Virus record (IMG/VR): IMGVR_UViG_2909298281_000001
Location: 1 to 15,778 of that record
Length of the DNA: 15,778 nucleotides
From: a virus
Lineage: Duplodnaviria > Heunggongvirae > Uroviricota > Caudoviricetes
Reading direction: 5' to 3' (one strand)
Of this stretch, positions 1-15,778 are shown in pieces (positions within the stretch are counted from its first letter, which is position 1; the number at the start of each line of letters is the position of its first letter). Below the pieces are notes generated by a model. The model was given only the letters and a program-made list of their open reading frames with translations, did not search any database and had not been told where the DNA came from. A program made the position numbers and the translations under genes.

Positions 1-1260
1 ATGAAGCTCAACGCCAGACAGGTCGAGACCGCAAAGCCAAAAGACAAAACCTACAAAATGGCCGATGGTGGTGGTTTGTATCTTGAGGTTTCGGCCAAAG
101 GTTCCAAATACTGGCGCATGAAATACAGACGTCCCTCTGACAAAAAAGAGGATCGTCTCGCGTTTGGTGTTTGGCCTACTGTGACGCTTGCTCAGGCAAG
201 AGCAAAGCGCGATGAAGCCAAAAAGCTGTTAGCGCAGGGCATTGATCCAAAAGCCGAACAGAAAGAGGCTCAGGCCGAGAACTCGGGGGCATATACTTTC
301 GAAACCATTGCTCGTGAATGGCATGCTAGTAACAAGCGATGGAGTGAAGACCATCGATTGCGCGTTCTTCGCTATCTTGAACTTTATATCTTTCCATATA
401 TCGGTTCATCTGACATTCGCCAGCTCAAAACCAGCCACCTGTTAGCCCCTATTAAAAAGGTTGATGCCAGTGGCAAGCATGACGTTGCACAGCGTCTTCA
501 GCAGCGTGTCACGGCTATTATGCGTTATGCCGTGCAGAACGATTATATCGACTTTAATCCAGCCAGTGACATGGCCGGTGCGTTATCGACAACCAAAGCG
601 CGACATTACCCCGCCTTACCCTCCAGCAGGTTCCCTGAGTTTCTTGCTCGTCTTGCTGCATATCGTGGGCGTGTAATGACACGAATTGCGGTTGAGCTTT
701 CGTTACTTACTTTTGTGCGTTCCAGCGAGTTACGTTTCGCGCGTTGGGGTGAATTCGACTTCGATAAATCTCTTTGGCGCATACCTGCAAAACGAGAAGA
801 AATTAAAGGGGTGCGTTATTCGTACCGTGGCATGAAGATGAAAGAGGAGCATATCGTGCCGCTTAGTCGTCAGGCGATGAATTTATTAGACCAGCTAAAG
901 CAGATTAGTGGTGATAAGGAGCTGCTTTTTCCTGGTGATCATGACGCAACTAAGGTTATGAGTGAAAACACAGTAAACAGCGCATTACGTGCAATGGGAT
1001 ATGACACTAAGACTGAAGTGTGTGGACATGGATTTAGAACTATGGCTCGCGGTGCGTTAGGTGAGTCAGGGTTATGGAGCGACGACGCGATAGAACGGCA
1101 GTTAAGTCACTCAGAGCGCAACAATGTGCGTGCTGCATATATTCATACATCAGAACATTTAGAAGAACGACGCCTAATGATTCAATGGTGGGCTGATTAT
1201 CTTGATATGAATAAAACAACTTTCATCACGCCATTCGATTTTGCACGATTAAAAAAGTAA
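1..1260 (+). CDS. int: P4-family tyrosine integrase, 419 aa
   Basis: Full-length ORF. N-terminus MKLNARQVETAKPKDKTYK..GGGLYLEVS is typical of P4/IntS-like integrases. C-terminal catalytic-type motifs HGFRTMARG (HxxR) and RAAYIHTSEH (Tyr region). The window begins at the start codon, so attL and the target tRNA lie upstream, outside the window. Confidence 0.93.
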   Translation: MKLNARQVETAKPKDKTYKMADGGGLYLEVSAKGSKYWRMKYRRPSDKKEDRLAFGVWPTVTLAQARAKRDEAKKLLAQGIDPKAEQKEAQAENSGAYTFETIAREWHASNKRWSEDHRLRVLRYLELYIFPYIGSSDIRQLKTSHLLAPIKKVDASGKHDVAQRLQQRVTAIMRYAVQNDYIDFNPASDMAGALSTTKARHYPALPSSRFPEFLARLAAYRGRVMTRIAVELSLLTFVRSSELRFARWGEFDFDKSLWRIPAKREEIKGVRYSYRGMKMKEEHIVPLSRQAMNLLDQLKQISGDKELLFPGDHDATKVMSENTVNSALRAMGYDTKTEVCGHGFRTMARGALGESGLWSDDAIERQLSHSERNNVRAAYIHTSEHLEERRLMIQWWADYLDMNKTTFITPFDFARLKK

Positions 1261-1393
1261 AAACTTTTGCTGAAGTTTCTAGAAATAAAATTTGCTATAA
1301 ATCGACTATTTAAAACTTGGTGGTTGATTTCAATGTGTATTTGTGTTAATGATCTTTTAAATTGAAAAATATTCATCTCAAGTTGACGATTTT

Positions 1394-2296
1394 ATGGAAA
1401 TATCGAAAAATAAAATTTGGGAAGCCAAAGAATGGGAATCTCATGTAAATGATTTACTCCGACTAAAATTTGGTGAAGTAAATTATATATCTATACCTGA
1501 TTTTCATAATGGGGACGCTGGAATTGAGGGATATTGTGTACAGGGATATGCTTTTCAGTCTTATTGTCCTAATGAGGCATGTACAGTTGATAAGTTGTAT
1601 GAAAAACAAAGAGACAAGATGACCGCGGATGTTGCAAAATTCATTTCAGATAAAAAGGGGTATTTAAAAGAAATTCTACAAAACACCAGAATAAAAAGAT
1701 GGATTTTGGTAGTGCCATCTCACTTATCTAAAAAATTGAATGTTCATGCAACAAAAAAAGAAAGTGAAGTTCTAGCTGCTAAATTACCTTATGTTGATAA
1801 TGATGATTTCAAGGTGCTTATTTGGGATCGAGAAAATTTCAAAAAAGAGGAAGATGAATTAATTAGCAGCGGGCTTAGATTATTGAGGATAGAACTTCCT
1901 GAAGTCGATATTAACGATATTGATAATCTAAAAGATAACAATAGCGAGTTTGGCGATAATATTTCAAGGAAGCTTAGAAAGATAAAAAATGATGAGCGTC
2001 AAGTACAGACAGCTTCAACTGTATTATTAAAAAATATAGTTATGTATAAAAACATCATGAGTGGCCTCAAAGATAACTATCCTAGTTTATATGAAAATAT
2101 AACAAATGGTATACTGGATCGTGAGCAAGATTTGTCCTTGGCTTTTTTTGATTCTGAAAATTTGACTCTGACTCAGCAAATTCAACACCTTAATGATAAG
2201 CTAAAACAGTCTAGCCGTCTTCATCAAGATAATCTAAAATGTATTTCTACCGGAGTGGTTGGTGATTGGCTAATGCGCTGTAATTTGGACTTTTAA
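1394..2296 (+). CDS. Hypothetical protein, 300 aa; first gene of hotspot cargo operon (candidate effector)
   Basis: ATG-initiated 300-aa ORF in a markedly A+T-rich segment. Stop TAA at 2294-2296 lies 2 nt before the next ATG (2299), consistent with an operon. No catalytic motif I can assign with confidence; the stretch IPDFHNGDAGIEGYCVQ could be a degenerate nuclease-like acidic motif but this is speculative. Confidence 0.6.
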   Translation: MEISKNKIWEAKEWESHVNDLLRLKFGEVNYISIPDFHNGDAGIEGYCVQGYAFQSYCPNEACTVDKLYEKQRDKMTADVAKFISDKKGYLKEILQNTRIKRWILVVPSHLSKKLNVHATKKESEVLAAKLPYVDNDDFKVLIWDRENFKKEEDELISSGLRLLRIELPEVDINDIDNLKDNNSEFGDNISRKLRKIKNDERQVQTASTVLLKNIVMYKNIMSGLKDNYPSLYENITNGILDREQDLSLAFFDSENLTLTQQIQHLNDKLKQSSRLHQDNLKCISTGVVGDWLMRCNLDF

Positions 2297-2298
2297 TC

Positions 2299-2763
2299 AT
2301 GGATATTCTAAAAGAAACGCCTGAAAAGATGACTTTTAACTCGACTGGTTCGCCTGTTGAACCCGAATTAAGACCCATCTGGAGAATATCCTTGCTTGCT
2401 ATCATTCTTAAAAAACTATGCAGAGGCTCTTCTGCGAGTTTAAAAAAAATGCAAGTTTTATATTCTTTGATTTCCTCCGCCGATAAAAGAAGTCGGTATT
2501 TCACTGAAGGAGGTAATGCGGATATAAGCATTCGGTTTGATCCTCTCTTAGATAGAGCTATTTCGTTGGGAGTGGCAGAAGGTATATTTACTTTGGATGC
2601 TGCAAAAAGCGTTGTGTTAACCAATAAGGGCACGCTCTTATCTAATAAAATTTACAAAGATTCAACATTATTCGTTTTTGAAAAGGAATTTATCGAGAAC
2701 TATAGTAAATCTGAATTTTCCGATAAAAAGATAGATCAAATATTATACAGGGGAATTATATGA
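2299..2763 (+). CDS. Hypothetical protein, 154 aa; middle gene of hotspot cargo operon
   Basis: ORF tightly packed between flanking genes; its stop TGA (2761-2763) overlaps the ATG of the next gene (2760-2762) as ATGA. AGGGGA Shine-Dalgarno-like sequence at 2748-2753 serves the downstream gene. No recognizable motif. Confidence 0.55.
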   Translation: MDILKETPEKMTFNSTGSPVEPELRPIWRISLLAIILKKLCRGSSASLKKMQVLYSLISSADKRSRYFTEGGNADISIRFDPLLDRAISLGVAEGIFTLDAAKSVVLTNKGTLLSNKIYKDSTLFVFEKEFIENYSKSEFSDKKIDQILYRGII

Positions 2764-3987
2764 GCAAACTTAAGATTGAGAGATTAATTATACGAACAAA
2801 TACTAGTGATGGAATATATGGGACAGACCTTAAATTTGGCTATGGTCTAAATATTATAAGTGCTGAGAACTCTTCTGGTAAATCCACCTGTATACAATCA
2901 ATTATTTATGCACTAGGATTGGAGGGAATATTGGGACCATCCAGAAAAAATCCCTTAAAGTCTGCTCTAACTACTAAATTACGTGATAATAATGATACTG
3001 AAATACCGGTTAATGAATCAAAAATTTATCTCCAACTTTCTAACGAACATTCAAGAAAAATAACTATTTTAAGAAAAAGTGATAGTGATATTTCAAAAAT
3101 CGTTACCGTATATGACTGTGAGTTCGATAAAATCAATCCTCACAAATTTACGGACTATTTTTTGAAAGATCCCGGTTCTGCTCAGCGTGAGAAAGGATTT
3201 CATTATTTTCTTTCGAATTTCTTAGGGATAACACAGCCCGAAGTGATTAAATATGATGGAACCAAGTGTCCACTTTATCTTGAGTCAATATTCACAGTTA
3301 ATTATGTAGAGCAAACAAGAGGTTGGGGTGGGATTCTAAATGTTATTCCTACTTACTTGGGTATTAAGGATTTATCACAAAACGTTCTTGAATATACTCT
3401 TAATTTAGATGTTCGAGAAATAAGAAAGAAACGCGAGATATTTTTAGATGAAAAGAAAAATCTTGAAACTAAATGGGCAAATACAATCTCAGAGTTAGAG
3501 TCTAATGCAAAGGCTTATGGCTTCTTTGTATCAACAAGAATACCTGATAAAATCACTACAAAATCAGATACCTATCAAGATAGTGATTTATATACATTGG
3601 ATGAAAATAATCGTGAGATTTCTTTACCACTATACAAGGCTCATAAAGAGAACGAATTAGAATATATTAGAGCACAATTAAAAAATAACGACATCCCTAA
3701 TGATGGGGTGTTAGATTCTGTTCTTGATAGTCTTCGAGTGAATTTAGCTAATCAAGAATATGCTCTTTCATTATTAATCTCTGACATAGAGTCTAATAAA
3801 CTGTATATAAGTTCAATTAATAAGAGTCTGACTGATACAAAAGAAAGTCTTAGAAAATATAGAGATATTGAAAAGCTTAAGTTATTGGGCTCGCAGGAGG
3901 ATTTTTCTTTTGTCACTGGTAGTTGCCCAACTTGTGGACAAGCCGTTGAAGATACTCTCTTACCAGCGAGCTTTGATGGAAAGACAT

Positions 3988-3996
3988 TAACGGTTG
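3988..3996. repeat. IS1 target-site duplication, left copy (TAACGGTTG)
   Basis: 9-bp TAACGGTTG immediately abuts the IS1 end and is repeated exactly at 4765-4773. Confidence 0.88.
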
Positions 3997-4011
3997 GGTA
4001 ATGACTCCAAC

Positions 4012-4515
4012 TTATTGATAGTGTTTTATGTTCAGATAATGCCCGATGACTTTGTCATGCAGCTCCACCGATTTTGAGAACGACAGCGACTTCCGTCCCA
4101 GCCGTGCCAGGTGCTGCCTCAGATTCAGGTTATGCCGCTCAATTCGCTGCGTATATCGCTTGCTGATTACGTGCAGCTTTCCCTTCAGGCGGGATTCATA
4201 CAGCGGCCAGCCATCCGTCATCCATATCACCACGTCAAAGGGTGACAGCAGGCTCATAAGACGCACCAGCGTCGCCATAGTGCGTTCACCGAATACGTGC
4301 GCAACAACCGTCTTCCGGAGCCTGTCATACGCGTAAAACAGCCAGCGCTGGCGCGATTTAGCCCCGACGTATCCCCACTGTTCGTCCATTTCTGCGCAGA
4401 CGATGACGTCACTGCCCGGCTGTATGCGCGAGGTTACCGACTGCGGCCTGAGTTTTTTAAGTGACGTAAAATCGTGTTGAGGCCAACGCCCATAATGCGG
4501 GCAGTTGCCCGGCAT
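4012..4515 (-). CDS. insB: IS1 transposase InsB reading frame, 167 aa (expressed as InsAB' fusion by -1 frameshift)
   Basis: Translation [25 protein letters not shown]...NIKHYQ matches IS1 InsB as I recall it; position and length are canonical within IS1. Confidence 0.9.
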
Positions 4516-4709
4516 CCAACGCCATTCATGGCCATATCAATGATTTTCTGGTGCGTACCGGGTTGAGAAGCGGTGTAAGTGAACTGCAGTTGCCATGTTT
4601 TACGGCAGTGAGAGCAGAGATAGCGCTGATGTCCGGCGGTGCTTTTGCCGTTACGCACCACCCCGTCAGTAGCTGAACAGGAGGGACAGCTGATAGAAAC
4701 AGAAGCCAC
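4434..4709 (-). CDS. insA: IS1 InsA transposition repressor, 91 aa
   Basis: Translation [43 protein letters not shown]... with zinc-finger CxxC..CxxC and HTH region; canonical IS1 InsA length. Confidence 0.93.
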
Positions 4710-4764
4710 TGGAGCACCTCAAAAACACCATCATACACTAAATCAGTAAGTTGGCAGCATCACC

Positions 4765-4773
4765 TAACGGTTG
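4765..4773. repeat. IS1 target-site duplication, right copy (TAACGGTTG)
   Basis: Exact repeat of 3988-3996 immediately after the IS1 terminal repeat. Confidence 0.88.
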
Positions 4774-5582
4774 AAGATAATATAAAGTATCTAGAAAAAA
4801 CCTATGCAGTATTTGATAGCTTGGCAAAAAGTGAAAAAATAAAATTTGAAAGAAAAGAAGCTGCATTAAAAGTAGCTAATGCTAAAGTTCGAGACTTGCG
4901 TAATCAGATCAAAGAAGTTCAGCGTAGCATATCATCTCCTATAAACTCCGAGCTTAGAGAACTCATAAGAAAGGAAGTTAAACTGGAAAAGGATATCGAC
5001 ATTTTAAACTCACTGGAGGAATTCGAAATTAGTAAAAAAGATACACTTATGGCTGTTCTTTCTGATTGGTATGATTGTAATAATCAACTAACAGTACTTC
5101 CGTATGATGGTTTTAGCAAAGCAGATATATTAAAGTTGAGGTTATTACGTGATTCATTTAAATCAAACTTGGAGGATTTTGGTTATAAAAGTACACCAAT
5201 TGAAGAGTTTGATTTATCGAGAAATACATACAAACCAACTGTCGATGGTATAGATATCGGCTCTGAAGCATCCGCCAGTGATAACATTAGGGTGATTTGG
5301 TCATATTTGTATTCATTGTTGATGTTAGATTCCAGTGCAAGAGATATCTCAACTAATCATTTGGGACTGTTGATTATGGATGAACCAAGACAGCAAGAAA
5401 CTAAAGATGCTAGTTTTAGAACACTAATTAAGAAAGCATCTGAGTCGTATATTCAAGAAAAACAGATTATTATGGGTACTAGTGAAAAATTTACTGATTT
5501 AATTGCCATGCTGGATGGTTTGCATGTGAATCTTTTGCATTTCGATAGTAATATTATCCGTAAACAGTAAATCCCTCAATGT

Positions 5583-5618
5583 CCTGTTGCATCGCTAAAT
5601 ACTTAGCGATGCAACAGG
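5583..5618. terminator. Perfect 16-bp hairpin downstream of the cargo operon (candidate intrinsic terminator)
   Basis: CCTGTTGCATCGCTAA (5583-5598), loop ATAC, TTAGCGATGCAACAGG (5603-5618), 13 nt after the stop at 5570, followed by A+T-rich sequence. The T-run is not immediately adjacent, so efficiency is uncertain. Confidence 0.5.
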
Positions 5619-5811
5619 GGTATATAATTATTTATTTGTGTTGAATATAACTTCATCCTAATTTTTTTGTTTATGAAAAAGTCACTAAGAATAATTCATT
5701 TGGTTCTATTCGTTTTTCATTAAAATATTTAATCGAGATATTCAAAGATTTATATTCTATTTTGTCAATTGAACTGGCTGTAAAAGAGAAATCATTTAAA
5801 GTTGGCGCGCA

Positions 5812-5830
5812 GTGCTTTCCCCGCCTCGCC
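5812..5830 (-). other. cos site (19-nt cohesive end of the P2/P4 family)
   Basis: GTGCTTTCCCCGCCTCGCC on the plus strand is the reverse complement of GGCGAGGCGGGGAAAGCAC, which I recall as the P2/P4 cohesive-end sequence. It sits between the cargo region and psu, where cos lies in integrated P4. Confidence 0.75.
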
Positions 5831-5933
5831 CGCCCGCTTTGCGGGGCGGTTTTAATGCAGTTGCACTGACACGCTCAGGCCGCGCCGGGAATGGCGCGGT
5901 CTGCAGAAAATGAGGCAAGAAAACGCATGCAAA

Positions 5934-5964
5934 GCCATGCACCTTATCGATGCATGGCTTTTTT
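5934..5964. terminator. Hairpin plus T-run downstream of psu (candidate terminator, possibly bidirectional)
   Basis: GCCATGCA (5934-5941), 9-nt loop, TGCATGGC (5951-5958), then TTTTTT (5959-5964) on the plus strand. On the minus strand the same hairpin lies about 30 nt past the psu stop but with a weaker U-tract. Confidence 0.4.
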
Positions 5965-5994
5965 CAGTAAAAACGGGCAGATTTTCGGGGAGTT

Positions 5995-6567
5995 TTACAC
6001 AGACTGATGTGATGCCAGTTGCGCACTTTTACGCGAAAAAATCATGTTCTGCGCAGGGGTGAATTTTTCACGGCTGTCATCCACCGAAGCCGCGTCAGGC
6101 CTGAATCCGATGGTCGTTAAAATGTCGCTATCCTGTGCGGAATAATTAATTTTTTCACCCTTCGCAAGCCAGGACAGGAGGGCTTCACGCAGGGCATCTG
6201 TGGCACGCTGTATGGCACAGTTTCGGGCAATGACCGTCAGTTCACTGTAGCCCATCAGCTCCGGTGCCAGTGCGGCCGCCAGTACTGTGCCGTGCTGCTG
6301 CATAAAATCATTCAGCCGGTCGCGGATGCTGATGTGCTGAACGGCTTCATGCGAACGAATATAACGACCGGCGGCCTGATTCACCTGCCATTTTCTGACT
6401 TCGATAATATTGCGTAATTCGTCCAGGCGACTGACGTTTCTGCCTTCTCCTGACAGAAGCCGCAGGTATTCCTGTTCGGCCGCTGCCAGCTCATTTTTGC
6501 GTTGCAGCCATGCTGCTTTGTTATTCTGATAGGTGTCAAAGGCCTGCTGTAAGGCTGTGCTTTCCAT
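5995..6567 (-). CDS. psu: Psu polarity-suppression protein (capsid decoration / Rho antagonist), 190 aa
   Basis: 190-aa ORF beginning MESTALQQAFDTYQNNKAAWLQRKNELAAAEQEY... Length and sequence character match P4 Psu as I recall it, and it is the last gene of a sid-delta-psu order. Confidence 0.9.
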   Translation of the reverse strand: MESTALQQAFDTYQNNKAAWLQRKNELAAAEQEYLRLLSGEGRNVSRLDELRNIIEVRKWQVNQAAGRYIRSHEAVQHISIRDRLNDFMQQHGTVLAAALAPELMGYSELTVIARNCAIQRATDALREALLSWLAKGEKINYSAQDSDILTTIGFRPDAASVDDSREKFTPAQNMIFSRKSAQLASHQSV

Positions 6568-6640
6568 CGTTATCTCTTTCTCATCATGCTGAAGAATAAA
6601 AATACGGTGTGCGGCGACGGCCGGTGTTAACCGGCAGCCC

Positions 6641-7141
6641 TCATTCCAGACGCAGCGAATATGATTGTGTTTTTAACCGTACTGGCGGCAGTTCCTGTTT
6701 TTCATGCAGGCGTTCTGCCAGTTCGTCCGGTGTGACCGGGCGGACAATGAAGCGGTTGATGGTCTGAAGCGTTTTAAACACCAGACCACAGCCCGGATCC
6801 GTGCACACATAAAAACGCTCGGTGACTTCCTGAGAGAGACGCCGCGATGTTCTTGACAGTGCAAGGCCTTTACATCTCCGACAACAATATCCGGTAACAA
6901 GCATTCTTTTCGGGCGTTTCATACTGCCGGAGGCTGACGTCAGTGAATCGCGGTATCTCTGTTTGCCTGAAATGTATTCCATTCCTGAATCTTTACTGTC
7001 AGAGAAAAAGCTTTCACTCGCTTCAAATGTCGCAGAGCAATAAATATTCCGGCACTGTGCAATCATTATCTTGGTGCCATCGTCCATGAAATGTGCGCGG
7101 CGGGTGTGAGCAACATGTCCACACGACGGGCAGTAAATCAT
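6641..7141 (-). CDS. delta: Delta late-gene transcriptional activator (tandem Ogr-like zinc-finger protein), 166 aa
   Basis: Two Ogr-type cysteine clusters (CPSCGH...CRNIYC and CRRC...CTDPGC) in a 166-aa protein, the P4 Delta length as I recall. ATGA overlap with the sid stop (7138-7141). Confidence 0.9.
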   Translation of the reverse strand: MIYCPSCGHVAHTRRAHFMDDGTKIMIAQCRNIYCSATFEASESFFSDSKDSGMEYISGKQRYRDSLTSASGSMKRPKRMLVTGYCCRRCKGLALSRTSRRLSQEVTERFYVCTDPGCGLVFKTLQTINRFIVRPVTPDELAERLHEKQELPPVRLKTQSYSLRLE

Positions 7142-7872
7142 GACAGCAGTCCTCTGGCCTTAAGCTCTGCTCCCTGCTGGTCTATTTTGTCCTGCCACAC
7201 CTTGCGCTGTGCCGGTGTGCCCGCCACCTCATAATCCATGTGCGGAAGTGTTGCCGCTGACAGTCCGGTCAGCCGGAGAACCGGCTCGCCGGTGAGGCTG
7301 ATTTGCATCTGTTTTATTTTCTGTTCCAGCGATGATTTCACCTGCTGCATGACAGCTTTATCGGGTGCGACGTAGCCCTGATGCCCGGTGGTGTTGGCGA
7401 GCGGATTTTCCTGTACCAGAATGCTCAGATGCATTGCCCGGACAAGCGCCTCACAGGTTTCATTCAGGGCGTGTTCCAGCTCATGCTCTGCATACAGACT
7501 CAGCAGGTGATGATGTGCCTTCCGGTAGGCGGTGGCCGTGCTGTCACACGCCCCTTTCAGGCGTTCACGTTCGAAATTCAGCACCACGGCCAGATTGTCA
7601 TATTCCTGTACCAGCTCCCGGCGTGCCACGCGCTCAATGTGGCGCTGTTTCAGCTCGTCGCTCAGGACACCACCGGCTGCACGAAAGGCCGTGCGCCAGT
7701 CGTCAGCGTCGTTTCCGTCGGCCTGCGCCAGCGCATTTTTTTCCTGCTCTGCCCGTTCAATGGCCGCGACGGTCTCATCCATCAGGCGGGCGTTCTCAAG
7801 ATGGGCGGCTCTGGCCTTTTCCAGTTGTGCCAGTGCGGGTTGCAGATATTCAGGGATAGTGTGGTCAGACAT
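7138..7872 (-). CDS. sid: Sid external scaffold (capsid size determination) protein, 244 aa from the ATG at 7872
   Basis: The track ORF (7138..7890) starts at a GTG. The in-frame ATG at 7870-7872 is preceded on the minus strand by GAGGAG about 8 nt upstream and gives 244 aa, the P4 Sid length as I recall. Coiled-coil-like, alanine-rich sequence. Confidence 0.85.
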   Translation of the reverse strand: MSDHTIPEYLQPALAQLEKARAAHLENARLMDETVAAIERAEQEKNALAQADGNDADDWRTAFRAAGGVLSDELKQRHIERVARRELVQEYDNLAVVLNFERERLKGACDSTATAYRKAHHHLLSLYAEHELEHALNETCEALVRAMHLSILVQENPLANTTGHQGYVAPDKAVMQQVKSSLEQKIKQMQISLTGEPVLRLTGLSAATLPHMDYEVAGTPAQRKVWQDKIDQQGAELKARGLLS

Positions 7873-7897
7873 TTTCCGGCTCCTCGTCACTTCAGGT

Positions 7898-7962
7898 TAA
7901 GAAAATTGTGACGTACACCGGACAACAACACGACGCATTGCAGATGTGCCAGCCCTGACACA
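7898..7962 (-). promoter_or_regulatory. Candidate Psid late promoter with two TGT-N12-ACA Delta/Ogr-type dyads
   Basis: Dyads TGTGCCAGCCCTGACACA (7945-7962) and TGTGACGTACACCGGACA (7907-7924), centres about 38 bp apart. With a predicted leftward start near 7898 (a CACAAT -10-like hexamer on the minus strand at 7910-7905), they sit at about -55 and -17. I recall P4 late promoters carrying an extra activator site near -18. Confidence 0.5.
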
Positions 7963-8041
7963 GGAGACTCATCCTCAGACCGGCAAGCCAGGAAAAGGTC
8001 GCAGGAAAAACCGGCTTACTGTTTGTTTTTTTATATTTTAC

Positions 8042-8145
8042 TGTTCACCTCTGTTCACCATAAGAAAAAAGATAAGTAATACAGTAAGTTAAAGGGTGAA
8101 CAATCGCAGTAATGACTGTTCACCGTCTGTTCACCACTGTTCACC
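8042..8145. repeat. Iteron cluster (TGTTCACC octamers), candidate P4-type ori
   Basis: Five direct copies of TGTTCACC (8042-8049, 8052-8059, 8118-8125, 8128-8135, 8138-8145) and one inverted copy GGTGAACA (8095-8102). The same octamer recurs in the crr repeats downstream of alpha, about 4.8 kb away, consistent with the P4 ori/crr arrangement as I recall it. Confidence 0.6.
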
Positions 8146-8302
8146 CGTTAATGGGCTTTTTGTGCTGTTCATTACTTTTTATTTTTATTAATTCACTGAA
8201 ATAAATAAGAAAAAACAATTTGTATTTCACTATAATTTTTTCCAGCTCCTTCCAGAGCGTTTTAAAGCTATCTGCGCTGATGTACAAAAAATACACAGCC
8301 AT

Positions 8303-8365
8303 TGTAAGACTGCCGGAACAAATCCCCCCTGTTGCGTCTGCCGAAAATATTCACAAAATAAAGCG
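8303..8365 (+). promoter_or_regulatory. Candidate PLL late promoter upstream of vis
   Basis: TGT-N12-ACA dyad TGTAAGACTGCCGGAACA (8303-8320) followed about 45 bp later by a CACAAA -10-like hexamer (8352-8357) resembling the Psid CACAAT. A second, imperfect dyad lies near 8339-8355. Start site predicted around 8365. Confidence 0.4.
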
Positions 8366-8422
8366 CTACCCGAAGCCGGACGGACTTATCCGGTGCTGTA
8401 TGGACATTAACGAGGTAGCCCG

Positions 8423-8689
8423 ATGCAAGCTGTTTTTTCTTCCCCGTCTCCCGCCCCTGTGACGCCACTGATGCCGCTGCCGGACATCACGCAGGAGCGT
8501 TTTTTACGTCTGCCGGAAGTGATGCACCTGTGCGGCCTGTCACGCTCGACCATCTATGAACTCATCCGTAAGGGGGAATTTCCGCCGCAGGTGAGTCTTG
8601 GCGGTAAAAATGTGGCCTGGCTGCACTCTGAAGTCACCGCATGGATGGCCGGGCGCATTGCCGGACGCAAACGGGGGTACGACGCATGA
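8423..8689 (+). CDS. vis: Vis-like / AlpA-family helix-turn-helix regulator, 88 aa
   Basis: GAGG 7 nt upstream of the ATG. Sequence ...[28 protein letters not shown].. is AlpA/Vis-type HTH in character. 88 aa matches the P4 orf88 (vis) length as I recall. Confidence 0.75.
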
Positions 8690-8724
8690 TGATGCCTGTT
8701 CTGCAAAAAGTCCCTTTTTCTGGC

Positions 8725-8754
8725 TTGCCTTTTTCCGGCATTTGCGGATATAGT
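8725..8754 (+). promoter_or_regulatory. Candidate PLE early/immunity promoter (sigma-70 type)
   Basis: -35 TTGCCT (8725-8730), 18-bp spacer, -10 TATAGT (8749-8754). Lies just upstream of the seqA-like element at about 8784-8810. Confidence 0.4.
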
Positions 8755-8929
8755 TTTTCCGCTGTCGCAAAATCGGCAGCCGGGCGTAGGAACCCGTGTA
8801 ACTCGAAGGCGACATATGACGCGCCATGCGTCTTTTTTTGTGTCGCAATCAACGCCACAGAGCGCCAGATTATGGTGTGGCGTGTGGTTTGCCGTGCAGG
8901 TATGATCCTGTTCGCAATCGCATGTTATG

Positions 8930-9008
8930 CCACTGAGTCAATGGTAGCTCAGGCGGGGCAGCCTCCGGGCTGGCCGGTATTCTTCGAGGCCGGTATTCCT
9001 ACCCCCGT
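8930..9008 (+). ncRNA. Candidate CI immunity RNA (P4-type RNA repressor) containing a seqB-like element; boundaries approximate
   Basis: A segment TTCTTCGAGGCCGGTATTCCTACCC (about 8980-9004) is complementary to two flanking elements that share GCGTAGGAAC...CTCGAAGG (about 8784-8810 and 9028-9068), matching the seqA/seqB/seqC logic of P4 immunity as I recall it. Ends cannot be set from sequence alone. Confidence 0.35.
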
Positions 9009-9078
9009 CTGGGCTATCGCCATCGAGCGTAGGAACTCCGGCGATAGCAGTTATTTGCTACTCGAAGGAGACGGCCTT

Positions 9079-9276
9079 ATGGCTACAACCCTTACCCCCT
9101 CACACCCTGAATTTGTCTTTGTGTTTGCGGCTGTCCGTCGCGCAGACCGTCATCCCCGTATCTGTATGCTTCGCACCGTCGCCGGTGATGAACGCAGTGC
9201 CCGCCGTTCCCTTGTCCGTGACTATGTGCTCTCCCTTGCTGCCCGTCTGCCGGTGGTGGAGGTGTCCCGTGCGTAA
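9079..9276 (+). CDS. Small protein, 65 aa, kil-like by position (first translated gene after the immunity RNA)
   Basis: ATG at 9079 preceded by AAGGAG (9065-9070), which lies inside the downstream seqC-like element. Stop overlaps the next gene's GTG start (GTGCGTAA, 9269-9276). Confidence 0.45.
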
Positions 9277-9556
9277 TAAAAAAGCCCCTCAGACCGTCTC
9301 AGCGCGTCATGACGCCCGTGAACACCTCAGCATTGAGGCTTACCATAAGCTCAACCGCGCCAGCGCCGTATCCCAGTTTGTTGGGGGTGATTTGATTCAC
9401 CGTGAACTCTCCGGCCTGCATCAGCTCTACATTCCGCATATTTTCAGCTACCTGAATGAAGATATTGATTTTGTGCTGAATGAGCTGAAAGCCAAAGGCC
9501 TGTGCCGCGATTTTCTCGCCCAGCAGAAAGACCGGGGAGACAGGACGCATGTTTGA
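9269..9556 (+). CDS. Epsilon-like small protein, about 95 aa from the GTG start (assignment by position)
   Basis: GTG at 9269 is preceded by GGAGG (9258-9262) and is in frame with the track ORF 9113..9556. Its stop overlaps the orf151 start. Sits immediately upstream of orf151 as the epsilon gene does in P4, as I recall. Confidence 0.5.
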
Positions 9557-10004
9557 TTTTCCCCAGCCCGGTGAGATTTACCGTTCTGCCGGTTTTCCCG
9601 ATGTGGCCGTGGTCGGCATTCTGGAAGACGGTATTCCGTGGGAAATGCCGTACCGCTGCCCGGACATTGTCTGGAACCCGTACCGCCGTAAATTCAGTAT
9701 CCTTGTGCGTATCCTCGCTGACGGGCGCACCACAGACATCCCGCTGGGGCGTTTTCTGCGGGAATTTACCTGTGACCGTCCTGACCTGTTTAAACGCAGC
9801 CCCGTAAACCGGCATGCGGTACTGAAAGAAATGGCCGGAGACCCGGAATTACAGAAATGGCGGGAGAAATATCTGGATATTTACCCGCAGGACCCTGTTC
9901 CGGTCAGCCGGGCGGCACCGGTGGCGCGGGAATGGCGGGAAATTCCCCGCACGGAGCCTGACCCGGAAATCACCCCGGATAACAGTTACCGCAATTATCT
10001 GTAA
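9549..10004 (+). CDS. P4 orf151-like protein, 151 aa
   Basis: Exact 151-aa length, position between the epsilon-like gene and alpha, and start overlapping the upstream stop (ATGTTTGA). Confidence 0.8.
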   Translation: MFDFPQPGEIYRSAGFPDVAVVGILEDGIPWEMPYRCPDIVWNPYRRKFSILVRILADGRTTDIPLGRFLREFTCDRPDLFKRSPVNRHAVLKEMAGDPELQKWREKYLDIYPQDPVPVSRAAPVAREWREIPRTEPDPEITPDNSYRNYL

Positions 10005-10139
10005 TTAAAAAACGACACCCGAAAAATTAAATGTGCGTATTCGCGCAGGGATACGCACGTCTTCAGGAGACGCAGATATGCCTTATCAGTTAATGCAACC
10101 GGCACGGAATGCAGTCATCTGTCACAGGGAGGAAAGCAA

Positions 10140-10460
10140 ATGAAAACACCCTTACCGCCCGTCTTACGCGCTGCCCTTTACCGTCGTGCTGTCGCCTGTG
10201 CCTGGCTGACCGTGTGCGAACGTCAGCACCGCTACCCGCATCTCACCCTTGAGTCACTGGAGGCGGCCATCGCCGCTGAGCTGGAAGGCTTTTATCTGCG
10301 CCAGCACGGTGAGGAAAAAGGGCGTCAGATAGCCTGTGCCCTGCTGGAAGATTTAATGGAATCCGGCCCCCTGAAGGCCGCGCCGTCGCTGTCCTTTCTC
10401 GGGCTGGTTGTGATGGATGAACTCTGTGCCCGTCACATAAAAGCGCCGGTACTGCACTGA
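10140..10460 (+). CDS. P4 orf106-like protein, 106 aa
   Basis: 106-aa ORF immediately upstream of alpha with matching codon usage. The name is from recollected P4 ORF nomenclature. Confidence 0.7.
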
Positions 10461-10474
10461 AGGAGAACTACACC

Positions 10475-12808
10475 ATGAAAATGAACGTAACCGCCACCGT
10501 CAGTCATGCGCTCGGCCACTGGCCGCGTATTCTCCCGGCGCTGGGGATTCAGGTGCTGAAAAACCGTCATCAGCCCTGTCCGGTCTGTGGCGGGAGTGAC
10601 CGCTTCCGTTTTGATGACAGGGAGGGGCGCGGCACCTGGTACTGCAATCAGTGTGGTGCCGGTGACGGCCTGAAACTGGTTGAAAAGGTGTTTGGTGTTT
10701 CCCCGTCCGACGCGGCCGCAAAGGTGGCTGCCGTGACCGGCAGCCTGCCCCCGGCTGACCCGGCAGTGACGGCCGCCGCCGTTGCTGAAACAGAAGCCGC
10801 CCGGAAGAACGCCGCCGCACTGGCACAAACCCTGATGGCGAAAACCCGTCCCGGAACCGGTAACGCCTACCTGACCCGCAAGGGCTTTCCCGGCCGGGAA
10901 TGCCGGATGCTGACCGGCACACACAGAGCCGGTGGCGTGAGCTGGCGCGCCGGTGACCTTGTGGTGCCACTGTATGACGACAGCGGCGAACTGGTTAACC
11001 TTCAGTTAATCAGTGCTGACGGCCGTAAGCGCACCCTGAAAGGCGGACAGGTCAGGGGCACCTGTCACATCCTTGAAGGACAGAATCAGGCCGGAAAACG
11101 TCTGTGGATAGCGGAGGGATACGCGACCGCACTTACCGTGCATCACCTGACCGGTGAAACGGTGATGGTGGCGCTTTCTTCCGTGAACCTCCTTTCTCTG
11201 GCCAGACTTGCCCGGCAGAAGCATCCGGCCTGTCAGATTGTCCTTGCCGCAGACCGTGACCTCAGCGGTGACGGCCAGAAAAAAGCCGCCGCAGCCGCAG
11301 ATGCGTGTGAAGGTGTTGTTGCCCTGCCGCCGGTCTTCGGTGACTGGAATGATGCCTTCACGCAGTACGGCGGGGAGGCCACCCGTAAGGCCATTTACGA
11401 TGCCATCCGGCCACCGGCTGAAAGCCCGTTCGACACCATGAGCGAAGCGGAGTTTTCCGCCATGAGTACCAGCGAAAAGGCCATGCGTATCTATGAGCAT
11501 TACGGCGAGGCGCTCGCGGTCGATGCCAACGGCCAGCTTCTGTCCCGTTATGAAAATGGTGTCTGGAAGGTGCTGCCGCCACAGGACTTTGCCCGGGATG
11601 TGGCCGGGCTGTTTCAGCGGCTGCGCGCGCCGTTCTCCTCCGGGAAGGTGGCCTCCGTGGTGGACACCCTGAAGCTGATTATTCCGCAGCAGGAAGCCCC
11701 CTCCCGCCGCCTGATTGGCTTTCGTAACGGTGTGCTCGACACACAGAACGGCACGTTCCACCCGCACAGTCCGTCACACTGGATGCGCACCCTGTGTGAT
11801 GTGGATTTCACCCCACCGGTGGAAGGGGAAACGCTGGAAACCCACGCCCCCGCGTTCTGGCGCTGGCTTGACCGTGCCGCCGGTGGCCGTGCGGAAAAAC
11901 GCGACGTGATTCTGGCCGCACTGTTTATGGTGCTGGCAAACCGCTACGACTGGCAGCTCTTTCTGGAGGTGACCGGTCCCGGCGGCAGCGGCAAAAGTAT
12001 CATGGCCGAAATAGCCACCCTGCTGGCCGGGGAGGATAACGCCACATCGGCCACCATTGAGACGCTGGAATCCCCGCGTGAACGTGCCGCGTTAACTGGC
12101 TTCTCACTGATACGCCTGCCTGACCAGGAAAAATGGAGCGGCGACGGTGCCGGACTCAAGGCCATCACCGGCGGCGATGCGGTGTCCGTTGACCCGAAAT
12201 ACCGGGATGCGTACTCCACGCACATCCCGGCGGTGATTCTGGCCGTGAACAATAACCCGATGCGCTTCACCGACCGCAGCGGCGGCGTGTCACGCCGGCG
12301 GGTGATTATTCACTTCCCTGAACAGATAGCCCCGCAGGAGCGCGACCCGCAGCTTAAGGACAAAATCACCCGCGAGCTGGCGGTCATCGTGCGTCACCTG
12401 ATGCAGAAATTCAGCGACCCGATGCTCGCCCGGTCACTGCTTCAGTCCCAGCAGAACTCAGACGAGGCGCTGAACATCAAACGGGATGCCGACCCGACGT
12501 TTGATTTTATCGGCTATCTGGAAACCCTGCCGCAGACCAGCGGCATGTATATGGGGAACGCCAGTATCATCCCGCGCAATTACCGTAAATACCTCTATCA
12601 CGCCTATCTGGCCTACATGGAGGCAAACGGCTACCGGAACGTACTCAGTCTGAAAATGTTCGGGCTGGGGCTGCCGGTGATGCTGAAGGAATACGGACTG
12701 AATTACGAGAAGCGCCATACCAAACAGGGGATACAGACCAACCTGACACTGAAAGAGGAAAGCTACGGCGACTGGCTGCCAAAATGTGACGACCCTGCAA
12801 CAGCCTGA
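10475..12808 (+). CDS. alpha: Alpha primase-helicase replication protein, 777 aa
   Basis: AAGGAGA ribosome-binding site (10460-10466). N-terminal zinc-binding CPVCGGSDRF...YCNQCGAGDG followed by a primase-type acidic region (..LAADRDLSGDGQ..). Central Walker A GPGGSGKS and D5-type SF3 helicase region. 777 aa is the P4 alpha length as I recall. Confidence 0.95.
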   Translation: MKMNVTATVSHALGHWPRILPALGIQVLKNRHQPCPVCGGSDRFRFDDREGRGTWYCNQCGAGDGLKLVEKVFGVSPSDAAAKVAAVTGSLPPADPAVTAAAVAETEAARKNAAALAQTLMAKTRPGTGNAYLTRKGFPGRECRMLTGTHRAGGVSWRAGDLVVPLYDDSGELVNLQLISADGRKRTLKGGQVRGTCHILEGQNQAGKRLWIAEGYATALTVHHLTGETVMVALSSVNLLSLARLARQKHPACQIVLAADRDLSGDGQKKAAAAADACEGVVALPPVFGDWNDAFTQYGGEATRKAIYDAIRPPAESPFDTMSEAEFSAMSTSEKAMRIYEHYGEALAVDANGQLLSRYENGVWKVLPPQDFARDVAGLFQRLRAPFSSGKVASVVDTLKLIIPQQEAPSRRLIGFRNGVLDTQNGTFHPHSPSHWMRTLCDVDFTPPVEGETLETHAPAFWRWLDRAAGGRAEKRDVILAALFMVLANRYDWQLFLEVTGPGGSGKSIMAEIATLLAGEDNATSATIETLESPRERAALTGFSLIRLPDQEKWSGDGAGLKAITGGDAVSVDPKYRDAYSTHIPAVILAVNNNPMRFTDRSGGVSRRRVIIHFPEQIAPQERDPQLKDKITRELAVIVRHLMQKFSDPMLARSLLQSQQNSDEALNIKRDADPTFDFIGYLETLPQTSGMYMGNASIIPRNYRKYLYHAYLAYMEANGYRNVLSLKMFGLGLPVMLKEYGLNYEKRHTKQGIQTNLTLKEESYGDWLPKCDDPATA

Positions 12809-12815
12809 CCCACCT

Positions 12816-12841
12816 GACCGGCATCTGCCGGTCTTTTTTTT
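12816..12841 (+). terminator. Rho-independent terminator after alpha
   Basis: GACCGGCA-TC-TGCCGGTC perfect 8-bp stem (12816-12833) followed directly by a run of eight T (12834-12841), 8 nt after the alpha stop. Confidence 0.75.
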
Positions 12842-12856
12842 ATCCCGATATCCCCC

Positions 12857-13160
12857 GAAGGTGAACAATCCACTGTTCACCCTTCACCGTATGTTCACCC
12901 GTTATCACACTGAAATTAAAAGAGAAAAACGAAAGGTGAACAGTGTGAACAATCAAATCAAAAAAAACTTTTTTCTTCCTGAGTGATTTCAGTACGGGGG
13001 ATTAATCACCGGTATGAGTCACACCGGCAGAATGCCGGAGGTGAAGAATCGAATGTTCACCCTTCACCCATTATTCACCATCTATTACTCTGAAATAAAA
13101 GGAGAAAATCAAAGGGTGAACAGTGTGAACAGTTCTTCCGAAAAAAAATTTTTTATGTGG
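12857..13160. repeat. crr (cis replication region): two direct repeats of about 120 bp, each with several TGTTCACC/GGTGAACA iterons
   Basis: Unit 1 about 12857-12980 and unit 2 about 13037-13160 align closely (e.g. ..GTTCACCCTTCACC..CTGAAAT.AAAAG.AGAAAA.C.AAAGGTGAACAGTGTGAACA..AAAAAAA.TTTTTT). The about 60-bp spacing matches my recollection of P4 crr. Confidence 0.7.
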
Positions 13161-13344
13161 GTAAAAGATGCACTGGTTTGGATCCGAGCTACGGATCCAA
13201 ACTCACTGATTAAAAATTAGTTAACTTTCCGATTTGTTGATGGGTTGAAAATAGATTGGTCAGAAAAACAGTGGGGGCACAAAAGGGGGCATATTTCATT
13301 TTTGTTTTTTATTATTTGTTTTTTATCATTGACTTATTTTGATA

Positions 13345-13366
13345 TTTGAGTCCGGCCTTCGCACCT
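13345..13366 (+). other. Candidate attR core: degenerate copy of a tRNA 3' end (right boundary of the element)
   Basis: TTTGAGTCCGGCCTTCGCACC resembles a tRNA T-arm/acceptor 3' end (TTCGAGTCCGGCCTTCGGCACCA type), with one substitution and one deletion relative to my recollection of a leucine tRNA end. Located after crr where attR is expected. Confidence 0.45.
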
Positions 13367-13575
13367 TCGCACCATCGGAACATCAATAGACATCAACGGA
13401 CGTTTTTTTATGACTGAAATCCGCGCCACACAAGGCTTTTCGCTATTTTTCGCTCAACCTAAGTCAACCTACATCAACTTACTGATGTGGATACAGCTAC
13501 AGCTGCGGCTATACCCCGATTCGATAATGTTTGTACCCACACAAAACCCTTGAAAGGCTACAAGGCTGAAATTGT

Positions 13576-13794
13576 CTAAACCATAGAGATGATTTTTATG
13601 ATCCAGTCTTTCTCTTGTTGAGATAGTTCCAGTTTGCTCACTCGTGTTAAGAAGGTATTGATCACCTGAACATCCGAATTGGTGAGCCTATTTAATAGAG
13701 CGGGTGGTATACCTTTACTAACAATCGCTTTGCGGTGACTTTCGTAGTTTTTATTACTCATTGTTGATCCTAAAAAATCATTGTATGGCGGCAT
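13576..13794 (-). CDS. Hypothetical small ORF, 72 aa (possibly the downstream fragment of a frameshifted gene)
   Basis: ORF from track only; lies 23 nt downstream of the 80-aa ORF on the same strand in a different frame. Confidence 0.3.
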   Translation of the reverse strand: MPPYNDFLGSTMSNKNYESHRKAIVSKGIPPALLNRLTNSDVQVINTFLTRVSKLELSQQEKDWIIKIISMV

Positions 13795-13817
13795 TGATCG
13801 TTTCCAGCAACCTTTAC

Positions 13818-14060
13818 TTACTCACTTCGAACTGCATCCTCGTAGACTGTTCCACTACAATAATCGAAAAGGCGCGGATGTCCATTCAGGTATCCCGCTA
13901 ATACGTATAGCAATAACAATGGCTTATGCGGCGCGCGCTGTTCACCCTTGTGCCAGATTTTTATATTGGCAATTGCCTGCTGTAGCGATTTACTGGAAGC
14001 TATTGATATCCCTGGCAGTGAAATAATTGCGATCATGCTCGCAAATTTTCTGCTGTTCAA
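13818..14060 (-). CDS. Hypothetical small ORF, 80 aa
   Basis: ORF from track. Weak local resemblance (I-x-I-W-x-x-G-E ... P) to the N-terminal region of the divergent HNH-domain protein at 14140..14790. Confidence 0.3.
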   Translation of the reverse strand: MNSRKFASMIAIISLPGISIASSKSLQQAIANIKIWHKGEQRAPHKPLLLLYVLAGYLNGHPRLFDYCSGTVYEDAVRSE

Positions 14061-14139
14061 GCCTGCAAGTGAAGATATATTACCTTGATCTCATTTGTTT
14101 TTTTGCTGCCTGTTCTGAGAACGTATAAGGACATTCTCC

Positions 14140-14790
14140 ATGAATAAACTCCCTGATCATCTTCCGCGGCGGTATATCATCGAAGCTATCCATTTATGGG
14201 ATGCGGGAGAAACTCATCAGTTCCAGCCTGCGCGGTTGTATGAGATTGAATATCATGGCCGACGTTACCCCTCGAAGGCGATTGCTGGCATCGCAGCGAC
14301 ATTGATGACGGGGACGCAATTTACCCCTGCGGATTTCACCGGCGGAATAAAATCTAAATGTGTCAAGCTACTCATAGAGCAGGGATTTCATATTCATCTG
14401 GATAAAGCCGCTGCGGCTCCCATAGCCGACGTTCTGTTCCCGGATGAGTTGCCGTCGCAGGAGACATACCTTGAAGGTGCGGCGATAAAGGTGACAGTAA
14501 ACCGCTATGAACGCGATAAAAAGGCCCGAGATAAAGCGGTCGAACATCATGGATGCCAGTGCAACGTATGCGGTGTTGATCTGGTGAAGATCTATGGTGA
14601 TATCGCTGAAGGCTTTATCCATGTGCATCACCTGGTGCCGCTGTCAGCCATTAAAGAGGATTACCAGCTGGATCCAGTTAATGATTTGCTGCCTGTGTAC
14701 CCTAATTGCCATGCGATGTTGCACCGACGCAAACCACCGTTTACGCCGGAGCAGTTAAAAGCGCTGATGGATGCGAATAAATCAAATTAA
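14140..14790 (+). CDS. HNH endonuclease-domain protein, 216 aa, with an uncharacterized N-terminal domain
   Basis: C-terminal HNH-type motif CQCNVCGV...HVHHLVPLS...N...YPNCHAMLH (two Cys pairs plus His-His and Asn). The N-terminal 130 aa has no motif I can assign. Confidence 0.75.
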   Translation: MNKLPDHLPRRYIIEAIHLWDAGETHQFQPARLYEIEYHGRRYPSKAIAGIAATLMTGTQFTPADFTGGIKSKCVKLLIEQGFHIHLDKAAAAPIADVLFPDELPSQETYLEGAAIKVTVNRYERDKKARDKAVEHHGCQCNVCGVDLVKIYGDIAEGFIHVHHLVPLSAIKEDYQLDPVNDLLPVYPNCHAMLHRRKPPFTPEQLKALMDANKSN

Positions 14791-14797
14791 TGAACGC

Positions 14798-15778
14798 TCA
14801 CCTTTCGCGCCAAAACTGCAAAATTGCTTCTACAAACTTGTCAGAAATAATCCCCCGACGGGCTGCCGTGCTGAAATGACTGCTTCGCAGTGCCGTCGTC
14901 CAGTTCTCCGGTGACCGGTACGCTGAACCGTAATATCCCGTGCTTAAATCGTCCGGGTCTTCATCAGGCGCGTTCGTCAGTCCTCTTTCACCTTGTTGCT
15001 GGAAGTCGACGAAAATAATATTGGCTAAAACATTATTTTGATAATTGCCATAAATAACTTCATACGCATGAGGGAAATTTTCTTTCCAGTACCAGGTGGT
15101 ATCGCCGCAAAACCACGGTGCGTCAGTAATATTATTAAGCTGAGAATGGTATTGTTTTAGATCCCTACGAAAGGCTTCAACCATATGATTAAAGTGTTGA
15201 GGGTGTGACGCGTAGTCACTGGTCATTAAGTCAAATTCGCCTTGCATCCAGCATACGCCGAGGAATTTGTTATGCGGATTTTTTGCCAGTGCTGCTCGCG
15301 TTCTGCTGACTAAATCCTGGTATAGCGGAGTATCCGTTCCCCAACGACAAGCATCATGGCTGGCTCCGTGCCGTTCTGAATATGTCCCTTCGCTGCCCGC
15401 GGTAAAAGCCGATCCGCCACGGCAACACGGAACGATGAGAACCCCTGCATTATCAGGAATAAAGGGCAGTAATTTCCGTGCTATATGCAGTGCCTGGCCA
15501 ACGGTGCCGTACTGTGTTTGATGATTCGTTGCCAGAGGATGGTGATAACCCTGCATATCCTGAACATCGTGTGGGCAGTGAGTCAGTGGAATCATGTCGT
15601 TAAAGTGACATGGCGGGCCTCCGGGATGCGTATGCGCAAATCTCGCTAATTGTTTGATTCTGGGATGAGGCGCATCTTCCCTGTCCGGTAATGGCAGTCC
15701 TTCGCCATACGCCATGGCATTAGACTGACCAGCAATGGTAAGAATATAGTAATAATCGGGCGATATTATTGCGTTCAT
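14798..15778 (-). CDS. nanS: Sialate O-acetylesterase (NanS/YjhS-like, SGNH-type esterase), 326 aa
   Basis: Complete minus-strand ORF whose ATG is the last codon of the window. N-terminal MNAIISPDYYYILTIAGQSNAMAYG with the GQSN catalytic-serine motif; 326 aa matches E. coli NanS as I recall. Confidence 0.8.
   Translation of the reverse strand: MNAIISPDYYYILTIAGQSNAMAYGEGLPLPDREDAPHPRIKQLARFAHTHPGGPPCHFNDMIPLTHCPHDVQDMQGYHHPLATNHQTQYGTVGQALHIARKLLPFIPDNAGVLIVPCCRGGSAFTAGSEGTYSERHGASHDACRWGTDTPLYQDLVSRTRAALAKNPHNKFLGVCWMQGEFDLMTSDYASHPQHFNHMVEAFRRDLKQYHSQLNNITDAPWFCGDTTWYWKENFPHAYEVIYGNYQNNVLANIIFVDFQQQGERGLTNAPDEDPDDLSTGYYGSAYRSPENWTTALRSSHFSTAARRGIISDKFVEAILQFWRER

Follow-up and report, generated by a model that had tools for sequence, protein, structure and literature searches.

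A P4-like phage satellite at an Escherichia coli tRNA-Leu site with a Lamassu operon interrupted by IS1

In heteroimmune P4-like elements, of which phiR73 is an example, a new CI RNA specificity arises when the RNA and its targets acquire substitutions that match one another. phiR73, a P4-like retronphage of about 12.7 kb, is packaged with a P2 helper. P4-like satellites are defined by seven components (int, psu, delta, sid, alpA, epsilon and alpha; PMC8628076), their small-capsid capacity is given as about 12 kb (PMC9122126, citing Shore 1978), and transposable elements are infrequent in phages and satellites (PMC13586616). Here we analyzed a window of 15,778 nt, that is, the whole stretch of DNA under study, which contains nearly all of a P4-like satellite prophage and lacks only its attL end, 182 nt upstream. 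Judged by its sequence, the element is a structurally intact P4-like phage satellite, a known kind, which occupies in an E. coli chromosome the tRNA-Leu site usual for P4. Taken together, our reading is that of a P4-like prophage at leuX with a Lamassu cargo recently split by IS1, a predicted heteroimmunity and a plausible, maybe inefficient, transfer, and we assign to this joint reading a probability of roughly 0.85.

Extent and core modules of the satellite

In the alignment to P4, window positions 1-1211 correspond to P4 3914-2704 (int) with 89.6% nucleotide identity, positions 5801-5830 correspond to P4 30-1, and positions 5831-13365 correspond to P4 11624-4079 with 97.3% identity over 7548 columns and in prophage order; at 13365 the similarity to P4 stops. 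Searching with the P4 proteins (tblastn), we found Psu, Delta, Sid, Vis, Epsilon, ORF151, ORF106 and Alpha at full length, with 97-100% amino acid identity and no internal stop, and no match to gop, beta or cII in the window. By the seven-component definition of P4-like satellites (PMC8628076) the element belongs to the family: all seven components are present, they lie inside 12.8 kb and fewer than 10 genes apart, and they follow the common order int-cargo-psu-delta-sid-alpA-epsilon-alpha. The features are listed in Table 1.

Table 1. Coordinates of the annotated features within the window
Feature	Position	Strand	Basis
int, P4-type tyrosine integrase, 419 aa	1-1260	+	window begins at the int ATG
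lmuA, Lamassu effector, 300 aa	1394-2296	+	PADLOC LmuA
lmuC, 154 aa	2299-2763	+	PADLOC LmuC PDLC03871, E 1e-26
lmuB 5' part, codons 1-412	2760-3996	+	PADLOC LmuB PDLC03863, E 5.9e-59, profile positions 2-334 of 610
IS1, 768 bp, apparently intact	3997-4764	-	99.0-99.6% identical to annotated IS1 in P1-type phage records
lmuB 3' part, codons 410-677 (duplicated 9 bp counted)	4765-5570	+	PADLOC PDLC03863, profile positions 361-597 of 610
cos	5812-5870		19-nt cohesive end and adjoining 40 nt of P4 right end
psu, capsid decoration and polarity suppression, 190 aa	5995-6567	-	97.4% aa to P4 Psu, full length; Pfam Psu, E 5.6e-87
delta, two-domain Ogr/Delta zinc-finger late-gene activator, 166 aa	6641-7141	-	98.8% aa, full length
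sid, external scaffold setting small capsid size, 244 aa	7138-7872	-	99.2% aa to P4 Sid, full length
divergent control region and ori	7873-8422		motif mapping, P4 comparison
vis/ORF88, AlpA-type regulator and excisionase, 88 aa	8423-8689	+	98.9% aa; Pfam Phage_AlpA, E 7.3e-21
RNA immunity locus	8725-9078	+	Rfam, promoter/terminator scan, P4 comparison
kil, Icd-like cell-division inhibitor, 65 aa	9079-9276	+	3' part of long ORF 8641-9276
epsilon, helper-prophage derepression, 95 aa	9269-9556	+	98.9% aa; Pfam Derepression, E 7.7e-51
orf151	9549-10004	+	98.7% aa to P4, full length
orf106, DUF5375	10140-10460	+	100% aa to P4; Pfam DUF5375, E 2.9e-63
alpha, primase-helicase and origin-binding protein, 777 aa	10475-12808	+	99.0% aa to P4, full length
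t-alpha terminator, 3' of alpha	12816-12841		mapped against P4, conserved
crr, two 120-bp direct repeats	12855-12974, 13035-13154		94 of 120 positions identical between repeats
attR	13271-13374	+	arm-type repeats and core, read directly

The original prediction, made from the window alone, had described a structurally complete P4-type satellite with full-length core genes free of internal stops, and this agrees with our tblastn results. Its statement that the modules for hijacking (psu-delta-sid and epsilon) and for replication (alpha, ori and crr) are intact is borne out by both the P4 alignment and the domain searches, and all of the landmarks that it named were located, in the order it gave, by P4 alignment, tblastn, Rfam and motif mapping. 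Likewise gop, beta and cII are absent as it had proposed, their slot being occupied by other cargo. Frameshifts in alpha, int or sid were looked for and none was found, and the tRNA-Leu with attL, which lies outside the window, is present upstream in the 100%-identical source contig. The cargo operon is there, its Lamassu identity and the IS1 in its third gene having been missed; an att-core-like repeat does start at 13348, and the imperfection of this attR core had gone unnoticed. The prediction had further passed over the 13,530-bp length of the element and the replacement of the P4 type-2 ori decamers.

The integrase shares 95% amino acid identity with P4 Int over P4 residues 5-414 (tblastn) and contains the Pfam domains Arm-DNA-bind_3, Phage_int_M and Phage_integrase. 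In a four-sequence alignment R240, H343-x-x-R346, H370 and Y380 are invariant, residues that by analogy with tyrosine recombinases would form the catalytic set, and the last approximately 15 amino acids vary among relatives. In the hijacking region, the 19-nt cohesive end of cos (GGCGAGGCGGGGAAAGCAC, 5812-5830, minus strand) has no mismatch to P4 1-19 and the adjoining 40 nt have none to P4 11585-11624; on the cargo side of cos the similarity to P4 ends after 30 nt. Delta matches Pfam Ogr_Delta in two stretches, corresponding to two fingers. Sites of the form TGT-N12-ACA occur at 7907-7924 and 7945-7962, on the side of what we take to be Psid, and at 8303-8320, on the side presumed to be PLL, and the Psid region (7860-8059) is 100% identical to P4.

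In the replication region, all six type-1 octamers of ori are exact (8042-8145, 6/6 P4 positions). Unrelated sequence has taken the place of the P4 type-2 decamers at about 8236-8285, which would count against a functional ori if these repeats are required, and identity to P4 in the bin 8201-8300 is 74%. Each crr repeat holds five alpha-binding octamers (12860-13131); 10/10 P4 positions are kept, one octamer being altered from GGTGAATA to GGTGAACA. Throughout the window, 12 of the 13 exact octamer copies fall in ori or crr, whereas chance alone would give about 0.24 per strand. Alpha shows the Pfam domains Zn_Ribbon_Prim, Toprim_3, D5_N, DUF5906 and Pox_D5, and orf106 upstream of it is presumably cnr, the copy-number control gene.

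The Lamassu cargo and its IS1 copy

From its sequence, the cargo between int and cos is a short-type Lamassu defence operon, lmuA-lmuC-lmuB. PADLOC matches were obtained for LmuA, LmuC and LmuB, with lmuA and lmuC adjoining lmuB; a sequence-level match to solved Lamassu proteins was not found. LmuA is composed of an N-terminal restriction-endonuclease-like domain (PD-(D/E)xK fold) and a helical LmuA C-terminal domain, and its effector domain matched no Pfam family. The same cargo module is common to relatives whose core is just 96% identical.

The third gene is split after codon 412 by an IS1 copy with terminal inverted repeats, an InsA of 91 aa (4434-4709), an InsB frame of 167 aa (4012-4515) and the A6C frameshift site at 4458. 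Direct repeats of 9 bp, TAACGGTTG, stand on either side (3988-3996 and 4765-4773) as a target duplication; the IS1 boundaries follow from an IS-free allele, against which the alignments of the two flanks overlap by 9 bp. In GCA_001911845.1 an IS-free allele shows no mismatch over 3996 + 8309 nt, and because the IS-free assembly is thus otherwise identical at every base, we infer that the insertion is very recent. The truncated LmuB is on record from one contig only; among 5,426 complete E. coli genomes the IS1 junction occurs in none and the same lmuB in two. Excising 3997-4773 gives a 677-aa LmuB ORF (PADLOC PDLC03863, E 3.9e-99) that, apart from 3 residues, equals WP_097453322 from E. coli 2013C-4974.

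In its present form the 5' part of lmuB continues for one IS1-encoded codon to a stop at 3999-4001 and carries a Walker A-type P-loop, ENSSGKST (aa 35-42), and one CxxC zinc-hook motif, with weak Pfam AAA_23/SMC_N matches. The 3' part holds the Walker B motif LLIMDE and is severed from the start codon and promoter. With the two Walker motifs now on different sides of IS1, this Lamassu copy has most likely lost its function. Two polypeptides can in principle reconstitute an ATPase head of the Rad50 type, and we considered that Lamassu works despite IS1, with the LmuB halves made as separate proteins, the 3' one maybe driven by an outward IS1 promoter, and reassembling into an active sensor. Both halves are open, with 413 aa and, from a TTG start at 4821, 249 aa, and the break comes directly behind the CxxC motif and leaves one half of the ATPase head on either side. 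The persistence of this C-terminal ORF (4821-5570) counts against a loss of Lamassu. However, the 3' half yielded neither a ribosome-binding site nor a promoter, the TTG sits 48 nt into the 3' part so that 16 codons are lost, the IS1 allele is private to one genome, and the dimerisation and coiled-coil geometry needed for sensing (PMC12663957) would be disrupted. We consider an active split system very improbable and retain the reading of a null Lamassu.

A second question is whether the insertion was selected, as it would remove a costly or plasmid-hostile Lamassu from a multi-plasmid strain. In V. cholerae, Lamassu (DdmABC) is triggered by plasmids as well as by phages (PMC12663957), and defence pseudogenes in P4 hotspots are rare, at <1% of P4 pseudogenes (PMC13586616), which makes the state seen here unusual. 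The accession adjoining the source chromosome is plasmid 'unnamed4' of E. coli O182:H21 D181, which suggests several plasmids, although the assignment to D181 comes from accession order only. On the other hand, the insertion was seen once and has no parallel case, and E. coli genomes are rich in IS1 (median of 10-11 IS1-matching places per genome, mostly IS1 copies), which makes a neutral insertion the simpler reading. Selection thus seems unlikely to us. Cargo passed between hosts would most likely be a dead defence system together with a live IS1.

RNA immunity, life cycle and prospects of transfer

The immunity locus starts with a PLE-like promoter (8725-8754) followed by a terminator hairpin (8818-8832), both from the promoter and terminator scan. 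Rfam identified isrK at 8761-8838 (69.4 bits; gathering score 50) and the C4/CI RNA at 8937-9024 (74.4 bits; gathering score 45), while c4-a1b1 with 44.6 bits stayed slightly below its gathering score of 46.7. Leader seqA targets lie at 8786 (GTAGGAA) and 8802 (CTCGAAGG), the CI RNA motifs at 8981 (UCUUCGAG) and 8996 (UUCCUAC), and the seqC targets at 9029 and 9061, where they overlap the kil ribosome-binding site. In P4 CCUGUGAA pairs with TTCACAGG and UUCUCAC with GTGAGAA, whereas the window has, at seqA as well as at seqC, the pairs UCUUCGAG/CTCGAAGG and UUCCUAC/GTAGGAA, and none of the P4-type motifs is left. The cognate RNA duplexes were more stable than the cross pairs in all four comparisons. 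These matched changes in CI RNA, seqA and seqC predict heteroimmunity to P4, i.e. a different immunity type. About 145 E. coli records contain this immunity allele at 99% identity or more. The long ORF that ends with kil (8641-9276) matches NCBIfam phage_ICD_like at residues 158-205 (E 3e-20) and Pfam Phage_ASH; Kil itself has its full length.

By analogy with P4, the CI RNA would in the prophage state be processed from the PLE leader and pair with seqA and seqC, thereby terminating left-operon transcription. In the presence of a P2-like helper, Epsilon would derepress the helper, Delta and the helper Ogr would activate Psid and PLL, Alpha would replicate the element from ori and crr, and Vis together with Int would excise it; Sid and Psu would make the helper's capsid protein assemble as a small shell, with cos cut by the terminase of the helper. 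Given its near-identity to P4, the element would be expected to excise, replicate and be packaged in this way, and transfer by a helper is plausible. It may be inefficient, since cargo and IS1 bring the element to 13,530 bp from core to core, above the quoted capacity of about 12 kb; P4 has 11,624 bp, so that the element is 1.9 kb longer (116%).

The two ends of the element bear on excision. In the source genome (CP024252.1, 100% identical to the window) the tRNA-Leu(CAA) gene leuX lies at 8360-8444 of the source contig, L012, with window position 1 at 8608 and 163 nt in between, and the 20-bp tRNA-Leu core of attL, at window coordinates -182 to -163, is perfect. The arm-type repeats of attR (13271-13294) match P4 exactly. 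Comparing the attR core, GAGTCCGGCCTTCG-CACC-TTCGCACC-A (13348-13374), with attP, attL and four other strains, we observed that its first 14 nt are identical to the attL/attP core and are followed by the loss of one G and an 8-bp tandem duplication. Excision could be impaired by this imperfect core.

It is conceivable, then, that the element is intact yet effectively immobilised, either too long for the Sid small capsid or blocked in excision by attR, and has become a fixed island. Besides the total length and the altered attR core, the int-psu gap of 4.74 kb points in this direction when set against a mean hotspot of 2.6 kb (PMC9122126), as does a relative (L011) that has lost psu through alpha and kept int and Lamassu, which shows that the lineage does decay into fixed islands. 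Against this, the seven core genes are all intact, as are the cis sites, and nothing points to decay. In each of the six leuX elements that were examined, the attR core is one G short, and two different flanks occur downstream of it; the deletion is therefore not decay peculiar to this copy, and is better explained as tolerated or transmitted than as damage. In addition, the IS-free form of the element, at 12,753 bp, is near the size of packaged phiR73. Intactness reveals little in either direction about the IS1-bearing copy itself, because IS1 is too recent for lost selection to show. On balance we regard immobilisation as a serious but doubtful alternative, and keep to plausible, possibly inefficient transfer.

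Comparison with known systems

With P4 (NC_001609 / X51522) the element shares gene order, cis sites and the leuX tRNA-Leu integration site; the 19-nt cos end, the ori octamers and the arm-type att repeats are exact, and the 7.5 kb from cos to the attP core are 97.3% identical. It differs in carrying lmuA-lmuC-lmuB and IS1 in place of gop-beta-cII, in the C-terminal tail of Int, in the matched substitutions of the CI RNA loops, seqA and seqC, and in its replaced type-2 ori decamers. phiR73, which was absent from the matches to the phage collection, likewise has a CI RNA immunity system of the P4 type, but a retron cargo and the selC site, in contrast to Lamassu and leuX in our element.

A defence hotspot between int and cos/psu is described for P4-like satellites (Rousset et al. 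2022, PMC9122126; de Sousa et al., PMC8628076, PMC13586616); as in these, variable defence cargo adjoins cos in our element, and the occurrence of the cargo on differing cores corresponds to the rapid module swapping described in those studies. Unlike in those satellites, the defence gene here is a recognisable pseudogene made by a transposable element, and the hotspot measures 4.7 kb against an average of 2.6 kb. Compared with short-type Lamassu LmuACB/DdmABC (Haudiquet et al. 2025, PMC12663957), we find the same three genes in the order A-C-B, a small LmuC, an SMC/Rad50-like LmuB with P-loop, an hhhhDE-type Walker B and a single CxxC hook, and an LmuA with conserved C-terminal domain and N-terminal nuclease-fold effector. 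LmuB differs in two respects: at 677 aa it lies between the reported means of the short (~600 aa) and long (~800 aa) types, and its gene is interrupted here.

P4 core, integrase and attachment sites

Alignment to the P4 reference genome (NC_001609) by BLAST gave three matching blocks, which are collinear and all lie on the P4 minus strand: window 1-1211 corresponds to P4 3914-2704 (int, 89.6% identity), 5801-5830 to P4 30-1 and 5831-13365 to P4 11624-4079 (97.3% identity over 7548 columns). At 5830/5831 the last two blocks meet in the closed-up P4 cos site, as expected in an integrated copy. For window 1212-5800 no P4 counterpart was found in this comparison; the stretch is AT-rich (G+C ~33% compared with 50-65% in the P4 core), apart from a block of 54% G+C at 4001-4500, which is an IS1. 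Using tblastn with P4 proteins we observed Psu, Delta, Sid, Vis/ORF88, Epsilon, ORF151, ORF106 and Alpha at full length, free of stops and at 97.4-100% identity, and Pfam confirmed the domains Psu, Ogr_Delta (two fingers), Phage_AlpA, Derepression, DUF5375 and primase/D5-helicase. The P4-like family is defined by seven components (PMC8628076), and all seven are present in the common order. Together with the P4 alignment and the retained cis sites, this bears out the original prediction of a structurally complete P4-like satellite. P4p05, a GeneMark-predicted P4 ORF of 111 aa that overlaps crr, has a counterpart at 13014-13346 with a stop after 68 codons; one relative annotates this region as 'integrase', and the counterpart is probably not a real gene.

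Over residues 5-414 of P4 Int the integrase shares 95% identity; it is shorter than P4 Int, and its last ~15 residues diverge. We considered a C-terminal truncation (419 versus 439 aa in P4) and rejected it, since the invariant residues are kept and relatives annotated as intact measure 419-422 aa. The gap is made up of 4 N-terminal residues, which depend on start-codon choice (PGAP takes an internal Met as the int start codon, and the window begins there), and of a variable tail that begins past the last conserved block. The C-terminal difference is thus the variable border of the cargo slot. The alignment shows no variation at R240, H343-x-x-R346, H370 and Y380, which, by likeness to tyrosine recombinases, are read as the catalytic set.

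A tRNA scan of the window found none. The record CP024252.1 (GCA_002741275.1) matches window 1-12296, including the IS1, at 100.000% identity, and there ARAGORN places a tRNA-Leu(CAA) that ends 163 nt before window position 1 and carries the perfect 20-bp core GAGTCCGGCCTTCGGCACCA, followed by P4 arm-type repeats; the upstream attL/tRNA partner on which the original prediction depended therefore exists. The predicted att-core-like repeat is present at the other end as well, in imperfect form: the attR core reads GAGTCCGGCCTTCG-CACC-TTCGCACC-A, in which the first 14 nt are identical, one G is absent and the 8-bp unit TTCGCACC occurs twice. Among strains this unit is found in 1, 2, 3 or 4 copies; slippage and a recombinase-linked event are candidate origins. 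We rejected the defect as specific evidence of decay of this copy, as the one-G-short core occurs in every fetched leuX locus that reaches attR and the perfect core in none of them; it is a shared feature and not a private lesion, though one that could impair excision.

cis-acting sites and RNA immunity

The 19-nt cohesive-end sequence and the adjoining 40 nt are identical to P4, as are the 200 nt directly upstream of sid, including a TGT-N12-ACA site. Upstream of vis another TGT-N12-ACA site keeps its half-sites, the type-1 octamers of ori are all exact and the octamer positions of crr, within two 120-bp repeats, are all retained (Table). The sole non-conserved cis feature is the block of three 'type 2' ori decamers, which is replaced by unrelated sequence between conserved flanks; E. 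coli 2013C-4974, by comparison, keeps the P4 version of this block but lacks one type-1 octamer. An extra exact TGTTCACC octamer lies at 13939 in the host flank, outside the element; its chance expectation is ~0.24 per strand and it may be a coincidence.

Rfam detected isrK (the PLE leader) and C4 (the P4 CI RNA), both above the gathering score, in a region (8700-9100) that is the most divergent stretch of the core compared with P4 and in which the differences are matched. In P4, motif 1 of the CI RNA is CCUGUGAA with targets TTCACAGG, and motif 2 is UUCUCAC with targets GTGAGAA; in the window the corresponding pairs are UCUUCGAG with CTCGAAGG and UUCCUAC with GTAGGAA. Each window target is found at two places, one upstream (seqA: 8786, 8802) and the other downstream (seqC: 9029, 9061). 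The seqC target at 9061 overlaps the ribosome-binding site of kil, and no motif of the P4 type is left. In predicted RNA duplexes the cognate pairs were more stable than the cross pairs in all four comparisons, although whole-length energies discriminate only modestly because the flanking sequence is shared, so that the motif-level comparison is the clearer evidence. This coordinated change at three sites indicates what would be a working immunity system with a specificity other than that of P4. The allele is common: about 145 E. coli records carry it at ≥99% identity.

Features of the window and corresponding sites in related loci (locus-own coordinates for L003, L005-L008 and L016)
Feature	Sequence	Coordinates	Strand	Remark
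LmuA	window	1394-2296		PADLOC, E 1.7e-31
LmuC	window	2299-2763		PADLOC, E 1e-26
LmuB piece 1	window	2760-4001		PADLOC profile positions 2-334
IS1	window	3997-4764		768 bp
LmuB piece 2	window	4821-5570		PADLOC profile positions 361-597
Palindrome	window	5583-5618		36 nt, perfect
TGT-N12-ACA upstream of sid	window	7907-7924
ori type-1 octamers	window	8042-8145		6/6 exact
Unrelated sequence at 'type 2' block	window	~8236-8285		P4 decamers at P4 9176-9205
TGT-N12-ACA upstream of vis	window	8303-8320
PLE-like promoter	window	8725-8754		predicted
isrK	window	8761-8838
C4	window	8937-9024
crr octamers	window	12860-13131		10/10 positions
attR core	window	13348-13374
attR core	L003	15256-15273
attR core	L005, L006, L007	from 319
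Half-size delta	L003	8804-9049		81 aa
Half-size delta	L008, L016	14411-14656		81 aa
ScoMcrA-like restriction gene remnant	window	about 13.8-14.06 kb		phosphorothioate-sensing; annotated partial in a relative
HNH ORF	window	14140-14790		216 aa, intact
nanS	window	14798-15778	minus

Lamassu cargo and the IS1 insertion

The predicted replacement of gop/beta/cII by a cargo operon holds, as tblastn with Gop, Beta and CII gave no match in the window, while the nature of the operon had been missed: as judged from the PADLOC profile matches, the three cargo genes are a Lamassu system, and it is broken by IS1. Pfam and NCBIfam gave nothing specific for LmuA or LmuC, and no solved structure matched LmuA, LmuB or LmuC in sequence searches. 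The hhhhDE form of Walker B and the single CxxC in LmuB fit a short-type Lamassu by the criteria of PMC12663957. This Lamassu subtype, with a PD-(D/E)xK-fold LmuA, is uncharacterised. The perfect palindrome CCTGTTGCATCGCTAAATACTTAGCGATGCAACAGG lies 13 nt past the lmuB stop codon and is presumably the operon terminator; Lamassu is reported to respond to palindromic DNA, which makes a palindrome beside this operon a curiosity.

The IS1 between the LmuB pieces matches IS1 copies annotated in records of P1-type phages at 99.0-99.6% identity. Its InsA and InsB frames are intact, the A6C frameshift site and the terminal inverted repeats are present, and a 9-bp target duplication, TAACGGTTG, flanks it. 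It is inserted after lmuB codon 412, directly past the sole CxxC motif, and splits the ATPase head into one half with the P-loop and another with Walker B (LLIMDE). Removal of IS1 and one duplication copy restores an ORF of 677 aa that is three residues off an annotated protein of E. coli 2013C-4974. We found the allele without IS1 in GCA_001911845.1, identical at all 3996 + 8309 aligned bases; the truncated LmuB is recorded on one contig only, and the lmuB/IS1 junction occurs in 0 of 5,426 complete E. coli genomes, a collection in which no record covers ≥80% of the window; in draft genomes junction copies could be missed, since short-read assemblies break at IS1. For these reasons the insertion is very recent and private.

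According to PMC13586616, recognisable defence pseudogenes are rare, making up <1% of those in P4, and phages and satellites seldom carry transposable elements. The broken lmuB is one of few such defence pseudogenes in P4 hotspots and bears on defence turnover in satellites. We regard it as unlikely that the insertion is an adaptive knock-out, by which a Lamassu that is costly or plasmid-hostile in a multi-plasmid pathogenic E. coli was silenced by transposition and not swapped out. If true, this would be a caught-in-the-act case of defence turnover by the 'inactivate first' route, found to be rare in large P4-hotspot surveys, and IS1 would in addition have pushed the satellite beyond its packaging limit.

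From attL core to attR core the element measures 13,530 bp, or 12,753 bp without IS1, compared with 11,624 bp for P4; the int-psu gap is 4.74 kb, and the mean P4 hotspot size is 2.6 kb (PMC9122126). The small capsid 'can only accommodate ~12 kb' (PMC9122126), and our literature search returned this figure only, with no exact upper packaging limit and no phiR73 size. The element is oversized because IS1 broke into the cargo. Its excision, replication and packaging are plausible predictions from the intact parts. The IS1-bearing and IS-free alleles, with every aligned base identical, form a natural pair in two public assemblies that is usable for testing the small-capsid packaging limit (12.75 versus 13.53 kb) and the activity of this Lamassu subtype.

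Related loci and the host flank

In ten loci the int-Lamassu module is 99.85-100% identical, whereas the identity of the P4 core linked to it varies between 96.2% and 100%, and some of these cores carry a half-size delta. In three of them (L003, L008 and L016, fetched loci of related elements) the same Lamassu cargo is 99.85% identical and the core only about 96.3%. This indicates that the cargo module has been exchanged between different satellite backbones. The delta of these three loci is a single-domain form, compared with the two-domain form of 166 aa. A further locus, L011 (GCA_021275145.1, 8608-14600), is a deletion derivative of the element in which window 5890-12604 is missing and psu through alpha are lost: int-lmuA-lmuC-lmuB and a cos stub are joined directly to the alpha 3' end, crr and attR. 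It is a fixed defence islet left by a decayed satellite. To the right of attR, the host flank (13375-15778) is a degraded defence islet adjoining the satellite.

Taken together, the first reading is corrected in five points: the cargo is Lamassu, a live IS1 broke it, the element is oversized, attR is imperfect and the immunity specificity is predicted to differ from that of P4. P4-like satellites with defence cargo beside cos have already been catalogued by the thousand and this core is 97% identical to P4; the element matters little beyond its correct annotation. Modular exchange and decay are known from P4 hotspots (PMC13586616), and the ten loci and L011 show likewise.

Follow-up and report, generated by a model that had tools for sequence, protein, structure and literature searches.

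Location and organization of the operon

The window analysed here, a stretch of 15,778 nucleotides, contains three genes of low G+C content that lie between the integrase gene and the cos site of a P4 satellite prophage, followed by a hairpin. The features of the cargo slot and of its borders are listed below.

1-1260, plus strand: P4-type tyrosine integrase, 419 aa, left border of the cargo hotspot
1261-1393, plus strand: A+T-rich intergenic leader 5′ of lmuA, presumed native promoter region
1394-2296, plus strand: lmuA, effector, 300 aa, intact in the window
2299-2763, plus strand: lmuC, middle component, 154 aa, predicted winged-helix fold
2760-4001, plus strand: lmuB ORF, 5′ piece, 413 aa, stop inside IS1
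4821-5570, plus strand: lmuB ORF, 3′ piece, 249 aa, TTG as first in-frame start
5582-5619, plus strand: hairpin directly 3′ of the lmuB stop, perfect 17-bp stem, 4-nt loop
5812-5830, minus strand: P2/P4 cos cohesive-end sequence GGCGAGGCGGGGAAAGCAC, 19 nt, right border of the cargo slot
5995-6567, minus strand: psu, 190 aa, first core satellite gene past the hotspot
13348-13361, plus strand: attR core, copy of the leuX tRNA-Leu(CAA) 3′ end, right end of the satellite

The carrier is a true P4 satellite, present as a prophage at the leuX gene of E. coli. Its integrase matches Pfam Arm-DNA-bind_3, Phage_int_M and Phage_integrase, and window positions 1-1211 share 89.6% DNA identity with P4 int. 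On the other side of the cargo, positions 5801-5830 align with P4 1-30 and positions 5831-13365 with P4 11624-4079, with 97.3% identity spanning 7.5 kb of satellite core. Since the flanks align to P4 int and to the P4 ends, positions 1212-5800 replace P4 31-2703 (gop, beta, cII). The cos sequence is an exact match (chance expectation 0) that aligns to the P4 genome ends, and Psu (Pfam Psu, 5.6e-87) is 97.3% identical to that of P4. As judged from Pfam matches and alignment, int, cos, psu, delta, sid, alpA/vis, epsilon/ash and the alpha primase-helicase follow the P4 order, with integration in a tRNA gene. The attL site lies in leuX, the attR core is a 14-bp repeat of L006 5059-5072 within the tRNA-Leu gene at L006 4994-5078, and the P4 alignment stops at 13365, adjoining attP. 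The P4 alignments and cos thus support the preliminary description of this DNA, which had placed the cargo in the P4 int-cos hotspot, at the gop/beta/cII slot.

The three cargo genes are all on the plus strand, with a 2-nt gap between lmuA and lmuC and a 4-nt overlap between lmuC and lmuB in the ORF list, and their G+C content is 0.33-0.35, versus 0.53 for IS1, 0.47 for int and 0.555 for the satellite core. They were initially recognized as co-oriented, tightly spaced and A+T-rich, and the ORFs lie exactly where they had been placed. The leader contains a single weak sigma-70-like match (1383-1411), and promoter-like matches over 1261-1393 as a whole are not enriched relative to shuffles. The hairpin (-29.9 kcal/mol, z = -5.9 versus shuffles) is a probable operon terminator.

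Assignment to Lamassu and predicted mode of action

Profile searches, which the preliminary description had proposed for all three proteins, gave full-length matches to PADLOC Lamassu models: LmuA at 1.7e-31, LmuC at 1e-26, and LmuB, after repair of the IS1 interruption, at 1e-99 and 333 bits to PDLC03863 (aa 2-671 on model positions 2-597 of 610), with 13 further LmuB models matched as well. Structure prediction and comparison of the 300-aa and 154-aa proteins, likewise proposed there, yielded folds that match solved LmuA and LmuC, respectively. LmuC fits the small middle component of the type II Lamassu architecture and, from its predicted model, is the winged-helix middle component. Because none of the three proteins has a sequence-level match to solved Lamassu proteins or reaches the cut-off of any Pfam or NCBIfam family, membership rests on the PADLOC HMMs, the predicted folds and synteny. 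These matches bear out the early view that an effector, a small middle gene and an SMC-like ATPase make up a Lamassu/ABC-3C system. We consider it very probable that the operon is a type II short-class Lamassu (ABC-3C, DdmABC-related) of the order lmuA-lmuC-lmuB, carried as cargo in the P4 int-cos hotspot, with a mechanism that can be proposed by analogy.

Sequestration, DNA-end sensing, LmuA tetramerisation and over-expression toxicity have been described for Lamassu (PMC12663957; bioRxiv 10.1101/2025.03.14.643221), and defence requires the SMC ATPase and lmuC (bioRxiv 10.1101/2022.05.11.491447). The V. cholerae and Salmonella complexes suggest, by analogy, that a single LmuA monomer would be kept inactive by two LmuB protomers and one LmuC until the assembly detects foreign DNA ends or replication intermediates, whereupon LmuA would be freed. 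It would then oligomerise via its C-terminal domain into an active nuclease, which would cleave DNA indiscriminately and abort the infection. The function of the operon would, on the same analogy, be anti-phage and anti-plasmid defence. Another possibility, which we hold to be not very likely, is that its main role is interference among mobile elements (plasmid elimination, satellite or prophage exclusion, or modulation of the P2 helper) rather than protection of the host. The Lamassu of V. cholerae (DdmABC) restricts both phages and plasmids, and the fitness of the carrier satellite hinges on the outcome of helper infection; such a role would, however, involve the same molecular system with only another beneficiary, and the Lamassu systems assayed in E. 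coli guard against lytic phages. Host defence is the function that we favor. To our knowledge, no member of the present clade has been functionally assayed. A P4-borne 'Lamassu variant missing a known effector', which may or may not correspond to the present operon, failed to protect against 28 phages (bioRxiv 10.64898/2026.02.27.708500).

The LmuA effector

Two segments of LmuA stand out by their conservation:

1511-1564, plus strand: predicted active-site strands, G40-D41-A-G43-I-E45-G ... F-Q55-S-Y57
1604-1642, plus strand: helix KQRDK75MTAD79VAK82F, within helix 65-85 of the predicted model

According to the model, LmuA is made up of an N-terminal domain of PD-(D/E)xK nuclease fold (~aa 1-160) and a helical C-terminal Lamassu/ABC-3C domain (~aa 170-300), that is, a variable effector domain joined to a conserved one, and its structural neighbours include Mrr-like domains. 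In the PD-(D/E)xK core (alpha-beta-beta-beta-alpha-beta), acidic residues occur where strand 2 begins and also on strand 3. D41, E/D45 and Q55 are each conserved in 100% of the 147 representatives compared, which were taken at 50% identity, whereas position 57 is Y in 97% and F in 3% and is K in none; on the helix, conservation reaches 100% for K75, 98% for D79 and 99% for K82. D41, E/D45 and Q55 occupy the expected canonical acidic/Gln positions of the active site, and K75 (or K82) on the following helix is the probable source of the catalytic lysine. Compared with the Mrr motif D...(D/E)...QxK, LmuA keeps GDxGI(E/D)G and Q55 but has Y/F in place of K, and the Mrr_cat profile finds no match. 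A Cap4 (DdmA-type) effector was considered and rejected, there being neither a Cap4/DUF4297 match nor a strand lysine, although the fold is common to both.

Since all 147 of 147 representatives have Y/F57 instead of the canonical catalytic lysine, nuclease activity of LmuA is putative. The N-terminal domain might instead bind DNA, act as a sensor or catalyse another reaction, in which case killing would differ from that of Cap4- or Mrr-type Lamassu. The residue at the lysine position of (D/E/Q)xK points in that direction, as does the lack of a match to any Pfam nuclease family, including Cap4/DUF4297 and Mrr_cat, for LmuA or for 38 members scanned individually. We nevertheless regard this as unlikely and favor a nuclease with a displaced lysine. 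The early idea of a possibly new effector chemistry was not upheld, because the PD-(D/E)xK fold is like that of Lamassu effectors already described (Cap4, Mrr, PDDEXK), even if the motif is non-canonical.

LmuB and its interruption by IS1

The ATPase gene is split by an insertion sequence, and its parts and motifs are arranged as follows.

2760-3996, plus strand: lmuB 5′ part, aa 1-412, N-terminal half-head, ascending coiled coil and CPTC zinc hook
2862-2888, plus strand: Walker A AENSSGKST, aa 35-43
3306-3326, plus strand: Q-loop EQTRGW, aa 183-189
3924-3935, plus strand: zinc hook CPTC, aa 389-392
3988-3996, no strand: IS1 target-site duplication, left copy, TAACGGTTG, perfect 9-bp direct repeat
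3997-4764, minus strand: complete IS1, 768 bp, insA/insB on the minus strand, after lmuB codon 412
4765-4773, no strand: IS1 target-site duplication, right copy, TAACGGTTG, perfect 9-bp direct repeat
4774-5570, plus strand: lmuB 3′ part, aa 413-677, descending coiled coil and C-terminal half-head
5271-5282, plus strand: SASD signature, aa 579-582
5367-5396, plus strand: Walker B LLIMDEPRQQ, aa 611-620

LmuB belongs to the Rad50/SMC-like ABC ATPases and has a zinc hook of sequence CPTC. The Walker A, CxxC and Walker B motifs and the SMC/Rad50-like layout noted at the outset are all present, and Walker A, the Q-loop EQTRGW, CPTC, SASD and hhhhDEPxQQ are kept in orthologues at 24-48% identity. 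Short-class Lamassu have a Walker B of the form hhhhD[Q/S/T/E] and an LmuB of ~600 aa, and the long class hhhhDD and ~800 aa (PMC12663957). The LLIMDE of the present protein fits the short class, with the DEPxQQ block conserved clade-wide, and its length of 677 aa lies between the two classes, nearer the short.

The IS1 copy has terminal inverted repeats GGTAATGACTCC.../GGTGATGCTGCC..., its genes match Pfam DDE_Tnp_IS1, Zn_ribbon_InsA and HTH_Tnp_IS1, and the element finds thousands of copies in E. coli genomes. Excision of IS1 together with one copy of TAACGGTTG gives a single ORF of 2,034 nt encoding 677 aa, just as the preliminary description had reconstructed it, and a search for the uninterrupted operon found the 677-aa lmuB whole in other E. 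coli genomes at 99.5-99.8% DNA identity; the disruption is found in the present genome only. The insertion lies 20 residues past the zinc hook, leaving Walker A on one fragment of lmuB and the signature and Walker B on the other, and therefore the ATPase cannot form. Because lmuB is split just after the hook, the window copy of the operon should be inactive, and we predict from the sequence that it is non-functional. It could be argued that some activity is retained, through unsequestered LmuA or reassembly of the LmuB halves, since lmuA and lmuC are intact, an in-frame TTG start for the C-terminal part is available at 4821, and LmuA is able to auto-activate at high concentration. This seems very unlikely: defence needs a functional SMC ATPase, Walker A is separated from the signature and Walker B with the coiled coil broken beside the hook, neither a ribosome-binding site nor a promoter is evident for the lmuB 3′ fragment, and the locus is tolerated by the strain.

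Distribution, synteny and decay of alleles

The LmuA clade comprises ~1,000 representatives at 50% identity. The order and sizes of the three genes (~300, 155-182 and 660-693 aa) are kept in all six of the distant loci examined (Achromobacter, Pseudomonas, Vibrio, Paracoccus and two metagenomes), and all six are mobile contexts with integrases, Tn7-like tnsABC, a resolvase and toxin-antitoxin genes, or IS elements. In E. coli the intact operon is found in 2 of 5,426 complete genomes. The idea that the ATPase is a housekeeping RecN/RecF/SbcC/Rad50/SMC orthologue with two unrelated genes upstream, for which one could cite weak local similarity to Pfam SMC_N (0.0028), weak similarity to NCBIfam archaeal SMC-related protein (ASRP), SMC and Rad50 models, and the UniRef title of one member ('Rad50/SbcC-type AAA domain-containing protein'), is effectively refuted, as LmuB falls below every cut-off (17-33 bits versus curated cut-offs of 40-1,087; best scores 33.4/300 for ASRP, 23.2/729 for SMC and 18.2/1,000 for Rad50) while scoring 333 bits over the full length of the LmuB model, belongs to a 33% G+C cargo of a P4 satellite with that sparse occurrence, and is accompanied by lmuA and lmuC homologues in every distant locus examined. 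Neither of the two computational grounds that would have refuted the preliminary description, an ATPase of a non-defence family or a trio that never co-occurs elsewhere, therefore applies.

Degenerate alleles involve a further feature:

1753-1759, plus strand: A7 homopolymer in lmuA, A8 in a widespread E. coli lineage

The A8 allele cuts lmuA into halves of 124 and 183 aa, and this slippage was seen on ~290 contigs, versus ~320 on which lmuA is intact. In Shigella dysenteriae and some E. coli, lmuC or lmuA is truncated at its N-terminus. There are thus at least three independent lesions: IS1 in lmuB, A7-to-A8 in lmuA, and truncated lmuC or lmuA. One could speculate, with little confidence, that this Lamassu clade is recurrently switched off in its P4 carrier, being costly or in conflict with satellite biology; a conflict is conceivable because P4/P2 cos ends and plasmid or foreign-origin replication are signals that Lamassu senses. 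The lmuA poly-A tract could also be a reversible contingency (phase-variation) switch of an auto-toxic defence. If true, recurrent inactivation would provide a counter-example to a recent claim by which P4 hotspots very rarely contain defence pseudogenes.

Significance of the operon

The P4 int-cos hotspot gains another confirmed occupant, a Lamassu with a non-canonical restriction-endonuclease-fold effector, and ~1,000 protein clusters labelled 'hypothetical' by NCBI, Pfam and NCBIfam can now be named. The LmuA clade represents a compact 300-aa effector whose catalytic lysine has apparently moved, and it lends itself to testing how Lamassu effectors are coupled to a common C-terminal oligomerisation switch. 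Intact, frameshifted, truncated and IS-disrupted alleles of a near-identical operon constitute a natural experiment on the cost of abortive infection to the satellite. The find is correct yet fairly ordinary, as neither the type of system nor the hotspot nor the general mechanism is new: Lamassu-family systems in prophage hotspots have been documented (bioRxiv 10.1101/2022.05.11.491447) and Lamassu variants of P4-like hotspots examined experimentally (PMC11754643; bioRxiv 10.64898/2026.02.27.708500). Its interest is less than first thought, since standard PADLOC models detect the subfamily and the window copy is inactivated, and the current picture of Lamassu and P4 hotspots is unchanged.

Comparison with known systems

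The solved systems used for comparison were the V. cholerae type II Lamassu/DdmABC (LmuA-Cap4, LmuC, LmuB; PDB 9nxx, 9ny1; PMC12663957) and LmuACB of Salmonella enterica (PDB 9hqx, 9hr5; bioRxiv 10.1101/2025.03.14.643221), to which the present proteins show no detectable pairwise sequence similarity. The present LmuA is shorter, with 300 aa versus 352-391 residues in the matched PDB chains, the strand lysine K57 of V. cholerae LmuA is Tyr/Phe57 in the present clade, and LmuB has the CPTC zinc hook, whereas V. cholerae LmuB is without a hook. Lamassu-Mrr and Lamassu-PDDEXK are described subtypes, and Lamassu-Mrr of E. coli SE15 has been validated (Millman et al. 2022, bioRxiv 10.1101/2022.05.11.491447). 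In the present LmuA the QxK of Mrr is Qx(Y/F) and Pfam Mrr_cat is undetected, and the SE15 system is below ~65% DNA identity to the present operon, as gauged by a genome DNA search.

In P4-like hotspots of E. coli O55:H7/O157, 'Lamassu-var' (CP038295 4116517-4120474; Domainator paper, PMC11754643) provides weak protection against T-even phages (PMC11754643). Like the present operon, it is a Lamassu/ABC-3C-related cargo with int on one side and the psu/delta/sid module of a satellite on the other, but it is a different system of five genes (138, 205, 152, 394 and 188 aa; ABC-3C in the NCBI annotation). The Psu of its carriers is only ~31% identical to P4 Psu, whereas the present element shares 97% identity with P4 itself. 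P4 gop-beta-cII, listed as 'gop-beta-cII' among the P4 hotspot clusters, has the same int-cos position and the same role as exchangeable cargo; its genes are unrelated, a 2.67-kb module being replaced by the 3.8-kb Lamassu operon together with 0.78 kb made up of IS1 and its target-site duplication.

With Rad50-Mre11/SbcCD, LmuB has in common the split ABC head, the antiparallel coiled coil and the CxxC zinc hook. Its coiled coil is, however, much shorter, its partners are LmuC and LmuA instead of Mre11/SbcD, its gene is mobile and sporadically distributed and not a core gene, and its scores lie far below the Rad50/SMC equivalog cut-offs. Lamassu has been proposed to descend from SbcCD (PMC12663957).

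Identification of the cargo as a Lamassu operon

The preliminary description had proposed that the three cargo genes form a Lamassu (ABC-3C) anti-phage operon, and PADLOC-DB models, run with LmuB in its repaired form (IS1 and one copy of its target repeat removed in silico), bear this out for all three proteins.

PADLOC-DB matches of the three proteins
300-aa protein: LmuA model PDLC03852, 1.7e-31, full length
154-aa protein: LmuC model PDLC03871, 1e-26, full length
677-aa repaired protein: LmuB model PDLC03863, plus 13 other LmuB models, 1e-99, full length

Pfam and NCBIfam gave no match above cut-off for the three proteins, and none of the Cap4, Mrr_cat, ABC-3C CTD and MC families could be assigned from them; scanning 38 LmuA family members singly against Pfam still gave no match above cut-off. 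That the ATPase is a housekeeping RecN, SbcC or SMC orthologue can be dismissed, since the SMC, Rad50 and archaeal SMC-related models of NCBIfam/Pfam score in the tens of bits against curated cut-offs in the hundreds. LmuB carries a Walker A motif (aa 35-43), a Q-loop (EQTRGW, 183-189), one CPTC zinc hook (389-392), an SASD signature (579-582) and a Walker B motif (LLIMDEPRQQ, 611-620), and all five are kept in orthologues down to 24% identity. This hhhhDE type of Walker B characterises short Lamassu systems (PMC12663957). PDB sequence searches with each protein and with a LmuA profile returned nothing relevant, and the tie to solved Lamassu proteins is made through predicted folds only.

Operon layout and interruption by IS1

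All checked details of the locus as initially described (ORFs, IS1, repaired gene and G+C content) proved accurate.

Features of the operon
1394-2296, plus strand: lmuA, 300 aa
2299-2763, plus strand: lmuC, 154 aa
2760-4001, plus strand: 5' ORF of lmuB, 413 aa
4821-5570, plus strand: 3' ORF of lmuB, 249 aa, with only a TTG start
3997-4764, insA/insB on the minus strand: complete IS1, 768 bp, with characteristic terminal inverted repeats
3988-3996 and 4765-4773: perfect 9-bp direct repeat flanking IS1, TAACGGTTG

Deletion of IS1 and a single repeat copy regains an ORF of 677 aa (2,034 nt), and other E. coli genomes carry the uninterrupted 677-aa gene at 99.5-99.8% DNA identity. IS1 lies after lmuB codon 412, 20 residues beyond the zinc hook, and the truncated LmuB (412 native residues plus Gly) keeps Walker A but loses the signature and Walker B. 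No expression signals were evident for the 3' part of lmuB, and a promoter scan found 18 sites, close to the 17.4 expected. Since the LmuB product lacks signature and Walker B and the 3' part has no evident expression signals, the system in the window is predicted to be dead; lmuA and lmuC are still intact. A stem-loop directly 3' of the lmuB stop (5582-5619; perfect 17-bp stem, 4-nt loop, -29.9 kcal/mol, z = -5.9) is likely the terminator, and was missed by a consensus scan because its tail is A/T-mixed.

The LmuA effector

An AlphaFold2 model of LmuA (38 homologues in the alignment, pLDDT 89) has an alpha-beta-beta-beta-alpha-beta succession followed by a helical C-terminal half. Its structure neighbours include the PD-(D/E)xK nucleases FokI (9.7), CdiA-CT EC869 (8.5), LlaBIII (8.3), N.BspD6I (8.1) and AF1548 (8.1), together with Salmonella LmuA (9hqx_A, 7.9), and Avs4, Can2, MspJI, NgoMIV and HamA come lower in the list; the best Foldseek matches are LmuA chains as well. 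Across 147 representatives, D41, Q55, K75 and, in the C-terminal domain, K193 are conserved at 100%, K82 at 99% and D79 at 98%, position 45 is always E or D, and position 57 has Y in 97% and F in 3%, but K in none. Mrr-type enzymes have the motif GDGGIDG...QxK; the LmuA motif GDxG(I/L)(E/D)G...Qx(Y/F) is similar to it, except that the strand carries no lysine. V. cholerae LmuA uses K57 as its catalytic lysine (PMC12663957). We infer that LmuA is a nuclease whose lysine has been relocated to K75 or K82, in the helix after strand 3, and by its predicted fold the effector counts among the restriction endonucleases, as a non-canonical member. The suggestion that the effector chemistry might be new is therefore not upheld, because this fold is already used by Lamassu, in the Cap4, Mrr and PDDEXK subtypes (bioRxiv 10.1101/2022.05.11.491447).

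By analogy with solved homologues, LmuA would be held through its C-terminal domain by two LmuB protomers and one LmuC, and would be freed when DNA ends or phage replication intermediates are bound. Freed LmuA could then assemble into a cyclic tetramer, creating the DNA-cleaving site, and cleavage of DNA would kill the cell and abort the infection. Lamassu defence depends on all three parts, LmuB ATPase, LmuC and effector (bioRxiv 10.1101/2022.05.11.491447). The LmuC homologue search returned close relatives alone (identity at least 58%), and the alignment behind the LmuC model is therefore shallow.

P4 satellite context

The window aligns to phage P4 (NC_001609) on both sides of the operon: 5831-13365 matches P4 11624-4079 at 97.3% identity, 5801-5830 matches P4 1-30, and 1-1211 matches P4 int at 89.6%. 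Window 1212-5800 therefore fills the slot of gop/beta/cII (P4 31-2703), where the operon had indeed been placed, as A+T-rich cargo in a G+C-rich core; the G+C content is 0.33-0.35 for the three genes, against 0.555 for the satellite core, and 0.53 for IS1. Pfam bears out int, Psu, Delta, AlpA, Ash, DUF5375 and the alpha primase-helicase, and the element is integrated at leuX, which encodes tRNA-Leu(CAA) and lies a short way upstream of the window.

Features of the satellite
5812-5830: cos sequence, 19 nt
13348-13361: attR core repeat
182 bp upstream of the window: leuX attL

From attL to attR the element measures ~13.54 kb, 16% more than the 11.62 kb of P4 (10% more without IS1), and packaging into the small P4 capsid may be affected. 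The int gene is 89.6% identical to that of P4 and the remaining core 97.3%, and it is apparently the cargo, not the core, that int moves with. Compared with L001 and L008, two loci from other genomes, int and the Lamassu module (window 1-5800) are 99.85% identical, whereas the adjoining P4 core is 93-96% identical, with window 6553-7018 unaligned and delta encoding 81 aa in both loci against 166 aa in the window. One cargo is thus found on different P4 backbones, a sign of recombination in or close to the hotspot. Two 120-bp direct repeats at 12855-13154, cross-matching at ~80% identity, are the counterparts of the crr (cis replication region) repeats of P4. Beyond attR, a 216-aa ORF (14140-14790, plus strand) weakly matches PADLOC models of type IV methyl-directed restriction enzymes (1e-4) and has no Pfam match; for its neighbour, an ORF of 326 aa (14798-15778, minus strand), PADLOC gives no match.

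Conservation and spread

The contigs examined for LmuA homologues of 27-50% identity come from Achromobacter, Pseudomonas, Vibrio parahaemolyticus, Paracoccus and two metagenomes, and in all six lmuA is followed by a gene for 156-182 aa and an ATPase gene for 660-693 aa, co-oriented; the three genes thus do co-occur elsewhere, contrary to a refuting case set out in the preliminary description. Next to them lie integrases, a Tn7-like tnsABC set, a resolvase together with toxin-antitoxin genes, or IS elements. When 1.84 billion representatives were scanned in full with HMMER, the result was 1,023 LmuA clusters at 50% identity (E <= 0.001), 530 of which reach E <= 1e-30, and nearly all of the best 150 of the 1,023 are ~300 aa long. 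Together with the synteny, this makes the trio a widespread, mobile, co-inherited unit. In the Vibrio parahaemolyticus locus (L012, 1-8454) the homologous lmuA-lmuC-lmuB directly adjoins Tn7-like tnsA/tnsB/tniB, so that Tn7-like transposons, too, carry this Lamassu clade as cargo. A tblastn search of phage records gave no match to the operon.

Allelic states

Among 5,426 complete E. coli genomes of RefSeq, two carry the operon intact, 2013C-4974 (NZ_CP027587.1 4789992-4793842) and OkiPb01713, and all its genes are labelled 'hypothetical' there; a distant blastn of complete E. coli genomes found these as sole carriers and did not locate the validated SE15 Lamassu-Mrr. In a larger protein collection, intact LmuA sequences occur on 227 and 91 contigs. 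The A7 tract of lmuA (1753-1759; around 6008 in the comparison loci L007-L010) has one A more (A8) in a widespread lineage of E. coli, in which lmuA is cut into halves of 124 and 183 aa while lmuC and lmuB are intact. This A8 allele is found on ~290 contigs, intact and frameshifted alleles being about equally frequent in the protein collection. Shigella dysenteriae and some E. coli have an lmuC starting at M51 (104 aa, with a 114-aa form too) or an lmuA of 225 aa starting at M76 (cluster members P0178, P0186 and P0136), which suggests additional independent inactivation events. The IS1 allele is known from one genome, E. coli CP024252.1, the source of the window, being the sole contig on record with an IS1-split lmuB. 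Counted from the allele states, one near-identical operon appears to have suffered at least three independent lesions. Of the pseudogenes in P4, <1% are reported to stem from defence genes (bioRxiv 10.64898/2026.02.27.708500). It could be that inactivation is recurrent, and possibly switchable, owing to a cost or to conflict with the satellite life cycle, but we regard this as rather improbable.

Comparison with known systems

Lamassu-family systems in prophage hotspots have been noted earlier (bioRxiv 10.1101/2022.05.11.491447, citing Rousset et al. 2022), and a 'Lamassu-var' abundant in P4-like hotspots was described with Domainator (PMC11754643). Identity with the latter was suspected from the lengths (3,958 bp cloned, 3,957 bp for the repaired hotspot) and was ruled out, the match being a coincidence: CP038295 has different genes in a different element. 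'Lamassu-var' (E. coli O55:H7 TB182A, NZ_CP038295.1 4116517-4120474; locus L005) is a five-gene ABC-3C-type cargo of a distant satellite with sid-psu-delta gene order, whereas the operon described here has three genes. Another Lamassu of P4, described as 'missing a known effector', is reported to have had no effect when tested, though it may or may not belong to the present clade (bioRxiv 10.64898/2026.02.27.708500). The operon of the window belongs to an established type of system, occupies a recognised hotspot and is predicted to be inactive through the IS1 insertion; within Lamassu it is a hitherto uncharacterised member whose nuclease motif is unusual.

Follow-up and report, generated by a model that had tools for sequence, protein, structure and literature searches.

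Two domain-less proteins in a P4-like satellite hotspot are probably LmuA and LmuC of a divergent Lamassu operon interrupted by IS1

Two adjacent genes of a tailed-phage record (15,778 nucleotides, all of which were analyzed and are called the window below) encode proteins of 300 and 154 residues that had been described as lacking assignable domains, which raises the question of whether they represent a previously undescribed effector and middle component of a defense system. The element that carries them is a P4-like satellite prophage, and they are located in its integrase-to-psu defense hotspot. The left edge of the hotspot is a P4-type tyrosine integrase of 419 residues (positions 1..1260, forward strand). 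In the source genome, the same gene bears the Arm-DNA-bind_3, Phage_int_M and Phage_integrase domains, and in Escherichia coli 2013C-4974 it adjoins a tRNA-Leu gene, which is the neighbor of the element as a whole in E. coli. The right edge is psu, the gene of the P4 polarity suppression protein (5995..6567, reverse strand; Pfam Psu, 5.6e-87). The cargo thus lies between a P4-type integrase and psu with other P4 core genes close by, and the P4 genes beyond it comprise Psu, Delta, a Sid-like gene, AlpA, Ash, DUF5375 and the alpha primase. The interval between the P4 integrase and psu is a hotspot known for defense cargo (papers including PMC11754643 and PMC13586616). The GC content of the operon is 33%, compared to about 54-61% in the psu-sid and alpha-primase genes. 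Blastn searches of 5426 complete E. coli genomes, at near-identity and at lower identity, found only two carriers, whereas a tblastn search of phage genomes gave no match to the locus. A scan for promoters and terminators did not rise above chance level. We used the operon of E. coli 2013C-4974 (NZ_CP027587.1, 4790125-4793524) as the intact reference. All three operon genes are labeled "hypothetical protein" in RefSeq.

The two open reading frames could be confirmed as first described. The gene of the 300-residue protein, named lmuA below, spans positions 1394..2296, and that of the 154-residue protein, lmuC, spans 2299..2763; both are on the forward strand and start with ATG. The gap between them is 2 nucleotides long, and the stop codon of lmuC overlaps the start codon of the following gene, lmuB, as ATGA. 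An antisense frame at 2247-2633, which lies within lmuA and lmuC, was attributed to the AT-rich sequence and set aside. A profile of the LmuA family finds 1077 clusters at 50% identity in both bacteria and archaea, with a range extending from Proteobacteria to Streptomyces, cyanobacteria and Methanosarcina, and the gene order lmuA-lmuC-lmuB is present in all 70 loci with enough downstream DNA, which come from many phyla (57 were called by an open reading frame rule and the remaining 13 by HMM). Because of this spread and this conserved order, the two frames are real genes and more than the product of chance.

An indication of what these genes encode comes from the curated profiles of PADLOC. 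The 300-residue protein matches the LmuA model PDLC03852 (1.7e-31) and the 154-residue protein matches the LmuC model PDLC03871 (1e-26), in both cases over the full length, while the two halves of the third gene product match the LmuB model PDLC03863 (5.9e-59 and 3.8e-33). The validated Lamassu-Mrr trio of E. coli O150:H5 SE15, whose protein sequences were taken from Table S2 of Millman et al. 2022, matches the same three models (1.4e-105, 4e-57 and 2.6e-105), and so do relatives that are 27-31% identical to the LmuA of the window. We consider it probable that the two proteins act as effector (LmuA) and middle component (LmuC) in a type II Lamassu (ABC-3C) anti-phage system whose LmuB is SMC/Rad50-like. 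The roles given in the original prediction, namely an effector and a middle component in a three-gene ABC-ATPase operon within a mobile-element hotspot, were correct. The lack of assignable domains holds for general libraries. Neither protein has a significant match in Pfam, nor do 54 family members, neither receives an NCBIfam assignment, and these scans (both proteins in each library, and the 54 relatives in Pfam) contained only noise such as Host_attach and TetR_C_39. Likewise, neither the individual proteins nor the family profile found a match among the PDB sequences. The lack does not extend to the PADLOC LmuA and LmuC models or to the folds, both of which are recognizable. Remote-homology searching and structure prediction, which had been suggested as a check, gave the LmuA and LmuC profiles and a nuclease and a winged-helix fold, respectively. 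The idea of a possibly new effector does not agree with the matches to the curated Lamassu profiles PDLC03852 and PDLC03871 or with the PD-(D/E)xK fold. An unrelated new effector and new middle component, a reading for which the empty Pfam, NCBIfam and PDB sequence searches and the RefSeq label might speak, deserves next to no credence given the full-length PADLOC matches, the validated system that matches the same models and folds that correspond to the solved LmuA and LmuC.

The AlphaFold2 model of LmuA consists of an N-terminal Mrr/FokI-like restriction-endonuclease domain (approximately residues 1-160, positions 1394..1873, forward strand) and a helical C-terminal domain (approximately residues 173-300, positions 1910..2293, forward strand). 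The former is predicted to contain the alpha-beta-beta-beta-alpha-beta core of the PD-(D/E)xK fold. The top PDB matches to the whole model are the LmuA chains of entries 9nxx and 9hr5, and the close structural neighbors are all nucleases. Assignment to the Cap4 effector type was rejected, as Cap4 figures among the top Foldseek matches with E-values of only 0.2-0.9 and DUF4297 is not matched. Searches of the protein and of 54 relatives for the Pfam families Mrr_cat (PF04471) and Cap4 nuclease (DUF4297) gave nothing at E-values up to 1. The C-terminal half had been described as helical and rich in lysine and glutamate. The helices are indeed predicted (residues 173-295; mean pLDDT of 89.5), but lysine and glutamate together make up 14% of this half compared to 20.7% of the N-terminal half, and the residues enriched in it are Leu, Asp and Asn. 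The invariant residues of the C-terminal domain are K193, W292, C296 and L298. The LmuC model, in turn, is a winged helix that matches the fold of the solved LmuC, as would be expected for the middle component.

The putative active site of LmuA is where this family departs from its relatives. The stretch IPDFHNGDAGIEGYCVQGYAFQSY, to which attention had been drawn earlier, indeed belongs to the 300-residue protein and begins at residue 34. The active-site-like motif G40-D41-x-G43-I-E45...Q55-x-Y57 (1514..1564, forward strand) resembles the GDxGxD...QxK motif of Mrr. The family-wide form is GDxG[IL][ED]...Qx[YF], with Y57 where the Mrr motif has a lysine. D41, an acidic residue at position 45 and Q55 are retained in all 147 representatives, whereas position 57 is Tyr in 143 of them, Phe in 4 and never Lys. 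Over the family as a whole, the motif with Tyr or Phe is found in 247 of 254 sequences and QxK in none, while 119 of 120 canonical Lamassu-Mrr LmuA sequences contain QxK. The earlier statement that no PD-(D/E)xK motif with its lysine could be seen was therefore correct, and it applies to the entire family (Y/F in 147/147). The catalytic set is incomplete in that the acidic residues and the glutamine are invariant and the lysine is missing, and the missing canonical lysine is the one unusual feature of the LmuA described here. Since this lysine is absent from every member, nuclease activity is not assured.

A second conserved motif, K75-x3-D79-x2-K82, is located on the helix that follows strand 3 (1616..1639, forward strand) and was identified by its conservation: K75 is found in 147, D79 in 144 and K82 in 145 of the 147 representatives. 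In canonical Mrr-type LmuA, E120-x2-K123 is invariant, whereas no more than 18 of 33 sequences have K116. K75 may be a relocated catalytic lysine that replaces the missing one.

How close is this operon to canonical Lamassu-Mrr? The SE15 system has the same lmuA, lmuC, lmuB order, and both systems have a winged-helix LmuC, an SMC-like LmuB with a CxxC hook and a two-domain LmuA; all three genes match the same PADLOC A, C and B models in both. The two LmuA sequences can be set in a common register (EWE/EFE..EW, GDxGIE/GDKGRD, YQC/YQC and [DE]xxK on the next helix). However, the SE15 LmuA has approximately 375 residues compared to 300 here, where its N-terminal extension of about 45 residues is absent; the catalytic D...(Q/E)xK pattern of Lamassu-Mrr is interrupted by Y57 at the lysine position; and PF20282, the ABC-3C C-terminal domain, is present in canonical Mrr-type LmuA and was not detected in the LmuA family described here. 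BLASTP of LmuA and LmuC against canonical Lamassu-Mrr found nothing. An hhalign comparison with canonical Mrr-type LmuA gave a probability of 1.6-3% and E-values of 0.014-0.031, which is not significant although the register is consistent, and this weak alignment sets YQCY opposite YQCK. By hmmsearch, 33 canonical Mrr-type LmuA sequences combined into an HMM (alignment A3) gave just one marginal match (E = 0.003), which lies away from the nuclease motif. The comparison of LmuC with its canonical Lamassu-Mrr counterpart gave no significant similarity, and canonical LmuC does not match the C80 HMM. Canonical LmuB matches the B80 HMM weakly; LmuC and LmuB of the locus form a clade of their own. 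With E. coli K-12 Mrr itself, hhalign found no relation of the LmuA family. We do not claim direct homology to canonical Mrr-type LmuA or LmuC, these comparisons being non-significant. As a result, the link of this LmuA to Lamassu is drawn from one broad third-party profile, the fold and the operon context, and the locus is a divergent member of the known Lamassu system.

The operon differs from other known systems, too. From the Mrr/FokI-type domains (FokI, 2fok; LlaBIII, 4xqk; AF1548, 1y88; the N-terminal domain of Avs4, 8dgf), LmuA of the window differs in lacking the lysine of QxK. The type II Lamassu systems with a Cap4 nuclease, represented by Vibrio cholerae DdmABC (PDB 9nxx, 9ny5) and Salmonella enterica LmuACB (PDB 9hqx, 9hr5), have a nuclease of another subfamily, Cap4/DUF4297, which keeps its catalytic lysine (K57 of V. 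cholerae LmuA). The identity of their proteins to those of the window is only about 6-14%, and V. cholerae LmuB has no zinc hook (PMC12663957), whereas LmuB here has a CPTC hook. The locus resembles the ABC-3C class (Krishnan et al. 2020), as described in two papers that cite it (Millman et al. 2022; bioRxiv 10.1101/2025.06.23.660979), in that the N-terminal domain of the effector is variable and its C-terminal domain conserved, the small middle component is a winged helix and the ATPase is ABC/SMC-like. Of the Pfam families based on this class, neither the middle components MC1-8 nor the C-terminal domain families match the proteins described here. Lamassu-var of the Domainator paper (PMC11754643; CP038295, 4116517-4120474) is likewise related to Lamassu and carried by E. 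coli satellites beside psu and an integrase, but its middle component bears the annotation ABC-3C MC2, its ATPase and effector are split and shorter, and it occupies 259 hotspots, whereas the present locus is found in 2 of 5426 complete genomes. Its genes are different, and we rejected it as the identity of the locus. A "Lamassu missing a known effector" that was tested in PMC13586616, and likened there to Lamassu-var, was not equated with the locus either.

The third gene, lmuB, is split. Its 5' part (2760..3996, forward strand; codons 1-412) matches PDLC03863 at profile positions 2-334 of 610 and encodes the N-terminal half of the ATPase head with the Walker A motif AENSSGKST, the ascending coiled coil and the CPTC zinc hook (residues 389-392). 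Its 3' part (4774..5570, forward strand) matches the same profile at positions 361-597 of 610 and encodes the descending coiled coil and the C-terminal half of the head with the Walker B motif LLIMDE. Between them lies a 768-bp IS1 element (3997..4764, reverse strand), recognized by its terminal repeats (GGTAATGAC... and ...GCATCACC) and its insA and insB frames (4434-4709 and 4012-4515), which in the source genome carry Zn_ribbon_InsA/HTH_Tnp_IS1 and DDE_Tnp_IS1. The GC content of IS1 is 53%, compared to 33% for the operon. In the sequence, the element is flanked by two copies of a 9-bp target-site duplication, TAACGGTTG, at 3988..3996 on the left and 4765..4773 on the right. The original prediction does not mention this interruption. 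Removal of IS1 and one copy of the duplication restores an open reading frame of 677 codons, the product of which differs from the intact LmuB of E. coli 2013C-4974 by 3 residues and matches the B80 HMM at 6e-201. The restored protein contains Walker A, Walker B and the CPTC hook, as an ATPase of this kind should. LmuB also has weak Pfam matches to AAA_23 and SMC_N and NCBIfam matches to Rad50/SMC.

Because lmuB is split by IS1, the operon in this strain is probably non-functional as a defense. Defense by Lamassu-Mrr depends on lmuC as well as on the effector and the ATPase (Millman et al. 2022). Are lmuA and lmuC of the window then functionless leftovers of a dead system on the way to decay? 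Such a reading is compatible with their Lamassu identity, and we regard it as rather probable. IS1 with its target-site duplication breaks lmuB at codon 412, and the IS1-bearing allele is found in one assembly alone, CP024252.1. Of the 70 distant loci, 2 also have a split lmuB. Elsewhere the damage is in lmuA, where an A7 homopolymer (1753..1759, forward strand) has undergone a +1 frameshift in other strains: E. coli OkiPb01713 has A8 at this tract, which splits lmuA into two coding sequences, and a 183-residue C-terminal LmuA fragment is found on 281 contigs compared to 91 for intact LmuA. The locus has thus been knocked out independently in two ways, by IS1 in lmuB here and by the poly-A frameshift in lmuA elsewhere. 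Against decay, lmuA is identical at the nucleotide level to that of the intact operon of E. coli 2013C-4974 and LmuC differs by one residue, from which it follows that the IS1 insertion is recent. Furthermore, both halves of LmuB are still open reading frames and might be made, and a recent P4/P2 survey found very few defense-like pseudogenes (<1% of P4 pseudogenes).

How would the intact Lamassu operon work? All steps of the mechanism that we propose are borrowed from solved Cap4-type Lamassu complexes, in which an LmuA1:LmuB2:LmuC1 assembly sequesters monomeric LmuA that oligomerizes on release (PMC12663957; bioRxiv 10.1101/2025.03.14.643221; see also bioRxiv 10.1101/2025.06.23.660979). By analogy, an LmuB dimer and one LmuC would hold one LmuA monomer inactive near the zinc hook via its C-terminal domain, which would be both the sequestered and the oligomerizing part of the effector. 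Once LmuB and LmuC sense the ends of DNA or intermediates of phage replication, LmuA would be released; free LmuA would then oligomerize via the C-terminal domain, thus pairing the nuclease domains, and the paired domains would cut DNA indiscriminately, resulting in abortive infection. In the LmuA with the QxY motif, the metal-binding residues D41, E/D45 and Q55 are retained, and K75 may stand in for the lysine. The strain itself does not fit this scheme easily, as disruption of lmuB should free LmuA and be toxic, which it evidently is not.

The viability of the lmuB::IS1 strain with its intact lmuA is easier to explain if free LmuA is harmless, and one may ask whether the operon is indeed Lamassu, but with an N-terminal LmuA domain that is not a conventional hydrolytic nuclease. 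It could be a dead DNA-binding module or perform other chemistry, so that the output of the system would not be DNA shredding. Position 57 is always Tyr or Phe and, as Phe is tolerated, the side chain there cannot be catalytic; in addition, Pfam detects no nuclease family, Mrr_cat included. On the other hand, the conservation of D41, E/D45, Q55, K75, D79 and K82 in more than 140 representatives, each no more than 50% identical, is typical of an active site, the close structural neighbors are nucleases throughout, and there are active PD-(D/E)xK enzymes in which the lysine has been substituted or relocated. On balance, we find a non-hydrolytic LmuA unlikely.

A function outside immunity is very improbable. 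The operon could be a Rad50/SbcCD-like repair module, since LmuB is Rad50/SMC-like and Lamassu has been proposed to derive from SbcCD, or it could serve the satellite, which depends on a helper phage, against that helper, for instance by P2 interference. However, the locus sits in a known defense hotspot with a patchy distribution and foreign GC content, two more A-C-B loci lie beside Gabija-like and toxin-antitoxin genes, LmuA-family loci are found on plasmids of many phyla, and the related Lamassu-Mrr systems act against phages (Millman et al. 2022).

With the Lamassu assignment, the three "hypothetical protein" genes can be named lmuA, lmuC and lmuB, and the two domain-less proteins hence require no new category. 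The assignment also draws attention to a widespread LmuA subfamily missed by the current general domain libraries, and searches of the literature turned up no member of the QxY subfamily that has been tested. It is conceivable, though we hold it to be doubtful, that the QxY LmuA of approximately 300 residues represents a large unstudied branch that has lost the lysine and either rebuilt its site on K75 or is no longer a simple DNA hydrolase. If so, the viability of the lmuB::IS1 strain would mean that freed QxY LmuA is non-toxic, unlike the Cap4-type effector, and that its activation follows another logic. The QxY LmuA is a cheap and informative target for finding out whether the mechanism of sequestration, release and oligomerization and the cleavage of DNA extend past the Cap4-type systems. 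Also of note is that the locus, with its inactivated alleles, could be used as a natural example for studying what it costs to carry such systems.

We found the two ORFs exactly where the original prediction had placed them, lmuA at 1394-2296 (300 aa) and, after a gap of 2 nt, lmuC at 2299-2763 (154 aa), whose end overlaps the start of lmuB in the sequence ATGA. Neither protein has a significant match in Pfam or NCBIfam, and none of 54 relatives has one in Pfam. PDB sequences yielded no match, whether queried with the individual proteins or with the profile of the family, and RefSeq labels all three genes hypothetical protein in two E. coli genomes. Given this silence of the general tools, the impression that the pair lacks any assignable domain is understandable, and for Pfam, NCBIfam and PDB sequences it holds. 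PADLOC, a defence-specific profile library, however, assigns all three genes of the operon. It identifies the 300-aa protein as LmuA (PDLC03852, E 1.7e-31, profile positions 16-333 of 336), the 154-aa one as LmuC (PDLC03871, E 1e-26), and the ORFs at 2760-4001 and 4821-5570 as the N-terminal and C-terminal parts of the ATPase LmuB (PDLC03863, 5.9e-59 and 3.8e-33). The operon is a known kind of system, namely a type II Lamassu, or ABC-3C.

The validated Lamassu-Mrr proteins of E. coli SE15 (O150:H5; Table S2 of Millman et al. 2022), scanned with PADLOC, match exactly the same three models as the window operon (1.4e-105, 4e-57 and 2.6e-105), whereas the LmuC proteins of other Lamassu subtypes match different ones. 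Distant LmuA relatives with 27-31% identity to the window protein, together with their neighbours, also match these three models. Judged by these shared profile matches, the operon belongs to the branch that the Lamassu-Mrr profiles cover, as a divergent member far from the validated examples. BLASTP against the validated proteins found no similarity outside the Walker A region of LmuB. For the window LmuA and its relatives with Y or F at position 57 (the QxY family), hhalign against SE15 LmuA or a 33-sequence canonical alignment was not significant (E 0.014-0.031, probability 1.6-3%). An HMM of canonical LmuA sequences did not retrieve the family, apart from one marginal match (E 0.003) off the nuclease motif. 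Pfam PF20282, present in canonical Mrr-type LmuA, is not detected in the QxY family.

The family itself is large. The LmuA profile matches 1077 clusters (50% identity) at an E-value cut-off of 1e-3 and 546 at 1e-30. Nearly all proteins in the best 150 clusters are about 300 aa long, and the match covers them almost end to end. In reference genomes, the hosts are Proteobacteria, Actinobacteria, Cyanobacteria, Acidobacteria, Planctomycetes, Verrucomicrobia, Chloroflexi, Bacteroidetes, Firmicutes and Methanosarcina. Three archaeal loci (L069, L080 and L086, from Methanosarcina and other Methanosarcinales) carry LmuC and LmuB partners, and their LmuA is 30-31% identical to the E. coli protein. Family members lie on 28 plasmids; the phage genomes searched contained none. 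Of 80 loci, 70 extended far enough downstream to be assessed. The order lmuA-lmuC-lmuB emerged from a simple ORF rule in 57 of them; in the remaining 13, both partners were detected by HMMs derived from the 57 (lmuB being split in two and cut by the contig end in one). The window LmuC and restored LmuB match the same HMMs at 7.5e-42 and 6e-201. A GajA-like (Gabija-like) OLD/TOPRIM ATPase and ParE/PaaA2 toxin-antitoxin pairs adjoin the distant Lamassu copies of L003 (Melaminivora jejuensis, 9532-10927) and L005 (8559-10391), which are defence-island contexts.

In the window, the three genes form a block of 33% GC between a P4-type integrase (1-1260, 47%) and psu (5995-6567; psu-sid, 54%), a defence hotspot that is already well known. 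The antisense ORF at 2247-2633 (minus strand, 128 aa) inside lmuA and lmuC is most likely a by-product of AT-rich sequence. Positions 5995-12808 hold a typical P4-like satellite gene set: Psu, an Ogr/Delta zinc-finger protein (6641-7141), a Sid-like gene (7138-7890) without a Pfam match, whose equivalent RefSeq names 'glycoprotein 3', AlpA (8423-8689), Ash (8641-9276), DUF5375 (10140-10460) and the alpha primase-helicase (10475-12808). Past the primase lie a 216-aa ORF without a Pfam match (14140-14790, plus strand) and a 326-aa ORF (14798-15778, minus strand) that encodes a SASA (sialate O-acetylesterase-like) domain and continues beyond the window end.

A complete IS1 of 768 bp lies on the minus strand at 3997-4764, between two copies of the 9-bp duplication TAACGGTTG (3988-3996 and 4765-4773), and splits lmuB at codon 412, shortly past the CPTC zinc hook. 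Both halves are still open reading frames, the second beginning with TTG at 4821. When IS1 and one duplication copy are taken out, the two parts join into a 677-aa ORF. It carries Walker A AENSSGKST, the hook (389-392) and Walker B LLIMDE, and it differs at three residues from the intact LmuB of E. coli 2013C-4974. The IS1 allele turned up in a single public assembly, CP024252.1. Two of the 70 distant loci, L022 (Variovorax sp. E3) and L058 (an alphaproteobacterial MAG), have lmuB in two ORFs at about 6350-8400 of each locus, next to intact lmuA and lmuC; in these cases the ATPase gene was disrupted independently.

What is established directly is the identity of the components, their folds and motifs, the synteny and the setting in a mobile element; the mechanistic steps are carried over from Cap4-type structures (PMC12663957; Li et al. 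2025 preprint; bioRxiv 10.1101/2025.06.23.660979). By analogy, an LmuB dimer and one LmuC would grip a single LmuA near the hook via its C-terminal domain, and sensing of DNA ends would set it free. Free LmuA would oligomerise, pairing its nuclease domains, and indiscriminate DNA cleavage would abort the infection. Lamassu-Mrr acts as an abortive-infection system and does not work without the ATPase, the effector or lmuC (Millman et al. 2022).

In the window strain the operon is probably inactivated, and its lmuA matches that of the intact operon nucleotide for nucleotide. Since the sequestration model predicts that loss of LmuB frees LmuA, the viability of the strain is unexplained. In Cap4-type systems, interface mutants are hyper-toxic, as is freeing LmuA from LmuB and LmuC (Li et al. 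2025 preprint). The 412-aa LmuB fragment, which ends just past the hook, might still bind LmuA. The same operon in E. coli OkiPb01713 (NZ_AP042682.1) has a +1 frameshift in lmuA, where the A7 tract (window 1753-1759) has become A8, and the 183-aa C-terminal LmuA fragment that results occurs on 281 contigs versus 91 for intact LmuA. Either phase variation or the spread of a null allele could lie behind the A7/A8 difference. With carriers in 2 of 5426 complete E. coli genomes, the locus is rare.

The AlphaFold2 model of LmuA, built from a 54-sequence alignment, is confident (mean pLDDT 89.5, pTM 0.80). Its N-terminal core, helix-three strands-helix-strand, extends to about residue 160, and the C-terminal domain beyond it is helical. 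The C-terminal half had been described as helical, as modelled, and as rich in lysine and glutamate, which it is not (14% versus 20.7% in the N-terminal half); the N-terminal stretch quoted for the protein starts at residue 34. The best Foldseek matches were solved LmuA entries (9nxx, 9hr5) and Cap4, all weak (E 0.016 or higher). In a separate structure comparison, the matches ranking below the best, with their scores, were the FokI cleavage domain (9.5), the CdiA-CT EC869 DNase (8.6), the LlaBIII Mrr-like nuclease (8.4), N.BspD6I (8.0), AF1548 (8.0), Salmonella LmuA (7.9) and Avs4 (7.8). The predicted fold is a nuclease fold. A new effector, as once suggested, is unsupported, as profiles (the very models matched by SE15), fold and operon place the 300-aa protein as LmuA.

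PD-(D/E)xK enzymes carry (D/E/Q)xK in strand 3. The original prediction was right that no such motif with its lysine is visible, for QxK occurs in 0 of 254 family sequences; the fold is nonetheless that of a nuclease. GDxGx[DE]...Qx[YF] is found in 247 of the 254, whereas 119 of 120 canonical Lamassu-Mrr LmuA sequences have GDxGxD...QxK. Across 147 representatives with mutual identity of 50% or less, D41, E/D45, Q55, K75 and K193 are invariant, D79, K82, W292 and C296 nearly so, and position 57 is Y in 143, F in four and K in none. The consensus YQCY sits in predicted strand 3, opposite canonical YQCK in both hhalign alignments, both weak. We infer that the metal site keeps its acidic residues and its Gln. 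The following helix has K75-x3-D79-x2-K82. In canonical Mrr-type LmuA, E120-x2-K123 is invariant, and just 18 of 33 sequences have K116. K75 may replace the canonical lysine in its role. The family-wide loss of that lysine is real, and it is worth a small experiment.

What the first reader, a model, noticed from the sequence alone, without database searches (positions are those of the whole stretch)
3924..3935. CxxC motif (CPTC) in the middle of the ATPase, reminiscent of a Rad50-type zinc hook
A single CPTCGQ lies between the Walker A head region and the Walker B region, flanked by sequence with coiled-coil character (regular spacing of charged and hydrophobic residues). Rad50/SbcC dimerize through a CxxC zinc hook at the coiled-coil apex. 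A hook-like motif in a defence-type SMC ATPase would suggest zinc-mediated dimerization. The IS1 insertion lies only about 20 codons downstream of it.
Basis: inference. Interest (0 to 1): 0.45.

Follow-up and report, generated by a model that had tools for sequence, protein, structure and literature searches.

The report
Zinc hook of a Lamassu LmuB
The CPTC motif is real and is almost certainly the zinc-hook dimerisation motif of LmuB, the Rad50-like sensor ATPase of a three-gene Lamassu anti-phage system carried by a P4-like satellite; this feature of LmuB is already described in the literature, and the gene here is broken by an IS1 insertion.

Summary
TGC CCA ACT TGT (3924-3935) encodes C389-P-T-C392 of an ORF starting at 2760. 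A 768-bp IS1 (3997-4764, 9-bp target duplication) cuts that ORF 20 codons downstream.

With the IS1 removed, the protein is 677 aa and differs at 3 residues from an intact E. coli copy. PADLOC models identify it as LmuB (E 4e-99). The two upstream genes are LmuA (E 2e-31) and LmuC (E 8e-27). Together they form a type II Lamassu system in the int-psu hotspot of a P4-like satellite.

C389, P390 and C392 are invariant in 114 homologues down to about 29% identity, and each of the 15 sequences sampled has a single CxxC. In an AlphaFold model the motif lies in the loop between two long heptad-periodic helices (317-375 and 412-464). The best structural matches are solved LmuB chains, followed by Rad50.

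It is not new, however. LmuB zinc hooks (CPxCG) have been described since 2020-2023, seen in cryo-EM structures in 2025, and shown to be required for defence in a Salmonella system. Zinc binding was not tested here.

The feature is ordinary and of low interest. The IS1-inactivated defence gene in a P4 hotspot is a minor curiosity.

The parts
1394..2296 (+). lmuA: 300-aa effector with an N-terminal PD-(D/E)xK nuclease-fold domain and a helical C-terminal domain
2299..2763 (+). lmuC: 154-aa middle component
   Evidence: PADLOC LmuC PDLC03871, E 8.4e-27. No Pfam or NCBIfam match.
2760..3996 (+). lmuB, 5' part (codons 1-412 plus 1 nt): the N-terminal half of the ABC head, the ascending coiled-coil arm and the hook. 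As it stands, the ORF reads into IS1 and stops at 4001.
   Evidence: PADLOC LmuB PDLC03863, E 3.9e-99, on the intact homologue.
2862..2888 (+). Walker A (AENSSGKST, residues 35-43)
   Evidence: A35, N37, G40 and K41 are invariant.
3708..3884 (+). Ascending coiled-coil helix next to the hook (residues 317-375)
   Evidence: AF2 DSSP. Heptad periodicity p about 0.02.
3885..3992 (+). Apex (hook) loop, residues 376-411. It contains the conserved G377-S378, CPTC, D398 and L400.
   Evidence: Non-helical in the AF2 model, pLDDT about 50-54. Conservation.
3924..3935 (+). CPTC, the CxxC zinc-hook motif (C389, P390, T391, C392)
   Evidence: Invariant C-P-x-C in 114 of 114 homologues.
3997..4764 (-). IS1 element, 768 bp, with insA/insB on the minus strand. 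It is flanked by the 9-bp target-site duplication TAACGGTTG at 3988-3996 and 4765-4773.
   Evidence: inverted repeats and duplication. Pfam DDE_Tnp_IS1 E 1e-77, and the InsA domains Zn_ribbon_InsA and HTH_Tnp_IS1.
4774..5570 (+). lmuB, 3' part (rest of codon 413 to the stop): the descending coiled-coil arm and the C-terminal half of the ABC head. The listed ORF 4821-5570 begins at a TTG that is internal codon L429.
   Evidence: The repaired protein differs at 3 of 677 residues from WP_097453322.1.
4776..4928 (+). Descending coiled-coil helix next to the hook (residues 414-464; the helix starts at 412, on the other side of IS1)
   Evidence: AF2 DSSP. Heptad periodicity p about 0.006.
5367..5384 (+). 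Walker B (LLIMDE, residues 611-616), with the canonical catalytic Glu
   Evidence: D615, E616 and P617 are invariant.

Best explanation
The CPTC at residues 389-392 is the zinc hook of LmuB, the Rad50/SbcC-like coiled-coil ABC ATPase of a three-gene (type II, 'ABC-3C') Lamassu anti-phage system, lmuA-lmuC-lmuB. The system occupies the int-psu defence hotspot of a P4-like satellite. Shown here: the motif lies at the turn of a roughly 115-120-residue antiparallel coiled-coil arm that projects from the ATPase head, and it is invariant in the clade. Inferred by homology with Rad50 and with solved LmuB complexes: each protomer contributes only two cysteines, so two LmuB hooks would together coordinate one Zn2+ and hold the LmuB dimer together at the end far from the heads. 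In characterised Lamassu systems the hook-proximal coiled coil also cradles LmuC and the C-terminal domain of LmuA, keeping the effector monomeric and inactive. When the LmuB/LmuC head region senses a DNA end, with ATP-dependent head engagement, LmuA is released and oligomerises into an active nuclease that aborts infection. The effector here is a PD-(D/E)xK (FokI/Mrr-like) nuclease. In this window the system is almost certainly dead: IS1 splits lmuB 20 codons after the hook, separating the two halves of the ATPase head.
For: - Motif and reading frame.
- LmuB, LmuA and LmuC identities: PADLOC E 3.9e-99, 1.7e-31 and 8.4e-27.
- Conservation: C389, P390 and C392 invariant in 114 sequences down to 28-30% identity, and a single CxxC in each of the 15 sequences sampled.
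- AF2 model (pLDDT 83): helix 317-375, loop 376-411, helix 412-464, with matched helix breaks at 309-316 and 465-470.
- Heptad periodicity of the flanking helices and coiled-coil rod hits on both arms.
- Foldseek top hits are solved LmuB chains (9hqu_A E 2.4e-14, 9hqx_B, 9uxh_F, 9ux7_A), then Rad50.
- Weak, sub-threshold NCBIfam Rad50 matches cover residues 384-467, the hook region.
- LmuA has a nuclease fold and resembles solved LmuA.
- Literature: the LmuB hook is 'CPxCG or similar' (PMC10586767). The hook is required for defence, and LmuA and LmuC sit next to it (bioRxiv 10.1101/2025.03.14.643221). A canonical Zn hook, 285-CQYC-288, lies at the distal end of Bacillus LmuB (bioRxiv 10.1101/2025.06.23.660979). 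Short LmuB proteins carry 0, 1 or 2 CxxC motifs (PMC12663957).
Against: - Zinc binding and hook-mediated dimerisation were not measured, and no multimer model could be run.
- The hook loop has low model confidence (pLDDT about 50-54). It is 36 residues long, longer than the tight Rad50 hook.
- Even in the published cryo-EM maps the Zn atom was not resolved.
- Some functional Lamassu systems, such as V. cholerae DdmABC, have no hook at all, so a hook is not essential to the family's mechanism.
- Sequence identity to solved LmuB chains is only 13-16%.
Confidence: 0.85

Rival explanations
1. The conserved apex module is mainly a docking surface for LmuC and the LmuA C-terminal domain. The CxxC would serve a structural role within one protomer or at the LmuB-LmuA/C interface, and LmuB would dimerise through coiled-coil contacts rather than through an inter-protomer zinc bridge.
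For: The conserved stretch extends well beyond CxxC: G377, S378, D398, L400, N415 and I416 are at least 90% conserved or close to it. In the SalEnt structure LmuA and LmuC contact the hook-proximal coils. Hook-less LmuB proteins still dimerise.
Against: Two cysteines cannot complete a tetrahedral Zn site alone, and no third or fourth conserved Cys or His lies nearby: position 393 is His in only 43 of 114 sequences. In solved LmuB dimers the two hooks are juxtaposed. This reading is also compatible with the main explanation and does not exclude it.
Confidence: 0.1
2. CPTC is a redox-active dithiol/disulfide motif, like the CPYC of glutaredoxin or the CPHC of DsbA, and acts as a redox switch.
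For: The C-P-x-C spelling resembles thiol-disulfide oxidoreductase active sites (from my own knowledge).
Against: There is no thioredoxin fold: the motif lies in a loop between two long helices. The structural neighbours are LmuB and Rad50. The protein is cytoplasmic. C-P-x-C-G is also the classical Rad50/SbcC hook spelling.
Confidence: 0.03
3. The CxxC occurs by chance and has no function.
For: Composition alone gives a 4.4% chance of a CxxC somewhere in a 677-aa protein with 6 Cys.
Against: The motif is invariant in 114 of 114 homologues at the same alignment column, in an alignment whose mean column identity is 47%. The chance of it falling in the apex loop is 0.2%.
Confidence: 0.01

Closest known systems
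LmuB of Lamassu (type II / ABC-3C systems), e.g. Salmonella enterica LmuACB (PDB 9hqu, 9hqx)
   Same: Same three-gene composition (LmuA nuclease effector, small LmuC, SMC-like LmuB). Similar size (677 vs about 630 aa). Short coiled coil with interruptions (folding points). One CxxC hook at the apex. It is the best structural match. The hook is needed for defence in SalEnt.
   Different: Only 13-14% sequence identity to the solved chains. Walker B is the canonical hhhhDE, invariant in this clade, whereas the studied LmuB proteins have a deviant D-Q. LmuA is shorter (300 aa) and has a FokI/Mrr-like rather than a Cap4-type PD-(D/E)xK domain. The gene here is interrupted by IS1.
Rad50 / SbcC zinc hook
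   Same: An ABC head split by an antiparallel coiled coil, with a C-P-x-C-G motif at its apex. Weak sequence similarity over the hook region. Structural matches to Rad50 chains at E 1e-10 to 1e-6. Lamassu is proposed to derive from SbcCD (PMC12663957).
   Different: The coiled coil is much shorter (about 115-120 residues per arm). There is no Mre11/SbcD partner; the neighbours are LmuA and LmuC. The role is immune sensing rather than DNA repair. The apex loop is longer.
Vibrio cholerae DdmABC (Lamassu Vc-Cap4) LmuB
   Same: A short type II Lamassu. It appears among the structural matches (9uxh_F).
   Different: That LmuB has lost the zinc hook; the present clade keeps it invariantly.
Domainator 'Lamassu-var' of E. 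coli satellites (CP038295)
   Same: A Lamassu-related system in an int-psu type satellite hotspot of E. coli.
   Different: No significant sequence similarity beyond the P-loop. It is carried by satellites whose Psu is only about 31% identical to P4 Psu.

Membership tests
Lamassu LmuB (SMC/Rad50-like sensor of Lamassu) | Sequence match to LmuB family models | tested here: met
   PADLOC PDLC03863 LmuB, E 3.9e-99, residues 4-671 against profile positions 3-597 of 610. Another 15 LmuB models also match.
Lamassu LmuB (SMC/Rad50-like sensor of Lamassu) | Operon partner LmuA (effector N-terminal domain plus ABC-3C C-terminal domain) | tested here: met
   [not shown]
Lamassu LmuB (SMC/Rad50-like sensor of Lamassu) | Operon partner LmuC (type II systems) | tested here: met
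   The ORF 2299-2763 matches PADLOC LmuC at E 8.4e-27.
Lamassu LmuB (SMC/Rad50-like sensor of Lamassu) | ABC head with Walker A and Walker B, split by a short coiled coil; fold like solved LmuB | tested here: met
   Walker A and Walker B are invariant. AF2 architecture. Foldseek top hits 9hqu_A, 9hqx_B, 9uxh_F and 9ux7_A.
Lamassu LmuB (SMC/Rad50-like sensor of Lamassu) | Anti-phage or anti-plasmid activity | not testable with these tools
The copy in the window is disrupted by IS1.
Rad50/SbcC-type zinc hook | Conserved CxxC (typically C-P-x-C-G) | tested here: met
   The motif here is CPTCG. C, P and C are invariant in 114 of 114 homologues.
Rad50/SbcC-type zinc hook | Located at the apex of an antiparallel intramolecular coiled coil, between the two halves of the ABC head | tested here: met
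   The loop 376-411 lies between helices 317-375 and 412-464, and the arms are of matched length. Heptad periodicity. Helix packing itself was not measured because no coordinates were available.
Rad50/SbcC-type zinc hook | Zn2+ coordinated by four Cys from two protomers, giving dimerisation | not testable with these tools
   No multimer prediction or metal analysis is available. The Zn atom is not resolved in the published LmuB maps either.
Rad50/SbcC proper (Mre11-Rad50 / SbcCD repair complex) | Partner Mre11/SbcD phosphoesterase nuclease encoded alongside | tested here: not met
   The neighbours are LmuA and LmuC, with no SbcD/Mre11 match. Rad50 NCBIfam scores of 17-18 bits are far below the cut-offs of 1000 bits or more.

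The most novel reading that the evidence does not exclude
In this LmuB clade, the whole 36-residue, highly conserved apex module (G-S-x-E-x-F ... C-P-T-C-x-Q ... D-S-L-L-P ... D-N-I-K-Y-L-E) would do more than dimerise LmuB through zinc. It would form a composite platform that binds LmuC and the LmuA C-terminal domain. Together with the fully canonical Walker B (DE), this would make hook integrity and real ATP turnover jointly gate release of a FokI/Mrr-like nuclease, which would be a variant of the published sequestration-release mechanism.
Probability: 0.25. Interest if true: 0.3.

Novelty: already known. Interest (0 to 1): 0.12.

Why it matters
It matters mainly for annotation. Three genes deposited as 'hypothetical protein' form a Lamassu system, and the CxxC is its expected zinc hook. 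The clade is of modest use for comparison because it combines an invariant hook with a canonical Walker B glutamate, unlike the experimentally studied LmuB proteins. The IS1-split copy is also an example of a pseudogenised defence gene in a P4 hotspot, which a 2026 survey reports to be rare. None of this changes current understanding of Lamassu or Rad50 hooks.

Tried and rejected
- Pfam and NCBIfam gave only sub-threshold SMC_N and Rad50 hits for LmuB and nothing for LmuA or LmuC. PADLOC was needed for identification.
- phmmer of LmuB against PDB sequences found nothing relevant. A family profile found only Rad50/SMC P-loop regions and generic coiled-coil rods, not the hook. A residue-level alignment of this hook to an experimentally validated LmuB hook was therefore not possible.
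The 92%-identical, equal-length P0001 was modelled instead.
- I tested whether the system equals the experimentally validated 'Lamassu-var' of the Domainator paper. It does not.
- I considered and rejected three readings: chance occurrence, a redox CxxC, and an intramolecular four-Cys zinc ribbon (only two conserved Cys lie in the region).

Full report
**Observation**

Window 3924-3935 reads TGC CCA ACT TGT, which translates to C-P-T-C, followed by G-Q. These are codons 389-392 of the ORF that starts at 2760. The ORF does not end naturally. It runs into a 768-bp IS1 element (3997-4764) and stops at 4001.

The IS1 has the expected terminal inverted repeats, insA/insB on the minus strand, and a perfect 9-bp target duplication, TAACGGTTG, at 3988-3996 and 4765-4773. 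Removing IS1 and one copy of the duplication restores a 677-aa reading frame that ends at 5570. That protein differs at only 3 residues from an intact protein (WP_097453322.1) in E. coli 2013C-4974.

CPTC is the only CxxC in the protein, which has 6 Cys. It sits between Walker A (residues 35-43) and Walker B (611-616). By composition alone, a CxxC anywhere has about a 4.4% chance, and one within the apex loop about 0.2%.

**What the gene is**

Pfam and NCBIfam give only sub-threshold SMC_N and Rad50 hits. PADLOC models are decisive:
- The 677-aa protein is LmuB (PDLC03863, E 3.9e-99, nearly end to end).
- The 300-aa ORF 1394-2296 is LmuA (E 1.7e-31).
- The 154-aa ORF 2299-2763 is LmuC (E 8.4e-27).

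The three genes lie between a tyrosine integrase (1-1260) and psu (5995-6567, minus strand). They are followed by delta, a 250-aa ORF at the sid position (no Pfam match), alpA, ash-family and derepression-protein genes, and a 777-aa primase-helicase that corresponds to the P4 alpha protein. This is the known variable defence hotspot of P4-like satellites (PMC9122126, listed). The locus is therefore a type II (three-gene, 'ABC-3C') Lamassu system.

**Test 1: conservation**

A search of the large protein collection returned 179 homologues. I aligned 113 full-length ones, from 92% down to about 28-30% identity, with the repaired protein. Only 33 columns are invariant. They include C389, P390 and C392, and T391 is kept in 107 of 114 sequences. 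Each of the 15 sequences sampled has exactly one CxxC, in the same column.

Conservation extends around the motif: G377 and S378 are at least 90% conserved; D398 occurs in 96 of 114, L400 in 105 of 114, and N415 and I416 are at least 90% conserved. Walker B is invariantly hhhhD-E.

**Test 2: location**

I modelled P0001 with AlphaFold2. It is 92% identical to the repaired protein and has the same length and numbering. The model has mean pLDDT 83 and pTM 0.73.

The ABC head is formed by the N- and C-terminal parts. The ascending arm consists of helices 218-252, 289-308 and 317-375, and the descending arm of helices 412-464, 471-520 and 528-547. That gives 114 and 123 helical residues, so the arms are of matched length. 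The helix interruptions are also matched (309-316 and 465-470), which resembles the 'folding points' described for Salmonella LmuB.

CPTC lies in the 36-residue non-helical stretch 376-411 that joins the two apex-proximal helices. Confidence in that stretch is low (pLDDT about 50-54), as expected for a monomer modelled without its partner and without zinc.

Both flanking helices show 3.5-residue hydrophobic periodicity above shuffled controls (p about 0.02 and 0.006), with 71-73% hydrophobic a/d positions in the best register. A family profile also picks up lamin and keratin rod segments on exactly these arms. I could not read the model coordinates, so helix-helix packing is inferred rather than measured.

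**Test 3: structural neighbours**

Foldseek against the PDB ranks solved Lamassu LmuB chains first:
- Salmonella LmuACB 9hqu_A (E 2.4e-14) and 9hqx_B.
- 9a6c_A, an integrative model titled YYDD-YYDB (protein identity not checked).
- Type II LmuACB 9uxh_F and type I LmuAB 9ux7_A.

Rad50 chains follow (7zr1, E 2e-10 and weaker), and then other SMC proteins. Sub-threshold NCBIfam Rad50 matches fall on residues 384-467, the hook region.

**The effector**

The invariant residues G40, D41, G43, Q55 and K75 resemble, from my own knowledge, the Mrr-type 'GDxGIDG...QxK' pattern. I did not test this against an Mrr profile.

**Comparison with what is known**

The LmuB zinc hook is an established feature:
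- The Salmonella LmuACB study shows the two hooks juxtaposed at the end of folded coiled coils, with LmuC and the LmuA C-terminal domain beside them. It reports that defence requires the LmuB zinc hook (bioRxiv 10.1101/2025.03.14.643221).
- The Bacillus LmuAB structure has a 'canonical Zn-hook motif (285CQYC288)' at the end far from the heads (bioRxiv 10.1101/2025.06.23.660979).
- A phylogenomic and structural study finds 0, 1 or 2 CxxC copies in short LmuB proteins and derives Lamassu from SbcCD (PMC12663957).

In none of the maps was the Zn atom itself resolved. The V. cholerae system works without a hook.

**Mechanism (steps 2 and 3 are inferred by homology)**

1. Two LmuB protomers pair along their coiled coils.
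2. The two CPTC motifs jointly bind one Zn2+, which closes the dimer at the apex.
3. The apex-proximal region holds LmuC and the LmuA C-terminal domain. This keeps the nuclease monomeric until DNA-end sensing and ATP-driven head engagement release it to oligomerise and cleave DNA.

A FokI-like domain that must pair to cut duplex DNA would fit activation by oligomerisation. That point is my inference.

In this window the system is very probably inactive. IS1 separates the Walker A half of the head, the ascending arm and the hook (a 413-aa product) from the descending arm and the Walker B half. The downstream part has only an internal TTG (codon 429) as a possible start.

**Differences from the studied systems**

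- Sequence identity to the solved LmuB chains is 13-16%.
- Walker B has the canonical Glu, invariant in the clade, whereas the studied LmuB proteins have a deviant Walker B.
- The apex loop is long and conserved.
- LmuA is short and has a non-Cap4 nuclease domain.
- The system is rare: intact copies occur in 2 of 5,426 complete E. coli genomes.
- It is unrelated in sequence to the 'Lamassu-var' validated in the Domainator paper.

**Verdict**

The feature is the already-described zinc hook of a recognisable Lamassu LmuB, so novelty and interest are low. Direct zinc binding, dimerisation and anti-phage activity of this clade remain untested.

Noticed in passing
window 3988-4773: IS1 (768 bp, perfect 9-bp duplication TAACGGTTG) splits lmuB inside the defence hotspot of a P4-like satellite. 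A 2026 survey reports that defence pseudogenes are rare in P4 hotspots (under 1% of P4 pseudogenes; PMC13586616), so this is an uncommon case of a defence system inactivated rather than swapped. The exact duplication suggests a recent insertion.
   Followed up: partly
[not shown]
   Followed up: partly
window 5367-5384 (LmuB Walker B): Walker B is hhhhD-E-P, with D615, E616 and P617 invariant in all 114 homologues. The experimentally studied LmuB proteins have a deviant Walker B (Glu replaced by Gln). This clade may therefore be a faster ATPase.
   Followed up: partly
window 3516-3623 (LmuB residues 253-288): A roughly 36-residue, partly beta-stranded insertion interrupts the ascending coiled-coil arm in the AF2 model (strands 277-280 and 286-288). 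Its role is unknown.
   Followed up: no
window 6641-7141 (-) versus L001 6804-7049: The delta gene here encodes 166 aa with two Ogr/Delta zinc-finger stretches, whereas the otherwise near-identical satellite in E. coli 2013C-4974 has an 81-aa ogr/delta gene. The two elements differ in this segment, which accounts for part of the 85% coverage.
   Followed up: no
window 14140-15778: Beyond the primase there is a 216-aa ORF with a weak HNH match (E 0.003, below the Pfam cut-off). There is also a minus-strand SASA-family (sialate O-acetylesterase-like) ORF whose listed span ends at the last base of the window, so its true start may lie beyond it. These may be further cargo or flanking chromosome.
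   Followed up: no
window 1394-5570; L001: The intact lmuACB operon is rare, found in 2 of 5,426 complete E. coli genomes. However, an identical LmuA protein is recorded on 91 contigs and a 183-aa truncated form on 281 contigs. This suggests that degraded copies are more common than intact ones. The window matches GCA_002741275.1 (CP024252.1).
   Followed up: partly

Follow-up and report, generated by a model that had tools for sequence, protein, structure and literature searches.

The window, the whole stretch of 15,778 nt analysed here, comes from the chromosome (CP024252) of E. coli D181, an ETEC strain (O182:H21, phylogroup B1, ST4493) from diarrhoea. The element it covers is a P4-like satellite prophage at tRNA-Leu(CAA), which carries a Lamassu system, of a kind directed against phages and plasmids, in its int-psu defence hotspot. 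The last gene of this system, lmuB, is interrupted by a copy of IS1. The positions of all features are collected in Table 1.

Table 1. Genes, repeats and insertion sequence features of the D181 satellite (window positions).
Feature	Position	Strand	Description
P4-type tyrosine integrase	1-1260	+	419 aa; Pfam Arm-DNA-bind_3, Phage_int_M, Phage_integrase
lmuA	1394-2296	+	300 aa, intact, effector; PADLOC 1.7e-31
A7 tract in lmuA	1753-1759	+	Intact here; slippage hot spot, A8 or A6 elsewhere
lmuC	2299-2763	+	154 aa, intact, middle component; PADLOC LmuC 1e-26
lmuB 5´ part	2760-4001	+	Native codons 1-412, then Gly and stop read from IS1; 413 aa
Left 9-bp target-site duplication copy	3988-3996		TAACGGTTG
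IS1 (IS1A family)	3997-4764	-	768 bp; from ends, identity to annotated copies and Pfam on products
IRR	3997-4019
insB reading frame	4515-4012	-	Joined to insA via the A6C frameshift
A6C slippery motif	4458-4452	-
insA	4709-4434	-	91 aa, GTG start
IRL	4742-4764
Right 9-bp target-site duplication copy	4765-4773		TAACGGTTG
lmuB 3´ part	4774-5570	+	Native codons 413-677; descending coiled coil, signature-like motif, Walker B
psu	5995-6567	-	190 aa, right border of the hotspot; Pfam Psu 5.6e-87
delta and sid-like ORF	6641-7890	-	Delta 166 aa; Pfam Ogr_Delta; gene order as in loci L001 and L008
alpha primase-helicase	10475-12808	+	777 aa; Pfam Zn_Ribbon_Prim, Toprim_3, D5_N, Pox_D5
attR	13346-13374	+	Imperfect repeat of the 3´ end of tRNA-Leu; right boundary of the satellite

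The core genes of P4-like satellites (int, psu, delta, sid, alpA and alpha) were found in P4 order, together with att repeats at a tRNA gene. Beyond psu, the satellite carries delta, the sid-like ORF, alpA, ash, a derepression gene and the alpha primase gene. Pfam hits to AlpA, Ash and Derepression were obtained with products of the source contig, while sid was assigned by position only. The attL site and tRNA-Leu(CAA) lie ~165-250 bp to the left of the window (the tRNA-Leu gene is at 6994-7078 in locus L003), giving a satellite of ~13.56 kb with IS1 and 12.78 kb without it. The interval between int and psu is a known defence hotspot of these satellites (PMC9122126; PMC13586616), and in D181 the cassette it holds has a GC content of 30-35%, compared to 50-64% in the satellite core and ~50-60% in the genome region around it.

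The cassette is a three-gene (type II, ABC-3C) Lamassu system, a class that includes DdmABC of V. cholerae (PMC12409362). The 4-bp overlap between lmuC and lmuB and the position of lmuC are conserved in distant relatives, and the overall architecture (~300 + 155 + 680-700 aa) is retained in relatives from Paraglaciecola and Fluviicola; a scan of genome contigs recovered only three distant relatives and no close alleles. For the protein restored by removing IS1, the PADLOC LmuB model gave E = 1e-99 across residues 2-671 of 677, in line with a first-pass annotation of the window that had called the disrupted gene a defence ATPase. The invariant features of LmuB are Walker A (G40-K41), Q185, a CxxC motif (389-392), S579-S581-D582 and Walker B (D615-E616), with the signature-like SEASASD (576-582) and the Walker B motif LLIMDE (611-616) both falling in the 3´ half. 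With 677 aa and a Walker B of the form hhhhDE, LmuB fits the Lamassu class termed 'short' in PMC12663957. As a structural model we used the AlphaFold prediction for P0001, a protein of equal length and 92% identity (mean pLDDT 84.5), in which long antiparallel helices, one ascending (316-375) and one descending (412-465), are joined by a loop (376-411) that bears the CxxC at the turn. Together with the PADLOC match, these motifs and the model identify LmuB as an SMC/Rad50-like ABC ATPase whose Walker A and Walker B halves are parted by a coiled coil.

LmuA has an N-terminal domain with a PD-(D/E)xK (restriction-endonuclease-like) fold and a helical C-terminal domain, the Lamassu layout of an effector domain followed by a domain of the type that binds LmuB/LmuC; its link to solved Lamassu LmuA structures comes from fold comparison only. 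In the active-site region, D41, E45 and Q55 are conserved. The position expected for the lysine of (D/E)xK corresponds to Q55-x-Y57, and two invariant lysines, K75 and K82, lie in the following helix; we infer that LmuA may be catalytically competent. No Pfam family matched LmuA or LmuC, and searches of PDB sequences with LmuB and LmuA, run as single sequences and as profiles, returned nothing or coiled-coil noise.

On inspection of the sequence, the 768 bp between the two 9-mer copies are IS1 in minus orientation. Its first letters in the window are GGTAATGACTCCAACTTATTGAT and its last are GGTGATGCTGCCAACTTACTGAT in reverse complement, recognisable as the IS1 terminal repeats IRR and IRL, respectively; by our own count the ends agree at 18 of the first 23 positions, making the terminal inverted repeats imperfect. 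When translated in silico with a -1 shift at the A6C motif, insA and insB form an open InsAB´ frame of 232 aa with no interruption. The 232-aa transposase, the length of IS1 and the insA/insB´ frameshift organisation are as described (PMC12428005). IS1 products on the source contig matched Zn_ribbon_InsA, HTH_Tnp_IS1 and DDE_Tnp_IS1 in Pfam, and the window copy is 99.7% identical over its full length to RefSeq E. coli copies annotated as 'IS1-like element IS1A family'. The first-pass annotation had described a complete 768-bp IS1 with intact terminal repeats and intact insA and insB, and both the coordinates and the open 232-aa frame agree with this description.

The perfect 9-bp duplication that had been reported around IS1 was also found, as identical copies of TAACGGTTG directly abutting the element. 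This 9-mer occurs just twice in the whole window, either strand counted, and the probability that a given pair of 9-mers matches by chance is ~4e-6. IS1-free alleles, which the first-pass annotation had proposed to look for in related genomes, were present at all of the related E. coli loci examined (13/13), each with the empty site, a 22-mer (GACATTAACGGTTGAAGATAAT) that contains a single copy of the 9-mer. These loci comprise two complete chromosomes, ten loci retrieved via the LmuC protein of the window and one draft contig. In the IS1-free chromosomes of 2013C-4974 (NZ_CP027587) and OkiPb01713 (NZ_AP042682), the locus is annotated as one 2,034-bp CDS. With one copy of the 9-mer in every IS-free allele, the repeat is a target-site duplication and not native tandem sequence. 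LmuB homologues from Enterobacterales to Bacteroidota and Actinomycetota are also single ORFs of ~670-700 aa, and together with the single-ORF IS-free alleles they exclude that the two halves are naturally separate genes. IS1 thus splits what is one ATPase gene in relatives.

Deletion of 3997-4773, corresponding to IS1 and one repeat copy, left an ORF of 677 codons and a stop that starts at 2760, the continuous frame predicted from the first reading of the sequence. The protein translated from this excised allele is 100% identical to an intact E. coli LmuB, P0233 (WP_075034274.1). A single nucleotide separates the excised 3,400-bp operon from L008 and L016, the intact loci closest to it, and an alignment of 13 operon sequences has only 17 variable columns. 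Three amino acid differences from the L001 allele were considered as possible decay after the insertion; this was rejected because P0233 has the same residues, so the differences are allelic. The 413-aa truncated product is on record for a single contig only. Draft assemblies also contain partial LmuB proteins that abut contig ends (P0018, P0236-P0242). These might have represented further IS insertions but were uninformative: they start at residues 5, 82, 148, 287 and 359-364, and none at 412/413. Collectively, the match of the restored protein to an extant intact allele, the single nucleotide difference in the operon and the restriction of the truncated product to one contig bear out the earlier suggestion that the insertion is recent, and it is specific to this strain.

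We then considered the consequences for LmuB. The break after codon 412 lies 20 residues beyond the CxxC hook, which in the P0001 model is where the descending helix begins. The truncated ORF ends in TLTVG (413 aa), and the fragment retains Walker A, the Q-loop, one coiled-coil arm and the hook, whereas the second arm is lost together with the signature motif and Walker B. With these motifs and the remainder of the C-terminal head missing, the N-terminal fragment would not be expected to form an ATPase head. Because LmuB Walker A mutants lose defence in two characterised Lamassu systems (PMC12663957), lmuB::IS1 is most likely a null allele and the Lamassu system non-functional. Some caution against this reading comes from a report, cited in a review (PMC12409362) that itself treats the claim with reserve, that some severely truncated DdmABC mutants retained anti-phage activity. 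Both lmuA and lmuC are intact and, as lmuB is the last gene and faces the convergent psu, polarity on other genes is not expected. In current Lamassu models, LmuB2-LmuC sequesters monomeric LmuA, and LmuA that has been freed tetramerises into an active nuclease. Only limited toxicity has been reported for free DdmA expressed from the chromosome, which makes it plausible that cells with an lmuB null are viable.

IS1-like sequences are present in 4,971 of 5,426 complete E. coli genomes (median 11 places per genome). No exact (100%) copy of the window IS1 was found in these 5,426 RefSeq genomes, the best match (99.7%) having two nucleotide differences. An exact look-up of the 125-aa InsB returned only ten places, eight of them D181 chromosome loci and two in assembly GCA_002507975.1, and all IS1 copies at those loci are identical to the window copy at 768/768 positions, which gives at least eight copies in D181. 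Five of the D181 copies, including the one in lmuB, have their own perfect 9-bp duplications (TCCAATGTA, AATCATTCG, TGCTCTACC, GCAAATTTA and CAACCGTTA, the last being TAACGGTTG of the window on the opposite strand), with flanks of 35-47% GC. Other D181 copies of this variant sit in unrelated genes, for example tnaB and a fimbrial usher gene. With at least eight identical chromosomal copies, five of them with their own duplications, as an indirect sign, the copy in lmuB may itself be able to transpose. A search for a donor that covered all four D181 plasmids found a single IS1 copy, on plasmid 2; it differs at 6 positions and is not the donor. Since identical copies are found in D181 and none that is exact in the RefSeq complete genomes, a recent burst of a private IS1 variant in D181 is indicated, and the hit in lmuB is one event of this recent, lineage-specific expansion. 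Duplications of 8 bp also occur with IS1. The element has a preference for AT-rich targets, and most of its duplications are of 9 bp (PMC10359306); with a GC content of 30-35%, the 3.4-kb cassette offers such a target. The tnaB::IS1 site of D181, with its duplication, is also found in GCA_002507975.1, for which no 413-aa product is on record; this suggests, assuming that the cassette is present in that assembly, that the lmuB insertion is younger than the shared tnaB::IS1.

Taken together, we have high confidence that the locus records a recent knock-out of lmuB in a P4-satellite Lamassu system by IS1. The element transposed into the last gene of the lmuA-lmuC-lmuB operon with its usual 9-bp duplication. 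Cutting LmuB after residue 412 most likely produced a null system, with lmuA and lmuC left intact and no polarity expected. The hit itself is most economically explained as a by-product of the lineage-specific burst, aided by the preference for AT-rich targets, and the loss of Lamassu may have been tolerated or mildly favoured. A tolerated by-product is the most likely reading. Two observations count against it: the 9-mer is itself not AT-rich, with 4/9 bases G or C, and independent frameshifts in the same cassette hint that its loss may be favoured and not neutral.

These frameshifts, and other disruptions, were seen in several strains. The lmuA A7 tract is A8 in OkiPb01713, and lmuA frameshift fragments of 124 and 183 aa are found on ~281-290 contigs. 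CP164087 (L015) has A6 at this tract. In L014, lmuB has lost 1 nt, and both LmuC and LmuA are truncated in S. dysenteriae. The cassette, carried by ~600 contigs, has been pseudogenised by at least four independent routes. Whereas these independent disruptions favour recurrent loss, the strain-wide burst into AT-rich DNA favours a chance hit, and the data do not favour either of the two options offered by the first-pass annotation, selection against a costly system or relaxed selection.

One alternative is that the knock-out was adaptive, with plasmid-triggered or spontaneous self-damage by Lamassu selecting for inactivation, chiefly in a strain that depends on large plasmids. D181 carries four plasmids, among them a 167-kb IncF virulence plasmid for ST/LT (sta1, ltcA and astA) and a 99-kb IncF multidrug-resistance plasmid, and Lamassu of the DdmABC type is toxic in a plasmid-dependent way and lowers the fitness of cells that carry plasmids (PMC12409362). 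Lamassu operons are also toxic on over-expression, rescue of E. coli from cas nucleases that cut its own DNA is mainly by IS1 (PMC10359306), and the lmuA A8/A6, lmuB and S. dysenteriae alleles show the same cassette broken independently in other strains. However, the cassette is intact in many strains, with an intact LmuA on 227 + 91 contigs and intact cassettes at 7/10 of the loci displayed (a de-duplicated set, so these are not frequencies). In addition, the frameshifted (A8) allele may largely represent one heavily sequenced clone, and the lmuB hit is one of at least eight by the same IS1 variant, the others being in unrelated genes. We consider an adaptive origin possible but unlikely.

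It is improbable, in our view, that IS1 entered lmuB while D181 was stored or passaged in the laboratory, and not in nature. Points in favour of such an origin are that the insertion is seen in a single assembly with no sequence decay since it occurred, and that GCA_002507975.1, which shares tnaB::IS1 with D181, has no 413-aa product on record, provided that the cassette is present there. E. coli cultures kept in storage are well known to undergo IS movement.

A broader version of selection is that this P4-borne Lamassu has been shut off several times independently under selection, by IS1 in D181 and elsewhere by lmuA poly-A slippage in both directions and the 1-nt deletion in lmuB. Plasmid-triggered self-damage would be the driver, and the lmuA A7 tract would serve as a reversible on/off switch. 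We regard this combined reading as doubtful, and quite improbable as a whole; if true, the shut-off would act in lineages reliant on large plasmids for virulence or resistance.

In the model, the break is at the apex of the coiled coil and so parts one half of the ATPase head from the other, which raises the question of whether the LmuB halves could be made separately and reassemble through their coiled coils into a functional protein. For the 3´ half, no in-frame ATG near the junction and no Shine-Dalgarno sequence were found; the only candidate starts are the TTG codons 429 and 454 (native numbering), and neither has a ribosome-binding site. An outward hybrid promoter driving the 3´ half was rejected given the lack of an ATG or Shine-Dalgarno sequence and the number of promoter-like sites around the junction, which was not above chance (2 versus 1.8 expected). 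The 3´ half is probably untranslated, judging from these signals, and no homologue is naturally split, making a split but functional LmuB very improbable. We give almost no credence to the view that there was no insertion, whether because two natural genes flank a native tandem 9-mer, which is refuted by the single ORF and single 9-mer copy of all IS-free alleles, or because of an assembly artefact, as mis-assembly would not yield a perfect target duplication and five D181 chromosomal copies of the same IS1, the one in the window included, have such 9-bp duplications; no points in favour of this view were found.

The knock-out has practical consequences for how the locus is read. In CP024252, a single lmuB pseudogene accounts for both 'hypothetical proteins' beside IS1 (413 aa and 249 aa), and D181 is to be scored as Lamassu-negative despite its intact lmuA and lmuC. 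The matched natural alleles (intact, IS1-disrupted, lmuA A8 or A6, and lmuB with a 1-nt deletion) form a set that can be used to study the function and cost of an uncharacterised Lamassu subtype. Insertional inactivation by IS1 is textbook, and lmuB::IS1 is a real but ordinary knock-out, an event of an already known kind. Lamassu and the P4 hotspots are established, defence genes disrupted by an IS are on record for CRISPR-Cas (PMC10359306), and the current understanding of IS1 or Lamassu is unchanged.

Compared with known Lamassu systems, the D181 cassette has the same order of effector, small middle component and SMC/Rad50-like ATPase as V. cholerae DdmABC, Salmonella LmuACB and E. coli Ec-Lipase. 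It matches the PADLOC models for type II / ABC-3C Lamassu and its LmuA has the fold of solved LmuA, although there is no sequence-level match to any solved Lamassu chain. LmuB has a single CxxC hook, unlike Vc-Cap4, and LmuA has Y57 where the nuclease types are expected to have the lysine. The subtype is uncharacterised and its LmuA active site unusual, yet it is recognised by existing PADLOC models; unlike the characterised systems, the D181 cassette is broken.

The location between int and psu at a tRNA gene, and a GC content that is low relative to the core genes, are as in other P4-like satellite hotspots. Defence pseudogenes and transposable elements have been reported to be rare in these hotspots (PMC13586616; NAR 2026). 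In contrast, the D181-type cassette has been inactivated in at least four independent ways, and it is a documented exception to the claim of pseudogene-free defence swapping in P4 hotspots (PMC13586616). The insertion itself conforms to IS1A-family insertional mutagenesis in the 768-bp element, IRL/IRR, insA, insB´, the A6C frameshift and the 232-aa InsAB´, as well as in the 9-bp target duplication and the AT-rich target region, the difference being that searches for this exact variant recovered it from no assembly but D181 (at least eight copies) and one other. The closest parallel in a defence gene is IS-inactivated CRISPR-Cas (PMC10359306), where a natural IS, with IS1 prominent, likewise enters a nuclease-based defence gene with 9-bp duplications and a preference for AT-rich targets. 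The D181 event differs in its target, the sensor ATPase of a satellite-borne Lamassu system, and shows no sign of having been triggered or selected by self-damage. A second parallel is found in recent Bangladeshi 7PET V. cholerae, in which ddmABC has been naturally lost or mutated (reviewed in PMC12409362); there too a Lamassu-type system was lost or mutated in a pathogen lineage, with D181 differing in the species, the mobile element and the type of mutation.

The lmuB interruption by IS1 in D181 is accompanied by further lesions elsewhere in E. coli. In GCA_043768105.1 (L014), the loss of a single G at the position equivalent to about window 5102 has split lmuB into products of 531 and 144 aa, an additional, independent inactivation of the window's Lamassu cassette. 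The lmuA gene carries an A7 tract that has become A8 in OkiPb01713 (L002) and A6 in CP164087 (L015). Sequencing error is unlikely to account for the A8 allele, because its two frameshifted LmuA fragments, of 124 and 183 aa, were found on about 290 and about 281 contigs, respectively, compared with 227 and 91 contigs for intact LmuA. The tract is either a slippage hot spot or, possibly, an on/off switch.

LmuA has a restriction-endonuclease-like fold with a non-canonical putative active site. Across residues 40-82 of the family, the canonical (D/E)xK is replaced by GD41xG...Q55-x-Y57 together with K75/K82, all invariant. No Pfam family covered LmuA or LmuC of this Lamassu subtype.

The cassette itself is found in more than one setting. 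An identical copy is carried on two distinct P4-like backbones (window 5776-6241 in IS1-excised coordinates, compared with the IS1-free relatives L001 and L002), which are about 95.6% identical downstream and encode a 166-aa delta in D181 and in the further E. coli loci L008-L017 but an 81-aa delta in L001 and L002. This arrangement fits the published swapping of hotspots between satellites. In GCA_021275145.1 (L016), similarity to the window satellite ends about 320 bp past the lmuB stop (8814 onward) and returns only over one segment, 93% identical to sequence close to the window attR; further on lie another integrase fragment, the second at this locus, and a BrxR-like gene. The core from psu to alpha is apparently absent. 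The Lamassu cassette is intact, although the element around it looks degraded.

Features of the window and of the loci compared with it
Feature	Location	Strand	Remarks
lmuA	window 1394-2296
A7 tract in lmuA	window 1753-1759		L002 equivalent at about 4256
Satellite attR	window 13346-13374
tRNA-Leu 3' end compared with attR	L003 7056-7078
IS1 copy in P2/186-like prophage	L035, CP024252.1 2320458-2323835		adjoins truncated methyltransferase; tail sheath gene near
216-aa ORF	window 14140-14790	+	HNH match, weak: Pfam E = 0.0034, short of the curated cut-off
SASA-family sialate esterase-like gene	window 14798-15778	-	continues past window end

The D181 chromosome (CP024252.1; L031-L038) holds at least eight IS1 copies that are 100% identical to the window IS1 and disrupt, among other sites, tnaB and a fimbrial usher region; two loci of GCA_002507975.1 (L029-L030) carry the identical element as well. 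The exact variant was found in none of 5,426 complete RefSeq E. coli genomes, and the D181 expansion is a burst specific to the lineage. Target duplications are missing for one inverted IS1 pair and for the copy inside a P2/186-like prophage, which points to rearrangements. Given the latter copy, IS1 is therefore present in both the P4-like satellite and its potential helper phage. D181 also has four plasmids (CP024249-51 and CP024253; L018, L022-L028) of 167, 99, 36 and 46 kb, the largest encoding sta1, ltcA and astA and the 99-kb plasmid carrying a multidrug-resistance region (blaTEM, sul1/2, dfrA1, aadA1 and mer genes).

The satellite attR copies the tRNA-Leu 3' end imperfectly and in part reiterates it (GAGTCCGGCCTTCGCACCTTCGCACCA); the 216-aa ORF and the SASA-family gene lie beyond attR, outside the satellite. 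The 777 bp added by the insertion might affect packaging: the D181 satellite is about 13.56 kb with IS1 and about 12.78 kb without it, whereas P4 itself is about 11 kb (PMC13586616).

What the first reader, a model, noticed from the sequence alone, without database searches (positions are those of the whole stretch)
7898..7962. Psid-type late promoter with two phased TGT-N12-ACA activator sites
Two perfect TGT-N12-ACA dyads lie 38 bp apart upstream of sid on the minus strand. With the CACAAT -10-like element and the GAGGAG ribosome-binding site they give a coherent promoter model: sites at about -55 and about -17, a start near 7898 and a 26-nt leader. This dual-site arrangement is what I recall distinguishing P4 late promoters from P2 ones.
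Basis: partly seen in the sequence, partly recalled or inferred. Interest (0 to 1): 0.4.

Follow-up and report, generated by a model that had tools for sequence, protein, structure and literature searches.

The report
Known P4 sid late promoter
This stretch is base-for-base the well-studied late promoter (Psid) of satellite phage P4, with its two activator-binding dyads, sitting in a P4-type prophage; it is real but already known.

Summary
Two perfect TGT-N12-ACA dyads lie at 7945-7962 and 7907-7924, 38 bp apart, upstream of sid on the minus strand. CACAAT sits at 7905-7910, GAGGAG at 7880-7885 and the sid ATG at 7872.

Window 5831-13368 is 97.3% identical to phage P4. The 191 bases around the finding are 100% identical to both P4 GenBank records. 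This is therefore P4's own Psid promoter, which drives sid-delta-psu.

If +1 is placed at 7898, the dyad centres fall at -55.5 and -17.5. In phage P2, annotated start sites put the activator sites at -55.5 to -58, and P2 shows no second dyad near -18. The published delta footprints at -55 and -18 are recalled from memory, because the primary papers were not readable here.

The new detail is comparative. Across 48 distinct promoter versions from P4-like elements, site I is always perfect and the 38-bp offset never changes. Site II is perfect almost only in the P4 lineage. Elsewhere it reads TGT-N12-AGA, with a CAGAAT -10 hexamer.

"Phased" is a misnomer, since 38 bp is 3.6 helical turns. Verdict: already known, low interest.

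The parts
7945..7962 (-). Site I: the upstream activator (delta/Ogr) dyad TGTGTCAGGGCTGGCACA. It spans -64..-47 and is centred at -55.5 if +1 = 7898.
   Evidence: Exact pattern match. 100% identical to P4. A perfect TGT-N12-ACA at the homologous place in all 22 usable GTDB loci and in all 25 distinct versions pooled with IMG/VR. The extended consensus is TGTGYCA-N4-TGSCACA. The IMG/VR matches were selected with a pattern that required this site.
7907..7924 (-). Site II: the downstream dyad TGTCCGGTGTACGTCACA. It spans -26..-9 and is centred at -17.5. Its ACA arm is bases 2-4 of the -10 hexamer.
   Evidence: Exact pattern match. Identical to P4. The offset from site I is 38 bp in every relative. 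The dyad is perfect only in the P4 lineage and reads TGT-N12-AGA in most relatives.
7905..7910 (-). The -10-like hexamer CACAAT (4 of 6 matches to TATAAT). No usable -35 hexamer lies upstream; TCGTGT at 17-bp spacing matches 2 of 6.
   Evidence: Sequence. The consensus scan finds no sigma-70-type promoter in 7700-8500. Relatives carry CAGAAT at this place.
7898..7898 (-). Predicted transcription start (an A, 7 nt after the hexamer). This is inferred, not measured.
   Evidence: Geometry only. The -10 hexamer falls at -12..-7 and site I is centred at -55.5, as at P2 PP, PO and PV where start sites are annotated.
7880..7885 (-). Ribosome-binding site GAGGAG, 7 nt upstream of the sid ATG.
   Evidence: Conserved as GAGGAG or GAGGAA in relatives.
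7138..7872 (-). sid (244 aa), encoding the capsid size-determination external scaffold. It is the first gene of the late operon.
   Evidence: Two amino-acid differences from P4 Sid. P4 annotation.
6641..7141 (-). delta (166 aa), the activator encoded by the operon it activates. It carries two Ogr/Delta zinc fingers.
   Evidence: Pfam PF04606 matches in two stretches. All eight zinc-finger cysteines are present. The two differences from P4 (residues 72-73) lie in the linker.
5995..6567 (-). psu (190 aa), the last gene of the operon.
   Evidence: Pfam PF07455 at E = 5.6e-87. Five differences from P4 Psu.
8303..8320 (+). Perfect dyad TGTAAGACTGCCGGAACA of the divergent late promoter PLL, about 103 bp upstream of vis/ORF88 (8423-8689).
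   Evidence: Placing the dyad centre at -55.5 puts the start near 8364-8367, after the CAAAAT/CACAAA hexamer. Perfect only in the P4 lineage.

Best explanation
This is the Psid late promoter of a P4-type satellite prophage, identical in sequence to that of phage P4.

It is a sigma-70 promoter with a weak -10 hexamer (CACAAT) and no -35 element, so it is silent on its own. It fires when a small zinc-finger activator of the Ogr family binds the dyad centred at -55 (site I, 7945-7962) and recruits RNA polymerase through the alpha-subunit C-terminal domain. The activator can be the helper phage's Ogr or the satellite's own delta. The transcript starts near 7898, has a leader of about 26 nt, and encodes sid, delta and psu. 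Because delta is in the operon, it forms a positive loop.

The second dyad (site II, 7907-7924, centred at about -18) overlaps the spacer and the upstream half of the -10 hexamer. I take it to be a second delta-binding site. My inference from its position is that it tunes output, most likely by damping it at high delta occupancy, rather than providing the primary activation.

Shown here: the sequence identity, the geometry, the conservation, and the presence of an intact delta gene. Taken from the literature: activator dependence, binding at -55, and the alpha contact. Recalled from memory: the delta footprint at -18. Inferred: the direction of the site II effect.
For: - Identity: window 5831-13368 is 97.3% identical to P4, and 191 nt around the promoter are 100% identical to X51522 and X02534.
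- Operon: sid, delta and psu follow in P4 order and are nearly identical to P4. Delta has two Ogr_Delta zinc fingers.
- Promoter type: no sigma-70 consensus promoter is found in 7700-8500.
- Geometry: with +1 = 7898, site I is centred at -55.5. The annotated activator sites of P2 PP, PO and PV sit at the same distance from annotated start sites, and PF sits at -57.5.
- Literature: Ogr binds inverted repeats centred at about -55 and needs contact with RNA polymerase alpha (PMC3152322). Mutations in ogr suppress rpoA109 L290H (PMC11434276). TGT-N12-ACA is the late-promoter consensus (PMC3931495).
- Conservation of site I: it is perfect in all 22 usable loci from about 15 enterobacterial genera whose Sid proteins are 57-66% identical to this one. 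The site I to site II / -10 spacing is invariant at 38 bp, while the distance to the ATG varies from 85 to 91.
- Conservation of site II: its arms resemble site-I half-sites family-wide. The distal arm reads TGTGTG/C. The proximal arm, reverse-complemented, reads TCTGCC, against TGTG(C/G)C for site I.
- Tolerance of imperfect sites: genuine P2 sites carry one mismatch (TGT-N12-CCA), so imperfect arms can still work.
- Prevalence: the same promoter occurs at 95% identity or more in 983 of 5426 complete E. coli genomes.
Against: - No transcript end, footprint or reporter data were or could be produced here, so +1 = 7898 is a geometric inference.
- The primary papers on Psid could not be read. 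These are Dale 1986, Van Bokkelen 1991, Julien & Calendar 1995 and Reiter 1998. The -18 footprint and any published role of site II therefore rest on my memory.
- Site II conservation cannot be separated cleanly from constraint on the -10 hexamer and the -35-region block (TCGTGTTGTTGT), which it overlaps.
- The perfect second dyad is confined to the P4 lineage. A strong site II is therefore not required for the promoter to work across the family.
Confidence: 0.92

Rival explanations
1. Site II is a positive, cooperative element. Delta is a covalent tandem of two Ogr-like domains. On this view it needs both dyads, or bridges them, for full activation of Psid, in the way spacer-binding activators remodel a promoter.
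For: Delta has two zinc-finger domains. Site II-like arms and the exact 38-bp offset are conserved in 48 distinct promoter versions. Only the satellite promoters have a second site, and P2 promoters do not.
Against: Single-domain Ogr activates one-site P2 promoters from -55 alone. The two centres are 3.6 turns apart, which is unfavourable for direct side-by-side cooperation. A protein covering -26..-9 would collide with sigma region 2/3 contacts at the -10 hexamer. Most relatives carry a weakened arm (AGA).
Confidence: 0.25
2. Site II is not a functional site. The second perfect dyad is a by-product of a conserved TGT-rich -35-region block and a -10 hexamer that happens to read CACAAT in the P4 lineage.
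For: The dyad is perfect in only 5 of 35 distinct IMG/VR versions and in 2 of 22 GTDB loci, essentially all of them P4 itself. Both arms overlap blocks that are conserved for promoter reasons anyway. The internal symmetry of site II is modest, mostly 3-5 of 9 pairs against 6-8 for site I.
Against: The chance of two perfect dyads in one prespecified 100-bp stretch is about 2.5e-4. The free positions of the proximal arm (GGC before AGA, giving TCTGCC) match the site-I half-site. The C/G difference is neutral for the -10 consensus, so it is not explained by promoter strength. I recall a published delta footprint centred at -18 (Julien & Calendar 1995; text not readable).
Confidence: 0.1
3. The dyads serve replication rather than transcription. 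They lie inside the stretch annotated as the P4 origin region and might be alpha-protein or host-factor sites.
For: The P4 records annotate rep_origin as 9086-9809, which spans the promoter and the start of sid. Ori type-1 repeats (GGTGAACAG) lie about 80-250 bp upstream of site I.
Against: The annotated ori repeats have a different sequence and stop well upstream of site I. The dyads match the Ogr-family consensus at the canonical -55 position relative to a -10 hexamer and a gene start. The rep_origin feature is only a broad fragment boundary.
Confidence: 0.02

Closest known systems
Phage P4 Psid (sid / late rightward promoter), GenBank X51522 and X02534
   Same: Identical over at least 191 nt, including both dyads, the -10 hexamer, the RBS and the sid start. 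The operon is the same (sid-delta-psu) and the divergent PLL/ori neighbourhood is the same.
   Different: Nothing differs in the promoter. The surrounding element differs slightly from P4: 97.3% identity overall, an integrase at 89.6%, and a different cargo between int and cos. The GenBank records do not annotate the promoter. X02534 carries an old 'consensus -10' feature that falls inside site I (window 7954-7960).
Phage P2 late promoters PP, PO, PV and PF (NC_001895)
   Same: Each has an activator dyad centred at -55.5 to -57.5 from an annotated start site. None has a -35 element. The same Ogr-family activators and the same RNA polymerase alpha contact apply.
   Different: PP, PO and PF have a single site, with no dyad of one mismatch or fewer near -18. 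The P2 sites are imperfect (TGT-N12-CCA in PO/PP and PF), whereas both Psid sites are perfect.
Psid-equivalent promoters of other P4-like satellites (Klebsiella, Raoultella, Citrobacter, Enterobacter, Mangrovibacter, Tatumella and others)
   Same: Site I is perfect at the same place. The 38-bp offset to the second element is the same, as are the conserved TCGTGTTGTTGT block, the RBS and the position of the sid start.
   Different: The -10 hexamer is CAGAAT, so the second element reads TGT-N12-AGA. The interior of site II is variable. No perfect PLL-type dyad occurs within 750 bp upstream.
P4 PLL (late leftward promoter), window 8303-8320
   Same: It has a perfect TGT-N12-ACA about 55 bp upstream of a CA(C)AAA(T)-type -10 hexamer, and it diverges from Psid across the ori region.
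   Different: No perfect second dyad is present. The only candidates are a one-mismatch dyad centred near -80 (TGATGTACAAAAAATACA, overlapping a TGT-N11-ACA) and another centred near -28. These were not resolved here.

Membership tests
P4 Psid promoter (by identity) | Nucleotide identity with the region upstream of sid in phage P4 | tested here: met
   100% identity over 191 nt to X51522 and X02534. 97.3% identity over 7.5 kb of surrounding sequence.
Ogr/delta-dependent late promoters of P2/P4 | Inverted repeat TGT-N12-ACA centred at about -55 from the start site | tested here: met
   Perfect dyad at 7945-7962. Its centre is at -55.5 relative to the start predicted from the -10 hexamer. P2 promoters with annotated start sites give the same distance. 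The consensus and the -55 rule are stated in PMC3931495 and PMC3152322. The start site itself is inferred.
Ogr/delta-dependent late promoters of P2/P4 | A -10-like hexamer with no recognisable -35 hexamer | tested here: met
   CACAAT matches 4 of 6. The best -35 candidate at 17-bp spacing, TCGTGT, matches 2 of 6. The consensus scan finds no sigma-70 promoter in 7700-8500.
Ogr/delta-dependent late promoters of P2/P4 | Drives a late or helper-exploitation operon, with a cognate Ogr-family activator present | tested here: met
   sid, delta and psu lie immediately downstream. Delta carries two PF04606 zinc fingers with all cysteines intact.
Ogr/delta-dependent late promoters of P2/P4 | Transcription depends on Ogr or delta and on the RNA polymerase alpha C-terminal domain (rpoA109-sensitive) | not testable with these tools
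   This needs in vivo or in vitro transcription.
P4-type dual-site late promoter | A second activator dyad centred at about -18, overlapping the spacer and the -10 hexamer | tested here: met
   Perfect dyad at 7907-7924, centred at -17.5. It is absent from P2 PP, PO and PF.
P4-type dual-site late promoter | Delta protein physically occupies the -18 site | not testable with these tools
   I recall this from Julien & Calendar 1995 (J Bacteriol 177:3743) and Reiter et al. 1998 (J Bacteriol 180:5151). Both citations are confirmed in reference lists, but the texts are not held.
P4-type dual-site late promoter | The two sites lie on the same face of the helix ('phased') | tested here: not met
The centre-to-centre distance is 38 bp, or 3.6 turns at 10.5 bp per turn.

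The most novel reading that the evidence does not exclude
The perfect second dyad may be a P4-lineage-specific state. It would arise from a single base in the -10 hexamer (CACAAT against CAGAAT in most P4-like satellites). That base is neutral for sigma-70 recognition, but it completes the ACA arm. If so, P4 proper would have a stronger delta operator over its own -10 element than its relatives do. The effect would be a lineage-specific negative-feedback or helper-discrimination setting on the sid-delta-psu operon.
Probability: 0.3. Interest if true: 0.3.

Novelty: already known. Interest (0 to 1): 0.08.

Why it matters
For a genome scan, this shows that the window carries a complete P4-type satellite prophage whose late-operon control region is intact and identical to the textbook element. 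The element should therefore respond to a P2-like helper. It adds nothing to what was established for P4 in the 1980s and 1990s.

The one item of modest value is the family-wide comparison. Site I and the 38-bp offset are invariant. The second site is a perfect dyad essentially only in P4 itself, because of one base in the -10 hexamer. That gives a clean, single-base experiment for what site II does.

Tried and rejected
- **Primary papers.** I tried to read them and none is held: PMID 7601839 / PMC177091, PMC107552, PMC207153, PMC213327, PMC372931, PMC3518693 and PMC4836473. Full-text searches for Psid, the sid promoter and PLL returned only passing citations. The mapped start and the -18 footprint could therefore not be quoted.
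- **GenBank and RefSeq P4 records.** They carry no promoter annotation for Psid. The 'consensus -10' in X02534 maps inside site I and looks like a guess made before the promoter was mapped, so I did not use it.
- **Distant blastn in E. coli genomes.** A search with the 158-bp promoter returned only copies of 95% identity or more. It gave no divergent variants, so diversity came from Sid-anchored loci and an IMG/VR pattern scan instead.
- **Replication-site reading.** I considered that the dyads belong to the replication origin, because the rep_origin feature spans them. I rejected this because the annotated ori repeats are different sequences and lie further upstream.
- **Other dyads in the window.** Six further TGT-N12-ACA matches occur at 4323, 5076, 8797, 10000, 12785 and 12892. 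Six against about 3.5 expected is unremarkable. One is in IS1 and one overlaps an ori-type repeat in crr. I did not pursue them.
- **Antisense ORFs.** The plus-strand ORFs overlapping the region (7381-7911 and 7532-7900) are antisense to sid and have no support.

Full report
**What is in the sequence**

Reading the minus strand gives, in order:
- TGTGTCAGGGCTGGCACA (7962->7945)
- 20 nt of spacer
- TGTCCGGTGTACGTCACA (7924->7907)
- AT, which completes CACAAT (7910->7905)
- TTTCTT, then AACCTGAAGTGAC
- GAGGAG (7885->7880), then CCGGAAA
- ATG at 7872

A pattern search confirms both exact TGT-N12-ACA matches, 38 bp apart. The ORF from the ATG at 7872 to 7138 encodes 244 aa. The mechanical ORF list starts it at an upstream GTG (7890), which lies before the ribosome-binding site.

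**Is it more than chance?**

The window has 9 such dyads. expects 3.7, and 2 of 200 shuffles reach 9. My Markov simulation expects 3.5, with P(>=9) = 0.008. Two dyads within 60 bp of each other occur somewhere in 5% of simulated windows. Two dyads in one prespecified 100-bp stretch have a probability of about 2.5e-4. Three of the nine are the Psid pair and the dyad at 8303-8320, which I take to be the divergent late promoter PLL. The other six are unremarkable.

**What it is**

Megablast of 5900-13000 against phage records hits phage P4 (X51522 / NC_001609) at 97.5% identity over the whole query. A direct comparison shows window 5831-13368 collinear with P4 at 97.3%, and the integrase at 1-1211 at 89.6%.

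An alignment of 7860-8050 with both P4 records is 100% identical in all 191 columns. The finding is therefore P4's own region upstream of sid.

Downstream lie sid (2 amino-acid differences from P4), delta (2 differences) and psu (5 differences). Delta matches the Ogr/Delta zinc-finger family in two stretches. It keeps all eight cysteines, and its two differences (residues 72-73) lie in the linker.

The P4 GenBank and RefSeq records do not annotate this promoter. The same 158 bp occur at 95% identity or more in 983 of 5426 complete E. coli genomes.

**Geometry**

Taking CACAAT as -12..-7 puts +1 at A7898. Site I then spans -64..-47 (centre -55.5) and site II spans -26..-9 (centre -17.5).

As a calibration I used the P2 RefSeq record, which annotates late start sites and activator binding sites. 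The P2 dyads or annotated sites are centred at -55.5 for PP, PO and PV, and at about -57.5 for PF.

A held paper states that Ogr binds conserved inverted repeats centred at about -55 and must contact the RNA polymerase alpha subunit (PMC3152322). Another records that ogr mutations suppress rpoA109 L290H (PMC11434276). A third gives TGT-N12-ACA as the late-promoter consensus, citing Julien & Calendar 1995 (PMC3931495).

No -35-like hexamer is present, and the consensus scan finds no sigma-70 promoter anywhere in 7700-8500. That fits an activator-dependent promoter.

The numbers I recall from Julien & Calendar 1995 are delta footprints at -55 in all six P2/P4 late promoters and a second one at -18 in Psid. 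They match this geometry exactly. I could not read that paper or Reiter et al. 1998, so they are marked as recollection.

**The dual-site claim**

P2 PP, PO and PF have no second dyad, even allowing one mismatch, anywhere near -18.

Two corrections apply:
- The sites are not helically phased. 38 bp is 3.6 turns.
- The genuine P2 sites are themselves imperfect (TGT-N12-CCA in PO/PP and PF). 'Perfect dyad' is not the functional criterion.

**Comparative evidence (the only new part)**

I collected Sid homologues, aligned 26 of them and used the alignment to fetch 24 loci from species-representative genomes. The loci come from Mangrovibacter, Scandinavium, Enterobacter, Citrobacter, Kluyvera, Tatumella, Atlantibacter, Klebsiella, Buttiauxella, Raoultella, Superficieibacter and others. 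Their Sid proteins are mostly 57-66% identical to this one.

In all 22 loci with a usable upstream region:
- Site I is a perfect TGT-N12-ACA, with the extended form TGTGYCA-N4-TGSCACA.
- A second element starts exactly 38 bp downstream of site I, although the distance to the ATG varies from 85 to 91.

That second element is a perfect dyad only in the window and in one near-identical contig (L004, Sid 98% identical to this one). In the other 20 loci it reads TGT-N12-AGA, because the -10 hexamer is CAGAAT.

A pattern scan of IMG/VR required site I, the TGT and CA[C/G]AAT at the right spacing. As distinct 58-mers these are 5 with C and 30 with G. Of the 45 C matches, 44 have exactly the P4 site II sequence.

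The C/G base is position 3 of the hexamer, where the consensus is T. The change is therefore neutral for sigma-70 recognition but makes or breaks the ACA arm.

The free positions of the site II arms resemble site-I half-sites. The distal arm reads TGTGTG/C. The proximal arm, reverse-complemented, reads TCTGCC, against TGTG(C/G)C for site I. Overall symmetry is lower than for site I: mostly 3-5 of 9 pairs, against 6-8 for site I and 1-3 for a spacer control.

These counts are descriptive only. The sequences are related to one another, and the IMG/VR set was selected by the search pattern.

**How it most likely works**

- *Shown or literature-based.* The promoter is silent without an activator. 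Ogr from a P2-type helper, or the satellite's own delta, binds site I at -55 and recruits RNA polymerase through alpha-CTD. The transcript encodes Sid, Delta and Psu, so delta reinforces its own synthesis.
- *Inferred.* Site II covers the spacer and the first bases of the -10 hexamer. A bound protein there would be expected to hinder sigma contacts. I therefore favour a tuning or damping role at high delta levels. I put this at roughly 0.5 within the site II question, against 0.25 for a positive cooperative role and 0.1-0.25 for no role. The fact that most relatives carry a weakened arm argues that a strong site II is not essential for promoter function.

**Comparison with known systems, and novelty**

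The promoter is a member, by identity, of the best-studied example of its class. Every sequence-level defining feature is met. The biochemical ones (activator dependence, footprint, mapped start) cannot be tested with these tools. Nothing about the finding is new, so it is already known and of low interest. The lineage-specific state of site II is a minor observation that suggests a one-base experiment.

**Context noticed along the way**

- The cargo region between int and cos (1394-5570) encodes a Lamassu defence system, LmuA, LmuC and LmuB. lmuB is split by an IS1 insertion.
- Rfam finds the P4 immunity RNA (C4, 8937-9024) and isrK (8761-8838).
- No tRNA gene lies in the window.
- No complete E. 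coli genome in the collection holds more than 77% of the window in one place.

Noticed in passing
window 1394-5570: The cargo region between int and cos encodes a Lamassu anti-phage system in place of P4's cII, beta and gop. It comprises LmuA (1394-2296), LmuC (2299-2763) and LmuB. lmuB is split into an N-terminal part (2760-4001) and a C-terminal part (4821-5570) by an IS1 insertion (insB 4012-4515, insA 4434-4709), so the system is probably inactivated.
   Followed up: partly
window ~7970-8010 (minus strand, about -72 to -112 from the predicted start): The block TTTTTCCTGCGACCTTTTCCTGGCTTGCCGG lies just upstream of site I. It is nearly invariant in 21 distinct P4-like loci and is better conserved than the flanks of site I. 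It contains TTTTCCTG twice, 13 bp apart, and sits between the ori type-1 repeats and the promoter. I do not know its function; a Vis, IHF or alpha site is possible.
   Followed up: no
window 8303-8320 and 8278-8297: The PLL dyad TGTAAGACTGCCGGAACA is perfect only in the P4 lineage. None of 17 other P4-like loci has a perfect dyad elsewhere within 750 bp upstream of sid, apart from one ori-repeat match. Candidates for a second PLL site are a one-mismatch dyad, overlapping a TGT-N11-ACA, centred near -80, and a one-mismatch dyad centred near -28.
   Followed up: partly
window 6641-7141 (delta), codons 72-73: Delta reads Gly-Ser where both P4 GenBank records read Cys-Gly (GGCAGT against TGCGGT). 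The residues lie in the linker between the two zinc-finger halves and are not zinc ligands. This could be natural variation or an old sequencing error in the P4 records.
   Followed up: partly
window 7954-7960 (equivalent to X02534 1570-1576): GenBank X02534 annotates a 'consensus -10 sequence' on the sid strand that falls inside site I. None of the P4 records annotates Psid, its start site or the activator sites. The P2 RefSeq record does annotate its equivalents.
   Followed up: yes
window 8761-8838 and 8937-9024: Rfam matches above the gathering score to isrK (69 bits) and C4 antisense RNA (74 bits). This is the P4 immunity region downstream of vis.
   Followed up: no
window 1-1211 versus 5831-13368: The integrase is 89.6% identical to P4 int, whereas the rest of the element is 97.3% identical. 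No complete E. coli genome in the collection holds more than 77% of the window in one place. The element is therefore a mosaic with an uncommon combination of cargo and IS1.
   Followed up: partly
window 4323, 5076, 8797, 10000, 12785, 12892: Six further perfect TGT-N12-ACA matches occur. The one at 4323 is inside IS1. The one at 12892 overlaps an ori-type repeat (TGTTCACC) just past the end of the alpha gene, where crr maps in P4. They are probably chance, and none was examined for a downstream -10 hexamer or gene.
   Followed up: no

Follow-up and report, generated by a model that had tools for sequence, protein, structure and literature searches.

The closest described system to the locus analysed here is the replication origin of phage P4. 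The minimal ori1 of P4 measures about 123 bp and consists of six iterons and a 35-bp AT segment, and changes in the number or the spacing of the iterons inactivate it. The start of P4 replication was reportedly mapped at ori by electron microscopy, and the deletion of any iteron is reported to have abolished the function of oriI. In the GenBank record of P4 (X51522) the six type 1 repeats of the origin extend from 9310 to 9413, within the rep_origin feature at 9086-9809. Phased tandem initiator-binding repeats adjoining an AT-rich segment are found, as here, in the iteron plasmid origins (pSC101, R6K gamma, RK2 oriV and P1 oriR), which also resemble the present locus in having an initiator that is encoded in cis and binds via a winged-helix domain. 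In the SaPIs, short iterons flank an AT-rich segment. The D5/SF3 replicons, among them PICI/SaPI and the archaeal plasmid pRN1, share with the present locus a multifunctional initiator in which a primase and an SF3 helicase are joined to a winged-helix domain at the C terminus (PMC2777425). In pRN1 it was not possible to recognise any iterons (PMC2777425).

The stretch of DNA that was analysed (15,778 nucleotides, referred to below as the window) contains a cluster of the octamer TGTTCACC at 8042-8145, which the first-pass annotation had put forward as a candidate P4-type ori. An exact search of the window returned the same six copies that had been described, five direct and one inverted. The alignment with P4 ori, which had been named as the check for this candidate, gave 94.6% identity over 801 bp (window 7700-8500 against X51522), and the GenBank features beneath the match were the 'origin of DNA replication', six copies of the 'ori type 1 repeat' and three of the 'ori type 2 repeat'. 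The six octamers corresponded one-to-one to the annotated type 1 repeats and were alike in order, orientation and spacing. Type I iterons 1 (8042-8049) and 2 (8052-8059), both on the plus strand, are exact matches to TGTTCACC and equal P4 9406-9413, annotated as 'ori type 1 repeat', and 9396-9403. The inverted iteron 3 (8095-8102, minus strand) equals P4 9353-9360, and iterons 4 (8117-8124), 5 (8128-8135) and 6 (8138-8145), again exact and on the plus strand, equal P4 9331-9338, 9320-9327 and 9310-9317, respectively. Between 7850 and 8150 the window differed from P4 by two substitutions only, at 8061 and 8065, and both lie in the AT-rich spacer. The six-octamer cluster is thus almost certainly, as far as this near-identity can tell, the ori (ori1) of a P4-like satellite prophage and one half of its bipartite oriI. 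The proposed candidate is also supported by the presence of its partners, alpha and crr. The origin has already been characterised in phage P4, and the feature is an ordinary one with nothing new to it.

The whole window contained 13 exact copies of TGTTCACC, while 0.56 were expected (standard deviation 0.75, maximum 3) from 200 dinucleotide-preserving shuffles. As none of the 200 shuffles attained 13 copies, the cluster is real and far beyond chance. The iterons of ori are spaced 10, 43, 22, 11 and 10 bp from centre to centre, and the 96 bp from the first centre to the last correspond to 9 helical turns of 10.7 bp each. According to the repeat finder the true repeat unit is (A/T)CTGTTCACC, and iterons 3 and 4 pair as inverted repeats over 11 nt. 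A terminator-like call at 8124-8095 was rejected; it is this same inverted pair with a weak T tail.

Iterons 2 and 3 are separated by an AT-rich spacer of 35 bp (8060-8094) with 7 G+C in 35 positions, which is presumed to be the unwinding segment. A T-rich tract at 8022-8041 (GC 25-37%) forms the left edge of the conserved origin island, and an AT-rich stretch with a GC content of 15-30% follows to the right of the iterons at 8146-8242, where the composition profile reached its minimum of 15%. The cluster is located in the 550-bp intergenic region between sid and vis. The DnaA-box search found none in or near the ori cluster, which fits a self-contained initiator.

The marks by which a P4 ori1 is recognised were thus found in the window: six phased iterons, an AT segment of about 35 bp and base-level homology with P4, and in addition a cis-encoded alpha, a crr about 4.5-4.7 kb away and cnr. 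With P4 ori the locus has in common the six iterons, the 35-bp AT insert, the position between sid and vis, and alpha, Cnr and crr at the same distance. It differs from P4 ori in the two spacer substitutions, in scattered substitutions in the AT-rich sequence that follows the iterons on the right, and in the replacement of the three type 2 repeats of P4 by unrelated sequence; the three tandem 10-bp type 2 repeats of the GenBank origin were not found in the window. As the type 2 repeats presumably lie outside the published minimal ori1 and are not needed by it, their absence leaves ori1 membership unaffected.

The locus does not have the properties of a classical Rep/DnaA-dependent iteron origin. 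The plasmid origins have iterons of 17-22 bp together with one or more DnaA boxes, whereas the iterons of the window measure 8 bp and are not accompanied by a DnaA box. The plasmid Rep protein has neither helicase nor primase and recruits DnaA and DnaB, whereas the initiator encoded in the window is itself a primase-helicase. Unlike the plasmid origins, an origin of the window type also requires a second, distant cis site, crr. In PICI/SaPI the iteron sequences are unrelated to those of the window, and the SaPI origin adjoins the rep gene and is not bipartite.

The partners of ori in the P4 replicon were all present. The initiator gene alpha (10475-12808, plus strand) was assigned by its Pfam domains, its identity with P4 alpha and its match to a known structure. 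The product is identical to P4 alpha in 769 of 777 residues (99%) and carries the domains Zn_Ribbon_Prim and Toprim (primase), D5_N/SF3 helicase and a C-terminal Pox_D5. Residues 671-770 are identical to PDB 1KA8 in all 100 positions. The depositors gave the 1KA8 chain the title 'putative P4-specific DNA primase', and we take this domain to be the origin-binding domain of P4 alpha. Directly upstream of alpha lies cnr (ORF106; 10140-10460, plus strand; Pfam DUF5375), whose product is identical to that of P4 ORF106 in 106 of 106 residues and presumably regulates the copy number of the oriI replicon.

The second cis-acting replication site, crr, occupies 12855-13154 and consists of two 120-bp direct repeats with five iterons each, which the repeat finder placed at 12855-12974 and 13035-13154. 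It is identical to P4 crr (4291-4590) at 289 of 300 positions (96%). The statement that the octamer of the ori cluster also populates crr was borne out by six exact copies of TGTTCACC between 12860 and 13122, and four further copies with one mismatch each were found at positions where P4 has an annotated repeat. All ten annotated P4 crr iteron positions are kept, and one of them is improved, as TATTCACC is replaced by the consensus. The distance of about 4.8 kb between the cluster and crr that had been given beforehand also held, with 4818 bp from start to start and a gap of 4710 bp (8145 to 12855). The likeness of this spacing to P4 was likewise correct, the corresponding value in P4 being 4720 bp. 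In the annotation of the window, the label P4-type ori can be given to 8022-8146 and the label crr to 12855-13154. Binding of alpha to the window ori and alpha-dependent firing would be expected from the near-identity to the experimentally studied P4 origin.

The mechanism is taken from published work on P4 (Flensburg & Calendar 1987; Ziegelin et al. 1993, 1995, 1997; Tocchetti et al. 1999; Yeo et al. 2002). Once the element has been derepressed and has excised, alpha would bind the iterons of ori and crr via its C-terminal winged-helix domain, its helicase (3'-5') would open the AT-rich DNA and its primase would lay the primers. Bidirectional theta replication would then be carried out by the host DNA polymerase III. 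Replication of the P4 type would proceed without DnaA, DnaB, DnaC and DnaG. Cnr would limit the copy number by modulating the binding of alpha, and the origin would be silent as long as the element is integrated and repressed. PMC8628076 supports what is said here in general terms about alpha and about how abundant P4-like elements are.

In a megablast comparison, the whole window was 96% identical to phage P4 (X51522/NC_001609) over 55% of its length, and its gene order is that of integrated P4. To judge from its sequence, the window is a P4-like prophage integrated in the E. coli chromosome. It begins with int (1-1260), which is followed by an accessory region. Psu (5995-6567), delta (6641-7141) and sid (7138-7872) are encoded on the minus strand, and an intact vis (ORF88; 8423-8689, 88 aa) on the plus strand. 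An Ash-family ORF and then ORF151 lie between the immunity RNAs and cnr. Pfam supported Psu, Ogr_Delta, an AlpA-type Vis, the integrase and the alpha domains. The replicon is intact, and the prophage is therefore probably mobilisable.

The similarity to P4 stops at about 13368, the position expected for the attP core, and is followed by chromosomal genes (HNH endonuclease, nanS) that are found in most E. coli genomes. An HNH endonuclease ORF of 216 aa, just outside the prophage at 14140-14790, weakly matches profiles of type IV methyl-directed restriction enzymes; in the related genome ET210 it adjoins a restriction-endonuclease pseudogene. A lone exact TGTTCACC was present at 13939-13946, about 570 bp past the end of P4 homology and in chromosomal DNA. 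It was rejected as a part of the element, being outside the prophage and at the chance level of 0.56 expected copies per window.

The prophage differs from P4 in being chromosomally integrated and in its cargo, which consists of Lamassu and IS1 instead of gop/beta/cII. The Lamassu defence system is carried by an accessory hotspot at 1394-5570, between int and cos/psu. It comprises LmuA (1394-2296), LmuC (2299-2763) and LmuB, which is interrupted by an IS1 element at about 3995-4765. The N-terminal portion of LmuB lies at 2760-4001 and covers positions 2-334 of the 610 of the profile, and the C-terminal portion lies at 4821-5570 and covers positions 361-597.

The iterons had been described as lying between two late promoters, and a pattern search was consistent with this description, as TGT-N12-ACA dyads were found on either side of the cluster. 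Two dyads on the minus strand, at 7907-7924 and 7945-7962, are the same as in P4 and are putative Delta/Ogr sites of the leftward promoter Psid. A third one on the plus strand, at 8303-8320, about 100 bp upstream of vis (8423-8689), is a putative activator site of the rightward promoter PLL. At P2/P4 late promoters, a TGT-N12-ACA dyad centred near -55 presumably serves as the activator site for Ogr/Delta. By their position, the two leftward dyads would fit Psid transcription starting near 7898, at about -55 and -18 from that start, and the rightward dyad would fit a start of PLL near 8366. No promoter was detected by the sigma-70 scan at either Psid or PLL, which is the expected result where transcription depends on an activator, and the sole sigma-70-like match, at 8725-8754, fits PLE. 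Downstream of this PLE-like promoter, Rfam placed isrK at 8761-8838 and the C4 antisense RNA at 8937-9024. Together they mark the immunity RNA region of P4, which is intact here.

The ori region was present in 1007 of 5426 complete E. coli genomes and was chromosomal every time; the present finding correctly recovers a textbook origin, and the genome that carries it belongs to these roughly 1000 out of 5426. The exact 30-bp block of iterons 4-6 also occurred in 12 species representatives from six other enterobacterial genera (Kluyvera, Enterobacter, Buttiauxella, Klebsiella, Citrobacter and Tenebrionibacter), and the remaining iteron positions were kept in these genomes. To avoid selection on the iterons, 80 IMG/VR loci were fetched by alpha homology alone. 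Among the 79 loci with upstream sequence, 76 had 4-7 exact iteron copies upstream of alpha, and 75 had at least five. The usual arrangement of the iterons in the alpha-selected loci was ++-+++, and a crr cluster followed alpha in every locus with enough downstream sequence.

The identity of the single segments to the window was determined for nine distinct ori regions that could be anchored and aligned, from 13 loci with an alpha 84-87% identical to that of the window. In these nine divergent loci the identity was 1.00 for iterons 4-6, 0.99 for iteron 3, 0.89 for iterons 1-2 and 0.88 for the 35-bp AT spacer. Iteron 1 reads TATTCACC in divergent lineages. The left T-tract (8022-8041) reached 0.80 and the spacer at 8103-8116 reached 0.54. 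The left flank was identical at 0.60-0.63, the stretch 8146-8242 at 0.49 and the stretch 8243-8330 at 0.31-0.36. The iterons and the AT spacer thus form a conserved island (88-100%) amid flanks of 31-63%. These segment identities place the island at about 8022-8146, and its length of about 125 bp agrees with the size of about 123 bp given for the minimal ori1. The iterons and the AT spacer appear to be under purifying selection. In natural variation the constrained parts are the iterons, their spacing and the AT insert. The origin-binding domain was the best kept part of three divergent alphas, with 94-95% identity, where the primase had 80% and the helicase 86%, and this matches the invariance of the iterons.

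The position of the P4 type 2 repeats is occupied in the window by a variable patch at 8243-8277, which aligns to P4 9176-9205, with its three 'ori type 2 repeats', and has unrelated sequence. Read on the other strand, the P4 repeats are TTAAAGTCA, TTAAAGCCA and TTAAAGCAA with a spacing of 10 bp, and they coincide with the tandem P2 Cox boxes upstream of PLL. The cox-box consensus is TTAAA(G/C)NC(A/C) with a spacing of 10-11 bp, and the array lets P2 Cox activate P4 PLL (PMC3936717). The cox-box scan of the window found none of the three boxes of P4; the sole match had one mismatch and lay on the opposite strand. Among loci with an alpha about 99% identical, the patch occurred as three discrete alleles. 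Allele A, the P4 type, was found in 439 complete E. coli genomes, allele B, the type of the window, in 347 and allele C in 238. Of the 1213 places with an ori in complete E. coli genomes, about 1100 had one of the three alleles, and the replicons that carry these alleles are otherwise about 99% identical. The existence of three alleles shows, at the level of sequence comparison, that conservation of the origin does not extend to the 'type 2 repeats'. Satellites of other genera have tandem TTGCCA or GGCCAA repeats at the position of the patch.

Since W-phi Cox is reported neither to bind P2 cox-boxes nor to activate P4 (PMC5009727), the patch may be a helper-specific sensing module. We tentatively consider that it could be swappable and that each allele might bind the Cox/Apl protein of a different P2-like helper, although we think this rather less likely than its opposite. 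If it were true, the patch allele would set which helper wakes which satellite, and the polymorphic Cox-box patch could serve as a handle on the helper specificity of P4-like satellites. Allele C had a weak motif resemblance to the W-phi Pe-Pc region (CTGGAAGGGTC versus CCTAGAAGGGAC) and shared a few 7-8-mers with it, and no similarity to that region was found for allele B. A W-phi-type Cox site in the patch is therefore not claimed. At 8258-8272, the allele B of the window reads GCTATCTGCGCTG, while 347 of 347 complete genomes and the IMG/VR loci read GCTATCTGGCGCTG; a 1-bp deletion private to this copy, or else a sequencing error, would account for the difference.

Other readings of the cluster were weighed against that of a P4-type ori. 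The octamer is short, and this is all that would speak for a chance or low-complexity repeat without function. This reading is refuted by the shuffles, none of which equalled the observed count, and by the conservation of position, order and spacing across genera, and we give it practically no credence. It is also conceivable that the iterons are chiefly a regulatory or titration site, at which bound alpha modulates the late promoters or handcuffs ori to crr for copy-number control. The cluster does lie between the control elements of Psid and PLL, crr has the same iterons yet carries no start-site annotation, and the terminator scan flagged an 11-bp hairpin formed by iterons 3 and 4, which are inverted relative to each other. 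However, GenBank annotates the segment as an origin, the electron-microscopic mapping of the replication start and the reported loss of oriI function upon iteron deletion point the same way, and the 35-bp AT-rich insert is conserved, as expected of an unwinding element. The iterons could have a regulatory role alongside their function as an origin, but it is very unlikely to be their sole one.

A further possibility accepts the homology to P4 ori and holds that the locus is a dead relic, the prophage being cryptic and its origin no longer firing. The cargo region is indeed damaged, with LmuB split by IS1. In ET210, the closest complete genome, vis and icd-like genes of the corresponding copy are frameshifted, and the 1-bp deletion in the patch of the window is absent from all 347 allele-B genomes. 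The IS1 element, however, lies in the accessory hotspot and outside the replicon, while ori, crr, alpha and cnr are intact and 96-100% identical to functional P4, vis is intact with 88 aa, and the immunity RNAs are present. A relic is improbable on this evidence, if somewhat less so than a purely regulatory site, and the P4-type ori is retained as the reading of the cluster.

Some departures from the usual arrangement were seen among the alpha-selected IMG/VR loci. Three of them (L028, L078 and L083) encode an alpha about 99% identical to that of the window and have neither the ori iteron cluster nor the vis leader within 5 kb upstream; two of the three keep crr. They may be chimeras or have undergone rearrangement. 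Natural variation was also seen in how many exact ori iterons a locus has. Seven are present in L043 and L071, and L096 has an extra tandem copy after iteron 6 together with a degenerate first iteron, which again results in six exact copies.

Follow-up and report, generated by a model that had tools for sequence, protein, structure and literature searches.

What does the DNA that lies between the genes vis and epsilon of this satellite encode, a protein or instead an RNA? The DNA in question is part of a viral sequence of 15,778 nucleotides (positions 1 to 15,778 of IMG/VR record IMGVR_UViG_2909298281_000001, here 'the window'), and it can be read in either of two ways. As annotated in an identical stretch of an Escherichia coli chromosome, it holds a single protein-coding gene. 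As proposed on the basis of the letters of the window by what will be described here as the original prediction, it is a P4-style RNA immunity locus, that is, one in which a small antisense RNA has complementary targets both upstream and downstream of its own gene. A locus of the latter kind determines whether a satellite remains quiet within its E. coli host, and also whether another one of the same type is able to become established. The locus is the P4 antisense-RNA immunity switch, an already known system of which the RNA families as well as heteroimmune variants have all been described.

Positions 8400-9600 are 94.9% identical in nucleotides, over 1.2 kb, to phage P4 (X51522/NC_001609 7844-9053), and over the immunity stretch (8640-9300) identity to E. 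coli strain 300709 is 100%. The remaining window is approximately 97% identical to other E. coli chromosomes, with up to 77% of the window's length covered. Around the locus the P4 gene order is kept, i.e., psu, delta, sid, vis, kil/eta, epsilon, orf151, cnr, and alpha, and the parts to be expected of a P4-like satellite, these being an integrase, psu-delta-sid, vis, epsilon, cnr, and alpha, are all present (Table 1). Judged from its sequence, the window comes from E. coli and belongs to a prophage of the P4-like satellite type. For comparison, species-representative genomes were scanned with the Eta protein, which provided 57 homologous loci from among the Enterobacterales (Klebsiella, Citrobacter, Enterobacter, Pantoea, Serratia, Edwardsiella, Pectobacterium, and others).

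Table 1. Features of the window that are referred to in the text, by position, with the basis on which each was placed.
Feature	Position	Strand	Basis or remark
integrase	1-1260		
psu	5995-6567	-	P4 gene set
delta	6641-7141	-	P4 gene set
sid	7138-7890	-	P4 gene set
candidate PLL activator site, TGT-N12-ACA	8303-8320	+	pattern match TGTAAGACTGCCGGAACA, ~395 nt upstream of PLE start
vis (ORF88, AlpA-type excisionase/regulator)	8423-8689	+	Pfam Phage_AlpA, 74.2 bits; homologous to P4 ORF88
eta ORF	8686-9276	+	196 aa from first ATG; mechanical ORF 8641-9276 is 211 aa
PLE, constitutive early promoter (predicted)	8725-8754	+	TTGCCT-18-TATAGT, sigma-70-like; promoter scan
leader RNA, isrK-like ('seqA RNA' in the P4 literature)	8761-8838	+	Rfam RF01394 isrK, 69.4 bits (gathering 50), full length
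seqA box 1, GUAGGAA	8786-8792	+	partner: CI junction 8996-9002
seqA box 2, CUCGAAGG	8802-8809	+	partner: CI loop 8981-8988
t1, intrinsic terminator	8818-8838	+	hairpin 8818-8832, GACGCGCCATGCGTC, then seven T; terminator scan
CI RNA gene, C4-type antisense RNA	8937-9024	+	Rfam RF01695 C4, 74.4 bits (gathering 45), model positions 1-87
seqB loop part, UCUUCGAG	8981-8988	+	loop of CI hairpin 2; Rfam alignment
seqB junction part, UUCCUAC	8996-9002	+	single-stranded CI junction; Rfam alignment
conserved alternative helix	9013-9049	+	CI stalk 3' strand GCUAUCGCC (9013-9021) complementary to GGCGAUAGC (9041-9049)
seqC box 1, GUAGGAA	9029-9035	+	partner: CI junction, 7 bp
seqC box 2, CUCGAAGGA	9061-9069	+	overlaps Shine-Dalgarno AAGGAG 9065-9070; partner 8980-8988
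kil, Icd-like cell-division inhibitor, 65 aa	9079-9276	+	NCBIfam NF033153 phage_ICD_like, 76.1 bits
epsilon	9269-9556		P4 gene set
orf151	9549-10004		P4 gene set
cnr	10140-10460		P4 gene set
alpha	10475-12808		777 aa, P4-family primase domain (primase-helicase)

Promoter, leader, and CI RNA

The predicted promoter PLE does not differ from that of P4 at any base in the alignment. Its predicted start is near 8761, which is likewise where the Rfam isrK model begins. The resulting leader, of 78 nt, consists according to the isrK alignment of a first hairpin, a second hairpin, a single-stranded stretch, and then the terminator, t1, with seqA box 1 placed in the loop of hairpin 2 and seqA box 2 in the single-stranded stretch which precedes t1. 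The terminator itself corresponds to the last hairpin in the isrK model and is conserved in all 57 loci. A further Rfam model, RF03163 (c4-a1b1), reaches 44.6 bits at 8748-8800, i.e., is under its gathering score of 46.7 and is not counted here as a match; in many of the homologous loci this same model is above its gathering score. The C4 and isrK families have been equated with, respectively, the P4 CI RNA and the P4 'seqA RNA' (PMC3632133; PMC4825925). Folds of the isolated leader leave an effect of CI on t1 unexplained, with t1 being formed both with and without a block placed on seqA.

The CI RNA has a cloverleaf as its MFE fold (-48.2 kcal/mol, z = -3.97), made up of a stalk of 17 bp, two successive hairpins, and a single-stranded junction of 8 nt. 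The antisense determinant, seqB, is found in part in the loop of hairpin 2 and in part in the junction, and each of its interactions thus would be of a loop against a single strand. The ends of the P4 CI RNA were reportedly mapped by Forti et al. in 2002. Transfer of those ends to the window gives a predicted mature RNA, ending in CCA, that is found at approximately 8943-9022 and is about 80 nt in length. The stable RNA of about 70 nt that had originally been expected is, by this transfer, somewhat too short.

Beyond the CI RNA gene is the second target, seqC, with the GGAG which follows its box 2 kept in 55 of the 57 loci. There also is a conserved alternative helix, in which the CI stalk, by its 3' strand, would pair with sequence further downstream. 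This helix is of 8 to 11 bp, G-U pairs included, and is present in all 57 loci, as formed there by 15 different sequence pairs. In an unprocessed transcript the loop that it encloses would hold seqC box 1. When the nascent transcript is folded in its full length of 340 nt, the CI cloverleaf is absent from the MFE structure, and therefore either co-transcriptional folding or processing must be assumed.

Complementarity and covariation

The upstream and downstream elements have two motifs in common. The first, GCGTAGGAAC, is at 8784-8793 and again at 9027-9036, and the second, CTCGAAGG, is at 8802-8809 and again at 9061-9068. The central element, TTCTTCGAGGCCGGTATTCCTAC at 8980-9002, has halves which are the reverse complements of these flanking motifs, in antiparallel order. 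The original prediction had described two elements which share sequence and which flank a segment that is complementary to both, and all three are indeed present to within 1 to 2 nt of where it had placed them. It had also assigned to the downstream element the AAGGAG ribosome-binding site of a first small ORF (that with its ATG at 9079, i.e., kil), which is present as described, and had called the whole a locus in the style of P4. That designation is supported by the above-noted 94.9% identity to P4 and by the Rfam C4 and isrK models matching these same elements.

A search of the 15.8-kb window for GTAGGAA-N(5-35)-CTCGAAG yields three matches, two of them on the plus strand (8786-8808 and 9029-9067) and one on the minus strand (8982-9002). 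The expectation for this two-box pattern is 0.01, and none of 200 dinucleotide-preserving shuffles reached three. Watson-Crick runs are of 7 nt in each of the four box interactions. With one G-U pair included in each case, seqA box 2 forms 8 bp with the CI loop, while seqC box 2 (9061-9069) forms 9 bp with 8980-8988, and in so doing covers the AAGGA of the Shine-Dalgarno sequence.

As calculated using RNAduplex, seqB pairs with its own seqA at -30.7 kcal/mol and with its own seqC at -30.6 kcal/mol, versus a mean of about -17 kcal/mol (sd 3.5) for shuffled targets, of which 2 of 1000 (seqA) and 1 of 1000 (seqC) were as good. Pairing predictions, along with the z-score of the CI fold, agree in this with the locus as it had been proposed. 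Energy alone, however, is not specific: A scan for seqB targets across the window has a background of -28 to -31 kcal/mol, and an unrelated 33-nt stretch (12662-12694) attains -30.9 kcal/mol with seqB. This high background is seen because the fragment takes in a GC-rich hairpin stem. Given such poor discrimination, the case is built here on covariation and on the two boxes being in exact register, rather than on energy.

The isrK-like and C4 elements are both present in 56 of the 56 loci that span the region, with the one other locus, L046, excluded from this count as it begins within the ORF, past the RNA elements. Dereplication left 48 distinct element sets, those of P4 and of the window among them. 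The CI junction has a cognate Watson-Crick run of 7 nt in 48 of 48 sets with seqA box 1 and, equally, in 48 of 48 with seqC box 1. For the loop the mean cognate run over these 48 sets is 7.7 nt with seqA box 2 and 8.5 nt with seqC box 2. Non-cognate runs by comparison have means of approximately 3.5 to 3.6 nt.

Covariation was counted over 44 distinct seqA-plus-seqB sequences, as aligned using MAFFT. Between seqA and seqB, 95.8% of cells are paired, versus 66% in shuffles and no more than 51% when the partners are slid by 1 to 3 columns, and double changes are found in 12 of the 15 pairs, with 185 cells changed on both sides. Considered helix by helix, double changes are found in six of the seven pairs of helix 1 (seqA box 1 with the junction) and in six of the eight pairs of helix 2 (seqA box 2 with the loop), and 99.7% of helix 2 cells are paired. 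All of the unpaired cells of helix 1 are due to a gap which MAFFT misplaced in seven of the eight 72-nt rows, resulting in a helix 1 register that is off by one; in a register-free test those rows are fully paired. Complementarity, that is, is conserved while the sequences of the boxes change; of the computational evidence, nothing speaks more strongly for the antisense mechanism. The original prediction had staked itself on there being conserved complementarity among homologous elements, and such complementarity is found, kept with compensatory changes.

Control might be purely translational, as in P1 c4-icd-ant, with CI masking the kil ribosome-binding site, with downstream loss a matter of Rho polarity, and with seqA and t1 playing no role in immunity. 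The covering of AAGGA by the seqC box 2 pairing is in keeping with such control, as too are the sharing of an Rfam family with P1/P7 c4 and a kil that is Icd-like, as in P1. The P1/P7 mechanism, moreover, has been described as a translational block (PMC12197685). What translation-only control does not provide for, however, is a seqA which covaries with seqB as tightly as does seqC and which, in all 57 loci, directly precedes a conserved intrinsic terminator. Covariation and position before t1 together argue that seqA is under selection as a target. Briani et al. in 2000 reportedly found that P4 CI RNA enhances t1 termination in vitro without host factors, which likewise counts against translation-only control. 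Transposon data furthermore point to an isrK-like element being required in the P4-like prophages of S. Typhi (PMC3632133). Control that is purely translational would seem, on balance, to be unlikely.

Alternatively, it could be the leader which is the main trans-acting regulator. The isrK-like RNA, as terminated at t1, might open a downstream ribosome-binding site, as does IsrK of Gifsy-1, or instead might sponge CI, in either case serving as an activator or anti-immunity switch. The full-length isrK match, at 69.4 bits, is what would suggest this, and IsrK trans-activates orf45-anrP translation, with the seqA RNA having been called its structural homologue (PMC4825925). The leader also has a perfect CI target, and hence some titration of CI is to be expected. 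In both boxes, however, the leader is of the same polarity as seqC, and it therefore cannot pair with seqC so as to open it but can only compete for CI. Covariation, too, links seqB to both of the targets rather than singling out the leader. P4 genetics name cI as the immunity factor and seqA and seqC as its targets (PMC4825925, PMC10111431, PMC3632133). That the leader is the principal regulator is, we think, very unlikely.

Returning to CI as the antisense factor, its specificity can be compared with that of P4. The elements of the P4 cI region are all found in the window, and the differences between the boxes are coordinated. The alignment to P4 has 48 substitutions, and the six boxes, which together amount to 45 nt, account for 16 of these (odds ratio 10, p = 7e-9). 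In the CI RNA all six differences are in or beside the seqB boxes, i.e., five are inside and one, at 8981, is beside the loop box. Box 1 is GUAGGAA/UUCCUAC in the window versus GUGAGAA/UUCUCAC in P4, and box 2 is CUCGAAGG/CUUCGAG in the window versus UUCACAGG/CCUGUGAA in P4. The cognate duplexes of P4 are of -33.1 and -34.3 kcal/mol, whereas the four cross duplexes between window and P4 are of -15.4 to -21.3 kcal/mol, with contiguous runs of 2 to 4 nt rather than the 7 to 9 nt of cognate pairs. The seqB boxes of the window are neither identical to those of P4 nor fully complementary to P4 seqA and seqC, whereas homoimmunity with P4 would call for one or the other. The box changes compensate each other and, given the weakness of cross pairing, the element should be heteroimmune to P4.

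Differences from P4 outside of the boxes include a t1-cI spacer which is 9 nt shorter in the window and, in seqC, a pair of indels (+1/-1, 27 nt apart) by which the eta frame is preserved. The identical CI RNA is found in 145 complete-genome E. coli records, and the P4 allele in 206. Among the 48 sets from the 57 loci seven types of box 1 and 16 of box 2 occur, combined in 26 ways; the two boxes vary semi-independently. The box-2 allele of the window (CUUCGAG/CUCGAAG) is unseen in the 57 species-representative loci. Of these elements, those which share a genome never had both boxes in common.

Reading frames across the RNA elements

The RNA elements of this locus are found within an open reading frame, eta, which spans PLE, seqA, t1, the CI RNA, and seqC, and of which the C-terminal part is kil. 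The TGA stop of vis overlaps the first eta ATG, as ATGA. That ATG is the first of three in immediate succession (8686/8689/8692), which give proteins of 196, 195, or 194 aa here versus 199, 198, or 197 aa in P4. In E. coli 300709 the same 591-nt CDS has been annotated by PGAP as a 196-aa 'host cell division inhibitor Icd-like protein', with no RNA annotated. The P4 late promoter PLL is said, by Forti in 1999, to lie about 400 nt upstream of PLE. The candidate PLL activator site of the window has a position which would fit that distance. In P4, eta is described as nested with kil, translated only from PLL, and coupled to the upstream alpA/vis (PMC10111431, citing Forti et al. 1999).

The eta frame is maintained. 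From about 75 nt upstream of the leader through to the kil ATG it is free of stops in 50 of the 57 loci, as compared with totals of 237 and 296 stops in the other two frames over the same span (4 to 5 in each per locus). The lengths of the t1-cI spacer, at 62, 65, 68, 98, and 107 nt, are all 2 modulo 3, with the loci having spacers of 61 or 106 nt being frameshifted exceptions.

What is maintained would seem not to be a protein sequence, however, except in kil, the coding sequence of which has no difference from P4 in the aligned stretch. Entropies at codon positions 1, 2, and 3 are for kil 0.46/0.38/1.00, i.e., with strong third-position wobble. In the eta-specific part, of about 131 codons, this wobble signature is absent: Entropies are 0.79/0.86/0.82 before PLE, 0.47/0.42/0.40 in the leader, 0.96/0.97/0.95 in the spacer, 0.53/0.50/0.52 in CI, and 0.85/0.89/0.73 in seqC. 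Pfam Phage_ASH (PF10554) matches residues 22-143, at 81.3 bits, and codon-position entropies under this match are flat. Conservation under the Phage_ASH match is seemingly due to the RNA and promoter elements. With no amino-acid-level constraint seen in the eta-specific part, translation may matter more than does its product, which suggests that the eta frame is maintained for the act of being translated, i.e., for anti-termination from PLL.

The claim had been made that the 211-aa ORF which crosses this region probably is not a real gene. In that wording the claim lacks support. As a frame the ORF is real enough, being P4 eta, open in 50 of 57 loci, and annotated by PGAP. As a gene for a particular protein, though, the doubt stands with regard to the eta-specific part, which lacks the wobble signature.

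The opposite extreme is that there is only a protein, an Ash- or Icd-like one of 196 to 211 aa, with no RNA system, and that the motifs are protein repeats or due to chance. The Phage_ASH match, a PGAP annotation consisting of a single CDS with no RNA, and a frame that is open in most homologues are as one would expect from a protein of this sort. Repeats within a protein, however, should be direct ones, and the central motif is instead a reverse complement. Two full-length matches to Rfam structure models would be left unaccounted for, and the compensatory changes are ones which alter the encoded amino acids and yet leave pairing intact. Within the Ash match, furthermore, variability is equal at all three codon positions, which is not so in kil. 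On the strength of the reverse-complement motif, the Rfam models, covariation, and the flat codon-position entropies, the protein-only reading was rejected, and we view it as having scarcely any chance of being correct.

Mechanism, immunity types, and known systems

The best explanation is that the locus works as does the P4 immunity region, and this is very probably so, with the steps that come after base pairing reasoned from experiments on P4. The P4 CI RNA has a 5' end produced by RNase P and a 3' end produced by PNPase, is stable, and causes premature termination of PLE transcripts (PMC4825925, PMC10111431, PMC3632133). By analogy, PLE in the window would transcribe the leader, with its seqA and t1, and then the CI RNA gene, seqC, and kil, with kil the first gene to be translated from these transcripts. 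The CI RNA would be cut from the PLE transcript and would build up in the form of a stable, roughly 80-nt cloverleaf. Its hairpin 2 loop and junction (seqB) would then pair with both boxes of seqA and of seqC on nascent PLE transcripts. Pairing at seqA presumably raises termination at t1, as a form of CI autoregulation, and pairing at seqC presumably masks the kil ribosome-binding site. With kil untranslated, transcription would end before the replication genes epsilon, cnr, and alpha. The result would be a quiescent prophage, and one by which a superinfecting element of the same type should be repressed. Were PLL to fire, by contrast, upstream of vis, then vis and subsequently, by ATGA coupling, eta would be translated through seqA, CI, and seqC, and immunity would be overridden.

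Knowledge of the mechanism goes back to the 1990s, and the locus as such adds little. What can be added is that heteroimmunity to P4 is predicted for a common E. coli allele (that of the 145 records), and that immunity types across the Enterobacterales have the look of mosaics, in which two boxes vary independently of each other. For annotation, it may be added that the ORF named by genome pipelines as an 'Icd-like/Ash protein' is mostly RNA-coding sequence which is kept translatable. The CI RNA is not among the subjects discussed in the largest survey of P4-like satellites (PMC8628076).

A broader reading can be offered tentatively, as possible though with somewhat less than an even chance of holding. 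That is, P4-like satellites may use a two-box, combinatorial immunity 'address', one which is mirrored at seqA, seqB, and seqC and which is found inside an eta frame that is open only for ribosome transit. If both boxes are needed for repression, then the shuffling of boxes by recombination would be a source of new immunity groups. If the combinatorial reading is true, then the Pfam Ash family would be largely a shadow of conservation at the level of RNA.

Among known systems, the P4 immunity region (PLE - seqA - t1 - cI - seqC - kil/eta) has the same order and spacing as the window, the same promoter and terminator, and the same CI cloverleaf, as well as the same 65-aa kil and the same triple-ATG eta as coupled to vis. 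The retronphage phiR73, which is P4-like, is reported by Sabbattini et al. in 1996 to be heteroimmune to P4 via changes in seqA, seqB, and seqC. The principle is the same as in the window, in that matched changes in all three of these elements give the locus a new specificity.

The c4 RNAs of P1 and P7, with their a1 b1 and a2 b2 targets upstream of icd-ant, are of the same Rfam family and clan and have a two-part antisense determinant. There, as in the window, one target set is upstream of the RNA gene and a second overlies the ribosome-binding site of an icd-like gene, and there too heteroimmunity is a consequence of changes in the pairing sequences (PMC12197685). The regulated product in P1/P7, however, is an antirepressor, acting within a protein-repressor circuit, whereas the operon of the window consists of satellite replication genes, with no protein repressor. 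The window, unlike P1/P7, also has the eta read-through frame and an intrinsic terminator, t1. Lastly, IsrK/STnc1160 of Salmonella Gifsy-1 has a leader that matches the isrK model and, downstream, a C4-like processed RNA (PMC4825925). IsrK has been reported to be a trans-activator of orf45-anrP translation (PMC4825925), whereas the homologous leader in the window is a target of antisense RNA.

A predicted helix beside seqC, and the Ash family match

In the CI stalk the 3' strand reads GCTATCGCC (9013-9021) and is perfectly complementary to GGCGATAGC (9041-9049), a segment that is found shortly 3' of seqC box 1, the first of the two pairing boxes of seqC. A helix of 8 to 11 base pairs, G-U pairs being allowed, can be formed at this position in every one of the 57 homologous immunity loci, where the two strands occur as 15 distinct pairs of sequences. 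Before processing of the transcript, the predicted helix would be a rival to the CI stalk, and seqC box 1 would be shown in the helix's loop.

The long ORF that traverses this same region, eta, matches at residues 22-143 (window 8749-9114) the Pfam 'Ash protein family' (PF10554; 81.3 bits), with a match extent that is exactly PLE, seqA, t1, the CI RNA, and seqC. Codon positions underlying this match are equally variable, and in E. coli plasmids there are C4-like matches at 890 places which are likewise annotated as 'ash family protein'. The Ash family may be largely a reflection of conserved RNA-coding DNA rather than a protein domain.

Departures from the usual architecture, and co-resident elements

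Three loci, from Pectobacterium and Brenneria (L058, L059, and L060), retain the isrK-like leader along with the C4 RNA, with a spacing of only 25 nt, and none of these three possesses an open eta frame. Where kil (64-65 aa) would be there is instead an ORF of 153 aa (L058 and L059) or of 41 aa (L060). This is the same RNA module in a different architecture. In four P4-like loci (L042, L047, L053, and L054) the eta frame is interrupted, either by 1-nt indels in or beside the CI gene or by a single stop, with RNA elements remaining intact; these loci may represent assembly errors or decaying prophages. Flanking sequences supply two further Rfam matches, to EFASI RNA (L059, 3965-4095; 114 bits) and to int-alpA RNA (L056, 105-173; 43 bits).

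Certain genomes carry two or three P4-like elements, those compared being L022, L031, and L033 (Enterobacter chuandaensis) as well as the pairs L023/L043, L034/L045, L014/L035, L007/L057, L042/L054, and L020/L026. Never among these do two elements of one genome have both boxes in common, and several co-resident pairs share exactly one, e.g., in E. chuandaensis, box 2 with L022/L031 and box 1 with L022/L033. This hints that cross-immunity needs both boxes, with co-resident numbers being too small for significance.

Other genes of the window, and the region upstream of sid

The variable hotspot between integrase and psu (window 1394-5570) contains a Lamassu defence system, with LmuB split into two parts by insertion of an IS1; the Lamassu system of the window is probably inactivated. 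The two ORFs beyond alpha may be of the satellite or of the host flank.

Further ORFs of the window
Feature	Position	Strand	Remark
LmuA	1394-2296
LmuC	2299-2763
LmuB, N-terminal part	2760-4001		profile positions 2-334 of 610
IS1 transposase ORF	4012-4515	minus
LmuB, C-terminal part	4821-5570		profile positions 361-597 of 610
HNH-domain ORF, 216 aa	14140-14790		beyond alpha; weakly similar to methyl-directed restriction enzymes of type IV
SASA (sialate O-acetylesterase-like) ORF	14798-15778	minus	beyond alpha

Two kinds of element lie in the stretches 7907-7962 and 8040-8150. Sites of the form TGT-N12-ACA occur twice more, on the opposite strand and immediately 5' of sid, each of them a candidate Psid activator site. 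Units of TGTTCACC also recur, and these are the window's counterpart of the repeats named type 1 in the replication origin of P4.

Follow-up and report, generated by a model that had tools for sequence, protein, structure and literature searches.

Between the alpha gene and the right attachment site of a P4-type prophage lie two similar repeats, each overlapped by a small open reading frame (ORF), raising the question of whether this stretch encodes proteins, represents a CRISPR-like array or serves as a replication element, and whether its two repeats are conserved as a pair in related satellites. We approached this question through repeat searches, alignment with the reference records of P4, profile searches, and a comparison of homologous loci from other genomes.

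A repeat pair downstream of alpha in a P4-type prophage

The stretch of DNA that we analyzed, hereinafter the window (15,778 nt; IMG/VR record IMGVR_UViG_2909298281_000001), contains a P4-type prophage that extends from int (1–1260) to the attR copy of the leuX 3′ end (13348). Toward its right end, the alpha gene (plus strand, 10475–12808), which codes for a 777-aa primase/helicase/origin-binding protein, is followed by t-alpha, the rho-independent terminator of the alpha transcript, which we recovered in a terminator scan (plus strand, 12816–12843; a 7-bp stem, GACCGGCATCTGCCGGTC, followed by T8) and which has its counterpart in the 'talpha' annotated at the homologous place in P4. Beyond the terminator, a repeat search recovered two 120-nt direct repeats, namely, the alpha-proximal unit 1 (12855–12974) and the alpha-distal unit 2 (13035–13154), which align without gaps at 94 of 120 positions (78% identity). 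They are separated by a 60-nt spacer (12975–13034), giving a start-to-start distance of 180 nt, and the whole (12855–13154) is positioned just 3′ of alpha and its terminator and ahead of the attR core. The initial annotation had described a pair of units of about 120 bp at 12857–13160 with a gap of about 60 bp; the pair is real, its boundaries move by a few bases, and the gap is exactly 60 nt. As a null model, we took the best 120-nt self-match from each of 200 dinucleotide-preserving shuffles of the segment 12500–13500; these matches had a mean of 51.5 and a maximum of 58 identical positions, and the 94 observed thus place the repeat far beyond chance.

The remainder of the window yielded several further observations on the prophage. 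Its cargo region (1394–5570) encodes a Lamassu system with LmuA (1394–2296), LmuC (2299–2763), and a split LmuB, the two halves of which (2760–4001 and 4821–5570) match positions 2–334 and 361–597, respectively, of a 610-position profile. An IS1 element (transposase on the minus strand, 4012–4515; terminal repeat, 4742–4764) lies between the LmuB halves. The Lamassu defence system of the window is probably inactivated. An Rfam scan of the whole window found no RNA family in the repeat region and only two matches elsewhere, to isrK (8761–8838, 69 bits) and to the C4 antisense RNA (8937–9024, 74 bits), the latter of which we take to be the P4 CI immunity RNA region; both RNAs are to be expected in a P4-type element. 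Between the repeats and the attP arm repeats, there is a perfect hairpin (13176–13202; 11-bp stem and 5-nt loop, GTTTGGATCCG...CGGATCCAAAC) that is the same in P4, where it is unannotated; it folds as DNA with a z-score of −5.4 and lacks a T-run on its far side. At attR (13348–13382), the copy of the leuX/attP core is short of one G of its 20 bp, a feature recorded for the related locus L004 (13725) as well. The attR further displays a variable 8-nt tandem repeat of the form GAGTCCGGCCTTCG(CACCTTCG)nCACCATCGG, with one copy (n=1) in the window, three (n=3) in Escherichia coli VE-F10, and none (n=0) in three further loci. Past attR, the segment 13400–15778 contains an HNH-endonuclease-like ORF (14140–14790), and in a related strain the annotation of the matching stretch lists fragments of both a restriction endonuclease and a sialate O-acetylesterase; this segment has the appearance of a remnant left by another island beside leuX.

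Near-identity of the repeat pair to the P4 crr

Window positions 12780–13240 align end to end with positions 4205–4664 of the P4 record X51522, with 96.1% identity over 461 nt. The annotation of that stretch of P4 comprises crr, two copies of a 'crr 120bp direct repeat', ten features labeled 'ori type 1 repeat' and, upstream of these, 'talpha'; the window also matches a second record, X05623, described as 'alpha gene and cis replication region crr'. The P4 crr (X51522 4291–4590; X05623 2733–3032) likewise follows alpha and its terminator, and consists of two 120-bp repeats with a 60-bp spacer, each repeat having five annotated type 1 iterons and ending in an A/T tract; P4 also has an ori1 with six identical iterons at a distance of 4.7 kb from crr. 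The same ten type 1 iterons are present in the window in identical order and orientation. The units of the window differ from those of P4 by 8 substitutions in 240 nt, of which one is in unit 1 (1/120 positions relative to the proximal unit of P4) and seven are in unit 2 (7/120 relative to the distal unit), with three more in the spacer. The sole substitution in unit 1 makes its third iteron (c) a perfect TGTTCACC, whereas P4 has TATTCACC at this site. At the level of the whole element, the window version differs from P4 in being an integrated prophage and in having Lamassu as its cargo, in place of the gop/beta/cII of P4; moreover, the three 10-bp 'ori type 2 repeats' of P4 (X51522 9176–9205) are not conserved in the window (~8256–8300).

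The cognate initiator is encoded alongside these repeats. The alpha protein of the window is identical to P4 alpha at 769 of 777 positions (99%), and Pfam searches with it recovered the Zn_Ribbon_Prim, Toprim_3, D5_N, DUF5906, and Pox_D5 families. Its residues 671–770 match the origin-binding winged-helix domain of P4 (PDB 1ka8, E=1e-63), and none of the eight substitutions that separate it from P4 alpha falls within this domain. Just before alpha, and in the same position as ORF106 of P4, is a homologue of the latter (plus strand, 10140–10460; 106 aa; DUF5375, E=3e-63), which we take to be cnr, the negative regulator of alpha. The same replicon further contains an ori1 iteron cluster (8042–8145), 4.7 kb upstream of the repeats, with six exact copies of TGTTCACC (8042+, 8052+, 8095−, 8117+, 8128+, and 8138+), all of which are the same as in the P4 ori ('origin of DNA replication / ori type 1 repeat'), with (nearly) identical flanks.

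Given this direct homology to an experimentally defined element, the feature is very probably (with a probability of about 0.96) the cis-required replication region, or crr, of a leuX-integrated satellite prophage of the P4 type, and thus non-coding DNA; we found no evidence that contradicts this identification. The name crr had already been proposed for it in the initial annotation, with alignment to the P4 crr as the suggested check, and that alignment bears the proposal out. The crr itself is already known, having been defined in the 1980s and annotated in public records of P4.

Iterons and symmetry of the crr units

Counting both strands, we found 13 exact copies of TGTTCACC in the 15.8-kb window against an expectation of 0.56, a number reached in none of 200 shuffles. 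Six of these constitute the ori1 cluster, six lie in the crr units, and a single stray copy is found in the host flank past attR (13939–13946), where it is compatible with chance at 0.56 expected copies per window. Four of the crr copies are in unit 1, which has one further site with a single mismatch, and only two are in unit 2, which has three such one-mismatch sites. In both units the resulting five type 1 sites, here a to e, follow the order − + + − −, as in the P4 crr. In unit 1, the exact sites are a (12860–12867, minus strand, reading GGTGAACA on the plus strand; an 'ori type 1 repeat' in P4), b (12874–12881, plus strand; likewise annotated in P4), c (12892–12899, plus strand), and d (12935–12942, minus strand), and the one-mismatch site is e (12944–12951, minus strand; TGTTCACA), which is also a type 1 repeat in the P4 annotation. 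In unit 2, b (13054–13061, plus strand) and d (13115–13122, minus strand) are exact, and a (13040–13047, minus strand; TCTTCACC), c (13072–13079, plus strand; TATTCACC), and e (13124–13131, minus strand; TGTTCACA) have one mismatch each. Each unit ends in an A/T tract, which takes the form A8-C-T6 in unit 1 (12960–12974) and, as read from the sequence, A8-T6 in unit 2 (13141–13154); hence, the several iterons and the A-run/T-run initially noticed in each unit resolve into five sites and one A8-(C)-T6 tract.

Both units also possess a sixth, iteron-like site, b′ (CCTTCACC, plus strand, two mismatches; 12881–12888 in unit 1 and 13061–13068 in unit 2), which overlaps b by one base and is unannotated in P4. 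With this site included, the 120-bp unit is a quasi-dyad, in which one reverse and three forward type 1 sites are followed by an A+T-rich stretch, two reverse sites and the A/T tract, with c and d placed 43 nt apart, start to start, on either side of the A+T-rich stretch. When 58 homologous units (38 loci) were aligned, columns within the six sites and the A/T tract averaged 1.66 bits, as against 0.95 for those outside (Mann–Whitney p=4e-9), and of the 50 columns with at least 95% conservation, 40 belonged to these blocks. Taken separately, b′ shows 1.61 bits per column across the 58 units and, in several of the relatives that have only one unit, reads as a perfect TGTTCACC, and the conserved block corresponding to the tract at the end of unit 1 shows 1.55 bits per column. 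The single-strand DNA folding z-scores of the two units (−3.3 and −2.2) are modest and are accounted for by the inverted iterons; we did not take them as a sign of structured RNA or DNA.

Conservation of the pair and variation in unit number

A match to crr is present in 1101 of 5426 complete E. coli genomes. When 40 of these hits were taken evenly down the ranking, 35 spanned 299–309 nt, corresponding to two units, and five hits from the tail were shorter. Two of the tail hits with a single unit (H48 and H51) are decayed remnants in which alpha is truncated, H48 being additionally cut by an IS3, and on account of this decay we set them aside as functional evidence.

To look beyond E. coli, we used 80 loci that encode relatives of alpha (57–99% identity) in a collection with one genome per species. 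Two orthologous units follow alpha in 18 of these loci, in the same position as in P4 except in L013, where they lie 730 nt further on. Their hosts include Enterobacter, Atlantibacter, Pseudescherichia, Edwardsiella, Tenebrionibacter, Citrobacter, Superficieibacter, Klebsiella, and Raoultella, and the two-unit loci also include some mis-binned E. coli-like contigs. As to such contigs, four of the 80 loci whose P4-like alpha is near-identical (98–99%; L005, L006, L007, and L041) are filed under metagenome-assembled genomes labeled Ferruginibacter, Clostridiales, Ruminococcus, and 'bacterium', and are almost certainly mis-binned Escherichia contigs. Across loci, copies of the unit-1 type have a mean identity of 85.6% and copies of the unit-2 type one of 81%, whereas units 1 and 2 of one and the same locus are 70% identical in the two-unit loci. 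Since the units are thus closer to their counterparts in other loci than to their neighbors, the duplication must be old, with both copies having been kept. The unit-to-unit period ranges from 166 to 181 nt among the two-unit loci; the spacer thus has no fixed length and the two units no constant rotational phase, a sign that each may act as a module of its own. We also considered an original duplication of 180 bp that took in the terminator hairpin, and rejected it, the spacer not being convincingly similar to the 60 nt preceding unit 1.

A single unit follows a full-length, stop-free alpha in about 20 of the 80 loci. In two of them (L008 and L015) this unit is of the unit-1 type and looks like the outcome of a loss of unit 2. 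Apart from the chimeric unit described below, the remaining single units constitute a third type, which shares about 65% identity with either of the other two and often has TGTTCACT as the iteron. The single-unit variants (e.g., those of Enterobacter, L008; Intestinirhabdus, L014; Enterobacter chuandaensis, L020; and Mangrovibacter, L036) share the 120-nt architecture of the window units, start about 50–65 nt after a full-length alpha and have their iteron core also in their own ori; they differ from the window in having one unit, in an iteron consensus that is often TGTTCACT and in a b′ that is a full iteron. In Edwardsiella hoshinae (L054), a unit of this single type has been independently re-duplicated, giving two units that are 95% identical with a 330-nt period. 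This duplication, located 17–506 nt after alpha, is recent and takes the form of a 160-nt repeat with 93% identity that includes the preceding terminator region. A different kind of single unit was seen in L007 (SFGJ01000059.1), where it is chimeric, corresponding to unit 1 up to site b′ and to unit 2 from there on, as expected when the two repeats recombine with each other. The stop codon of alpha has been lost in this locus, and the frame reads 53 codons into the crr.

More generally, the iteron core is clustered both downstream of alpha and about 1.7–2.6 kb upstream in about 30 related loci. The ~40 more distant loci of the 80, which belong to neither the two-unit nor the single-unit group, have no cluster of TGTTCACC. 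A de novo iteron search at loci whose alpha is 57–70% identical returned the candidates TGTACACC in L046 (Erwinia) and ACTCATCA in L066 (Pectobacterium), along with a candidate TTCACC-type core in Pantoea; for the most part, however, what it retrieved in these distant satellites was A/T-rich noise.

The initial annotation had made conservation of the two units as a pair in related satellites the test of its proposal. This expectation holds in part: an orthologous pair is present in 18 of the 80 loci, but about 20 loci with an intact alpha have a single unit. Hence, the paired arrangement is clade-specific and not universal among related satellites, and the duplication itself is not essential. 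The identification as crr is unaffected by the single-unit relatives because it rests on the near-identity to P4. A single 120-bp repeat is reportedly sufficient for crr function in P4, which fits the existence of these relatives.

Predicted role of crr in replication

In the classic experimental papers on crr and alpha of P4, the winged helix of alpha is said to bind the iterons of both ori and crr, crr is reportedly needed in cis for replication from ori1, and alpha bound at both sites can reportedly loop the DNA. As the alpha domain and its sites are the same or nearly the same as in P4, we predict with high confidence that alpha binding, the cis requirement and looping would carry over to the element in the window. 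Thus, the C-terminal winged helix of its alpha would bind the type 1 octamers at crr and ori1, and may bridge these sites by looping out the intervening DNA. Such bridging would help alpha, which combines origin binding, helicase, and primase activities in one protein, to open and prime the DNA at ori1, making crr a cis-acting enhancer of ori1. A complex of alpha with Cnr on the same sites would, in turn, bring about negative control of copy number. Indirect support for the steps involving alpha and crr of P4 comes from PMC4234260 and a bioRxiv preprint.

The iterons of the gamma origin of R6K, on which the distant alpha and beta origins depend in cis by way of pi-mediated looping, and the control arrays incA of P1 and incC of F offer parallels that are purely functional analogies and do not imply membership in one family. 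Common to these plasmid arrays and crr are a cluster of initiator-binding sites away from the point of initiation, cis action by looping, and a handle for negative control. However, the initiator of the P4-type system, alpha, is not of the Rep/pi type and unites a primase, an SF3 helicase, and a winged helix in one chain; likewise, the crr iterons are 8-bp sites in mixed orientation within a 120-bp unit, whereas plasmid iterons are typically 19–22-bp direct repeats.

These parallels bring up the alternative that the units are chiefly a negative locus for copy-number control and incompatibility, acting by titration of alpha or by 'handcuffing' with ori1 in the manner of the P1 incA, F, and RK2 arrays. 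Iteron clusters outside origins indeed act in this way in many plasmids, and Cnr reportedly strengthens the binding of alpha at ori and crr, with the tighter complex blocking and shutting down replication; the window has a cnr homologue, and the natural number of units varies (one, two, or re-duplicated), as might be seen in a dosage-tuning element. Nevertheless, the crr of P4 is defined as a positively required cis element in its GenBank annotation, and a purely negative element would not be required; we accordingly regard a chiefly negative locus as very improbable. Since the two roles are not exclusive, negative control is best seen as a second function compatible with the identification as crr and not as an alternative to it.

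A comparison with ori1 bears on another alternative, namely, that each crr unit is a second origin, i.e., a paralogue of the ori1 core that alpha would be able to open. One module is found both in the left half of ori1 (8025–8105) and in each crr unit: a T-run is followed by a pair of direct iterons, an A+T-rich gap, and an inverted iteron. The 43-nt start-to-start spacing of the units also recurs in the left half of ori1 (8052 to 8095), and the shared module suggests either common ancestry or a common binding geometry. However, a direct comparison revealed no sequence similarity between the A+T-rich gap of ori1 and those within the crr units, crr is devoid of the three-iteron right arm of ori1, and replication of P4 is said to start at ori1 only. 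Origin activity of the units is therefore very improbable.

The overlapping ORFs

The crr is overlapped by two ORFs on the plus strand, one of 66 aa with a GTG start (12786–12986), which begins inside alpha and spans the terminator and unit 1, and another of 68 aa with an ATG start (13014–13220), which spans unit 2. The initial annotation had called both of them spurious and had warned that the region could be mistaken for protein-coding sequence. Such mistakes have in fact been made: the RefSeq version of P4 has a GeneMark-predicted 'hypothetical protein', P4p05, over the distal crr unit and attP; in E. coli VE-F10, PGAP places a 'hypothetical protein' directly after alpha; and of the 40 E. 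coli hits that were sampled, 7 have such a 'hypothetical protein' where they match crr. Apart from these predictions, the reading of the two ORFs as real genes for small proteins that arose by gene duplication could draw on the fact that, in the window, both are open and read the units in a common frame. Yet this shared frame is interrupted by one to five stop codons in 51 of the 58 homologous units (38 loci), including unit 1 of L005, a locus with a 99% identical alpha. Furthermore, neither ORF has a Pfam match, the first would have to start within alpha and run through the alpha terminator, a promoter scan of 12700–13500 found no promoter-like site, and conservation tracks the octamer sites on both strands and not the codon positions. 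The reading as genuine small genes is thus in effect refuted, and the spurious status first given to the ORFs stands.

A CRISPR array, i.e., many near-identical repeats of 24–48 nt with unique spacers of similar length and usually near cas genes, is rejected, the crr having only two copies of 120 nt that are 78% identical and the ORFs examined including no cas genes.

Implications for P4-type satellites

With crr already defined in the 1980s, its recognition in a further prophage brings little biological gain. The practical consequence is for annotation: this 300-bp stretch should be annotated as a replication element and not as genes for 'hypothetical proteins', a correction that applies to the RefSeq record of P4 itself. 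A large survey of P4-like satellites (PMC8628076) contains no mention of crr or of iterons, and the comparative layer presented here, comprising the variation in unit number, the orthology of the units, the sixth site and the module in common with ori1, is a modest addition that may be previously undescribed.

The loci surveyed present unit number as a variable trait, with single units, an old pair, apparent losses (one of them chimeric), and a recent re-duplication, and with each unit possibly being a dyad-symmetric relative of the ori1 core. It is conceivable, though doubtful, that this number tunes the capture of alpha near the origin and, through it, burst size or plasmid copy number in conjunction with the variant of alpha and Cnr. 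As the comparison shows, many natural satellites whose alpha is intact get by with one unit, and the paired form goes back to an old duplication that one clade has retained; this result may be of use for P4-based delivery vectors and for studies of satellite replication.

Follow-up and report, generated by a model that had tools for sequence, protein, structure and literature searches.

The attachment sites of phage P4 at the tRNA gene leuX (attP and attR) were reportedly described by Pierson and Kahn in 1987. The P4 record annotates five 'attP arm sequence repeats' of the form GGGGGCAYA, two of which are direct copies on the P arm while two direct copies and one inverted copy lie beside the integrase gene (int). 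Just upstream of the latter repeats, the P′ arm of P4 carries four units phased at 10 bp (cgTCCtgcgt ctTCCgaggt tgTCCgttga aaTCCgg; L090 2436–2475). The P4 protein Vis binds within attP (PMC2603039) and has been reported to repress the int promoter (PMC2603039; PMC7286903), and P4-type int promoters carry IHF sites (PMC7286903). More generally, the operators of recombination directionality factors (RDFs) typically consist of units repeated in direct orientation at a spacing of one helical turn, an example being those of 186 Apl (PMC7498355). The X1-X2 sites of lambda Xis, the 186 Apl sites and the P2 Cox boxes are all one-turn direct repeats on one arm, located between the core and the arm-type sites, and these arrays overlap the control of the integrase promoter (PMC7498355). 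In Escherichia coli K-12 the spacer between leuX and the integrase gene intB belongs to the cryptic prophage PR-Y/KpLE2. The leuX locus is defence hotspot #37, which is highly occupied and integrase-anchored (PMC12707154). In the tandem accretion of islands at tRNA genes, a newer element inserted at the tRNA displaces the older attL, which persists as an internal relic.

The window analysed here, the whole stretch of 15,778 nucleotides (15.8 kb), contains a P4-like satellite prophage and, after it, genes of the chromosome, with the tRNA-Leu gene leuX as the integration site. Closed E. coli genomes with the identical arrangement carry the satellite between leuX and nanS-nanM-nanC-fimB. The P4-type integrase is encoded at 1–1260 and displays Arm-DNA-bind_3, Phage_int_M and Phage_integrase domains; psu, delta, a Vis/AlpA gene and ash are also present in the satellite, and the alpha primase is encoded at 10475–12808. 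Positions 12800–13365, spanning the cis replication region (crr), the P-arm repeats and the core, are 95.9% identical to P4 (X51522). The crr (approximately 12854–13153, plus strand), as annotated in the P4 record, comprises two 120-bp direct repeats with GGTGAACA/TGTTCACC iterons. The satellite's own P-arm integrase repeats, AGTGGGGGCACA and AAAGGGGGCATA, are two direct copies at 13270–13293 (plus strand), identical to the two P-arm features of the P4 record, and the P′ arm has three further copies beside int. The left half of the region under study is thus the P arm of P4, with crr, two GGGGGCAYA repeats and a leuX-derived core.

Some features of the satellite lie apart from its attachment site. 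The cargo at 1394–5570 is a Lamassu defence system consisting of lmuA (1394–2296), lmuC (2299–2763) and lmuB, the last of which is split by an IS1 element into 2760–4001 and 4821–5570 (IS1 transposase, 4012–4515, minus strand); the split lmuB has probably inactivated the system. A small open reading frame within the crr repeats (13014–13220 in the window, 15904–16200 in L003 and 2976–3200 in L004) is called 'integrase' in some RefSeq records. The label is probably a misannotation, since the window version, 13014–13220, gave no Pfam match.

The att-like core derived from a tRNA, recognized in the initial annotation, was borne out. Comparison with the intact leuX in L003 showed that 13345–13374 (plus strand) is a copy of the leuX 3′ end, and ARAGORN, run on the whole window, called no tRNA; the core is a leuX 3′ fragment only. 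It consists of GAGTCCGGCCTTCGCACC (13348–13365) followed by a second TTCGCACC and an A (13366–13374), the 8-bp unit TTCGCACC therefore standing twice in succession (13358–13373). Compared with the leuX 3′ end, GAGTCCGGCCTTCGGCACCA, the core has one G fewer and the 8-bp duplication, and it differs from P4 in the same two features. The unit TTCGCACC behaves as a small variable-number repeat within the att core: among the loci compared, which include L002 and L004, its copy number at the attR junction is three for strains ET210 and H6 and two for the window, L001 and L003. Cores of the attR type that are one G short of leuX (CTTCGCACCA versus CTTCGGCACCA) were observed for this integrase family in several genera (window 13348–13374; L063 14167; L087 18793; L070 882 and 9781; L081 9795), while the tRNA copy retains GG. 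These one-G-short cores suggest that strand exchange would occur to the right of GG, within about CACCAT.

Homology to P4 ends at 13365, within the core, and the identical flank, from the core onward, also sits behind unrelated islands in other strains. The satellite junction can therefore be placed at the core. In strain DLI.5a a near-identical satellite lies between an intact leuX and the same right flank, and the P4 P′ arm is found at attL beside int, not at the right flank. Placing the right boundary of the satellite at the core is useful for delimiting P4-like elements and their cargo.

A sensitive homology search with 13367–13575 as the query revealed that about 1,280 E. coli genomes carry this flank, behind differing islands. 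In addition, copies that are ∼79% identical fill the space between leuX and an intact tyrosine integrase gene, adjoining both (loci L006 and L007). Positions 13367–13561 are collinear, at ∼80% identity, with the leuX-int spacers of SCU-102, 23CRST050, K-12 intB and 60-odd other loci, which upholds the proposal in the initial annotation that the flank could be a remnant of an earlier element at the same tRNA. In blastn the similarity to intact islands ends at position 13561, 5 bp short of their ATG. A tblastn search of the window for a second integrase detected none, the P4-type int at 1–1260 being the only one. Scanning one genome per species returned 80 loci from many Enterobacterales genera with integrases of 79–97% identity; nearly all follow a leuX-type tRNA with the same spacer, and the K-12 leuX-intB spacer belongs to the same family. 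On the strength of this homology, 13375–13561 can be recognized as a fossil, the attL (P′) arm left by an intB-family island after deletion of int. As the adjacent integrase gene is absent, the structure is a relic and not a functional attL.

The relative age of the two elements is indicated by strain HCP6S3_I1, which has no element between leuX and the relic: leuX is directly followed by the same relic, an arrangement found in 1 of 5,426 E. coli genomes. The relic must therefore predate insertion of the satellite. In HCP6S3_I1 (L005 5086–5130) the first ∼40 bp after the tRNA are K-12-like, with the terminator intact, and the remainder is the relic, as if recombination between tandem P′ arms had removed an island. 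The intact SCU-102 island was also searched for its right end (P arm) and no second core was found, implying that this island is fixed in place. The island of 23CRST050 exceeds 50 kb and is mosaic, and was thus of no use for locating the P arm. Relic arms of still other integrase types accumulate at leuX in other genera too. More P′-arm-like repeats occur beyond attR in Brenneria (L063 14330–14420) and Morganella (L087 18920–18960), the sets comprising GGGGTCAAG three times with an inverted copy, and AGGGGC repeats.

To the right of the relic, conserved sequence extends from 13576 to 14790. RefSeq annotation of identical stretches places there a pseudogene fragment of a phosphorothioate-dependent restriction endonuclease (13576–13794, minus strand) and an HNH endonuclease gene (14140–14790, plus strand), and the PHROGs and PADLOC matches in this interval are to HNH and type IV restriction enzyme.

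The anatomy of the relic was established by aligning 21 non-redundant intact leuX-int spacers (representatives <92% identity). After the CCA end the intact spacer displays, in order, a short variable linker, a terminator hairpin with T7, a conserved ATGCCTGAAATCC block, four 10-bp units of the form nTCAAYnnnn, arm repeats around GGTTCGATAAT, a ribosome-binding site and int. In intact relatives the terminator, AGACGTCAACGGACGTCT plus T7, folds at −10.8 kcal/mol and is called by a terminator scan. Across lineages the hairpins range from −10.8 to −14.1 kcal/mol, with the compensatory variants GACGTC/GACGTC, GACCTCAACTGAGGTC and GTCACC...GGTGGC; a G+C-rich hairpin, a T run and compensatory substitutions identify the element as the leuX terminator in these relatives. 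In the window the equivalent sequence, 13375–13409 (plus strand), has suffered a G-to-A change and a 2-bp loss that destroy the hairpin; it folds at −1.0 kcal/mol and was not detected when the window was scanned for terminators. A weak terminator-like call was made elsewhere, at 13548–13565 on the minus strand, overlapping the deletion junction.

The remaining elements of the spacer show similar decay. Of the four phased units, three are retained in the window at 13453–13482 (plus strand): R1, TCAAC at 13454–13458; R2 at 13464–13468; and R4, ATCAAC at 13473–13478. R3 has been lost through an exact 10-bp deletion. In Scandinavium (L054), upstream of int, one 10-bp TCAAY unit is likewise missing and is not the one lost from the window, indicating that unit number changes by whole-unit slippage even beside an intact int. 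Where intact class A islands have GCGGGTACAACTGCGGGTATA, the relic has two decayed direct repeats (13487–13513, plus strand), GTGGATACA at 13487–13495 and GCGGCTATA at 13505–13513, with a 6-bp insertion. These are followed at 13520–13540 (plus strand) by the conserved GGTTCGATAAT block, defined on the 21 representatives, and the inverted repeat TGTACCCAC (13532–13540). In these representatives few parts of the spacer are as well conserved as the GGTTCGATAAT block, of which a few variants occur (for example GATTCGATAAT), and we infer that it is the putative −10 region of the int promoter. A simple sigma-70 promoter scan of the intact spacer called no int promoter, and the assignment is therefore kept at that strength. 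The window still has the inverted repeat TGTACCCAC, and also GAAAGG, the ribosome-binding site of int; homology ends with the latter (13552–13561, plus strand), and int is deleted from here.

The repeats that had drawn attention to this region, CATCAAC and TCAACC, are real and above chance on the right side of the core. TCAACC occurs at 13454–13459 and 13464–13469, and CATCAAC at 13472–13478 and 13391–13397. With eight copies of TCAAY or its complement, against a window mean of 1.17 per 256 bp, the interval 13228–13483 is richer in them than any other part of the window. A triple at 10-bp phasing occurs only once in the window, at 13454/13464/13474, and was recovered in 1 of 1,000 Markov-1 shuffles. 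The initial annotation located the array at 13454–13483 exactly and was one base off for the copies assigned to 13379–13398, as ACATCAAT occupies 13380–13387. The five copies that it reported at about 10-bp phasing are present; they form, however, two groups 61 bp apart, 13383/13393 and 13454/13464/13474. The two core-proximal copies, ACATCAAT and GACATCAAC, sit in the linker and the terminator stem-loop, and lineages with other hairpins are without them. On the left of the core, the supposed inverted motif is GTTGATGGGTTGA (13236–13248, minus strand), but it belongs to the normal P arm of P4; at this position both P4 and the DLI.5a prophage have ATTGATGGGCTGA, and since two base changes from ATTGATGGGCTGA create GTTGATGGGTTGA the resemblance is an unconserved product of chance. 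The picture of motifs flanking the core in opposite orientations is thus not supported, given the unconserved left copy and the location of the two core-proximal copies in a terminator hairpin. The anticodon stem of leuX, GTTGATTCAAAATCAACC (L003 5534–5553), holds the TCAACC motif and its complement, which is probably coincidence.

Which of the spacer repeats are arm-type sites can be addressed by comparing integrase classes and both arms of complete elements. The repeats around GGTTCGATAAT in intB-family spacers, two direct and one inverted, occupy the positions of the annotated arm repeats of P4. Their sequence switches by class, with GGGTAYA/TACCC in class A, GAGTATA/TATACTC in class B and TGGTAYA/TACCA in class D, direct and inverted copies changing together, and the repeat classes track class-specific residues in the N-terminal Arm-DNA-bind_3 domain of the integrase. 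Direct repeats are also found on the P arm. The complete Morganella island (GTGGGTACAAGTGCGGGTATAAC) and the large E. coli island (GTGTTGGTATCTGTGTTGGTATAAG) each have two direct copies, with the attR core 55–85 bp to their right. The P-arm direct repeats are thus GGGGGCAYA in P4 and GGGTAYA or TTGGTAT in L087 or L091/L001, while Brenneria L063 has only a single GAGTATACA. By contrast, phased TCAAY was absent from the P arms of the four kinds examined (P4, Morganella L087, Brenneria L063 and E. coli L091/L001). Within the P′ arm the TCAAY units are unchanged across integrase classes A and B while the neighbouring repeats switch. Presence on both arms, co-change with the integrase N-terminal domain and positional equivalence to the P4 repeats are therefore all lacking in TCAAY. 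The GCGGGTAYA-type repeats at 13487–13540, on these comparisons, fit the definition of true arm-type sites. TCAAY probably does not belong to this type of integrase site, because its units are absent from the examined P arms, constant in classes A and B and not aligned with the P4 repeats.

Compared with the known systems, the layout of the relic is like that of the P4 P′ arm, where phased short units precede two direct repeats and one inverted repeat around the start of int, although the arm repeats differ in sequence and the place of TCAAY is taken in P4 by phased TCC(G) units. These units match the TCAAY array in position and may represent the Vis boxes. K-12 PR-Y/KpLE2 shares with the relic the integrase family, the terminator, TCAAY-type units, co-varying arm repeats and GGTTCGATAAT. 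It differs in retaining an intB pseudogene, while the relic has lost int entirely, and in having class D arm repeats (TGGTAYA), those of the relic being class A-like (GGGTAYA). With regard to tandem accretion there is no substantive difference, and the window is a standard example.

The TCAAY array has the form of an RDF operator. The units are direct repeats at exact 10-bp spacing, four in intact islands and three in the window, and they were seen on the P′ arm only, where they stand 80–110 bp away from the core, directly precede the arm repeats and lie just before the integrase promoter region. Over the 21 spacers TCAAY positions have a conservation of 0.886 against 0.729 for spacer positions, a moderate gap, and the T of every TCAAY unit is invariant; in class D islands, where the units vary as CTCTC/ATCTAC, R1 is weak and R4 is ATCTAC. 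In living islands the array would most likely serve as the operator of an architectural protein, of excisionase type or another, that would bend the arm and control the int promoter. In contrast to the lambda Xis, 186 Apl and P2 Cox arrays, no cognate RDF was found for TCAAY here. Pfam and PHROGs searches, covering small open reading frames, revealed no AlpA/Vis-type or other recognizable excisionase in L063 and L087, the two small islands that are complete. Within 10 kb of int, an AlpA/Vis-like gene was likewise lacking from most of the 80 loci; a few distal matches occurred. A tblastn search of 84 loci, with the window Vis and an approximate AlpA sequence as queries, returned few matches, which were distal or in upstream elements only. 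The HTH gene beside the SCU-102 int was considered as an excisionase and rejected, as it encodes a Cro/C1-type regulator of restriction-modification cargo. Elsewhere, an HTH_3 (XRE-type) gene with a conserved C-terminus ends just left of the Brenneria P arm (L063 13242–14063), and a fragment of it persists in E. coli, where it marks the right end of the large island at leuX (L091 19702–19830); the HTH_3 protein is a possible candidate island regulator.

The explanation that we consider highly probable is that the window holds a compound junction produced by two successive insertions at leuX, in which the TCAAY array would be an operator-type element and not a set of arm sites. An intB-family island with a P4-type tyrosine integrase once stood directly after leuX, its left end comprising the leuX terminator, four TCAAY repeats phased at 10 bp, the putative int promoter with three arm-type repeats around it, and the ribosome-binding site of int. 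This left end survives as 13375–13561, with int deleted and the small sites decaying. A P4-like satellite later integrated into leuX, such that its attR, consisting of the GGGGGCAYA P arm and the core (13345–13374), now abuts the relic. The initial annotation had also raised the prospect that the P4-like element runs past 13374 and that the true junction lies further right. The location of repeats on the supposed chromosomal side of the core would be in keeping with this, but the end of P4 homology at 13365, the position of the P4 P′ arm at attL beside int in DLI.5a and the identical flank after unrelated islands, as well as directly after leuX in HCP6S3_I1, make it the least probable of the readings. 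That the flank is plain native chromosome, with repeats that arose by chance or composition and are unrelated to mobile elements, is also very improbable. The presence of leuX directly before the flank in HCP6S3_I1 and the fixation of the relic in many E. coli genomes would suit such an origin; neither accounts for collinear homology, up to the ribosome-binding site, to the spacer before intact integrase genes in many genera, nor for a phased triple seen in 1 of 1,000 shuffles and periodic conservation across relatives.

The nature of the array itself admits two other interpretations. The proposal of the initial annotation, that CATCAAC/TCAACC are arm-type sites bound by the N-terminal domain of the relic's or the P4-like integrase, draws on the fact that the repeats are short, phased, conserved and beside int in intact islands, and that intB-family integrases have an Arm-DNA-bind_3 domain. 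It appears quite unlikely, however, as the annotated arm repeats of P4 are GGGGGCAYA and align with the GCGGGTAYA-type repeats at 13487–13540, not with 13453–13482. It is this other set, at the equivalent positions and on both arms, that varies with the integrase N-terminal domain, while TCAAY is constant in classes A and B and absent from the examined P arms, and the left copy is unconserved. A doubtful but more serious prospect is that the array is a host-factor or promoter-architecture element (IHF-like or for a direct-repeat response regulator) and not an excisionase operator, because no cognate RDF gene was found. Its position ∼50–90 bp upstream of the presumed −10, its conservation across integrase classes, as for the site of a host protein, the lack of an island-encoded excisionase in the searched islands and loci, and the IHF sites of P4-type int promoters (PMC7286903) are all in its favour. 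Four 10-bp-phased units are nevertheless atypical of IHF. By-eye comparison found no full match to the IHF consensus, WATCAANNNNTTR, and no match was seen among the regulator motifs considered, the comparison of TCAAY with those of direct-repeat response regulators, also by eye, giving none that was convincing. An operator for an excisionase-type or other architectural protein thus remains the preferred reading, and we tentatively propose, as a possibility short of an even expectation, that the TCAAY units constitute a previously uncharacterized, family-wide control element of intB-type leuX integrases in K-12 and Enterobacterales, which would be bound by an unrecognized excisionase or host protein that sets the mobility of the hotspot. 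The copy in the window is a fossil, as int is gone and the neighbouring sites have decayed.

The ordinary explanation of the junction is that serial insertion at a tRNA hotspot leaves a relic attL beside a newer attR, and the site in the window is itself non-functional. The apparent chromosome beside leuX in most E. coli genomes is, accordingly, a fossil integrase arm, and predictions of att sites that seek repeats near tRNA fragments can be misled by such older relics. What is new here, and only that, is the comparative split of the intB-family P′ arm into two classes of site. In the intB/P4 integrase family these are arm-type repeats that vary with the integrase and a conserved phased array, and the division defines sites at which binding experiments can be aimed in the E. 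coli defence-island hotspot with the heaviest occupation.
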